A DNA stretch of 64,000 nt, taken from contig NC_134028.1 of NCBI RefSeq assembly GCF_964204645.1, positions 7,874,001 to 7,938,000 on the forward strand, read 5' to 3'. A program made the position numbers and the translations under genes. Below the pieces are notes generated by a model. It was not told the origin of the DNA and ran no database searches. It worked only from the letters and a program-made list of their open reading frames with translations. The stretch is from Tubulanus polymorphus. Its lineage: Eukaryota > Animalia > Nemertea. Below, in pieces: positions 1 to 64,000 of this stretch (positions within the stretch are counted from its first letter, which is position 1; each line of letters begins with the position of its first letter).

Positions 1-771
1 CTTTACGAGTAGTTCGCTGCTAACTCTTATCGACCCTTGCATGATTAACTCACGTGATTCATATATATATTCAATAATCGTTGATGTTGTTATGATAATG
101 TATCTCTTTGTGTTGTTGATTTTTATTTCGCGGCTTGCTTCGTCGTAATAAATGCCACTGACTCTTACTATCGTGAGTGATTGCACGTACTACACGCCTA
201 TTTGTCTCGATTTGAAATACCCTCTTATAATGGAATGCCACTGAATTCAAAATTTTCGATGCAATTGATAATAAGATTTGGGCATCAGTTTTCGGAATTC
301 GTTTTCGATTTCAGTAACGGTTTCAATGTTGTACGAATCAAAAGTTTGAAAGAGTTTGTTGTTGCGCTCGACGAAAGCGTTTGAGTAATTTTTAAAGAGA
401 GAGAGAGAGTTTTAGGATATCCTTGTATTGTATTTCTAGATTTCTAGTAACTGAATTGACTGGTGGTGGTGGTGTCTTAACTGTCTTTTCACTAATTGGT
501 GAATACTTCTCCTTAATAGTTTAACTTACAAGTTAACTGATCTGTTTGAGTTAAATTGATTCTGCTGCTCCATTGCAATCAAGGCTTGACCAGTAGCTTA
601 TGTAACTAAACACGTTCTCTGCCGGCTTGATAATATGGTGCCGCTACCAAAAATTTTCATAAGTTGGCACTGGAGCTGTTACATAGGCAGACTTTGTTCA
701 AAATTGACCGATAAGCATTGAGAATGATGCTGTGTCAGTCCCGCGTGCCAGTGCAAAAATCTTAACTAAGT

Positions 772-823
772 ATAGGAACAAAAATACATAAAAAGGATTA
801 TCTTTATGTATTTTTGATGGGAA
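772..823. mobile_element. Mini-palindrome with near-perfect 7-bp TSD (P-superfamily-like footprint)
   Basis: ataggaa-[caaaaatacataaa..tttatgtatttttg]-atgggaa; 38-bp insert with 14-bp perfect arms. Confidence 0.5.
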
Positions 824-1270
824 GAATCAGCTGTGAATATATTCGTAGTGGTGTTGGTGACAGAACCGTAATTACGAGTATAGGCCTATTTGTAGTCGGC
901 AGTGAATGTGTTGAGTGATGTGACTTATTATGAGACCAGTCTTAAAGAACATTTTAGTTTTACGTCACAAATGCAATGAGGCATGCTGAAATCTTGAATC
1001 AGTTTTTCATACTGTTGAAATTAGTTCCATTTTGCTAGTTCAGCTTTTAGAATGATCGACTTTCTCAAATCACTTAAATGTCTATTGTCATTATTTTTGA
1101 CACGATCCGTTTTGTTTTTATAATGTAATGAAATGAATAGAAATGATAAGAATTCAAATTTGATGTTTTATGATCTAGTACATACTTGAATGTGGTTTAT
1201 GAAATTTCATGTAGGGCTTTGATTAATTTCTCACGTGCGTTTAAAAATCTTGATTTTTTTTCCCTTACAG

Positions 1271-14029
<12,759 letters not shown>

Positions 14030-15103
14030 ACTTCAAGCGAAACGACGCTTGTTGTAACGTACTGAAAATGCATTTTAAGCGTCTACGTAATTCGTGATTT
14101 CATGTCATCATCAGAGTGGATTTAGTCTCGGCGGGCTGTTGCGTACACTTTTCGCCTGTCCGTAAACGGAATCCAGTTATTTTGAGAAGTTTTGAAGGCG
14201 CGCTTCAATGGATTGTCGCTTGATATTTGGTTTATACATGTATATACCCTTGATACATCTTCAGCCATCAAGATGTTGTTCACTGCTCTCTTTGCCCTCT
14301 TGGTCTCATCAGTCGTCATTCGTAGATGGAACAAGGTGTTTTGAGTACACTATCTTTTAACTTAAAAGTTTGGATATTTCACATGACATTGCCTATGTAG
14401 GGATTTCAGTAACATTATGTCTGACCTTCAGATTATCTTGACTAATTAAAACAGCAGTTCTGAGTTCATCTTTATAATCTTGAAAAAGATATTTTTTTTG
14501 GGGGGGGGGGTTCAGTTAGATGTCAAACTGCATTATCTGCCAAAATTTGACACCATTCCAAGGTTGACGGGTAATTGAGAGAGCAATTCATTGACAATCT
14601 CTAATGAACAGTTCTATTTATATTGAGTAACTACTTAGCATAATTTGTATCCCTCACTGTTCTTTTGATGGTGGTGAGTTTCAAGCTATCGATTGATATA
14701 TTTGTTTGCCAGAAGGCGTTGCGTATAGAAATTGACAGATTGCCAAGCATTTCACTAAGTGGCATTGTGTCCCTGGATCCCTAGTTCATTAACTATTTCT
14801 AATATTCAAATGTTGGTAGGAGGGAATTGTAGTTCTCGGTTGAGAGTACTAGTATTGACTAGATTTAAATCTAACTGTGGAATCGGGTCCTGGTCAATGC
14901 GGATTTGTTGGATTTTAACTGGCAACTTGTCTCTATACAATTGGGCATTTTATATCGTCTCACAAAGGGTATCGAACTTTTATTTCAATATCAAAATGGC
15001 AGGGAAATGCCAGCTTTAAGCCGATTTAACGCGCAAGAGAAATTAGCTGAAACGATTTGGAATTACCGGAGTACGAGTTGTTGATGTAACAAAATTGACG
15101 ATG

Positions 15104-15152
<49 letters not shown>

Positions 15153-17250
15153 ATATATGAAGAATAATAATCGGTTAATTTATTTTAGGTAGTATACGCA
15201 TGCTATGATTGATGATTATTTTTTGCTGAAAACTATTAACTATTCTAAAGATACTTCATTCCTGGCTTGTATTATAGTAATGTCTTTCACTGCTCGTAAG
15301 TTGTGAATATATTTTTCTTTTTGTTCTTGTATTGAAATTTCTTGTTGCCAAAAATCCTGTTCTACCTGCTGTACATAGATAAAAGAAGATGGATCTTTCA
15401 CTGTTGATTTGATAGTAATGTAGTTGGGCGGGGGGGGGGGGGGGGGTGACGAGTCTCGGATTTATGAGTGAAATTGAAATCAGATCAAATTATCCGGCCA
15501 CTTTGGAATGATATTTGCAAGAGCTGAAAAGTTTGTTGGATATATTTTACGGGGGAATGTTCTATGTGAGATCCGATTGGGATCTTCAGGGATGTCTGAC
15601 CAACATAGGTCCATTTTCCATTTACCACCAGTCTTTGACCTACCACATCCTATATTATCAGTTAACATGCCTAGCAAACTGGACTTGGGAGAGATTTTAA
15701 TTTCATCTCAGAACAGATAAGTACTGTGGTTTTGGCTTCGTTATCGAGTTATTGGCATGCCGAACATTTCATTTATAGCTAGGAAATATGTGCTAAAGAC
15801 AATCTTTCTGTCAATTTAATGGCTTGATTGTTGGTGATACTGCGCAGGAGGATGATCCATGGGTCTAACCTGTCATTATCTATATCCCACTATAACATGT
15901 AGAAGCAAAAAAAAAAGTTTTGCGTCAAGACATAAGGTGTGGAGTTAACTGAATGCTGATATCATTTCATTCTAGTCTGGACCTATTTGCCCGGTACTTA
16001 GATATCACTATTTATGTCTGGGCGACCAGTTTTTGAGAGTGGTGATAAAATGTCTTTCTAGGTGGTTTGTAGTTCATAAACCCAAAAACATGTAACTAAC
16101 GCCAATGAAAAGTTGGATGAATAGGGGTCGATAGTTTGAGGGGCGGGTTTAGAGAACGCTCAATTCATTCCTGTAAGATCTACCGCTCATACAAATGACA
16201 AGAGATCCGGTGTTACAGAGTAGGTGTTGGAAGTGGAACTTCGTTCTAACGAGCTTCAAGAAAACAGAATATTGATCTTTTTATTTACGGTAGTAGTTAC
16301 ATCGATTATGAAATTGAAATGATACTCCTGTTTGGGTTGAAATTCGAGGTTGATCGGTAATTGATGAACTGTAAATAGCCCAGCAGTCCTTTAGAACAAG
16401 GTTCCACTTGTCGCAGCTTGCCAATAAATAAGCTCCAAATCCCTTCAGTTTTATAACACAGACCCAATCGAGATCTTTTAGATCATCCCGTTTTATGAAA
16501 AAAAAAGAAAAAAGATATTCGTTAAGGGTAGGGTTAGGCGCATTTTAGTACAAATTCCTTATTATTATGTAAATTTTGTATCATAGCCAAAAACCTGTGT
16601 CTTATGTTTTATTATCGAGCATGGAAAAAGGACCACATTTTATCGTCATTTGTTTATCACCTGATGAAACGTGTACAGATTTCTAACTGATGACCGCGCG
16701 CATTCGAAATTATCGATTACGAGAATCGTCATTATGCAAGTTATCGATCGACTATTATCGTTATAGGAACGAAACATCGTTCTCGATATCGGCGAGGGAG
16801 AGTTAATCGTAGAAAAAAAAGGACGAATTTCAGTCGAAAATATCGATATCAATATCCGGTAGTATCATATCCGAGGGCAGTGTCGTAGACTGGTGTTTAC
16901 AATTGAGTTAAACATAGTACCAGTCTATTAACCGGCCGCGAGTAATAAATATTATTATTATTATTATTTTCATTATCAATCGATATCACTAATTAATATA
17001 TGATGCTGGGTTATGTAGATATTTATTAATTAAATTAAGTGATAATAATTAAATAAAATGTACAGTTTGTAGATAATAATGTACAGTTTTCTAGCCACAT
17101 TACACGTTCACCTTGGTAATTATTATTATTATTCTTCTGTTGTGTCGCGCGATCAGTTTAACGGTTATATTTTTGTGTAGAATAAAGTGTCATTGTGCAT
17201 TTATTAATATAAGAAATAATAAATAATGTAAATTTATTTACCACGATCCA
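14030..17250 (+). other. Probable long (~3.2 kb) KAT6 3'UTR
   Basis: No coding signal after the stop; AT-rich end with AATAAA at ~17052, 17181 and ~17218, followed by U/GU-rich tracts. Confidence 0.55.
15107..15148. repeat. (AT)n microsatellite
   Basis: About 20 perfect AT units. Confidence 0.95.
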
Positions 17251-17817
17251 TATGTATTCAGTATTTTTTTTTTTTCGCTTAGAACTTTCTGCCATTCTCA
17301 ATTTACAGAGGAGGCTGGTCATGTGTGCTTCAGTCCGGTTGTAGTTCTAAAACTGATGAAATTGTGTTTACCCATTAGCACTCCGGAATGCAGTGTTCAT
17401 TACTCCCGAGATAATTCATGGGAAAATCCATGTTTATCACGATACAGAATAGCTCATTTGTTGATTATCATGTGTTACAAGTTTTTGTTACATTTCTGTA
17501 AAACGAACTGGACTTTCATATATAGGATTTGATGTGTGCCGTCAAAATTGTGATTTCAAATACTCAAGAATTTTAAATAGAAAGAGATTGATTTCTGTAC
17601 AGAATTTTGACATCTTAGGCTTTTGTTCCAAAGTCTTTGAACCCACTTGTACTGGCAAAAGGAAAACTAAGATGTTACTTATATTTTCCAAAATTACAAA
17701 AAAAGTTTATTGGTGCTACGATTTAATTTTTCATTATAAAACATATTTCCAAATATAAATAATGTATTGATAAAATAATTCCAGAATCAACAGTAGAGAG
17801 ATCGTCCGGCGGTTCTG

Positions 17818-19628
17818 TTAATCGAGACATGATCCGATGATCTTGCAGACGGAATGCGGAGATAGAGATGATTCAAAATAACTGCTAATACCCGAAGCGA
17901 AAGCATCGTGTATAAGAGACTTGCACTGAAAGAGAAAATATTGAATCGATTTGTTATTATTCATACAAAGAATTATTGTGCGTCCGAGGTTTAAAAGTTG
18001 TAACTCTCGAGCAGATATTCATGATTCCAGGACGTACCTAGCGAGGGCAGGGGGGCAATTTCAGAAATGTGGTGCCCTATTTGCATGTATTATTGTTATA
18101 TCCAATAGATCTGCCCTTCTTCTGTTTCTCATCCTCATAATTCAAATGCTAGGTACGGCCCTGGATTCAGTTCATTAAATTTTCAACTCTTCATAGTTAC
18201 GTACATATCTATCATTAGGTGATTCCAGTGGAGAGCATTGTTCGATCAAAAAGCGTTCAACATCAGCCTGAATTAGAATAGAATGTGTCAAAATATTGAG
18301 ACTCGAAATCGAACCTCCCAGAAATACGATGTAGTAGCTAGACATGAAAAAGTAACCCGAGTTAGAATGATACTTTGCAGTGAGTTTTTCCATAGTCAAA
18401 TTTTGGCCCATGACTGGAAATGCCTCAAATGGGTCCTTCAGACTACCACCAGATCAAATATGTTATCGAATTGGAGTCGGAGTTTAATAGTGTTTCGTTT
18501 TGAAGACTCGTCCGATTCGACTCAATACGTTTAGGGCGATTGGCACCTGGAGTAATACAAACCGAGTTTTCTATGACAGAATCTTGAATATCTCTTATGC
18601 TGTACTGGCAAATATCACATCTTGCTTTATCAACTGAACGAATTTGATGAACAACGCCATCCTGTTTAGTTTTCAGTCTACCTGGAAAACATTCTCATTT
18701 CAATAACCCTTCAATACAGAAATTGCTATGGTAAACGTTTGAATCTTAGATAAACTGCACGACCACTTACTGTTGCCCGCACAGAATTTGACCTTAACGC
18801 ATGCACTGGTCGGACTTAGTTGACCTCTGATAAGTTGGTCGATGAAATTAGTTAAAGCCGAGTCAACAAAACTACACTGCAAATGAGTGCAAAAAAATAA
18901 GAGAATAGAACGGGTAATAGGATGTACCAGGTAATTTATCACCACCCTCAAAATCTGATAGCTTAGAATACGATTTATTCCTTCAAACTCACGATTAAAC
19001 GATTTCTAAGGATAGCTTCACACAATCCATCAATAGTTTTATTCACTACGGCTTCGTTCTTCTCAAGAAATGTCGCTAGTTTATCGACGAAGTATTTGCA
19101 AAGATAACACTTCGCATTTACCTGACAAACAGAGGAAATACAAGAGAAACCTCAGATTTTTGGGAGGCTCACTCTTCGATGGAAAAACTCAGTTAAAAAC
19201 TGTTGCGTTTAATGGAACCGATACACCAACTAACTAGCCACCTACTCTACTGATACTGTAACTGTGGACAATTTAGATAAATCATAAAAGGACTGTCTTA
19301 GGAAATGTCTCACAAAAAGCAATATCCCAGAAACAGGGTTAAAATGTACGATAAGCTGGTAGTATTCGTACACGTTGTTTACCTGAAGCTTTGCGTCCAT
19401 TTCAGGATTGATGTCTTTCTGCATTTGAAAAACTGCTACATTTCTTTTCACAGACGAGAACGAATGTCCTAGTAAATAGATATAATGAAGTGGATATCTG
19501 TTCGGATACAGTTTAGATACATGAACTGACGACACCTATTTGCAAACGACTTTACCTTCAGTCAATAAAATACAACTGAAAAAGCATATAATCGCAACTG
19601 TCAAAATTTGTTGTCGGTAGTTCTCCAT
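17818..19628 (-). CDS. Secreted saposin-like protein (SAPLIP) with two saposin-B domains, ~227 aa
   Basis: Seven phase-consistent exons: 19628-19556, 19468-19383, 19121-18993, 18876-18771, 18681-18563, 18267-18205, 17925-17818(TAA). Signal peptide MENYRQQILTVAIICFFSCILLTEG. SapB1 is CYLC..GLC..ICS..SACVKVKFC and SapB2 is CDIC..EQC..YCK..VCKIIGSC, each with the canonical six-Cys spacing. Minus-strand AATAAA at 17706-17711. Confidence 0.9.
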
Positions 19629-20110
19629 CTTGAAATCATGTGACCGCTTTTCGAGCGAGCTTGGTGGCAGCACAGTACGGTCTCTCAAAGGAGTTATGTA
19701 ATACCACGCGGTTTTTGCTCGCCGGGTAGACCTCATTATAGTTTATGGACTGATTAGATTAGGTTAGATTAGGCCTTTTTTGATAACTTGGCATGCGGAT
19801 ATTTTTCAATAAAAAAAGTGGGAGGATGAAGTGAAAAGAAAGAAAAAAAGAATTTTTCTTAATCGGTGTTTTAAAATGGAAGGGAACAGGAAAACAAAAA
19901 TAAAATGTTTCTATTACTTGATTTCTTTCCACATAAAACCTCGGAAAAACTGCAGAAAAAAACAAAAAAGTGTTGAAATTGTGATGAATTTGATTCAAAT
20001 GATGGGAGATAAAAAAAATTACGTTTGACAGTGTATCGAATCTGATCTACTCTCGACGGAGAATTAAAACGGACCAAATCAGTTTATATCGAGGTAAGAT
20101 AAGTGAATGG

Positions 20111-21293
20111 TTATTTGACTGAATTCCTACAGCGGATCACGCAGAAATATTCACGAATTTCTCGTCCCAGTCAAAAAAAAATATATGTAGACATTTACCA
20201 CGTAGTTCCATGTTGAAAACTCAGTGAAAATGTCAAATAGAAAAAATTATCTCTGCTCCGGCACGATTGGTAAAAAATGTTGTAAATAGCGAATGGAAGA
20301 TTGCAAATGCGAGTGAAACTGTTACAAGCATTATTGTACGTTTTGATTTTGTAGTTTTCGGATCAAAAGAAACCTCTGAACAACAGTTGTTCAGAGGTAC
20401 CGGCGTACTTCTGTTACTGAAGTACGCCGGTACGGATAACAGAATTTGATGTTAGAATCAGGTATAGAACGACAACGTGGATGACAAATGCTACAAAATA
20501 TGTTATTTGGTCAAATAATTCGTAGTAACATCCAAAAAACTGGTCAATGAAATGTATCGACAAACCAGATGTGAAATATATAAACATTGCATTCACTGCA
20601 CAAATAAAACGAATCTAGCGAATTTCGGTGTACATATCAAACGAGATGTGAACGAGGAGATCACAACTGCTGCACGTTCTAGAGATATTGCTACTATCAA
20701 CCACGAACTATTACATCCTGCAACCGCAAATACAAATTCATATATTTGACAAATACTGATCACTGAATTCATGATAAATATATTGGAGCATCTTTAACGT
20801 GGAAGAGAACAAACTGTATAACAGGCATCAGTTTAAAACTGGTGCAGAACATGGAATCACTGAGCGACAAAACGATGGGATAGTTAGCGTAAGACAACCT
20901 GCGGAATCTGCGACTTATCATTATCAAGAAAGTAGCTGAATATCCTAAGGCCCCAAACATGAACACTGTAAAGATAATGACCAGTAACACAGTACGGTAG
21001 ATTCCAGATCTTCATGAATTCTACTCAGATGGAGATCGGTCGCACCATGGACTCTAAAACGAAAATCGTTAGAGTCCATGGTCGCACCTACAGCAGTTAC
21101 ATCGTTCTACTGTCTGTGATGAAGTTCATCACATTCCAGAACCGATCTGCATCTGAGTAGAGTTCATGATTCATGATGATCGAAGGAGTGTGTCCTGACT
21201 GGTACGACGAGAATGTGCTGTCTGGACTGTCTGAGAGTGTACTGACCGTTTCAGAATATACTGGAACTGACCGTGTCTTGGAAAATTGATTTA
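20111..21293 (-). pseudogene. Rhodopsin-class (peptide-receptor-like) GPCR pseudogene, TM region intronless
   Basis: Fragments occur in order across changing frames: TM1-2 (FTVFMFGALGYSATFLIMISRRFRRLSYANYPIVLSLSDS), TM3 (CQIYEFVFAVAGCNSSWLIVAISLERAAVV..LICTPKFAR), TM5, TM6 (TIMLVTVSLAF / CNLPFAI), TM7 (WNYVVNVYIYF..EIREYFC). There are at least five frameshifts or stops, and the conserved TM1 GN is changed to GY. Confidence 0.82.
21039..21087. mobile_element. Mini-palindrome with 7-bp TSD (P-superfamily-like footprint)
   Basis: gtcgcac-[catggactctaa aacgaaaatcg ttagagtccatg]-gtcgcac; 35-bp insert. Confidence 0.75.
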
Positions 21294-21603
21294 CCTGAAG
21301 TACATATGAAGAAATCATTCAAGTCTTTGTTACAGATACAATTTATTTGTAAGATTTATTGTTAACAGCGAATATAAAATCATATTTTGTCCGGGAGCTT
21401 GGCCTTATAGAATAGGCTACATTTAGGTGGTTTGAGCGGTCGCATATCAGAATTACCATCCTGTCCAAAGAAATTATACAAAGCTACTTTTGAAAACTAT
21501 AACTTGCTTTTTCTTTGGTATAGAATACATAATTTTATTTCTACTACTATAGTCTCAAAGGGCGACGCTTCGATCGCGCGTTGTATTTAGTAAACAGAGC
21601 GCC

Positions 21604-24600
21604 ATGTGCTGTCAGTCTGAAACAGCGATGGTTCACGATAAAGAGTTTTCTCCGGGCTCCCAGTCAGAGTATATTTATCGCGAGGATAAATGTTGCCCGT
21701 GTAACACGTACACGATTATCAGAATATTAGTGATTATATACGGATTGTGGTTACTGGTAAGCCTTTTGAAATTTTTTTCATGAAAAATCTTGAACATTTC
21801 TGCAATAATTCATCCCCGTTGTCCATGTTGAATTCGGCTGCTAGAATAATACATTTTAGGGGATTTCAAGAAATTTCGAATTCATTTATAAAATGCAATC
21901 TAATCGCTTTGAACGCAAAGATAAAGAATGTATACGTAAGAAATATTCTCGAATCGAGATTTCCTGTACGCGGCGATATTTCTATCGTGGATATTCTTCT
22001 ATTAACATAGTTACAATTTTCAAGCATGATTTTGGTCAAGAATTTACGATTTTTGGTATATATGTTACGTGTGGCTGGGTTGAGGGGCCCTTCCGCTAGG
22101 CTTCTGTATGTGTATGTACGCAAAAATGGTAGTTTGTCATAAAACAGTGAGTACCGGTGACGCATCTGTTGTCACGGATGTTCCTAACGCTATAATCAGG
22201 TGATTCCGAGGTATACATTTATGTAAATTGAATTCTAATTACTTTCCCTGGAATATGAAATTGTGTGCTATATACATGTATTTGTATACGTATAGCATGA
22301 CAGACTGTGACACTTTAGAAAACAATCATCTTTCTGCAGAACGGTTCCCAAGGAATTTTTCAAATATTCCAAATAGCTTCTTATATTCCCCGAAAATGTT
22401 AAATCCTGTAACTTTATAGAGGAATTGTTGAGAAATACGTAGATTTCACGCACAAGTACAAACCTGATCAGAAATGTAGAGAGAATCCCAGAATAATAAC
22501 GAAAAGCCCGAAAATGTAACTGAAGTAGTTTATTCAACGTTTCGACTATATCCTCATAGTCATCTTCGGGAATAATGACCAGAAAGCTTTAAAAAGCTTT
22601 ACAAACCCGATCAAAAGTGCTAAAAACTTATAACAATGATCGGAAAAAAATCCTAAAACTGTTTTCTGGTGACTGGTGTATTTATTTCAGGTGGTCGGAC
22701 TGCTGCTATTAGCAGTAGGAATATGGGTCGGTTCATTGCGGCGTGACTATGAAGAAGTAACGGAACTGTTGACGATACCATCCGGATTACTGTGCGGACT
22801 GGGTGTATTCATATTCATCATCGGACTTATCGGCCTGGCAGGCGCGATCAAGGAAAATCGCGCCATTCTAGTAATTGTAAGAAAATCAGATTTTCCCAAA
22901 CGGCATGTACAACACGATATCAATAGACTAAATTAAAAGCCTCTCATCAAAGCACAGATTGACCCCCTCCCCCCGCAAAAAATATTTAGTGTCGTTCGTT
23001 TTTGGTTTGAAAAATTATTAAGCGCAAATATATGGCACTTACAACAACAACACGATACAACAGGGGTCTGGCGCAAAGATTTTCTGATACAATTATTCTA
23101 GGTACCATATTGAAAATTGGGGTTTTTAGCTTAGTACCTAGGATACCGGGGTCAAAAACTTTTTGCCTCAGGCCTCTATACATAATACGTGCATATATTT
23201 TGATTTTTTTCATTCATCAAAACCTTCGTACCTATATCAACGGAAATCGCTCAAAGGCCATAACTGAGCATAATATTTTCAAATTTTTTCCAGGGGAGGG
23301 CCCCGTTCATTTCCAACCAAATTTAGAAAAAACCGACCCACCCGCTTAATCCTCACGCTACGGGCCAGCAATTGTACTACCGTAATATGTGCAAATCGTG
23401 TCATCAAACCACATCAGCAATTTACGAACCCTATCTATGTATGTGCATTTAATGTGTTTGAAAATGACGTCAAAAATGGTGAAAACGCTTATTATTGCTC
23501 AAATATCATGCAGAATCTAAGTTTCTACTAGCGTCATCTTAGTTTTCATGTGATTGCGAGTAAAACGTATCCGCTCCAGTTTTTCATAGTTTGTAGAAAG
23601 TAACGCACCCCTCAATGTTTTTTCACTATACTGTTTGCAGAAAAAATAGCGATGAAAGAATGTTGTGTATGCTTACGCAGCCAGAGAAGGGTTTATAATC
23701 TATTGTGTACAGGTGGTTGTTGAGAATTATTTTTACCTATACACCGTCTCAGGCCTATTCACAGTCCTTGACGATTCTTTGAGCTAACGCTGTTAACATG
23801 ATTTTTTATCGTTCAAACACTATGTTATTTGAGAATTTTTTGGAAATTTCACATTATGATTATAAAACATCAACCTTATCTGTATGAAATTTAGCATTTA
23901 TGATCCACTCCGATACAAATGATAGGAATTGAATTCTCGAGTGAAATATGTAGTTCTAAACTAGAAAATATATCTCAAGAGCAAACTCTAACTTACTTAC
24001 AGCTGGATAATTAGATCCTGATTCGTTTCTAGGTATATGTACCTTCAGATACAACGAACTGGCAGGGGCCTGGAATGGATGGATGTTGATTATCGCAGAA
24101 ACGAAACCACTTACGTAGATTAGTATAACTTGTTGATTGTTTTCGTTTCAGTTTTTGATTTTACTGATTTTGTTACTGATATTTCAAGTGATCGTTGGAG
24201 TTTTGGTTTACATCTACAGAGAAACGGTATGAACAATATTCTGAATATATATCCATTTCCCGAAGTAAGAAGTTGAAGATCGACTGATCGATATTTTTCC
24301 TGCAGGCTCGAGCCGTTATAAACGATCAGTTTTCGAATGCTATAACTCATTATGGAAGAGGAAACAATGAAATCACTGATGCCATAAACGGTATCCAATA
24401 TCGGGTAAGTGCCAAAGCGAGGTTTTAAAAGTTGAAATGTCTACGAGAGGTTGATCTCAGTCACTCAGGTAGGCTATGCCAATAGCGTATAGATCCTCTC
24501 GTGCGTTAGAACGCAACTTGGGTTCGAAAAACTAAAATTTCTTTACGAGTCTAGAGGCTAAAAAATGGCGGAATTGAGTGGAGCCAGCATACCGACGAAG

Positions 24601-27600
24601 GATTTTCCTTCCCAAATGACGTGTATTGTACGAAATACATAAAGTTGTCATTTTTTTTTGTGTTCCTTATCAGACATTGCGTATTCTGGTATAGAGATGG
24701 ATAAATTGAGCTTCATACAGCTTATCGTGCGTAACTCAAAAGAACCGGTGGTAAAGAGAAAAAAAAATTGGAAGAATTCTTTTCAAAGATTGATGTATTA
24801 AGTGTTATATTTCTCGTGAGTGGTTTTGGTTTGTTTTTGATGAAATCAGAATTTTACCTTTTTATTTTGATAATTATGCAAATTTATACAAAGTTGAATA
24901 AACACCCGTATTCATATTAGCAAAAATTAATTCGAAATTAATTTCAAATTGAAACACATACAATATCTCTGTAAATGTTTGAGGCGTTGAGGTTTTGTCG
25001 TATCTCGTATATCGTTCCTCGCATCATTCTTCGTATCTTTCTCCGCATCTCTATATACCTCCCTGTAAGCTGCGGCTGCGGCTGGATCTTTCGGTGAAGC
25101 AAAAACACTGTGTTCATTTACACCAAATATTATCTCATAAATAGTTATTTCGGGGTTACCTAACGCAGACTAATGTAGAAACGTACCATACTACAATATT
25201 CTCTTTCATACTGTATTCGATTGAAGATAGTTGTTTGATTTGGGGGTTTTTATGGATACTACTATGAACCCAGAGTCTTCATACTATTAGTATGAAGAAT
25301 TTGTAGCTTAAAGCTGTATCTCAACTTATTTGTTTGTTCTTAGTCCAATGGTCAGTCTATGGCCCCTTCAACTCCTTGAAAATTCCGTTTAAGTATCTTT
25401 AAAATTTTTTGACCCTTGATCTCATTAACTGATTAGAAAATAACCTCATCTCCACATATGTTGAATGTTCTTTTCAAGCTGCTTAAATCCGAAGATCCGC
25501 ATCTGGTGTCATTACAATGTATTTTCTACATCTGTCGCCTTATAGGTTGAATATAGGATCACGGACGTATAAACGATGTATGCGCCGTAACCAATTCTAG
25601 ATTCGAAAATCATTTTTCATCTTTTAGCTACGTATCATCGCATAATCGTTACTCCAAGAAAATGTGTGTTCATTTTTTTAAGAACTACTAGAACCTACAC
25701 GTAGATGTCTTAATTCATCAGTTATTTCTGTGAGTGCTTATTCTTGAGTGGAGATATAAGTGCATTTCATATTGCGTTGGACGAGAATGTAGAGAAAACA
25801 TAGTATAAGCCGTTGGTATGCTTATATCCTCCGCTATGAAACCTGCTTAAAAATCAAATAAACTACACGCTATATTTGCGTGATGTAGGGAAAATGTTAA
25901 TTAACTATTTAGTCTGTAATCGTTTGGCATAAATAAATGTTTCGTTTTTTTTACCGTGATAATCTACGTATTTAGTTTGTTGGCTCCTGAAACTTACATC
26001 TTCTTGTATAGGTACGCCATTTCTTCTTGACATTTCGCCATTTCTTTGACTTTTTTGTACGTTTCATTTACGTACAAAACTATATACGCATCGGGTGAAC
26101 CCCGATGTTAAGTCGAGATGATACTGGAAATCTGTGCAAGATTGAATATACGAGAGAAATCCCACAATAATTCAACCAAAGATGTAGAGTTTTTGAGTAA
26201 CCGAGAATATACACATGTATTTTGAGCAGCGTTTCGGCTATTAGATTATTAGCCATCATCAAGCGTATTGATGTTATTTCTTTTTTGTCGAGTTCCATTT
26301 TATTTAGAGTAAAGAGGTAATCTGGTCGTTTTGATTTTTTTCTAGTTGCAATGCTGTGGTTTTAACAGTTATAAAGACTGGGAGTTGAATCCGTTTTTCT
26401 CGTGTGGTAATGTCGGAGTAACCGCATGCGGTGTGCCTAGATCCTGTTGTCATCCAGGTGCTGAGGTAAATCAAAATCTGTTTTTAAACATATCTGCTAT
26501 AGAATCATCAATCGAAAAAGGTTTCTCTGTTTATAATTCACAAACCACTCATCGCGTTGGATTTCGTTAACAAACTTATCTACAAACGTATCTACAAGTC
26601 GTATAACCAAGCGAGTGCAAAAATATAGTCATTAAACGAAATTCTTTAGAAAATGACAAGCTGAACAGTGCTGAACGGTGAATGATTTGGCGTCGTAAGT
26701 GCCCCTGAAAACCACAAGTTTGATGTTAAGCGCCCTTTTTTACCGTGATTTGACAGAGAAAGTGCCCTCCCCATAATTGTGAGTGCCCTTATACAATTCT
26801 GAAACCCCTCTAGATAGGGCCCTGGATCCACCCCTGCTTACACATTCACATCTATCATATTCAACATTTTCACAAAGATTTTCAGAAATTGATAAATTCT
26901 ATGCATTTTGAATGCAGTAGTATTTCAACGTGCTGCGACGACTCAGTGACATCAGCTGTTAATGGGAAAACAGCTGCACAAAATATACCATATACGTGTA
27001 TTAATTCTAATGTATTTACACTATAGTCTATGAAATACCTGACATACTTGGCATATTGTGTGATCTAGTAATTAAGCAAAATATTTTAAAAATATTAAAA
27101 TTTTAGATTAATAATTTTGATTTACTACGCATTCGTGCTTATTGTTTGGCGCGAGGCAGTGTTTATATTTTATCTCTGATAGCTGAAAAATCATGGATAA
27201 TATATCTAATTTGGTGGGGGTGCTGATTTAATTTCAGTGGAACTTCAGTGGGAGTTCGAACGGAGCGAGCGCAAAATGGGAAATTTTACTGCATTTTAAA
27301 CTGATTTCCTGCAATCTGGGACCATGCAGAAACCATAAGGGTGGTGGAACTCATAGATAGAATTTTTGTGGGTTGCAGGAGTGGGTTCATGTCCCAGTAA
27401 TAACACATTAGACATATCAGGGTGGAACTCTCGGAATTGTTTTCTTTTGGGGGGGATGCGGCTGCACCCCCTGCATCCTCACCCTGCGGGCCTGTGATTT
27501 CATAAATCATGTGTTATATAGCACATTATGCTCTGCTGGTTACCAGATTTGGTATTAAAAAACCATTTAGTAGTTTAAGTCATAAGTATACTATTATTGG

Positions 27601-28477
27601 GGCCGAGCTTATTTCTCGGTTCATCTTATAGAGGTTGGACGTGTAGCTTTAACTCTAATACGACAAATTCGTTCCACTCGGTCAATATCGAAATCAATTT
27701 GTTCATGTCTTTTGGTAGAAACGGCTCGGAGATGGATGCGGTTACCATACAAGATCGGTTAATATGACGGTAAGTGAACAAAACGCCAATAGGATGAAAC
27801 GGCTGCCTATAACGAATATCAAAAAAAGATTGTTTGGAATAACATTTGATAGATTATCCGCCAACCAAACACAACACATAATCGATATATATCTCGCAGT
27901 TTTTTAATCGATTTTTAGATTCACGAAGCCTCATCTCAGATAAACATTAATGGTTGTACGCCTACGTTTGTTTTATGGTTACGGCATCATTTGGATATCA
28001 TCGGTGGAATTGCTCTGGGATTTGCGATACCTCAGGTTCGTAGGGCTTCTATATATGGAAGTAGAATTCATTTCGAATTCATACATGTTATAAAGATCGT
28101 TATAAATATTCTTTAACTCGTTTAAGTTTCACAGAAAATGATTAAATATATTAAACTGCTACCTACAAAAGTTTCATACGCTTGTTAACTGTATTTCTAC
28201 AAGATGAGTTCGTTTTCCGATGAGCTTTCTTTCGGGCGCCCTTTTCATTATATGATATGTCCTACTTTGGGAGTACAGCCCTTCCTGAGTAAGACTAGAT
28301 CCGCCCTGCAAACGTAAAAGATACTCGAATCACGTCCTAAATTAACGAATAATTAAAATGCGGATTTTTTTTCAGGTTTTCGGTATTTTGCTCGTTGCCT
28401 GGTTGATTGTTCGCATCGCTGAAAGGAGAGTTATGTATAACTATAAACTACAAGTGGAACCTAATTCTAATTTATAA
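21604..28477 (+). CDS. Tetraspanin, TspanC8 subgroup (TSPAN15/33/5-like), ~300 aa
   Basis: Eight exons, all phase 0: 21604-21756, 22691-22876, 24152-24226, 24306-24404, 26346-26465, 27719-27769, 27919-28035, 28376-28477(TAA). Four TM segments; the large loop has QCCG, SC, CGVPRSCC, CGY and GC, i.e. eight Cys. AATAAA at ~29685. Confidence 0.92.
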
Positions 28478-29140
28478 CTGAATTGCCGAAATCAAAAACC
28501 AGCGAGAATCTGGTAGAGCTTTATTTGCCGCGGAATCTGTTTTCTGCAAACCGAGCCCGATTCAACTTGTGTGATAGTTTCCTGGGGCTTTGTTCCGTAT
28601 AGACAAGAACCTAGACAGGACCAGTCTTTTAGGACAGACAAGTTATTTTGACTCTTACCAACGATCTAAAAGACCAAGTGTGTGTTTGTAAGGTATAAAA
28701 TAAGATGCTTTCGTGGTAGCCAAATCAACCTTTAAATACATGGTATAACACATAGTTGACGCTAAAAGACGCCACTTTGTTTTATCATGGACGTGTGGTG
28801 TATAACACCTTGTTTGGATTCTGTAGGCACACGCAATAATGATCCGAGCAAACTGGGAATTATATTGATATATGTTAATATTACCGGCAATTCCGAATGC
28901 TTTGTTTGGTTATAGATGTAAAATCCGCCATAGGCCGATGAGGGTTTTTTGGATCCCGATAAGTTGTTTTTATTGAATATATTATATATATTTTAATTGT
29001 TACGTTCATTTGTATAAAGCAGGATTTAATACTTTTTTGCATGTTATCAGGTTTGTCCGCGGTACTTCGGTTGTGCGTATCTCTGCTTTCTGAACGTAAG
29101 ACAATAGTTTAGTCGACGCAGTAGTCAACAATAGTCGACG

Positions 29141-29477
29141 CAGTGGCTGATCCATGGGAGCACGAGTCCCATCCGTCCCAATTTTTTTCGTGCCCTTTTA
29201 ACGTTAATTTTTTTCAGGGCAATTTTCCCCAACCCGCAACAAATATTATACAGCAGTCGCTCCACAAGATTTTGGACATCGATTAAGGTCTCGATGTCAT
29301 AGACAGTGCCTGGAAATTGCATTAGAATGCACTGAAATTTCAAAAAAATTTTTTCCAGACCCCAATTTTGGCTTCGCACTTTCTTTGCCTAGATACTTGC
29401 CTTTTTCAGTAGGCATATGCCCTTTTCATTTTTTGGTACTCCTGTCGAAGCACGTTTGCCCCTGGATCCGCCCCTGT
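29141..29477. mobile_element. CAG...CTG-ended MITE-like repeat; related fragments at ~18025-18170, 23061-23368, 26690-26835, 27220-27495, 39275-39476
   Basis: cagtggctgatcca ... cctggatccgcccctg ends; internal gccc-rich motifs and tgcatt..aatgca recur in the other fragments. Confidence 0.55.
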
Positions 29478-30209
29478 GACGTAAGCCCACACGAATTTAT
29501 GTATATTTAGATTGGTTTATAACCTATCATCAATTAACCAATTAAACTGCGGTTTGCTGTATTTGAAAGCGCCAAGTCCCATTTTACATACGTAGAAATT
29601 AACAGCACCAGCTACTGGACAACGGGTATTCACATGTACGTATATTCATTGCGTTGTTGGTAAATTATTTGGTATTTGATACTAAATAAAATGTTAAGCT
29701 TGTTTTGTTACAAACCCATTTTTTCTTCGTTTCTTTTATTTTACTCAAGCGGTATTCAGGCTAGCCAATGGAATATCAGCCCTTGATGTTAAACTGTTCA
29801 ATGTAAACTGTTTCCCACGTATGCCTGTATTGCGTTGTATCTACTTAATTTTTGTCCATCCGAATATACACATCGAAGATCGATTCGTAAATACAGTTCA
29901 AACTCGGTAGTACGATTCGTCGAAACCTGTCTAGATTATAATGATTTCCAGCATATGTCCCGGCTCAGCTCGCAATGTTAAAAAGTTGCATATGTGGACT
30001 ACCCGACGCGCAAGACCGTGGTAGTAGGCCTACATTAGTTCACAGAAATTCCGCTATGGCACCGTACGGTGCTGCCACCTAGCGCACAGCGTTCCTCGGC
30101 ACGTGTTCATGTTATTGTTTACTTCTGACGTCATTGTCTTCTTTTGCTCATCTTGTTTTATAGCTATTTAAACTGTTTGTTTAGAGAAATATGAAGTAAA
30201 TAACGAATT

Positions 30210-32190
30210 GAATTGCAGAAAATATCACACTTTTATTTGTTCCTTGCATAATGGAAATTACACCATCACATACATCACAATGCAGAATCAGACATATCAA
30301 GCATATAGAAATCTATAATTAATAGAACGCTAGAGCCTACTATGCGTAGCGAAAATCTGGAGAAAACAACCAATCGTTAACAAAACATTAAAAAAATAAT
30401 CAGCTCTTTCATGTCTTATATCCCCAGGGAGTGGTGGGAAAGAACCTCCCAGCAGACATTCAAAGATGTTGTTCATTTGGGTTAAAGATGTTGTTCACTT
30501 GGTTTTAGACCCCTAAGGTTTTTCAATACAAATTGACAGCAAGTTAGGGTTATTGAATATTGTGTGGAGGAAATAGATCCAGCTTCACAAGTTCACAATA
30601 AACACTGACACATGCAATAAAATACAGTAACCTAGTCAGGGGCAAGGGGTCTTTTTAAAAGGCATCAATAATATAATCCAAACAATTCTTAGTGCCAATG
30701 TCATATAATACCGGTAATCTATACCGGTACTAAGTTAAGTAACATTATCAATGCATCATCATATAGGCCCTAGTTCAATAAGAAAATATTGTCATCGCAA
30801 TCAACAAATAATACATAAATACACTCGGATACATATCAATAATCTTAATAATGATAATAATAATAATGATAATAATAATGTATAGCAATCTCAATAAGCC
30901 TTAAGCATGGCTTTCACAATTTTATCGAAAAACAAATTATATCATAACTCAATATCAGTGGTGGGTGTATGGACCAAGAAGGGTTAAGTAGAAAAGGAAT
31001 TTTATCAACATTTTACACTTAAATGCCAAGACCTGAAAATCCAACAAAACAAAACATAATCGAAAATGTGCCACACAATGTCAAGACCCATCTTTGTAAA
31101 ACACGATAAGACAGTTTAGAAATTGCATATATTCATAATTTTTTTGATCGATTAACTTTTCCAGTACAATCAGCACAAATTGTTTTTATCTGAAAATTTC
31201 AGATTGCACATAATCAACAAGCGTAACATCGTGAATAGACAGCATAAAAATACAGTGTATGAATAACAGTTTTCTATAATATAATATTTCTCAGTAAAAA
31301 ATTATCACAATATCATTGTTCACTCTAGATTCGTTATAAATGAACGATCAGCTGCAACGATCGAATGTACATTTAGTACAGTCAGACTCACCTAAAACCC
31401 ATAGTTGGCACAATCATCATGACAACTACTTATCCAAACAACGATTCACGCCAGGTAAATTGAATTAGAGATGAATCTAAGAATTGGGACTCAAAAATAG
31501 AGACGAGGTTAGTTATGGGACAGCTTCAATCCCATGATGACTTAACAGAGTATGACTGTAGTTCATACCAGTTTCCGGTGTATCATCGAAATCATTTTTT
31601 CTCTTCGATCAATTCATAAAAAAATATCATTATGCAACAAGATTATATAGATAGAGGTTTATAGGTGGTCCAGCTGTTTTTCTGTTAAAGCAAATAATAT
31701 CATAGGCATCACCATCGTCGGGTTATTTCTCCAACTCAATTCATGCATTTATTGCGACAGCACGGGTTGTCGGTTAAAATTTCACTTGACCGATGAAATG
31801 TCGAAGATCCTGATCTCAAACTGAGTCAAATTCAACCGAGAATCTAGTAAATTCAATGTTCATGACGACGCTTGTTTTAGTTTACATGTCAAAGGATATT
31901 CAACTAACGCCTTCGATTTCCGGTGACACCTATATTCATGCGAGTATTCGTGTAAGCAGGACGGATATACTGGACGTATATATGAGTCGATACATAACAA
32001 TTACGGCCCAAGTTCCACAAATAGACATTTCTATGTCGACAAAAATCGACTTCAGTGAACTATGGAACCGAGCCCTGTAGGATAAATTCACAATAGATAA
32101 CAATTGATACATGAGGTTATATAAACAGTGTGTAATACTATGTAATAAGCACTGTGGTCCTATGATCAGGTATTTGAAACCTCTTCTTTA
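30210..32190 (-). other. Probable ABCA 3'UTR (~2 kb)
   Basis: Non-coding after the TGA; minus-strand AATAAA at 30232-30237 (another at ~31747). Confidence 0.5.
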
Positions 32191-35100
32191 TCACAGTCGG
32201 GTATCGAACACTGCCGGATGAGCGTCAACCTGTTTGTCGCCGATGATTTTCGGCTCTAAAGGATCGTCTTTCGACGCGTACGCTAAATTTGAAAACGACG
32301 ACGGCACAAACCGGCCGCTACCGCGATGTTCCTGCACGTGTATGTCGGAATCTTTCAGCGACGACCTGGCGTCGTCCGAGTCGGAGAACGAATCATCGCT
32401 CAGTAAACCGTCGCCTTGACTGCGTGAGAAGTTGAAAAATACCTGAAAATGAAATAATGATTGACGATAACCACGAATTCATGATCAGCAATTTCAAATG
32501 GTAGAGAAATGATTGTTTGAGTAAAGAAATCTTTTGAGTTGAAGATCATTTACAAAATTTTAGAGGAGATCAGTATTTTAAAGGTTGATACACATTTTGA
32601 CCACCTATACACGCTGAATCAAATCATTTCACAAGTGACTTCAGATAAACACATCTTTGGTTATTTTCACATTTTCTACTATAAAAAATTTACCTGATCC
32701 AAGGTTGTTTGACTGACGGAGTAGTCTTCAATTCCTTGTTTATCTTTTTCGCGTTCGATGTGTCCAAATATACTCGGCAACATTGATGTTGAATGCGGGA
32801 TGCTGAACTCCAAAAAGTTCAAATGTTGATCCTAAAATTGAGCAAACATTGCTAGATCAATCATTTTACAAATCGTTTCTCTAGCTATAAGAGGCGAAAT
32901 ATTTCAGCATGTTCATATATATAAAATCCACTAGGTTTAAATGTAAAGTAAATATAATGTTTTAATTTTACAATGTGGAAGAATATTTCAAGAATCTAAT
33001 CACAAACCTTCAAGATCGTTCCAGGGAATCTACCCTTGATAAAGGCTGCAACCAAAGCTGGAGAAGCGTCGGTGCTCAATCTCAACTGTAGAGTGTACCC
33101 TTCACCAAACCTACAATATCAAATGTACATATGAGAGAACCTTCGAGATAACAGAGCTGGCGTAACGCTTCTGTACCCCTCTTTGTTCGATGGTTGATAT
33201 TTAAAAAGGTCCAAGCCAAGATTGTCAATTCAACAAATTAAGATTTTAAGAATTATGTGGGCCTTGTAACTAGTAGCTCAAAAAGCTTTCCTCTGTTAAC
33301 CAAACCAGAGCTGAAATACAGAGGTATTCTATTTTAGAACATACATACTTGTTTCGAAGATGTTGGGGACTCCCGATACACTGGAAGTGACCGTTTACCA
33401 TTATCGCTAATTTTGAACACATAGCTTCACATTCATCCATCCTGCAATCAAAAATTGATTAATTGGCGAGAAGATTTCTTGAAATTAAGAGAATCAAGTA
33501 GAATCTGTAGAATATGTTTACCTATGTGATGATAAAATCACCGTGAGTCTGCTATTAACAATGTAATTTCGTACCAACTGTCGCATTTTGACATCCATAC
33601 CAGCAGTTGGTTCATCCTACATTAATATTTAAATATACAACCTTCAATCTAACAATCGCAGTAAGCCTATAAGTATCTATCATTTGAGATGAATGAAATT
33701 TACTCCGTTTATGAGGAATGTCTGAATGAGATCAAAATCGAGCAAATTTTATGGTATATCTTAGTGCAGCAACTACCCGGTAAGAACGGTTTTAAGATTG
33801 ACATCCACTTCGGGACCTAAGGTCTTTGTATCAGCATCGGTCTTCATCGAGGAACTGACCAATGACCATTAATGGATCATTTCACTTACGAGCATGATGA
33901 GAGTTGGTTTGCCGAGAAGAGCGACTGCAATTGACAAACGTCGTTTAGTTCCACCGCTGTACTGGCTTATAACCATATCTAAATAATCCTGCAGTTCTAA
34001 CACTTTCACAATATCATCAACGCTCTACAGAATAAAAAGATAGTGAGATTTAAGACAGTAAATATTTTGGTTAATCGAGTCCTTCCTAATCAGTGTGACA
34101 GATTCCAAATCTACCAACGCCTTCAATTTTCGACGAAAGATTGGTCAAACGTCTTAACTACTGATTACTGATTCCAAATAATACCTGCTTTAACTCCTTT
34201 GATTTGATACCCTTCAATGTTCCGTAGAAGTTTAGGATTTCAAGGCCAGTCATTTGTAGATCCAAGGCATCGAATTGAGGACAGTAACCAACGTTTTGTG
34301 CCATTGCACCCTTCTTGTACGTGACATCGTGCCCGGTGAAGAATATCTGACCAGCAGATGGCATTATCGCTCCAGTTATCATGCTGAATGTCGATGTTTT
34401 GCCTGCACCATTTACACCCAACAGTCCAAAACACTTAAAAACAAATTAATAAACATTACATTAATTTGAAAAGGTTCATTCACGAATCTTGTTAGTTATA
34501 GAGATATCTTCATTGAATTTTTCAAGCTTCTTCAAATTCCAACTCTACACCCATTACCGGTGCTAATATTTTGACCACCCATATATTTGGTTGATATCCC
34601 AAAATTTTTCCTTGGAAGTACAAGGAATTACACCGCCACTAGTAACCCAGTGAACAGCCATCAATGAAACACTGTTAATCTAGTTAATATTTCTGTTTAC
34701 ACAGCAAGGGATGCTATTGATGAACCAGTCGTGAGCACTGGTATCATCTATTGTGACCAAACAGCACAAGTTCACAAGGATTTGAATCCACCACCTATTG
34801 ACCAAAAACCTTCACAACCAATGCCATGAAATGGGAAGTAGTACCTCTTTCTCTGGAATTCCAACTGTAAGCTGATCGACAGCCAGTACCCGCTGGCGAC
34901 CGGAACGGTAAATCTTAGACAATTCATGAATCGAAATGACGTCGTTGTTGCTTTCTTTGCCGACAACGCGCTGTCTCTCCAAGCTGACGTCGTCGTCCTC
35001 CAAATCCGAGTTGGGTAATTTCTTCGGCATCGCGTGACAACACAAATAGTCACACTCGCATAACAGATTTATAACGAAGAAAACAAATCCCTCAACTGCC

Positions 35101-38100
35101 AGGGCGACGCAATGCCAGCCCATAACCTCCGCGGAGAATGGGCTGTTGTAGGTGTCTTGTCCAAATCGTTCGAATAGTGATGATATAACTTGGTTCCTTC
35201 CCAATTGAATTAAGGCCTCACATAGTGTATACGGTGGGAATGCATAGACTATATAGCCAACCACACCATACACTGCCTTTATAACCTGAAGATAAACAAC
35301 GAACATGAAAAAGTGAAAAATGAAATGTATTTCTATCGTCGAAGGTGTTTCTCAGAGGGAATGGCTATGTTATGAATCATTACCTCGCTGTTGGTGGAAA
35401 ACACTTCTAGGATGAAAACAGTAAACAGTAAAAGTACTCCGCCCATTAAATAAAACATGAACGTTGTCAGGTACGCGGTGGTGCCATCTTTATAACAGCG
35501 AGACAGCAAGTAAGTCAGCGGTAGAATTGCCCAGCTTAAGACATGAAAAAAAAAGACTTCATGAACTATCTGAGCAGGAATCATCAAAAAGATATTCCAA
35601 AATGCCATCTTTGAAATTAAAAACAATTTGTCATTTGTTTCGGTAAGAAAAACTCCAACCTTACCCGAATAGCATCAATATGGCTGCTGTTCCACCTAGG
35701 TTCTGTTTGGCTGCGAAGATATCGAGATTGAAAGCGCGCATGATAGCAATACTTAACGCAACCGGTATCGCAAATATTATCTGAAATGGAGAAATCCTTA
35801 AAGTCAATACATGTACTTCAAAGGTCAAGATGACGATTTATCAGAAGACAGAATAACAAACAAAAGAAAGATTTGGTACTACATGTATTGCATTTCCTGC
35901 CTGCAATATTTTTTCAGCTTCCCAAAAACATAATAATTTCGATATAAAATATCATGACATTGGCGGATATATCAAAAGCAGTCAGTACAATTACGTGACA
36001 AATCCTCAGCTCAAGCCCTGCTCAACACCCACCGTCAGCAAATTCCCTGTTGCACAAAATACTTACCAGATCCCAAAAGAATGTAGAGATCCAGTAAAGC
36101 ATAGGCGTCACACCGTAGAGCGTTTGTAGGTGTTTTTCACTAGTGATTCGTTCTTTAACGATGAAAACAGCCAGACTTGCCGGTATAAAACAGAACGCCA
36201 CGAGAATCATAACCGTAACACCGACCGATGCCGCTCGATTCTTCCTGTAAATTGTTCAGGACACACACATGAAAGTTAGGTACAAGTAGCGCTATGTAGT
36301 AACTGCGTGATATTGAGAATGTCCACGAGAGGTTCAGAAAGGACAAAGAAGGAAAGTGTAGAAACTATAAGAAATACAAGATCATTTATTTCATTGCAAC
36401 TGTAGTATTGACCCATAAGATAAACCAAGGACGACTATATATTCCGAAGAAGAGTCTGTTATCTGATTTGTTTCATTTACCAAATTCTGACTGCCTGAAT
36501 AGTCGCGACTTGTGATAAAGTTAAGATGAAATAAATTATAACAATGGATCGTGATCTAACTTGAATAAAGCAAACCCATAGTTGGTACTAGAGTTAGACA
36601 CTCTTCGTTTCACTTACAAGTTTTCTTGGCTCAGCTGTTCCTCGTTGAAGTAAAGTGGGTCATTCACTGTCAATATACCTAAGATAACCCATCATATCAA
36701 ATTCTCAGTCTATGTACCGGTATTCATAAGATTATGCAAGAAATAACATTTTTACAAGCTATGCGTCATCAATTTCTAGAATGTGTTGACTTTGAACCAT
36801 TTCTTTTTTTATTTCTGAAACAACTTACCATAGTCGTTGGGATTTTGAGTAACATTTAAGTTGGCACGAAGCATCGCGTTAGTGAAACCGTTGTAGAATC
36901 CGGGTAGAGCGTGAATTCCCCGATTATAGAACCATATAGTCGCCGTTTGGTCGTTTACAGCGGTGCTCTTAGGATTTCCAAATTCCCAGCCACCATATCT
37001 ATTCATTAAATGATGTCAATATCTTATATGCAGTAAGCTTACAATTTTGAGACAATTTATAGAAAATGTTCATCGACATTTACAGAGCTTAGTAGAATAT
37101 TCAAATGTTTACAAAAAAAACTTATAAATGGGGAGTATGAATTAAGAATTGAACTAACCTGTTGTAGATGAACTTCTGCCATGTCGTCAGAATCCAGTCA
37201 GTTATATTGCGTCCAGTCAAATCATAAACAGTCGTACTCGTTTTTGTTTTTACCCGAGGCACAGGCAAGCCCGATGCGCCGGCGGGACATTTCAGGCGAT
37301 CACTAGTACAATGACAGCTCGGTTTCTTGTTGTATTTGATGGCCATTACTTGATCGACAGCCGGCGTGTCGAATGTAGCGTTCGTATTCGACAGACATTG
37401 GTATTCTTGATACATCCATTCTTTCGTTCTGTTGAAGTTGTTCATGCAGGATACACTCGGTCCCGGATCACTGACCAATGCGTTGATCAGCTTACTATTC
37501 ATACTGACTGATGGGTTAGAATTCCTATAAGAAAAATTAATCAACCAATCCATCCATATAGAAAATTCATGGTATCTATAGCATAATATCTATAGCATAA
37601 TAATTAGATAGTACTAGAAGTAGAGACATTTTAGGCCGCCCATGACAATTCAACTTTCGAACGGGTGTCTAGTTCTTACATCGGAACGATTCAATATGAA
37701 ACAAAGTAGCTAAAAGCTTTGAGATGAATCAAACGACATACTTGACAAAAGCTGGTAGATTCGGTCCGTAGAGTTCAGGCAACATGCGTCTAGCGGGCAG
37801 CTTGCTTAAGTTGATATTGTACGTCGCAGTCCAAATGGCGAATGTCACGCAGATGAGTGGCATCAGAATATGCGATAGATAACCCCACATATATCGACGA
37901 TGGTGATGGAACCTTTTTCCCAGTAATGCTCCGAACTGTCGCATTTTCAACAGGCAACCGGTATCGTGTTCATTGGTCACTTTGTTCTGGATGTTTACTG
38001 TAGTTTCGATGTTCTTAGCGGTGGCTTCCTTTTCATCGACTAAAATACATCAAATTCCGGAATCTCATTAAACTCGTATTTCTTTTGGTACTATTTTTGG

Positions 38101-41100
38101 TAGAAGTAACAATTAAAAGCAACAAATCCAGAGATTAAAGAACTAGTATACTCAATTTCAGGATACAAAAATAAAGCGTTCTGAACACATTACTCTCTTT
38201 ATGATTCTGACAAGTACCGTTTAATGACAAACTCTACAAGCATTATGTACCGTACCTTTGGATGCATCCGGACTAATCTTATCAACAGTGAAGTGTCCAT
38301 GTAATTGAGTAAGATTATCTGGATGTACTGGTTTACCCATATCAGCCATGGTGCACACATTCATAAATACCTACGAAAAATAAAATCATATCATCTTATC
38401 GAGGTTTTTTACCAGGCGTAGCCTGTAATTTCATTGAGGTTTTTAATTCGTGTACAAAGACAATCATACCTCTTCCAATAATGTGTCAGACACCCCATAG
38501 CCTGCAATACTGAGGTTCGTTACGTTGTCATTCATTTCCATGAACAGATGTTGGAATTTGGCTTTTTCTTTGTTTGGCAAAATGATTCGAATTTCTCGTC
38601 CGACTTCCTCGAGCAAATAAGCACCTTCCACATGACCGCCGACGAAATTCATGATGGCCTCTGCTGAGCATTGAACAGAATCTTTTCCATTTTGTATCTG
38701 GAATTCAGAGGAAGCCAAATTCACTGAATCTTCGAGTTCAATATTTAACTTTTCTAAACTTCTTAAATCTTCCCTAGTATTTCATTGGTGATTTTTCCAA
38801 TTTTCCCAAATGGAAATCAACGGATACCTTCTTACTAAAGGGGCGTCAAAATTTTTAAGCAAAATTGCTGAAGAGTTGCCCTCGACATACGCTACGTGAA
38901 ATGTAAAATGAATTTGCCAAATATTTCTCGGATTAGAGGAAAATTTTCAAAATTCCCAAACATTTCCATACTGGGATTATAATTTCAAAATTCCCAAATT
39001 TTTCCCAATTTCCTGGTACTGTGCTCAATAATGTACTCCTTACTAACCTTGTCCATCTTGGATATGTTGAGGTGATAGCCCTGTCCATATCTCTTCTTCA
39101 GAAACATCGAAGAGCCGCTGCACAGCAATCGACCTCGGTGAATAATTGCAATTCTGTCGCCTAAAACATCGGCTTCTTCGAGATGATGAGTGGAGAGTAA
39201 CACCGTGCAGTCTATCAACAGAAGGAATATTAGAGGGCTCACAAAAATGAACTACATGTACACTACATATACTAGGCCGGTAACTGGGAGGGGTGCGTTG
39301 GGTTCCCTACAGAGTTCCACTAGTTTTTGTCAAAAGAAAAATTATCAGATCACATCAATGTTCCATTAACATTGATGTATCATTCATGAACATTTGCTGC
39401 TAAAAACACATCATATTTTCAAAATGTTCTTGGTGGGGGCCCCAAAACCTCTCAGGGGGCTTGCTGTTACCACTGCCAAATACCGGTATATATATCAAAT
39501 AGAGGCAGCGTACAGGCCTGTATACAGTAGTAAAATATAGGGGAAATTTATCGGTCATAACTGATAATTGTAAGCAGCTTTTCCTTAATTCACAGTTTTG
39601 AACAATTATGTAACTCAGATTTGTTTTGTTACTTACTTTTCTTGTATTTAGAAATGATGTCCCAAATAGATCGTCGAGCAGCAGGATCGACACCAGCGGT
39701 CGGTTCGTCGAGAATAACAACCTTCGAACCGCCGATGAACGCGATCGCGATTGACAATCGACGCTTCATTCCACCTGAGATGTTCCGCACTTTCTCATCT
39801 TGGAGATTGTACAAACCGGTGTTTATCAGCATACTGCAAAATAAAACCAGAATAATCAGTATCCTTTTACAATCATCATACCGGTACCCAGTAGTACCTG
39901 ATACATTATTAAAAAACATCTTTGCTATTCTTTTGGATTCTTCTATCGCAAGATTTTCTGATAAATCCATCTATCAGCCTACATTATAATGCTTACCTGA
40001 ATATAGTATTATCATTAGCTAACCAGAAATCTGACTGCTTTACTCCTTAGAGTAATCATTTGTCAAATCATGACTCCCAAGTTTAAACATTGCAGGGCTA
40101 AACAGCAGGGACATGGCCTGCTATGGCAGGGGCGAGCGCCATTTCCATGCCATCAGGTGCACACAATAGTTCATGGATTGGAAAGGTGCCTAAAAGATCC
40201 TGGATTGAGGATTACGTTAGTTAATCATATCAGATATCATTTCACCATAATTACCTTTCGACGTCTTCCTTCTGCTGCCACCTTGGCATGTTCCCTTTGA
40301 TTTTCGCGAACATTTCAAGGTGCTCCTTAACAGACATACTACAGTAAAGAGAAGTATATAAGCCACGATCACATGAGCATTTTAGCCAAATTTGACCTGG
40401 AACAACTGTTCACACGGGTGCCAAATGGGCCCGAGCCTGTTTGGCCCGGGCCAAATTTCGACCAAAAACGTCGGACCAGGCCCAAGTCAAATTTTAGCAC
40501 CAGACAAATGATTGCGTTTGAATTGCAACTGGCACCGGAAATGATCCACTTCGCTCTGTTTAGTATCGAGTGAATGGTTTGCGTGTGAACGCGCTCTCTA
40601 ATTAGGCACGGACCAAATTTGGCCCGAGCCTGATCCGTGCCGTTGCCCATGTGATCGTGGCTATAGATAAGTTGAACCGTTTGTTCCAAACAGGGAACCT
40701 CCAACGCTTCTGTGGCAAGCGAGGATCTGCCATGTTCGCCAGTAGTTAATCAGTCTTCCGCATTCAGTTCCTTCTATATTCTTCCTAATGAACTATTCTC
40801 TTAAATACATTATTGATATTAATACCCATATCCGAGAAGAAAAATGAATTTAAAGTATATTTAGTTGATCATCTGATAACGTACTCGGGCGCCTAAAATT
40901 AAGTTGGAAGTTCATCGATAATGAACTCACTAATTTTGACAACGAAAGACTTGACAACTCGGTGTTGCAGCTCCCCATTACTGTGACCCGATGGAAAGTT
41001 TTCGGTTAACGGTTTTTTAACTTACTCTTTGTAGAGTACGTTTTGTTGCGGACAGAATCCGAGCGATTTTCTGATCGAATCGTAGCGCGTTGTGACATCT

Positions 41101-44100
41101 TTTCCATCGATGAACGCGGTACCCGAACTGGGCGGGGTAATTCCAGTGAGAATATTACTGCAATAAATAGATCACATCTACATTACACTAACCACAGATC
41201 GATAAACCTTCTCAAAATACAGCTCTTAATTCGGGCGAGGTCAATCCGGAATTTGATGTAATCTGGATATTATTTACGGTCAATCTATACATAAGTGTAC
41301 GTAGTATGTAAAATCATGACATTTAATTGAGATTTCTTAACCATAGGCTGAAAAAGTGGTGCCTTGTTTCTCCTCGAGTTGAACCGGCTGGTGCCTGTCT
41401 AACCTGTACATTACTTTAAAAAAAAATCTCTATCAGCCTAATCATAACATGTCCCGCAGCTATAGAAATCAACTGATTACAAATCTTATTGCAGTTTACA
41501 AAGTGACCCAGCCGATTAGCAGAAACGAGGTATCATTTTTTAAGCTTATCTAGATCAAGCATATCTAACATATCTCCGTCCAAAGGTTCTCATAATACAT
41601 ACATAGTCGATGTTTTTCCTGCTCCGTTGTGACCGAGGAATGCGGTGACTTGACCTTCGAACAAATTCAAATTCAACCCGTCGACGGCTACTTTCTTCTT
41701 GCGGCAACATTTTCCGTACCTTTTCGTTAGGTTCTGTATCGAAATACCGATCGGGAATTCACGAGGTTCCCTCTCGTGAACTTCGTTCTCATCTAGGACA
41801 AAGAAAGTAAATCAAATCCTTAGAAACTTTTTCTATATATCTTAGATAAGTTTTTATCGATTTTAAAAATTTAATTCAGATTAAGTCAATTTTTGTCATA
41901 CCCAACTTAATTCAGATATTTGATCCAGTCTGCGAGGAGTTTAAATAAAAAATCATTATCTGCTCACATCAATATATAGGTGGACCACAAATTATGTCCC
42001 GATTAGACGAGATCTTAAAGTGATCTGAATTAAGTTGGTTTCAATGTATCTTCAAGAAATTAAGAACCAGAGTATTCAGTGAAATGATTTCTAATTGGCT
42101 AAAATACCAGTCTGGTCTCGGCCAATTCGAACTAACCAAACGTTGGAATTGTATAAACTGGTTCTCAATTCCACTTAATGGTTTAACGCATAATGAGACG
42201 AGTATTCCGATCATAATTTCTTTCATTAAATTACAATTTGTATTTGATTGCGTATCAGCATTTGATATTCACAAGCAGTTAGTCATTCAATAACATTTCA
42301 CAAACAAAGCATAACTCTGGAAGCAACTCGACAAATAAATATAGAGAAAAAAGGTTTTAAAAATATAGGAAAATGATTGGCAAATTTTATGCACCAACGA
42401 AGCTATCCTTACAGAATTCAAAGATGAAAAAACCACATACAGTATTTACAATTGCAGGAAAAATTTCGTTTCTTGAAAAAGAGCAGGCTACACATGGGGA
42501 CCACATTATGAACATTCACTTTTCGAATATGTAAGTGGAGCCTGCCTTAAGTATACCCGGTAAGCTCGCAGACACGTGAAAACATTGAGATACAGAACGT
42601 CGAATAGGAGTAAAGTAAATTCGTATGGGACAGCCACTAAATACGGTTCACAGTAGATTTTTACCCTTCGATTTGAGATTTTTATCGTTTGAATCAATGT
42701 CGAGATATATTCCGCATTGAGCTAAAAATCAGATCACAAATAATCATCAACAAAAGAGCCGAAAAATCAACAGAAGAATATAGTACGTCATTTATGGTTT
42801 CATATATAGGTAGTTTGATTTCATGTTACTTACCAAAAGGTAAAAGTGGATTTAATTCTGTACAAGGTACACAACAATATATTTGAGTCATCTTTTATGA
42901 AAAAACTTACAACAGTGTATACCCGGAGTAGTTAGGGGCCATCCATTTTAGTATGTACGCAAAAGTCTCCTCCCCCCAAAGTATATATGCAAGAACGAAT
43001 ATGTTTGTGTAAAAATAAAACGTTTCTGTCGTTTAGCATAACAGGTTTTAGTAGATGGCGAAATATTTAGTACCGGGTTCTAAAATGGTGAAGATACAAT
43101 CATTGTCGATGTAGCAGTCATGGTTTATCAAAGAACACGTCAAGAGAATATAAAATCCTTTAATAATCCTGACACTTCATTTTTTATTTGAACCCAGAAT
43201 GAATGCAAAATATTGATTTCAGCAAAATCGTCAGACATACCAGTACATGCAATAGAAATACACAATTAAAGGTCAATAGCGTGCCAAATAATTATTAGGT
43301 CTGTACCGTACAGAGCCAGGTACCCCTCCGTCCCCTGTAAACATTTGTATGCATTTTCACAGACCCCCTCCGCCTATCGTGCTTACGTACTAAATGGATG
43401 ATCCCTTAGGCATCGATATTTTATGTAAAGCAACAAGCTGTATCCATTTCAGAGCCATATAGGGAAGTGTGCACGCATGTATGTACATGTACGAACAACG
43501 TGTACATGTTTCAAGCATTGTTATGACCAACTGGCAATATTCATCTACGACAACTACTGAAACTATATATCATTCCATACAGTTTCCACAGCGGCCAAAT
43601 CAATTTACCTAAAATATCTGCAGTCGATGGTTCAGTGGATCGAATACCCTTTGTCAAGCAGGCGCCTGAAAATTAAACGATCTATCAAATTTTAAAAGAA
43701 CTTTATCCAACTCTAGAACATGATATCGTCATACCTGGCAAAGCTCAGGTCGGCTCTACATAGATTGGGCTGGCAAACTGTTATGAAGTTTTTACCGAGA
43801 CATTTGAACCGTTCGATCAGGGATTCAAAAAACGTTTTAAGGGAAAACTAAGTGGGATCATGCTGTGTCTCACGTCAAAAACTGCTTCCAGAATGTATGT
43901 GTATGTATAAGCATTTGTGCATGATTATCAAAATAAATGGTGAACGTTTGAAACAGCTATTACAATCATGCTTAGAACACCGTTCCCGTATTGAGATTTC
44001 TTTTCACTCTTGTCAGGCGTTAGTGAAAACGTGCCATAATTCACGATGAACTTCATGACGTGCGCGTTTTTTGTAACAGTGTTAGATAACGCTAAATCGA

Positions 44101-47100
44101 AATACGATGACATTTCCGTCGGATCTTACCTTTCTCGTCGCTTTCGTAAATCGGGTTCACGTATTGTCCGATTCCGTACTTGTTCTCCATTTTCGTCGGC
44201 TTTTTCTGAGAACAGAAACAGTTCCAGTAGCTCGGAGTCAACGGGAAATACCAAGGTCGCGGAGTTCCATATTTACCTGAAAAATCACAATCTCGAAGAT
44301 GGATGAACATGATCTTATTATCACTTCCTCAATACCTGATTTACTATTTCAATTGATCACTAAATTTTAACATAATTTTTTTCAATTATTTGTTTCTTAC
44401 ATCTATTCTAGTGTATGTAATGGAAATTAGTACTATAACTAGTTTTCATATGACTTTAGCTCATAAATACACAGCAGAGAAATAATATAACGTCAACTGT
44501 ACGTTCTAAATTATATATCCTAACAACTATAGCTATGTGGTTTGTACGGTCTTGGAGTAATCATTTGAAATGATTACTCCAAGGTACGGTGATTGATTCG
44601 GGCTGTACTTAAATAGTTTTCATATACTGCCAGAGGCGCATTAAAAAAGATTTATAAGAAACACTTTGGTTTTCTCGCGCCAGAATTAACAATTCGAAAA
44701 AAAATAACCAAACCCGAAGTTAACCAAAACCAATCATAGAGAAGACCTATACCATGAGTGCACATATACATACTTAATGGTGTTTATACATACGGTACAC
44801 ATTGTGGTGTTATAGAACAAGGACATTTCTTTTTTCACTATGTTTCTCGTTTGTCCTGTACACTTTATTGAATTGTCAATCCAATAATGTCTTTGTTTTC
44901 AAATTAAGGCCCGATAAAGTAATTTTGAATTTGATGTTAAATTAGGTTTGTGAGTTGTGAGGATATTCAGTATCTATAGTAATATTCACCGCTGGCGGAG
45001 AGGGTCATATTAGGTCTCGCGGAATCAAACTTACCCGGGTAAATGTTTCTAACGTACCAACCGATCACGAAATATATCAGACCGTCGACGAACATCATAA
45101 TGCAACCCCACTCAAACGTCATCAACGACAGCACGTACGTATCTTTTGTGTTCGACCATTGAATTCCGACGCCTCGGTCCTCGGCTCGGGTCACGTGAAC
45201 GGTACTGAAGCTGAACGCGGACGTTGAGAACAAACTCTATCGAACAGAGAGGGAGTGATATAGGATGATATTACGTCAGAAATTCTGCGATAAACGCCGG
45301 GAATTCTGGGCCTGGGGGGGGGTCGTTTTTGCCGCGCAACACACAACACACAACAAACTTTGAAACTTACGGAATGTCAGTGGCGTTTACACGAGGATTT
45401 CAGTATGTTACCAAGCCTTCATGACAGTTGAATTATTGGAGGCCTATTCAGCTTATTAAGCGCAGAAATTGATTCCGCACCGAAAACCCGATCTCAGCAC
45501 AGTACTGAGCTGGACGTGTATTTCCTGAAGCAAGCCACCACGTATTGTAATACACTACACTCAACCAGGATCCAGTTGCTCAAAAGTTGGTTGCGGTTAA
45601 CCCCCAGTTGACATAGTAAGGATTATATTTGGTATGTTTGGATGGTATCTATCCACCGGTTATCTTCAACCAACTTTTGAGCAACTGGCCGCAGAGTGTG
45701 ATTTATTCATGCACGTGGCAGTTTTTGACTTCGTAAGCCCTGAATCTTGTGTGAACGCCGCTAATGTGCTGTGCACCGAATACGACTATATAACAATTCG
45801 AAGCATTAATGGAAAGTAATTACTGTTAAAACTTCAATGCTAACACTTTAAACAGGTTTAAAGAGTTATATTCACCGAAGTTAAAAGGTATATATGATAA
45901 TGGTATTTCATTTTATGGCGATTATTGGCTTATTTTAGGTGTCAGTGTGCATGTGAAGTTTTTGACACACATTTATATACGATTAAGGCCAGCCAATGAG
46001 TCTTTTTTGGCTCAATTTCACTTGTCTTGACATTCATTACCGGCTACCAATGTACTCCTACTTCTGGTTCTGTCCCCGGTGCTGGGGCTACAAATATATT
46101 CTTAGCTGATTTTTCTTATCTACAGTAAGATATTTGCACTGTGGCACACGGGAATTACAGAGTTCCGATATAAACCAACTCAGCTTAATTCTCAATGCTC
46201 ATTGGTCAATTACCAGCAAAGGCTGACTTTGTAACGCTCCAGTGCCGACCCGCGAGTACGGTATATTTGTAGCAGCAATTGGGGGCGGCGCCGTATTATC
46301 AAGCCCACAGTGAATGTGTTCATAAGGATTGGATGAACAATTCTTGAATATGAATATAAAAATTTGAAATTGAAGATGAATTTGGTGAAATTGACGAAAT
46401 TGAGCCTTGATCTCCATTGGATACAGATAAAATCTCATTGAATAGCGGTTTAGTGACGTGGTACATGAAACTAGTGTGGCATAGGAGGATGCAGCCAAAA
46501 TATCGGATACCTGGGTTGAGACATCTGATGTACCAACCAATGACGAAATATACGGCACTATCAATGGCCATCATGTAACAAGCGTGGTGAAATGAACTGG
46601 ATTTCCACCAGAATACCTCGTTCACATTTGACCATTGAATGCCAACGCCTTCTTCCTCGAAATATGCTACATAGCCGGCCGCCGATGAAAATGCACTGCC
46701 ATGCAGAATAAACTGTAAAATTCATACCCAAAAATCATCATTACGAGAACCTATAACTGGGACCATCCAAACATCAAAAGTAAACAAATGATCAATTGCC
46801 TTTGATCTAAATTCTGTACGAACAGAGGATTATTTCCTTCAGATGATGCAAAAATGCCGAAATAACAGCAACATGAATACATGAATATATAGTTGCAGTT
46901 ACATTGTGGTTGAATAGCCACGCTCAGAGTTCGGGAATGGATAGTACATGTAAATAAAACTGTACCTCTAGTTACATTACACATGCAGGTTGTATGATTA
47001 GTCATAAGCTAAAAGCAGCACCCGATTGAAATTTAACTCTTGAGAGTCAAATACTGCTTGGAGAACACCACCAAAACCTGCCCCCCTCCCCCTCAAATAT

Positions 47101-50100
47101 AATTCTAATCATAACAAACTGATCAGCATATCAAATGCTCACCGAGTAAAATGAGGCCAGATTCTAAAATATCGTGCAGTGTTAAAGCTATCAATGACCA
47201 AATGACGATCATGAAGTGTAAGCGTATGGAATTTTCAAATGAATTAATGAGAAGCCCGTTTCAAGCAAGCATTAGGTGGAAGAATAATGACCCAGGTTCA
47301 GTTTCACAAGAAAAATATAAGCTTAAAATGACGAAGATGTAATGAATTATAGTAGACTGTGAAATAACGAATAGCAAATAAACCAAAAGGTTGTATCTGA
47401 AATTTAACCTGGATATGGCTAAGGGGATAATCTTGCGTATGTTTTTAATATCATACAGTATATGATCGGAGTCCAGGGATACTTGAAAAGTAGTACAATG
47501 CTTGACGATCTGACCATTTACAATAATGCTCAATCTCAAACTGTGACATAATTCCAGGGTTTGGTAAGAGAAACTTTAAATTCTACTCGTGCATTTCCAA
47601 AATTGTTCTTAACAGTAATTACCCGAAATTAAAATCACTTTTCACTTAATTCGGAAAATATTCCAAATTTGTTTTGGTTGAAGAGTCAGCTTACCGCTAA
47701 TATTTGTTGCCAGAATGTCATCTTGACTTCCAAAGCCTCGGTGATGATATAGGCTTGATAGGACATCAGGTAGAATAGTATACCGACCAACGCAGCCAGG
47801 TTAGATCGATTGAAGAATGCACTGACCATATAACTAGAAGAATTCACATTTACTTTTCATGAAGGTGATTAGGGAAAAGAAGGTGGAGTCAACCCTTGAT
47901 CCTTATCGACTAATCACTTCTTATCAAGTTAACTAGCAAGTTAAGTCAATACCGGTATAGCCCATTTTGCCAGAAAGTTGAAAACATTTTGCATTATAAC
48001 CATCAAAATGGAGATTGGATATACAGTAAAATTTAAAGGAAAGAAACAATGTTCAACATTCTTATTCTATTCCGAATAATCTTTCTTAATATGGTGACTT
48101 AGAATTCCCTGAAGTCCAACCTGGAGGGTAATAAACTGACAAGAATGTCTGGCAGCAGATGACCTGATGAACAAAAAGTAAAATACAATGATAATCACTG
48201 AATGATATATTCACAAGATGTCATTTCAGTTCTCTTAATTCCCTAAAGAAAGCTAGTTTACACGCACAATACAAGTGTACATACCACATCATCAGGGTAG
48301 AGAATGAGAAATCCATAAAAAGGAGAATCAGAATCAGTGGATTACTGTACGGCAACAGCGAGGAAACTTTCATTACAAGAACGATCACTAACAGCAAAGC
48401 CATCATCAACAGGAAATTGGTGATAAACCAACTCACGAAATTGACGACGCTGCTCATTCCCATGACTTTCATCACCTAAAATAATCGGGAAGTTTCATTT
48501 TTAACGCGTAAACATCTTTTTCGCTAAATCGATAAATGTTCTCCGGATAGAAAGTACAGCGTTTATATCGACTGAAATTCACCGACCTCCTCGATTCCCG
48601 TTTCTCGGTCGTAGACTAACGATTTTATCGCGATTCCGATGAACGTAATCCACGTGATAATCATCATCAGTGGAAGTAAGAATTTATAGACGAACGATAA
48701 GAAACTGAAATCAAATTTGTAGAACATGTCGTCAGCTACAATTCTGCAATTGATTGAGGTTAGGAAATATGCACGGGTACCAATTTGGGTACAAGGAAGG
48801 TTACAGGACAGCCATCTTGTTTCTGATTGACCTATTTTATTTATGATTGGCCTAAGGATGATACATATACTACGAATATTTGAATCGGAATCTTCACGTC
48901 TTTTCCCGTCTGTTCTTTAAGGATGATACATATACTACATATGAAACTGAGAAAATTTATCATGGCATCTTCAAAATTTTCAATATGTGTAAAGAGCTGA
49001 TTTTGGCAAACGATAAATAATTTAGGTCAGAATAAATAATTTAGGTCTGTTGCGTTTGAATCGGAATCTTCACGTCTTTTCCCGTCTGTTCTTTAAGGAT
49101 GATACATATACTACATATGAAACTGAGAAAATTTATCATGGCATCTTCAAAATTTTCAATATGTGTAAAGAGCTGATTTTGGCAAACGATAAATAATTTA
49201 GGTCAGATAAGGTCAGTTTTTGGGCTGCAGATGTGCCTATACACGCATGAACCAAATATCAAGACAATCCATTGAAGCATCTGAAAAACTTCCCAAAATA
49301 ACTGTCTTCTGTCTATGGATGGATAGATGACTGACAAAAAGTGAACAAAACGAGTCCCAAGGAGGCTAATTAGATATTTTCTGTTAATGATTTAGACGAA
49401 TCCGAATGTTTAAGATGCAACCGAGCATCTATCATCAAGTGGATTTCTTAAACCGTAAGCCGGAAATATTGGCGTATTGGGCAAAGCTGTAAAAATCCAT
49501 GTATTCTAGGCTAAAAACTGCCCTCGGCTAATTGGCCAGAAAAAAATTTCAAATTTGACTCAGATATCGAGTCATAATTCAGCCCGGATTGAACATGAAC
49601 TAATTCGAACTGATCAACTTAGCACAGCACGGAACTTACCTATCTTTCATGTAACAAGGATACGGGAACTGTTGCGTTTGAATCGGAATCTTCACGTCTT
49701 TTCCCGTCTGTTCTTTAATAATCGCTCGGTCGATCATGTCTTGCAGCGGTAAAAACCCTCGCAGATATCGCAGATCCTCGGCGAAGTTATCACCAGGTCC
49801 CGGACGCGTAAATCTACGATAGAATGAACACGAGTTCCAATCGAATCTCGAAACAATGCGAGCGAATTTAATCATGATATTTACTGTAATTGGAATATCA
49901 ACTTACGCCAACCACGATGTATCCGTATTCATCGTATTATCGACATCGACACGGATTTTATACCGAACAAATTTTGGCAACGTTCCAGCAGTAATCGTAT
50001 TGTTTGCGGCTCGTTTCTTTCGATTTTGTTGTTGTCCGAATTCAAATACGATACCTAAAACCAAACAGTCGTAAACGTAACGTCGTGAAATGATGTCCGA

Positions 50101-53100
50101 GAAAAACTGAACACACTATATGAAAATTTCCTGTCCACATATACCTCCAAGAAGTTTTCTTTCTTTGGCCCACTTAGCAGTGACAGTCTGCAATTCCTTC
50201 TCTGATGAAACCCCAACATATCTGTACCAATGAATGATACAATACACATGAAACAACTTTTATCATGTACTATGATGGCAGGCTATACGTATAGTCACTC
50301 AGAAATTACATGTTCTGTAAGTTACGCAAGATTTTTTTCTGGAAAACTACGGATAAGTTTCTGATCCAAGAGGAGGGGTGGGGGTGGCAAGAGTTGCAAA
50401 AGATTTTATTCCGGAATATTTCAGAGAGTTCTGATCTAAGAGAGGGGTGAGGGTGGCAGAATGCCGGAAGACTTTTTTACCGAAATTTCAAAGAGTTCTG
50501 AACTAAGGGTTAGTGGGACCTCGAAATGTAAACACCGTATTACGTATTGTCTCACCTAACCATATCCCCTACCTAAGCACTTCATAACTAGTTATGAAAT
50601 CTAACAACCAATATCTCAAGATTTTGAAAATGAAATACTGTTTCCAAGAGAACTGAATCGTCAGCAATAATGACCAGAGATCCCCTGGATATTTCCAAAA
50701 GGGAATCCTCCAGACTTATGTTATCCTCTGCATATCACTAGGAATCTTCCGGAATATTTCAGGAAGAAATCCGGAAATTTCAGACCTTCTGTACAGTGAA
50801 ATTTCTGGACATGACTGCACACAGTAGACCTTCTTATGTATATAGAGTAATATTGAGCAGTCATGTTAACTAGCATCTTCATGACTTAAGTCTAACCTAT
50901 TAACATCCATGCATTCTGTGAAATTAAGTGTTAATCCAGCCAGTTGTTTTATTCTAGCGGTATCATTTCTAGAAACAGTTGTCATGTACGACAGACTGTC
51001 AATCAACTCGGTCCCATCTACACCAGTTATAGACATCATAGCTGCGCCTACCATTGGGTTCGCCATCGATTTCTACAATAAATCGATTTCAAATCTTTAT
51101 GTATTTCTGACCATCATCAAAATAGATACGAGAGAATCCGATGATTACCTTGATTATATCCAGTTTTGGTCCCATGTCTGATAATTTTTCCAAATATTGA
51201 ACATTCTTATTCACTGATTTCAGCATGTCTATCAAACTGGCGAGCTCCTCGTACGTAGAATTTGCCTACAAAAATATCAAAATTAAGTTGGAACTTAAAA
51301 TCCACCTGCGTGATCAACAGCAGACACAATTAGCTAAGTTAAACTAAAGTTAAGTGAGTAATAGTAACATCCCACTAATGTCCAAGAAAAAATTTCTTGG
51401 GCGAAACGCACATGTTCTGATGAAGTATGTGAACAAATACTTACCGAAGACATAATTCTTCTTGTAAGTGGCGTATTCGGCGTGAATGCAACTTTTCCCA
51501 TCAGGAACGGCTTGAAGAATGCCCAGATAACCGGTCCAGCTGGTAAATCTCTTATGGTCTTGAATATATCAATACAGAATTCACCTTGAACGAAATCAAC
51601 AATCAATGAATAACAAACACATTATCGTTAAGCAAGCTTGTTGGGACTTAAAATCCACTTGATCTATGTGTTGTTATTGACCATAATGTAGATATATAGG
51701 AAGGGCGGTTGTGCAACAAATCAAATTTCTTCGTAGTTATGCTTAGGAAATTGATGTATATGGATGAACTTACTCTTCTTAGCATCTTTGAGAATTTTCA
51801 CTTCATTCAAATACGAATCACTCAAATTATCAGCTTTTTTCTGTTCTGCCGACTGCCCAATTTTACCGGCTACATTCATTTCATCGTTGACCGAAAACAT
51901 ATTTTCCATTCCGCACATCATTCTGCTTATTGATTTCATCGCGCCGCTCGCTGCAATCATTGACAAAATAAATGAACGCCCTAACTTGCGATATAGAGGA
52001 TTTTACGACGCTTATCATAAAAGAGTATTTCAAAGTGCCAATATCCATGATGAATATGATCAGCAACTCTTGTGCATTGGGGTTTTTACTCTTAACCTAC
52101 TTAAGTGATCTAAAATACTCTGCATTCAGCTGTCATCAGGCCACACACTCATTTGACAGTGGGTGGAGCGAAGCAATGAAGATATAAGTAAATGCTTTGC
52201 CGAGAGACATTTCATTAGAAGTGGAACATTGCCTTTAAATATTGAAATAGGCTGTCATCAGAACATTAAACTTGAAAACCGTATTTGTACCTTTTGTGAT
52301 CTCAATGTTATTAAAGACGAATTTCATTTTGTTCAGATTTGCTACAACTATACTGAAATTCGATCTATCTTACATACAACAGCAAAAAATAAATTCAAAG
52401 ACTTTGAATTAAAATCACCCGAATCCCAATTTATATTGATCATGAAAAACCTTCAAATTGAATTTTCACACTATATCACATAGATAAATAATAAAATAAA
52501 ATACATACAGCACTGGGTTCAAATCACAACCTGGCATCACACCCACACCACTACTCTGCATCATCGTTTTTCAAAAAGAAAGTTACCTGATGGTGGATCT
52601 GAGCCGATCGTACTTGTGTCAAGTGAAGGAATATCATTAGTCATATTGGCAACAGTGTACATCACTTCAGCGAGGTGCTCTTTCATCGGTTTCATTGCTT
52701 GCATCATTTCTTTCATGGATTCTGCAGAAACGTTTGATTTTCTCAACAAACCATTTATGCCCATATTCATAGCCTAAAGATACAAACACAGGTTGCATGA
52801 ATTGGAGAAAATGCTTAAACTCAGGCAGTCTGTATTCAATAGATATCAAGAACATGTTGCTAAAAGGCCGTTGACCTGAGCCCGAGGTTACGGATTCAAG
52901 ACTGGTCATAAAAACAATCTCACAACTTAATACTGCTTTGGATTTAAGACTATTTTCCGACTAAACACAAACGTAGACTTGGGTCTTGCCTGAATTTCAT
53001 TGAAACACTTTACTGGTTGCTGATTGAGAAACCTCGCTCAATCAACCATATTCTTTTTGGGATACACTGTTCAGCTTTAGCGTGATGGCTATTCTTACCG

Positions 53101-56100
53101 TTTGAATAAGACGACCGATGTCGAGATTTCTCAGAACTGTTTCCGTGATGTTGACGATCAGTTTTCGATCGATGGAGCACAAATGACGGCTGATATCCTC
53201 AATCGATAGTGTCGGTGTATTCGATACAGTTAAAATCTTTCCGAGGTTCGTAGCGTTACAAATGAGCTCATTGATGTTGGCTTTGTTGTTAGCTACGAGC
53301 ACCTAAAAATAAAACAACCACGTTATCAATATTCTCTAACAATACTGTAATTTCATGGTGAGAATCTATTTTCCCCCGAGTGTTTGACGCACAAACCTGT
53401 AGATACGAGAACGGAGCCATCATCAGAGCTTCACTGGCATTCTTAGTAAGTCCGATGCTAACCAAATAATCGGCGAAATCCTCAGGCGATTTGACGACAT
53501 CCTTCAGCGCAACTGTAAAAGTAGGAATATGGTATTTTCACCAAAATAACTTAAATTGGACCACGTTCATCTGTCATATATCATATTCCTTTTTTGGTTT
53601 TATGTTATAACACAAAGCTGCCAACGTGCATATATCAGGACGACTACCAGTATGGTAGCTTTCAGAGGGCAAACAATTCTAATCAGCGGTACAAGACAAA
53701 TACTGTGGTTGAAAGATGGGTTTGTTCGGGGACTATCGCAGTTAGTAGCTCTGTATGTAATCATATACACATCGTATGAGTATGGCTGAATGAATGTATA
53801 AGTTAGTTAGTAGAGTTTGACGTCCCAACCTCAAGTAACAGTGGGTCTTAGGAGACGACCAGGGCCTTTATAAAGGTTGCTATTGCCCTCAACCTGACTA
53901 CGTTAGCAGAGCTTATTCCATGTTATTGACAGCCAGCGCAGAGGTGGTTTCAAACCAGGCACCACCTGCTTCCCAGTCCTCCACTCAACCAACTGAGCTA
54001 ACTGCACAAGACTGAGTATATGAATGAATGAATGAATGAATGAATGAATGTACAATGTATGAATGAATGAATGTCTAAAACAATAAATACAAACCATTCA
54101 GAGGCATAAAAGTCTTGTATACGTGCAACGATTTAACACCATTGGCGAGTTTTGCCAAAATATTCATCACTCGCTTCGTCGACGGATCTTTTCCGATTTC
54201 CTCAAAAGTTTGCAACAAGGATACAATGCTGTAAGAATGATTGAATAATCAAAGGGTTTACTTCAGATTCTTGAAATTAAATCCTCAAATGGATTCTAGC
54301 TGGAGACAATATAGAGTAGCTGGCTTGGGAGATGTTTGCCGCCTACAGAAGCTCAGCTGTACTTCTACCCAGAGTCAAATTTGGCCCGTGCCTAATTAGA
54401 GAGCGTGTTCACATGCAAACCATTCACTTGATACTAAACAATGCTCAAACAAAGCAAGTCACTTCCGGAACCAGTCGCAATTCACACGTTATCATCTGAC
54501 CCATGCTAAAATTTGGCCGGGCCTGGCTTGACATTGTGTAAACAGTTGTTCAGGCCAAAAATGATTGTGTGATCATGGTTATAGACTAGGATAAAGTCAG
54601 CCAGGAGCACCTGTTCTGATGACTTCGCATACACTATAATAATCATCACTGTTAATACCTGTCAAATATTTTATCCGGTTGGTTATCCATTATGAATCGC
54701 TGAATCCTCGGCAAAATTTCCAGCGCTTTCTCCGTTGAAAAGTCGTTCAATATCGCGAACAAGTCGATCAAAGATTGGCTTCGTTTGATGATGTCACCGG
54801 CGTATTTGACGATGTCCGATATCAAGGCGACATCGGTAATCGCTAATCCCGACGATTCGAACGCCTAAAGAACGACATGAAATGAAAAATATTTATATTT
54901 TATATCTTCCCGATGATATTCCAATAGGCCACCGAAAGAATACTTACTCGGACAATAACGTATCCGATGTTGACAGCGTCGCGGAATTTGCGAATATTTG
55001 ATGTGACGTTCTCCGTACAGATCGAGTCGGTTATTTTCTTGTAGTCGACGTTTAGCAGCGGCGAGAAACTGATCGCTTTCGCCAAATTTTCCGGTTTGCA
55101 AAGCGTATCTTTCAGTGCTTCATCTGATTTGTTACCCAGGTGGCGCTTCAAGTAGAGAAAGCAATTTTGACAATCCATGTGACAATGGGTCTTGGGCTCC
55201 GAAATTACCATGCATTAGTTCCCATTGCATTTTGGATATGTGGTATCTAGGACCATTAGCTAAATTTTGTCAAGACTTATTGAACTTCGACCCCGTTCCT
55301 GAGTTATGAGGTTATCTACAAGGTCATGGAGCTCTAAGAGTTTTTAGGGCCTAGTTCCGTAACTAGGTGGCGCACTGGGCCCATTCTTTGCACTGCACAA
55401 CCAGACCACCAGACTAACGTTGCACCCAGGTTTCATCAAATTGACCCACTATTAATGAACCTAAGTAGCAGAAAGAAAGACCCACAGACTGACAGTACGA
55501 GAATAAGGGTCTCACAGAAGCCCACAAACCAAGCAATTATAAGAGACAGCAGCATATGCCTTATATCATTTACTAGTGGGTGAGGGATTAGTAATTTAGG
55601 ACAAGAAGGCAGAGGAACCATGGTGAAAATTTCCTTATCTAAATATATATCTGAAACTTACCAAATCAACAGTCACAGTTGCTCCGAGCAGAGAAAATGC
55701 AACCTCGGGTGCCAATTTCAAAGCATCCACTAGGATTTCGGAAGCTTTCGCCTCTGACGTGAATAGTTTTGCCATCTTTAAAGTCACTGATTTTTGGCTC
55801 AACAACGGACGGAGAATCATTTCAATATCCATTATATTAAGAAACTCTTTCAGCGCAGGATCGGAGAGCAGTTTTGCGACAGTAGCGCCCATTTCAAAAG
55901 CTCTGCCGATACAAAAAGAGACAGAAAATTGAAAGCACACGATTTTCAAAATCCCAACAGCAAATGATAATGACGTGGGTTGAAATAGCTACTTACGCAT
56001 CGATAGTTTTCAGGATTGAAGGTTGGGCTTGCCCGGCATGACACTGATGCACTTTCTCGAATAAATCCGATTTTGAAAAGCGTTCCACTGCGGCCACATA

Positions 56101-59100
56101 TTCCGATATCACGTTATATGTTCTTTGACATGAGAAATGTGCCGGCTTTGAGAACAAGTTTTCAAACTGAAACAAACAATAAAGTAAGAATTTTTAAACG
56201 CTTTCTAATGAAACTAACCGACTTCAACAAAATTACGGTATTGAAATCAAAATAATCATACAGATAAAGGTTTGAGTCTTAAGAATATATCTAACTGGAG
56301 GTCAATTGTCTCTGAAAGATACCTTGCGAGATATAATAAACTTTATGCAAAATTTTCACATACCCTTTTAACAGTCTCTTGTATTTTGAGTTTGTTGACA
56401 AGTTCCAATAAGCCACTAATGTTCAGGTTTTTCAGCGAGCATATTACATCAGCTATATTAGGCTCTGTGAAAAAAAGCAGTCATAATCGATTCAAACTCA
56501 CTATCACGTATGTTAATTGCCACGAATAGCAGTTTTCCATCTATTCAACAACTACCTATTATGTTCATTTTTTCAGCAAATATCTCATAAATGGTCAACG
56601 TTCCATCCGTTAAATTAGCTATCATTTCCACCATTTGCGGCGACAACATCTTAACGGTGGCCTGGCACGCGGCGTTAATGCTGAAAAATTTGTGAATTTT
56701 AATACCAATTTTCCCCAATATCAAACACTTAGGCAGGTTTTGATTGGTTTCTACCAATTCCGGAATTCCTTCTGGCATGTTCGTTTCAACCAGAATATGC
56801 TCTCCTTATTCAGGAATAGCATAGTTTGCAAACATGATAAAATGCTGGAAGAAAGTTTGTAATCCGGAATTACAATTCCTTAACCAAAATATGTTCTATC
56901 GAAACCTGCCTTACATTTTTCTTTCATCCTTCTTACAATAGTCATTACCTTTCATTATTCATAGTTTTCGTGGCATTCAGAGCGATTTCGATAGGTTTAA
57001 ACCAATTCGCTAAATCTACAGTATCAATACCAGTAGAATTCATCACCTGCGCGAATGATGTCATCCATTTCTGAAATTCCGTTACGTAATAAACGAATGG
57101 GTTTCGAGTTAAATCCGCTGGTTTCGTAATGGCAGCTGTGACCTATGCAGAAGAATGTTAAAATATTGTTACAGTAATGGACTAGAGATAGCAGTCGTCC
57201 CATGGAGAGAAATACTCGTAAATAATATGATTTCATATGGAAATTGAGATTATATGAAATGTTTCCATAAAGTGCACCCGTGTCAAATTTTCCGCGAACT
57301 TAGATGATAAGATTAATATGCACGTAAGCAATAATTCTTTTATCATAAGATACAAGTGAAATTAATCTAATCTATCGTAATAATAAGAAACACAAGGGTA
57401 TAATGAAAGCCATAGTGTTATAAAACACATGTAGAATTAGCTTAAGTTTCATTCGAAGGAATAGCATGAACCATCTTGTAAGGCTATATTTTTGCAATTA
57501 CGTACTGCATTAACGAAGTCGGTCATCCTGATAAGTTTGACAATTTTGCCGAATCTCAACGAGTCGGATTTCAACGCATTGCACATGGCTGTCTGTATGG
57601 CATCAGCACTGATGACAGAATTGTCCCCGAACAAGAATGTTTCTTGGAAAAACACAGCGTTACACATCATATTAACAGCGGCCTTCTCATTCGCCATCAA
57701 AAACTGGGAAAACTAAAATATCGAAAAATGAATGTAGCTAGTTCGAAAAATAAGCGCATCAATGCCATAAATGCAAACCGAACCAGAACTTCGGCTGTGG
57801 TTGATTTCACAAAAACCTTTTTTTTAAAAAAGAAAACCTTTTTAGCTGAAATAATTGTAATTCAATAAATCAACGCATCAGATGAATCTTACCCGTTCTG
57901 GATTCACTACCGCTGTCAACAGAGAAGCCGTATCTGATGGCGATAAGTAAGGCTTCAAGATATTAGCCAATGCAGTACTGTTAGGTAAAATTCTTGATAA
58001 GGAGATCTTCGTATGCGGACCTGTTTTAGAAGACATCTTTTAATTATCAAAACTGCGCGAAAAAACAAAACCCTTTCACAAAATGTTTTAGCTTTGGACG
58101 TATATCACGAATATCTTACCTAGTGATTTCAGTATCTTGTTAAATTGTTCATATACATTTGCCTGTATAGCAATATTTTTCTTCATTTCATTCCAGAAAT
58201 TTTCTCTTCGCAAAAATGGATCCACGTAGTTCAAATACAGAACAGCTCTGCAAAATATCATTCTTCGCTGTAAATATCATCCTTTTTCATATTTACATGA
58301 ATGACATTATGGTGAATGATAGCTTCATGATATCAAAATCCCCGTAGAATTTCTGAACGTAAAAGACCTAATACCGTGAATAAAGAGGATACCATCAATT
58401 TGGCAACGCAAATGTACTTACAGATCCCAGAATTTCTTCTGGATTAGTTCTGAGATATGAGACATAACAGGCAGGTATTTCTCCAAATCGAGCTGCCACT
58501 TTACGCCCGACGGTAGCTTGTTCAATGCGGTGAACACATCGACGATGCTCAGCAAATTCGACTTCATTTTCGCCCAATCATTCGGAGGAAGTAAACGTTT
58601 CACGATACCGTCAATGGATGAACCATTTTGAATCAAAAATTTAAAACTTAACTAGAAGAACATGAACAACAAACAATAACTTTAATAACGTCGAAAGACA
58701 AATATGTCGAACAGTTTTCAGATTTCAGTCAATATCCGTACCAATTGAACGAGGAATATGTATTCTCCCGTGTTGAATCCGGCAGATTTAAGCGCTGAAC
58801 TCCAGTTTTCACCGGGAATACCACAGATGGCAGCACTCATCGCAGTTACATTCATGTATAACGTAGCACTTAGATATGACTCGAGCGTATCCGGTTTACA
58901 TATGATATCCTGCATTGATTTCTCTTTCGCTATAACTGTGGCCTGATATGAAAAATACGATTTACGTACAACTAAGACATATATCACAAGACTACCCAGT
59001 ACTTCATTTGATTTTGATTAAATACATATACATGTAGATGAAACCATCCACATATCTTCGATTAACACTTACAGAAACTCTGTAGAAGGCTTTGTTATAA

Positions 59101-62100
59101 TCGGAGAGAGCGATCGAGTCAGGACTAAGCTGTGCAAATAGTGTGTCGACCAACTCTTTAATTGCTGTGTTGTTTGACAGGAGATTTTCGATTCTTGATG
59201 GACTTCCTAATAACGTGAAATCAGATATGGTATACAAGTCTCAAACCAGTCTAAATGAACTTTGAACCAAAAGTACAGTAGTTGGATTAAACCTGTTAGA
59301 TTTTCATTAGTCAGCAGAGGTAAAGTTTTACAAGAAATTTAAACTGGAATTTTTGGTTTATTTCCTATTGGTTATATAATGTTTGTTTAAGCTTAAACTT
59401 TTGAATGACACCAGACCCCCCCCCCCCCGTAATAATGTGCTGGTTTAAATACCTGCTTTCTCTAGAAAATACTTCGATATTTTCATACTGTCCAACACTG
59501 ATGATACTTGCAACATAATTTCTTTAAACGATGGGTCTATATTCTCATATGCAGAGCCAATTGATGCCATTAAAGACAGCAGCCTAAAATATATATGCAT
59601 TTTGCAATCTTCACAAGTTACCTTAAGTATTAGAGTTAGCTTTTCTAAATAACTCCCAGTCGTAGGTTTATTTGGTTTATTAACCAATAATTTAAACACT
59701 TTAAATTCGGTTCCAGTACTAACTACAAAATACCTTTTTGGATCCATCTTTGTAAGCTCTTGCAATGTCTCTAACCAGTTTGTCGTGTTGAATAGCATCT
59801 TCAAACTTTTGCCGATTGACGGACTACTCTGAATCATTTTCGTAATCAAATGCTGTAACTGTTGTTGGTTCATCAACATTGAAGTGAAGTTGCCATTCGG
59901 ACCCATTCGGTGAATCTGAACATAAAAATAGAAAGAACATTCGTCCTCATTAATGCAGTCGCAAATAAAAACTTGGTTAACAAATTAAGATGATCTAGCA
60001 TGATATAATGTACACTGCAATGTACACTGTCTAACCTGCATGGCGTTTCTAATTTCGAACTCGTTCTCCAATTGTTGCATGAAAGCCGGTGTTGCTAGGC
60101 GACAGATCTGTTTGTGCAGTTCTTCGATAGTAATTTTCTGTTGCATTTGGTTTGCCGGTAATTTCAACCACGAGTGGAGTGGCGTACTACACAGCCTGTC
60201 CTTCAGAGTGGACTCGTTCAAAGCGCCATTCTTGAAATCGTTCATCAGATTATAAAGCTGAAATATATTTGTAGATACACAAATATCTAATCAGTTAATT
60301 CGCGATTTACATCGATTTTGTAATCAAATTATCATCTTAGAATTCTGTATGAATCAAGCTTGAAATGTAAAATGCTTATGAAAAACGTACGAAAAGTGGG
60401 CTTATTTCTGAATTCAAAAGCACAGTAGCCGCGCGTGCGTCGAACCTCGCCACAGATGTCAAGTAGTCTCTCATTATTGTAGCACTTTTCAGCATCAATT
60501 TCAGTGTTATAGGCTCTTCTACAAAGAAAGCAAAAATTTGTTGCCATTATTTCGTACATCATCTCCCAAGTTTTGTTTACCTGCTTGTGACAGGTGTACA
60601 TGCTCATCAGAGGATGACTTACTGAGCGCCTGTTCAAGCCGAGTATTGATGAATTTCAAGTAAAAGTCTACAACATCCAATGCCTGCAGTGCAGCTCTTC
60701 CCTGCGGTGACCGCTTCAAAACTGCTGAAAGCTCATCTAAGGCTTGTCCGAACCTGCGAACAAAAGTACATACAGTCAAACCCACAATCCGGATCAGCTT
60801 AATCTGGATTTTGGTTTAATCTGGACAATATTTGCAGTCGATATGTTCATTAACATGACAATGGCTTATAATCCGGATTTCTAGTAAACTGATGAATTTT
60901 TTTGGTCCCAAATAATCTGAATTAAGCGGATTCTACTGTAGCATAATTAATAGGCTTATACTACCCTACATGCGCAGTATGCATGGATATAAGCAATGGC
61001 TTTATCCAGATACATTGTATTTTTTTGTTCCTCTGATGATGAGGTTTAGAATTAACCTTGAAACCATTAGAAAATAAACTTTTGCTTCAAATCTACTGTG
61101 GGTTTATATTTGTTAACTATGCTGAGATTTATATCAATTCTTCACTACAGTCAGATACACGCATAGTTTAGCGGTCGTCGTTCTGATGTATTTGCCAGGC
61201 AATTCCTCCCTCGATAAATGTTTAAAATCTAATCATTATTTACCTGGAACATAAATCCCTTCCCTTCTAGGTTAAAAAGCATTACCAATGAATGAGAAAT
61301 GTATACATGCTAGAGTTTAGACCCCTTCCACTGCTACGTAACAAGGAAACTTAATTTGTTGGATTTTTTGGCAACTTATCCATCCCATATAATAGCCAAT
61401 GTATACATATAATACTCACATTAGCATATCCTGCGTTGTAAATGATCTATTAAAGCGCTGTAATAGAGTCTGTATAGCAGTTTGATATCTAGTATAATCA
61501 GCCATGTTCAACAGCTGGTCACCGACGGTAGGCGGCTTTTTCAGCATTTTCATGATAAGATCGACGAGATGAGCAGAGTCCAAGACAACCTGAGTCCAAT
61601 TCAGTCTCCCTGTCGGTGGTTGTTGCAGCTGAAGATAGAGGACACATGTAGAGATTAGTACCACACATTCCGAGACTTGTAGAAACTAAGCGATATATCA
61701 ATTGAACTACTTTCACTGCCAGCTCAAGCATCTGCGCTTTCTCAAGCCGCTACAAATGCTGGTTGGAGAATGAGAGTGCCCAGCCCTGTTTGGTCATAAT
61801 AGTTCCAGTGCATATCGGGGCAAGGGGAAGGCTCCAAAAAGGGGCTCCTCCTTTCGTAAAAACTCAAAATGAATTCTCTGGGCCAGTGGTAGGTTCTCTG
61901 CAACAAGCAGCCACCCACAGGTCCAACCAGGTCGGAGACGGTTGGCCCTCCCAGGTCTCACGTCTCACGTGGTACAACTGGAAGAAATTATATGAACTTG
62001 ACGAACCCAAGCACTTAGTTCTTCAATTTCACATTTCGAATTATTTCATTCGAAAAATTGCATAGAGTGGATCCTTACACAGACAAAGGATCTGAACATT

Positions 62101-64000
62101 TAGTAACTTATTCTATTTTCGAAATACTTCTTTCTATATTTTGTGAAACAGTCAGTAATTTCAATATCTGGAACAATGTAGAACGAATGTGGAGCATCAT
62201 ATAGTTCAACTGAACTTAAAAATCTTCATAAACGCAAATAGGTTTGACATTCTTGATGGGCTTAAATGTGGCAGAGTTTTATCATGTAGTTAGTTACACT
62301 CACCAGATGAATGTAAGCTTGAATGTTGAATTCTGACTTCAGTTTCTCATATATCAGAGTCGCGTTCATGCAAGCAGTCATTTGTATTTTAGTCAGCGGT
62401 TTCTGCGATTTGCCGGCAGGAATGATAAGTATTGAATTCCAGTCGACTGCACAAGGATTCGGATTCGTCATCAATATGCTCAGCTGAGAAAAGTCAGGGT
62501 AAAAACATAGTCATCGAATCGAGCAAACCAGTTTAAATTTTGTCTCGTTAAACTCGGAACTGGGCGAAGTGATTAAGCCAAATACAGAAATGTTGAATAC
62601 TAAAAATCTAAACCGATGCAGCGCTTTACCAACTAAGTCTAGGTATAGTTGCAAGTGGAAGTAGAAATTCTGAACAGAAAAACTTGACTTTCTGTAAGAT
62701 TTCTACTAATTGATATTAATGAGTAAGTATATTTCCTTTTGCAGATTCACCCTACCTTGCCGACATCAACATTCATACTAAATACAGCATCTAACTCGGC
62801 TGGACTCATCAGAATATTTCCTTGTATGAAGCGCTTGATTTCCGTTATATTTCGTACCAACATGTCGAGTGTGACCTTCGTTTGAAATGGAGTCAGTTGT
62901 TTGATCAGCATTTTGACGATTCCTTGATACAACTGACCATATTTATAGATCATTTCGAGCAAAGGTCTAGTTCCTGGGACGTTTTGAAGTCCATACAATG
63001 CGACCCGTATTCCTTCGCTCACCCTGCAACGTTTGAAAAGGGATATTTTGATAACAAGTCCAACTATCCAATGACGGTGGAATACGTACAAAGTACTATA
63101 CATACAAAAGCGGAATGTCTTCTACTCGGACAGGTATCATTTTAAGCGCATTCAACACGTTGTTCGTCCATTTAGCGTCAGTCGTTCCTGTCTGTTTGAA
63201 AAACTCGGACATCGTTGGCAGACGGATAGCTCGCAGTAGTTGACTATACGACGTATACAACCTCTGGACACTTTCAATAGCTCGCGTCCAGTTTAACGGT
63301 TTCATCGATGGCTGGTTCAGTGCTTTAATCTATGATATGAGACAATTTGTTAAGAATCAAGCATCAATGGTATGCAAGCCTCTTATACTTTTTTGCAAAC
63401 TGAGAGATTTTTATACGTCTATCATTCATGAGGTTTTTACTGGTAACAGTAGTCATTGGAACTTTCTAGTTCCATAGTTGTGTAAGTTGAGTTTGATTCA
63501 AGTTTTAAAACTGGCAGTTCGTTTTCAACAGTGAAACACTTGAGTCAAAATTAAACTCCCAGTTAGCTTACTGGATTCTGGTGGTTACAAATACAGCTGG
63601 ACCAAGATAATTGAAGAAGTCCTACAATTCAAATTTTATCTGATAGAATCTATCATTATGAAACCACAACGTTTGGGCTGTTGACTAACAGCTAACATCA
63701 GGTGGAGGAATGACCAAAACACACATAACAAAGTATATCAGCTCGCAGGATGAAAACAGAAACTATGAACAGAAAAAATCTGAATTGTGAGACTTCTTCA
63801 ATTATCTACAGTGTGCACGGATTAGAGAGTTTATTCGACTACTGAGCCAAGATGTGTTTAGTCCAAACAAACCTGTTTAAGAATGACATCAAACTTGATT
63901 AGCTTCCGTAATTCCAAAGACAATGAAGTGAAATTCGTTGTACACAACAATCTTCTGATTTCATTCTCGTTCGCAGACTTCGGCAACATTATTTCGTTGC
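32191..64000 (-). CDS. ABCA: Giant ABCA-subfamily lipid transporter (ABCA1/12/13-like), 5' end outside the window
   Basis: About 60 GT-AG exons. ECD1 exons run from >64000 to 49640. TMD1: 48704-48587, 48475-48285, 47833-47695, [46712-46511 or 45236-45035], 44276-44130 ([12 protein letters not shown]). NBD1: 41792-41603 (GHNGAGKTS), 41157-41026 (GFCPQ), 40338-40255, 39833-39637 ([19 protein letters not shown]), 39211-39048 (STHHLEEAD). R1/TMD2/ECD2: 38697-34845. NBD2: 34433-34185 (GVNGAGKTS), 34024-33890 (YSGGTKRRL), 33616-33522 (DEPT), 33441-33349, 33110-33008, 32831-32694 ([11 protein letters not shown]). The last exon 32442-32191 ends VFDTRL*. Exon borders above ~55 kb are less certain. Confidence 0.95.
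40361..40662. mobile_element. MITE (PIF/Harbinger-like), ~300 bp
   Basis: Terminal inverted repeats agccacgatcacatg(a/g)gca match at 18/19, AT-rich 3-bp flanks, internal ccaaatttggcc subrepeats; a diverged copy lies at 54377-54580. Confidence 0.8.
44544..44590. mobile_element. Mini-palindrome with 7-bp TSD (P-superfamily-like footprint)
   Basis: gtacggt-[cttggagtaatcattt g aaatgattactccaag]-gtacggt; perfect 16+1+16 palindrome. Confidence 0.78.
45035..45236 (-). CDS. ABCA duplicated exon, variant B (TM5-EH-TM6)
   Basis: cgatag|[30 protein letters not shown]...[22 protein letters not shown]|gtaagt; 202 nt, phase 0 to 1. Confidence 0.88.
45572..45688. mobile_element. Short MITE between the two alternative ABCA exons
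   Basis: 22-bp perfect inverted repeats ccagttgctcaaaagttggttg / caaccaacttttgagcaactgg. Confidence 0.8.
46511..46712 (-). CDS. ABCA duplicated exon, variant A (TM5-EH-TM6)
   Basis: ttttacag|[30 protein letters not shown]...[22 protein letters not shown]|gtatcc; 202 nt, phase 0 to 1. Confidence 0.88.
48853..49207. repeat. Near-perfect 176-bp-period tandem duplication carrying copies of ABCA exon sequence
   Basis: 48879-49031 equals 49055-49207; each unit starts with a copy of sequence from 49669-49718. Confidence 0.92.
50358..50510. repeat. Degenerate ~68-bp tandem repeat (2+ units)
   Basis: ttctgatc(c/t)aagag..ggggtg.gggtggca..aaga.tttt..ccg.aa.tttca.agag is repeated. Confidence 0.75.
52150..52503 (+). 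mobile_element. Non-LTR retrotransposon (CR1/L2-like) 3' fragment, antisense to ABCA
   Basis: [35 protein letters not shown] is the C-terminal CCHC-type motif downstream of LINE reverse transcriptases; it is followed by an A-rich tail at 52485-52503. Confidence 0.75.
53801..54006 (-). mobile_element. tRNA-derived SINE
   Basis: Minus strand begins gtgcagttagctcagttggttgag (A box) ... ggtttgaaacc (B-box-like) and ends gggacgtcaaactctactaactaac; flanked by (GAAT)n. Confidence 0.72.
54021..54072. repeat. (GAAT)n microsatellite
   Basis: Interrupted tetranucleotide run. Confidence 0.9.
54377..54580. mobile_element. Second, partial and inverted copy of the 40361 MITE
   Basis: Matches the reverse complement of 40361-40625 (e.g. 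cgtgcctaattagagagcg, gcaaaccattcact, aacagttgttc, tgtgatc). Confidence 0.8.
60773..60938. mobile_element. Tc1/mariner (pogo/Tigger-like) MITE
   Basis: TA|CAGTCAAACCC ... GGATTCTACTG|TA with internal aatc(c/t)gga subrepeats. Confidence 0.7.
61760..61990 (+). mobile_element. SINE-like interspersed repeat fragment
   Basis: GC-richer island in an AT-rich intron, resembling conserved central SINE domains; family not firmly recognised. Confidence 0.35.

Follow-up and report, generated by a model that had tools for sequence, protein, structure and literature searches.

A tandem-duplicated exon pair for the predicted EH2-loop-TM6 segment in an ABCA12/13-like transporter gene of Tubulanus polymorphus

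Tandem duplicated exons that substitute for one another are well known, are enriched in membrane transporters and arise convergently (PMC9741552), and the ABC transporter cases listed are Drosophila MRP with eight interchangeable exons, C. elegans mrp-1 and human ABCC9 (PMC9741552, PMC8373072). The exon pair described here resembles these cases in that homologous tandem exons lie in the gene of an ABC transporter and only one of them enters the mRNA; it differs in that the described cases belong to ABCC and both of their forms have been demonstrated, whereas the present pair belongs to an ABCA gene, is predicted to encode an EH2-loop-TM6 segment, and has been demonstrated in the form with one copy (B) alone. 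No ABCA gene appears in the human and fly tandem-exon lists searched (PMC9741552, PMC8373072), no duplicate of the corresponding segment of ABCA4, ABCA1 or ABCA7 appears in the curated human list (PMC8373072), and the one predicted ABCA candidate found in the supplements of Hatje 2017 (PMC5740500) is an N-terminal exon of ABCA1, different from this exon. The EH2-loop-TM6 pair is most likely of a kind already known from ABCC, and a search of the open full-text literature found no published report of such a duplicated ABCA exon.

The window (the whole stretch of 64,000 nucleotides of T. polymorphus DNA that was analyzed) contains, on the - strand at 32190..63998, the last two thirds of the host gene, an ABCA12/13-like full transporter (residues ~1871-5377 of the public model), the 5' part of which lies beyond the window. 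A model of 34 exons from 51584 to 32190 that includes B has an open frame of 1,880 residues with both ATPase domains intact. In a comparison over 1,605 residues it shows 100% identity to P0171, the public model of the gene (NCBI and UniRef). The public models P0171 and P0191, of 5,377 and 5,385 amino acids, form a cluster of two members and differ solely by a 24-nt microexon of phase 1 (42857-42834, - strand) that has AG and GT ends and contributes eight residues to the linker between TM6 and NBD1. The protein has the two TMD-NBD halves and the large extracellular domain of a full ABCA transporter, with Walker A, signature, Walker B and H-loop intact in both halves. In a FastTree phylogeny of 26 proteins with an ABCA2-like protein as the root, it is sister to the giant ABCA proteins of molluscs, in a clade that also includes vertebrate ABCA12 and ABCA13, and away from the ABCA1/ABCA2-like proteins, a placement that by itself would make the animal probably a lophotrochozoan; the bivalve giants are ~40% identical to it over 1,600 residues. 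An earlier, sequence-only reading of this DNA had equated the duplicated exon with a segment of human ABCA1; its ABCA homology holds, and the gene as a whole belongs with the ABCA12/13-like proteins rather than with ABCA1. The first extracellular domain is huge (52000-64000 and beyond), which places the start of TM2 near residue 3,775 of 5,377. The first 120 residues of the public model include no obvious N-terminal TM1 segment, and therefore the model may be incomplete at its 5' end.

Other features of the window were recorded in passing. A 153-nt perfect direct repeat with a spacing of 176 (48853-49207), in the intron that follows the exon at 49813-49640, contains a 40-50-nt piece of that exon twice, and resembles the outcome of a recent local duplication or of the capture of an exon fragment. 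A gene at ~5467-14026 on the + strand has a last exon of 1,040 codons, and by its motifs presumably encodes a KAT6/MYST-like histone acetyltransferase. Pieces of open reading frames at ~18450-19620 (-), 20240-21100 (-) and 22670-26570 (+) are apparently nested or closely packed; by their motifs they presumably represent a saposin-repeat protein, a fragmented GPCR-like sequence and a tetraspanin.

The two exon copies, A (46511..46712, - strand) and B (45035..45236, - strand), are each 202 nt long and run from phase 0 to phase 1, between a constitutive upstream exon of 139 nt (47695..47833, - strand; end of TM4, TM5 and EH1) and a constitutive downstream exon of 147 nt (44130..44276, - strand; cytoplasmic segment after TM6). 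Both are preceded by AG and followed by GT, and each encodes 67 residues without a stop. They are identical at 28 of 67 residues (42%) and 104 of 202 nucleotides (51%), and their local protein alignment scores 155, compared to a maximum of 60 among 5,000 shuffles. Either copy alone matches human ABCA4 residues ~795-862 with an E value of ~4e-7, in agreement with the ABCA homology proposed from the sequence. The reading frame is open when the upstream exon, A and the downstream exon are joined, and likewise with B in place of A, but inclusion of both copies, or the direct joining of the flanking exons with neither, puts the sequence out of frame and leads to a premature stop. Thus the coordinates, lengths and phases of the sequence-only reading, its intact splice sites and its argument from the reading frame were all correct, and the locus has two attributes expected of mutually exclusive exons: adjacent homologous exons with matching length, phase and splice sites, of which one alone is in frame and both or neither are out of frame. 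No other whole duplicated exon was found in the window by tblastn of the gene model. Identity between A and B is distributed unevenly, with 8/9 residues in the GxQWxN motif, 13/25 in TM6, 6/17 in EH2 and 0/11 in the outer loop, where aromatic residues abound in A.

The segment encoded by the pair was located by modeling isoform B from TM2 to TM6 with AlphaFold (pLDDT 91); in this model, helices at residues 116-139, 146-152, 156-172 and 193-217 are named TM5, EH1, EH2 and TM6 by homology. The model superimposes on the fold of human ABCA4 with a TM-score of 0.92 and an rmsd of 1.6 A (E value 5e-11), and the same segment (ABCA4 795-862) has the same fold in TMD1 of human ABCA4, ABCA1 and ABCA7 (PDB 7m1q, 7lkp, 7tc0), where it is one residue longer than in A and B. 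Because the swapped exon corresponds to model residues 153-219, TM5 is predicted to be constitutive: the model places TM5 and EH1 in the upstream exon, and the EH1-EH2 turn, EH2, the exocytoplasmic loop and TM6 in either copy of the swapped exon. This agrees with the positions of ABCA4 L797 between TM5 and TM6 (PMC7796138) and of ABCA4 C764 in TM5 (PMC8501128), and it shortens the TM5-EH-TM6 segment that had been assigned to the exon, in which EH2, the loop and TM6 stand but TM5 and EH1 belong upstream. The contacts of N-Ret-PE in ABCA4 are made by TM1, TM2, TM8, TM11, the TM7-ECD2 loop and ECD1 (PMC8501128), and none of the listed residues of the ABCA4 substrate pocket falls within the swapped exon, so the earlier proposal that splicing switches a lipid-handling module is unsupported; the swapped segment is peripheral to the known substrate pocket. 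The function of the external helices of ABCA transporters has been stated as not known (PMC8501128). An earlier homology model of ABCA4 placed EH2 near R653 of the pocket (PMC7796138), and thus an indirect effect of the exon swap on the pocket is possible.

Comparison of A with B gave dN of 0.62 and dS of ~2.1 (NG86), the latter being saturated; this is the between-copy part of the dN/dS check that had been proposed, and it is indicative of old copies under constraint, with silent sites that appear to be near saturation. A profile built from 74 distinct full-length homologs, excluding the host gene's own model, gives 84.3 bits for A and 90.8 bits for B. The median for held-out homologous exons is 99 bits, with 7/68 scoring below A and 14/68 below B, although these sets were gathered with the A/B profile and hence are biased towards A and B. 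Of the twelve columns conserved at 80% or more, A keeps 11 and B all 12; residues never seen in homologs number nine in A and eight in B; and relative-rate counts with 146 outgroups are nearly symmetric (6.1 versus 7.4). A diverges more than B at the EH1-EH2 turn and in the first turn of TM6, and its terminal branch in the exon tree is 1.23 compared to 0.79 for B. That tree, of 32 rows, neither recovered nor rejected A and B as sisters (p-AU 0.25). Neutral drift was simulated in 20,000 runs per condition, assuming five indels per 100 substitutions and counting an exon as intact if nine conserved residues were retained along with its frame, length and splice dinucleotides. By this measure a dead copy passes as intact in 41% of runs at 0.02 substitutions per site, in 1.4% at 0.1 and in at most 0.015% at 0.25. 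Such fast decay, together with the saturated dS, implies that both copies must, as judged from their sequences, have been under constraint through most of their history; purifying selection on both is evident as past constraint, with which a recent silencing of A is compatible.

The duplication looks lineage-restricted, as judged from distant relatives, because their loci carry a single copy of the exon and no isoforms swapped for this segment were encountered. A first metagenome scan yielded no relative among 97 candidates, and a second yielded five loci with one copy each. Two of these five span both flanking exons, and in both of them (2/2) the intron positions around the exon are the same as here but the exon is single, unlike the duplicated pair of T. 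polymorphus. Among the ten species or cluster groups inspected there were no isoforms that differ in the EH2-loop-TM6 segment, and a two-exon alignment search of proteins of similar or greater length found no relative with both copies. In Bulinus and Sinanodonta (P0014, P0056, P0169 and P0024, P0164), several ABCA12-like genes lie on one contig; these are whole-gene duplicates with diverged versions of the EH2-loop-TM6 segment, as opposed to the exon duplication described here.

In the RNA sampled, B is expressed and A is skipped. Run X4 contains one spliced contig of 3,590 nt at a depth of 74.3, which joins 48285>47833, 47695>45236 and 45035>44276, all three junctions having GT-AG ends. Of the four junctions that had been suggested for counting, the two that include B were thus found, whereas the two that would include A (47695>46712 and 46511>44276) were not, nor was any other junction into or out of A, in this one spliced run of one sample, whose contigs drop rare variants. 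The sole piece of X4 on A, which leaves the 3' third of the exon uncovered, crosses the acceptor unspliced at a depth of 4.4, similar to that of intronic pieces (4.3-9). Run X5, presumed to be RNA, matched repeat fragments only. Both public protein models of the gene include B and neither includes A, which is therefore an exon absent from them; an isoform with A would be ~99% identical to these models, yet the two-member protein cluster holds B only. Polymorphism between the samples is too sparse to be informative, with one synonymous change in B and none seen in the covered parts of A.

The splice sites of the two copies are of unequal strength. The donor of A is weak, only 1/32 constitutive donors scoring lower, and that of B is strong, with 31/32 scoring lower, which suggests that B is probably the default; the acceptor of A is average (14/33 score lower) and that of B low-scoring (2/33). 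Steric exclusivity was rejected because the intron between A and B, at 1,274 nt, is too long to block joint inclusion. Exclusivity enforced by incompatible U2 and U12 sites was also rejected, all four splice sites reading as U2-type when compared with the U12 consensus; the donor of A starts with GTATCC and continues with GA. Thus the exclusivity that the sequence-only reading called obligatory holds at the protein level, by way of the reading frame, but not as a steric block. Mis-spliced products would be expected to be cleared by nonsense-mediated decay.

The introns around A contain a perfect 14-nt complement, extended to 18 bp with G-U pairs, between a 5' arm at 47609..47622 (- strand), ~70 nt after the upstream donor, and a 3' arm at 45816..45829 (- strand) in the intron between A and B. 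A complement of 14 nt has a chance of P ~0.01 (500 simulated intron pairs), and this one is the only match among 94 like-sized pairs in the window. The candidate stem (-22 kcal/mol, weaker than G-rich pairings elsewhere in the same introns) would loop out A, and from this analysis should be taken as a lead only. It resembles the docking-site/selector pairings described in Dscam, Mhc, 14-3-3zeta and MRP1 (PMC6071210) in that a complementary intronic pair flanks one alternative exon; it differs in being a single pairing, known here from sequence alone, without a competing selector, as no competing partner was found in these introns. Strong G-rich/C-rich pairings near B, at or beside which the second sample has indels, were set aside due to their low complexity. 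High-copy palindromic repeats (MITE-like) with very high contig depth occupy 45572-45688, 44551-44583 and 40385-40641 in the ABCA introns.

The most likely explanation of the locus is a mutually exclusive exon pair in which B is the default and A is a minor alternative, likely restricted to a tissue or stage. The EH2-loop-TM6 exon is present as two old tandem copies, B being spliced in by default, probably through its strong donor as compared to the weak donor of A, and the intronic stem, by looping out A, possibly adds to this preference. In the tissue or stage where A is used, the second protein would differ in these 67 residues only, and purifying selection would have kept A because it is translated there. 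Transcripts with both copies or neither should reach a premature stop and fall to nonsense-mediated decay. What the swap adjusts is most likely the outer surface of TMD1, and not the substrate pocket itself; presentation of a different EH2 and loop to the extracellular domain and the outer leaflet may affect folding, trafficking or lipid preference. A fuller version, in which the two isoforms are produced in different tissues or at different stages, the stem hides A by default, and the swap of EH2, loop and TM6 changes the lipid or the extracellular acceptor, is doubtful when taken as a whole.

Certain alternatives to the mutually exclusive pair bear on the existence of the duplication and on the fate of A. 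An assembly artifact, by which two haplotypes or paralogs were placed in tandem, has a negligible probability. The contigs of the unspliced run X1 over A and B overlap by 20 nt only, inside a repeat, and no contig bridges both copies, but these contigs span A and B with zero differences from the window and with depths of 33.6 and 37.3 over the two copies, compared to 30-36 over the flanks (X1 may itself be the source of the assembly). The second sample also contains pieces of A and of B, their nucleotide identity is far below that of alleles, and the introns on either side show little or no relatedness, with scores of 18 and 25 compared to a random median of 17 and a 95th percentile of 23. The tandem exon duplication is real, and the sequence-only reading rightly thought an artifact unlikely. 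Given two real copies, it is unlikely that A, long functional, is now a silent pseudo-exon without decay as yet, such that isoform B alone is made. Splicing and annotation that show B only, the weak donor of A, its longer branch and its odd residues at the EH1-EH2 turn would all fit with silence; however, the time during which a dead copy looks intact is short compared to the age of the pair, unusual residues are about equally frequent in B and A, and the RNA basis is one spliced run of one sample in which rare variants are dropped from contigs.

Other roles that would dispense with an in-frame junction from A to the downstream exon fare worse. Use of A as an alternative last exon, by read-through of its weak donor and intronic polyadenylation, is improbable; the product would be a truncated protein made of the extracellular domain, TMD1 and a 63-residue tail, without the ATPase domains. 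Beyond the donor of A (46510-46322, - strand) the frame indeed has no stop for 63 codons, compared to 1-36 codons at 33 other donors, and AATAAA occurs at 45707, but a single AATAAA is what chance would give in 1.3 kb of AT-rich DNA, the tail is in part of low complexity, A retains the exact donor position of the family, and spliced entry into A, which this use would share with the in-frame isoform, is likewise absent from run X4. It is more improbable still that A is a regulatory poison exon, the joint inclusion of which with B would trigger nonsense-mediated decay and lower the output of transporter: A and B together do yield a premature stop, and decay would conceal such transcripts, but a poison exon needs no conservation of amino acids and A keeps nearly all of the conserved positions.

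External helices lying between TM5 and TM6 are a feature of both ABCA and ABCG transporters, and mutations that cause Stargardt disease fall in those of ABCA4 (L797P, G818E, W821R, I824T; PMC7796138). The pair described here takes tandem exon substitution beyond ABCC, into a segment of an ABCA transporter. If A is silent, it is merely an old spare exon. If both versions are under selection, the contribution of EH2 and TM6 would be testable in an otherwise identical protein of 5,400 residues; and if the joint reading of tissue-specific isoforms, a stem that hides A and an altered lipid or acceptor were true, the gene would constitute a natural domain-swap experiment on the external helices of ABCA transporters.

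Follow-up and report, generated by a model that had tools for sequence, protein, structure and literature searches.

The window analysed here, a stretch of 64,000 nucleotides from the nemertean Tubulanus polymorphus (NC_134028.1, positions 7,874,001 to 7,938,000), carries on its minus strand a multi-exon ABCA gene that runs in from the window edge and has its stop near 32191 (Table 1). The gene has the domain order of ABCA full transporters (ECD1–TM2–6–NBD1–TM7–ECD2–TM8–12–NBD2), and Walker A, the signature, the Walker B glutamate and the H-loop are all intact in both NBDs. Its ECD1 holds a tandem array of lid modules, an architecture about which we have almost no doubt. Elsewhere in the window lie a MOZ/SAS acetyltransferase exon with a long low-complexity ORF (5467–14026, plus strand), a weakly matching saposin-like exon (18700–19151, minus strand; E 0.007) and a piece of a rhodopsin-family receptor (20600–21011, minus strand).

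Table 1 Features of the ABCA gene, from the window edge to the stop (positions are those of the window)
Feature	Position	Strand	Basis
Unit 1 exon b, cut by the window edge, with second Cys of the pair	63873–64000	−	Ptychodera-profile tile; X2 record covers 63951
Unit 1 exon c (63329–63106); fused d and unit 2 a (63023–62756)	62756–63329	−	Contiguous record coordinates 2728–3219
Unit 2 b (62483–62304, Cys pair), c (61628–61420), d (60753–60623)	60623–62483	−	Summed length equals record 3220–3739
Unit 3 a (60518–60391, 128 nt), b (60257–60036), c (59915–59734), d (59583–59453)	59453–60518	−	Joints, profile tile
Unit 4 a (59206–59073), b (58942–58742), c (58651–58422), d (58247–58120)	58120–59206	−	b–c joint inferred
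Unit 5 a (58020–57893, 128 nt), b (57712–57506), c (57142–56949), d (56680–56556)	56556–58020	−	Joints
Truncated unit 6: b-end remnant (56464–56364), c (56166–55997), extra cysteines	55997–56464	−	3.8–9.9 bits
Fused d and unit 7 a (55902–55662), b (55145–54948, 198 nt), c (54864–54659), d (54228–54095)	54095–55902	−	Joints
Unit 8 (membrane-proximal) a (53512–53397), b (53302–53099), c (52773–52587), linker exon (51950–51774)	51774–53512	−	Joints
ECD1 base, six exons, ending at the PYPC motif	49640–51584	−	Joints; matches ABCA1/7/4 chains
TMD1 (TM2–TM6)	44130–48704	−	Spliced joints, tblastn
NBD1, motifs intact	39048–41792	−	Exon joins modelled
Regulatory region, TM7, ECD2 and TMD2, candidate exons	34845–38697	−	tblastn with Antedon and P0024
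NBD2 (motifs intact), R2, last exon with stop	32191–34433	−	tblastn, motifs

Our hand-built model comprises 36 exons, from 63998 to 48285, in a single open frame. At least 26 of its 35 introns are GT–AG joints among the listed joints of spliced contigs from run X2 (one of four runs from one study), which was taken as RNA because its contigs skip GT–AG introns. The end of exon 6 (60623) and the start of exon 28 (51950) were set from spliced joints, and cumulative exon lengths reproduce the record coordinates from 63329 to 58742, including the end of the record at 4737. The multi-exonic architecture proposed in a preliminary description of this DNA is borne out, and all 23 of the peptide motifs quoted there lie in one open frame of the model. 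Three X2 contigs cover the array, with breaks inside exon 20 and at the 58742/58651 exon border, where we infer the bridging joint.

Exons 63998–49640 encode 1,904 amino acids (aa) of ECD1 before the TM2 exon, without a stop and without TM1, in agreement with the earlier estimate of roughly 1,900 aa with TM1 still not reached. The 5′ contig contains 2,727 nt before exon 2, with 128 nt inside the window and 2,599 nt (at most 866 codons) upstream of it; the latter would give room for TM1 and about three further units, such that the units probably total about 11. TM1 would precede ECD1 outside the window, where it is placed by relatives (it is present in Ptychodera, Ostrea and Bulinus). From the 1,516–1,640 residues between PYPC and the end in six relatives, the whole protein would be near 4,300 aa in length. 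The runs differ from the window at 16 exonic allelic positions (47776–63951), comprising 7 synonymous and 9 non-synonymous differences and no stops.

Two homologous 202-nt exons with identical phases lie in TMD1 (46712–46511 and 45236–45035, minus strand). The spliced contig contains only the second, and inclusion of both would shift the frame; the two therefore look mutually exclusive. An exact 153-nt tandem duplication in an intron (48871–49207) has copies that each hold 42–50 nt of the 3′ part of the upstream exon. The ECD1 base has a furin-like RxKR loop (exon 50054–49907, minus strand), at which ECD1 may be cleaved. Among the sequences compared, this loop is present in all five lophotrochozoan rows, giant mollusc proteins among them, and, as RxKR or RxRR at the same position, in three of eight ABCA12/13-type rows; it is found in none of four echinoderm or acorn-worm rows and, in a difference from the window protein, in none of four ABCA4, ABCA7 and Clavelina rows.

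The four-exon repeat unit

The repeat is a cassette of about 220 aa that occurs eight times in the window (one copy is truncated and one is cut by the window edge). The preliminary description had proposed 7–8 tandem copies of a two-part unit. The copy number holds, with 2,599 nt of transcript still to be added upstream; the unit has four exons rather than two parts. These cycle through a (phase 1 to 0, 116–134 nt), b (0 to 0, 180–222 nt), c (0 to 2) and d (2 to 1). The peptide motifs listed earlier are all present, but part (a) at 59073–59206 and the truncated unit at 55997–56464 had been overlooked; the reported Cys pair is present, in exon b, with a spacing of x24–28 instead of about x25–28. 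The phase-1 intron is absent at two of seven unit junctions, and in one case was lost within the fused exon 63023–62756.

Mutual identity among the window units averages 13%, and the window sequence by itself gives a weak repeat signal, which becomes clear in profile comparisons with outside sequences. Self-comparison, suggested previously as a check, did not reveal the repeat: whole-protein self-BLAST of the window protein returned the diagonal alone, with no internal repeat match. Within the window sequence, 7 of 15 a+b pairs exceeded z of 3 (versus 3 of 48 control pairs) and four of six leave-one-out profiles scored above all shuffled decoys; the c+d half by itself was barely above reversed controls. 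A profile built from 25 Ptychodera units only placed 8 tiles on the window protein, 7 of which scored 15–33 bits. With an 81-unit profile that excluded the window, seven tiles scored 39–60 bits and the truncated sixth 9.9; the reversed window protein reached no more than 7.3 bits.

The same intron positions and phases return from unit to unit, as expected from the exon-block duplication proposed earlier. The a/b introns fall at profile column 51–52 in phase 0 in all six units that have one, and the b/c introns at column 113–114 in phase 0 in all eight units; column 217 of the mapping was fixed by unit borders that we set. Shuffle tests of intron phase (59 and 78 of 20,000) are modest, and the column mapping is the stronger evidence.

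Pfam searches with 17 single exons and 33 unit rows found no family, a search for single-exon homologues limited to 2,000 aa found none and an ESM Atlas search gave no usable match. Designed PPR proteins, the only type of match for the b-exon profile against the PDB, were rejected as summed weak matches. Typical units contain two cysteines, versus the six-cysteine pattern of saposins, and saposin is absent among the listed matches of Pfam and fold searches with units.

The helical hydrophobic moment is strong in the array (z 8.7) compared with the base (0.8) and NBD1 (−1.5), which supports the earlier notion of amphipathic modules. An AlphaFold model of one Ptychodera unit is mostly helical, with a mean pLDDT of 70.7 and values of 80–94 over most of a+b. 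The structural check envisaged for the unit yielded no fold match for this model at E ≤ 0.001 (best Z 4.2, rmsd 4.0, 86 residues). ABCA chains are not among the listed fold matches, which may reflect poorly modelled lids. A five-unit model (pLDDT 43) was unusable for unit packing.

Counterparts in ABCA proteins and in other animals

ABCA1, ABCA4, ABCA7 and ABCA13 each contain a single match to the unit, which covers the lid and the flanking tunnel helices. Compared with an ABCA4/7 profile, the unit profile gave one match (97.3% probability, E 2e-11). A mixed profile without an ABCA1 row matched ABCA1 once, at residues 147–301 of PDB chain 7tdt (E 2.4e-8), in keeping with the statement in the preliminary description that ABCA1 has one such unit; this profile contains ABCA4/7/13 rows, such that its ABCA4 match is circular and the ABCA1 match alone was used. 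An invertebrate profile found one match in each of seven ABCA4, ABCA7 and Clavelina rows, near residues 140–320, and the first Anneissia unit aligns to ABCA4 residues 61–237. According to two sources, the ABCA4 lid (residues 138–271) is the unresolved apex of ECD1 (10.64898/2026.06.25.734683; PMC8219669), and the stretch matched by the unit overlaps it.

Exon structure points to the same region. Human ABCA4 exon borders given in the variant tables of one source (PMC7544654) were mapped through rodent ABCA4 rows with matching numbering, and fall at profile columns 9, 51 and 114 with phases equal to those of the unit; c.570/571 and c.768/769 (introns 5 and 6) correspond to columns 51 and 114. 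As the borders of ABCA4 exon 4, c.302/303 (phase 2) and c.442/443 (phase 1), also have the phases of exon d, the cassette is best read as d–a–b–c, which would equate to ABCA4 exons 4–6 plus the following helix. The match of a d–a–b profile extends to ABCA4 residue 98; part d alone did not exceed reversed controls (4.7 versus 5.1 bits). C205 and C230 of ABCA4 fall at columns 66 and 91, the positions of the Cys pair. Exon lengths are also alike: two window copies have an exon a of 128 nt (as in ABCA4 exon 5), one copy has an exon b of 198 nt (exon 6), and the base begins with exons of 140 and 117 nt (exons 9 and 10).

A b-exon profile search of 1.84 billion proteins gave 14 matches: 8 long relatives (Ptychodera, Antedon, Anneissia, Diadema, Patella, Bulinus, Paralvinella and Macrostomum), 5 short fragments and 1 unrelated cysteine-repeat protein (P0011), which was dropped. 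The profile search of invertebrate ABCA proteins proposed earlier thus revealed arrays in five phyla (acorn worm, echinoderm, mollusc, annelid and flatworm), with 3 to 27 units per annotated protein, counts that include proteins that contributed to the profile. Profile-independent counts are 7 units at ≥10 bits plus one at 9.7 for the window, 15 for Ostrea and 8 for Holothuria. Ostrea P0030 runs from TM1 to NBD2 in one protein with 15–16 units. The giant relatives are annotated only as uncharacterised, hypothetical, ABCA1-like or ABCA12, and we found no functional test of them in the literature surveyed.

The window protein is collinear with Patella XP_050393414 (24% identity over 2,103 columns), and the limpet protein aligns in one piece across residues 5–2007. 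Units 5–8 match the last four limpet units one to one: unit 5 is closest to the fourth from the base and truncated unit 6 to a short unit in the equivalent position. For unit 8, the best counterpart is the final unit in Patella, Ostrea, Macrostomum and Antedon, and in five of six relatives overall. The proximal array is therefore ancient. Given arrays of 3 to 27 units in five phyla, the design is widespread and ancient and not particular to the Tubulanus polymorphus genome.

In trees built without ABCA1 or ABCA2 rows and with near-duplicate relatives excluded, the window protein groups with lophotrochozoan rows (92/98 support). Rooting with the paralogous half rejected neither an ABCA4/7 clade (AU p 0.58) nor an ABCA12/13 clade (AU p 0.52), and free trees unite the chordate groups (support 86 and 90/93).

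Some relatives have features of their own. In Ptychodera flava, P0001 is an N-terminal part (6,292 aa, TM1 and 27 units) and P0028 a C-terminal part (4,923 aa, 14 units and the transporter half); the two have contigs of equal length and may represent one split gene for a single ABC transporter of more than 11,000 aa. The central Ptychodera units have recently been homogenised. Bulinus P0003 has short cysteine-rich repeats inserted in the first lid (residues about 160–600), possibly an annotation artefact, and Anneissia P0004 has a WAP domain between units (residues 532–571). Pfam PF26955 is precomputed on many relatives and missing from the ten-unit Patella protein P0009; it is therefore probably something other than the lid unit.

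Possible roles of the array

We lean towards the reading that this ABCA gene, with at least eight tandem lid modules in ECD1, exports lipid into the array as a tethered acceptor or store. Lipid transport by the protein is very probable; that the array is the acceptor is a more tentative proposition. ABCA1 drives phospholipid by way of a gateway and an annulus into the tunnel of ECD1. Simulations and mutants support this route (PMC9381790), and the hand-off from the tunnel to an acceptor is described as lacking direct validation (PMC13161189). By analogy, the ATP-driven pump would send lipid out through the ECD1 tunnel. With the ends of ECD1 anchored at the neighbouring TM1 and TM2, the array would form a loop that emerges from the top of the base and returns to it. 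The single units would act as helical caps pinned by disulfides, and lipid coming out of the tunnel would pass to the hydrophobic faces of the loop, which would replace a soluble apolipoprotein. Against this, amphipathic helices also build ordinary helical bundles. Of these possible roles, we favour a tethered acceptor over a stalk or sorting scaffold, and either of the two over a continuous tunnel.

The scaffold reading, in which a glycosylated stalk has the proximal unit alone handle lipid and the others set distance, sort, or bind matrix or partners, is less probable than the acceptor. Such a role would accommodate a copy number that varies from 3 to 27 per annotated protein, and units that are 13% identical yet have proximal members orthologous across phyla. 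The array has 1.6 N-glycosylation sequons per 100 residues, but this density is matched by the cytosolic NBD1 control (1.56). According to one study, mouse ABCA13 requires its long N-terminal region to localise to vesicles, although the deletion removed TM1 too (PMC7948424). Nearly every copy keeps the lid motif, the Cys pair and the hydrophobic pattern, which a plain spacer would not need.

That the units stack as one continuous, elongated tunnel carrying lipid far from the membrane is improbable. Each unit has helices positioned like those before and after the ABCA4 lid, and helix c adjoins helix d of the next unit in sequence, which would permit domain-swapped stacking; however, the copies are tandem rather than nested, each with its own lid, and the chain must come back to TM2, unlike a single outward tube. 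Of the two extensions first envisaged, of the tunnel or of the lid, this arrangement is a better fit to serial lid modules on a loop. It is highly improbable that the upstream exons are a separate secreted protein and the fusion a gene-model artefact: one of the contig breaks coincides exactly with the 58742/58651 border and several relatives have split-gene annotations, but a single contig joins unit 7 through TMD1, the other break is inside an exon, the border has compatible phases and neither a stop codon nor a signal peptide, extra depth at 58757 suggests a bridging piece, the limpet protein aligns unbroken and oyster P0030 spans TM1 to NBD2.

If the array is a tethered acceptor, a broader scenario can be sketched, to which we give little credence at present. 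The bilaterian ancestor of ABCA1/4/7/12/13 would have had its own acceptor, a looped chain of lids that wrapped or shuttled lipid; ABCA1, ABCA4 and ABCA7 would be one-unit reductions (in ABCA1 the job passing to apolipoprotein A-I) and ABCA12 and ABCA13 eroded arrays. The acorn-worm version, with about 41 units, might be a single gene of more than 11,000 residues and, if one transcript, larger than any ABC protein in the literature surveyed.

In the open literature, to which the survey was confined, we met with no account of repeated lids in ABCA proteins. The tandem-lid array is a real, widespread and apparently undescribed form of a known transporter family. The arrays offer an approach to the question of how ABCA pumps release lipid in animals that are not known to have apoA-I. 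The ABCA1/ABCA4 lid is poorly resolved in cryo-EM, lacks a clear function and carries many Stargardt variants of uncertain significance (10.64898/2026.06.25.734683; PMC8219669). The lid is an exon-bounded, duplicable module with more than 100 natural divergent copies, which give a deep alignment, a confident core model and boundaries for expressing the lid alone. They also suggest how the giant domains of ABCA12 and ABCA13, so far without explanation, may have arisen, a proposal that can be tested.

Comparison with known transporters and lipid acceptors

The window protein, with a giant ECD1 and an insert N-terminal to a proximal lid, has the arrangement of vertebrate ABCA12 and ABCA13, in which a very long amphipathic insert precedes one recognisable membrane-proximal lid. 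The profile search of ABCA12/13 recommended earlier recovered this single lid and no further units detectable by profile, either across some 3,000 aa of ABCA13 or in the bird ABCA12 protein; segments outside the lid reached at most 3.6% probability against the unit profile, a result that erosion would leave too. The single proximal lid is, at the level of sequence, evidence against a simple repeat origin of these inserts. One ABCA13 study states that the N-terminal region has no well-conserved domains (PMC7948424). The giant domain of ABCA13 is reported to be partly encoded by a 4.8-kb exon, whereas the window array is multi-exonic. Bird and frog ABCA12 have tandem ECD1 duplications of their own that are longer than the window unit: a near-identical 636-aa duplication in birds (protein about 3,990 aa) and repeats of about 570 aa in frogs (6,172–6,662 aa; both in the P0039, P0055 and P0056 set).

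Exchangeable apolipoproteins, which consist of tandem amphipathic helices, are a functional analogy, as the array could likewise take up ABCA-exported lipid. They differ from the window units, each of which spans about 220 aa, probably has a disulfide bond and is joined to the pump itself, and no sequence or fold match between the two was found. The same unit and array as in the window occur in Ptychodera XP_070556625, Antedon XP_071965866, Patella XP_050393414 and Ostrea P0030, and these giant invertebrate relatives differ from the window protein in copy number and distal units. ABCA1, ABCA4 and ABCA7 share its domain order, and their single lid with flanking helices equals one window unit; they have one such unit in an ECD1 of about 600 aa, whereas the window protein has at least eight in an ECD1 of at least 1,904 aa.
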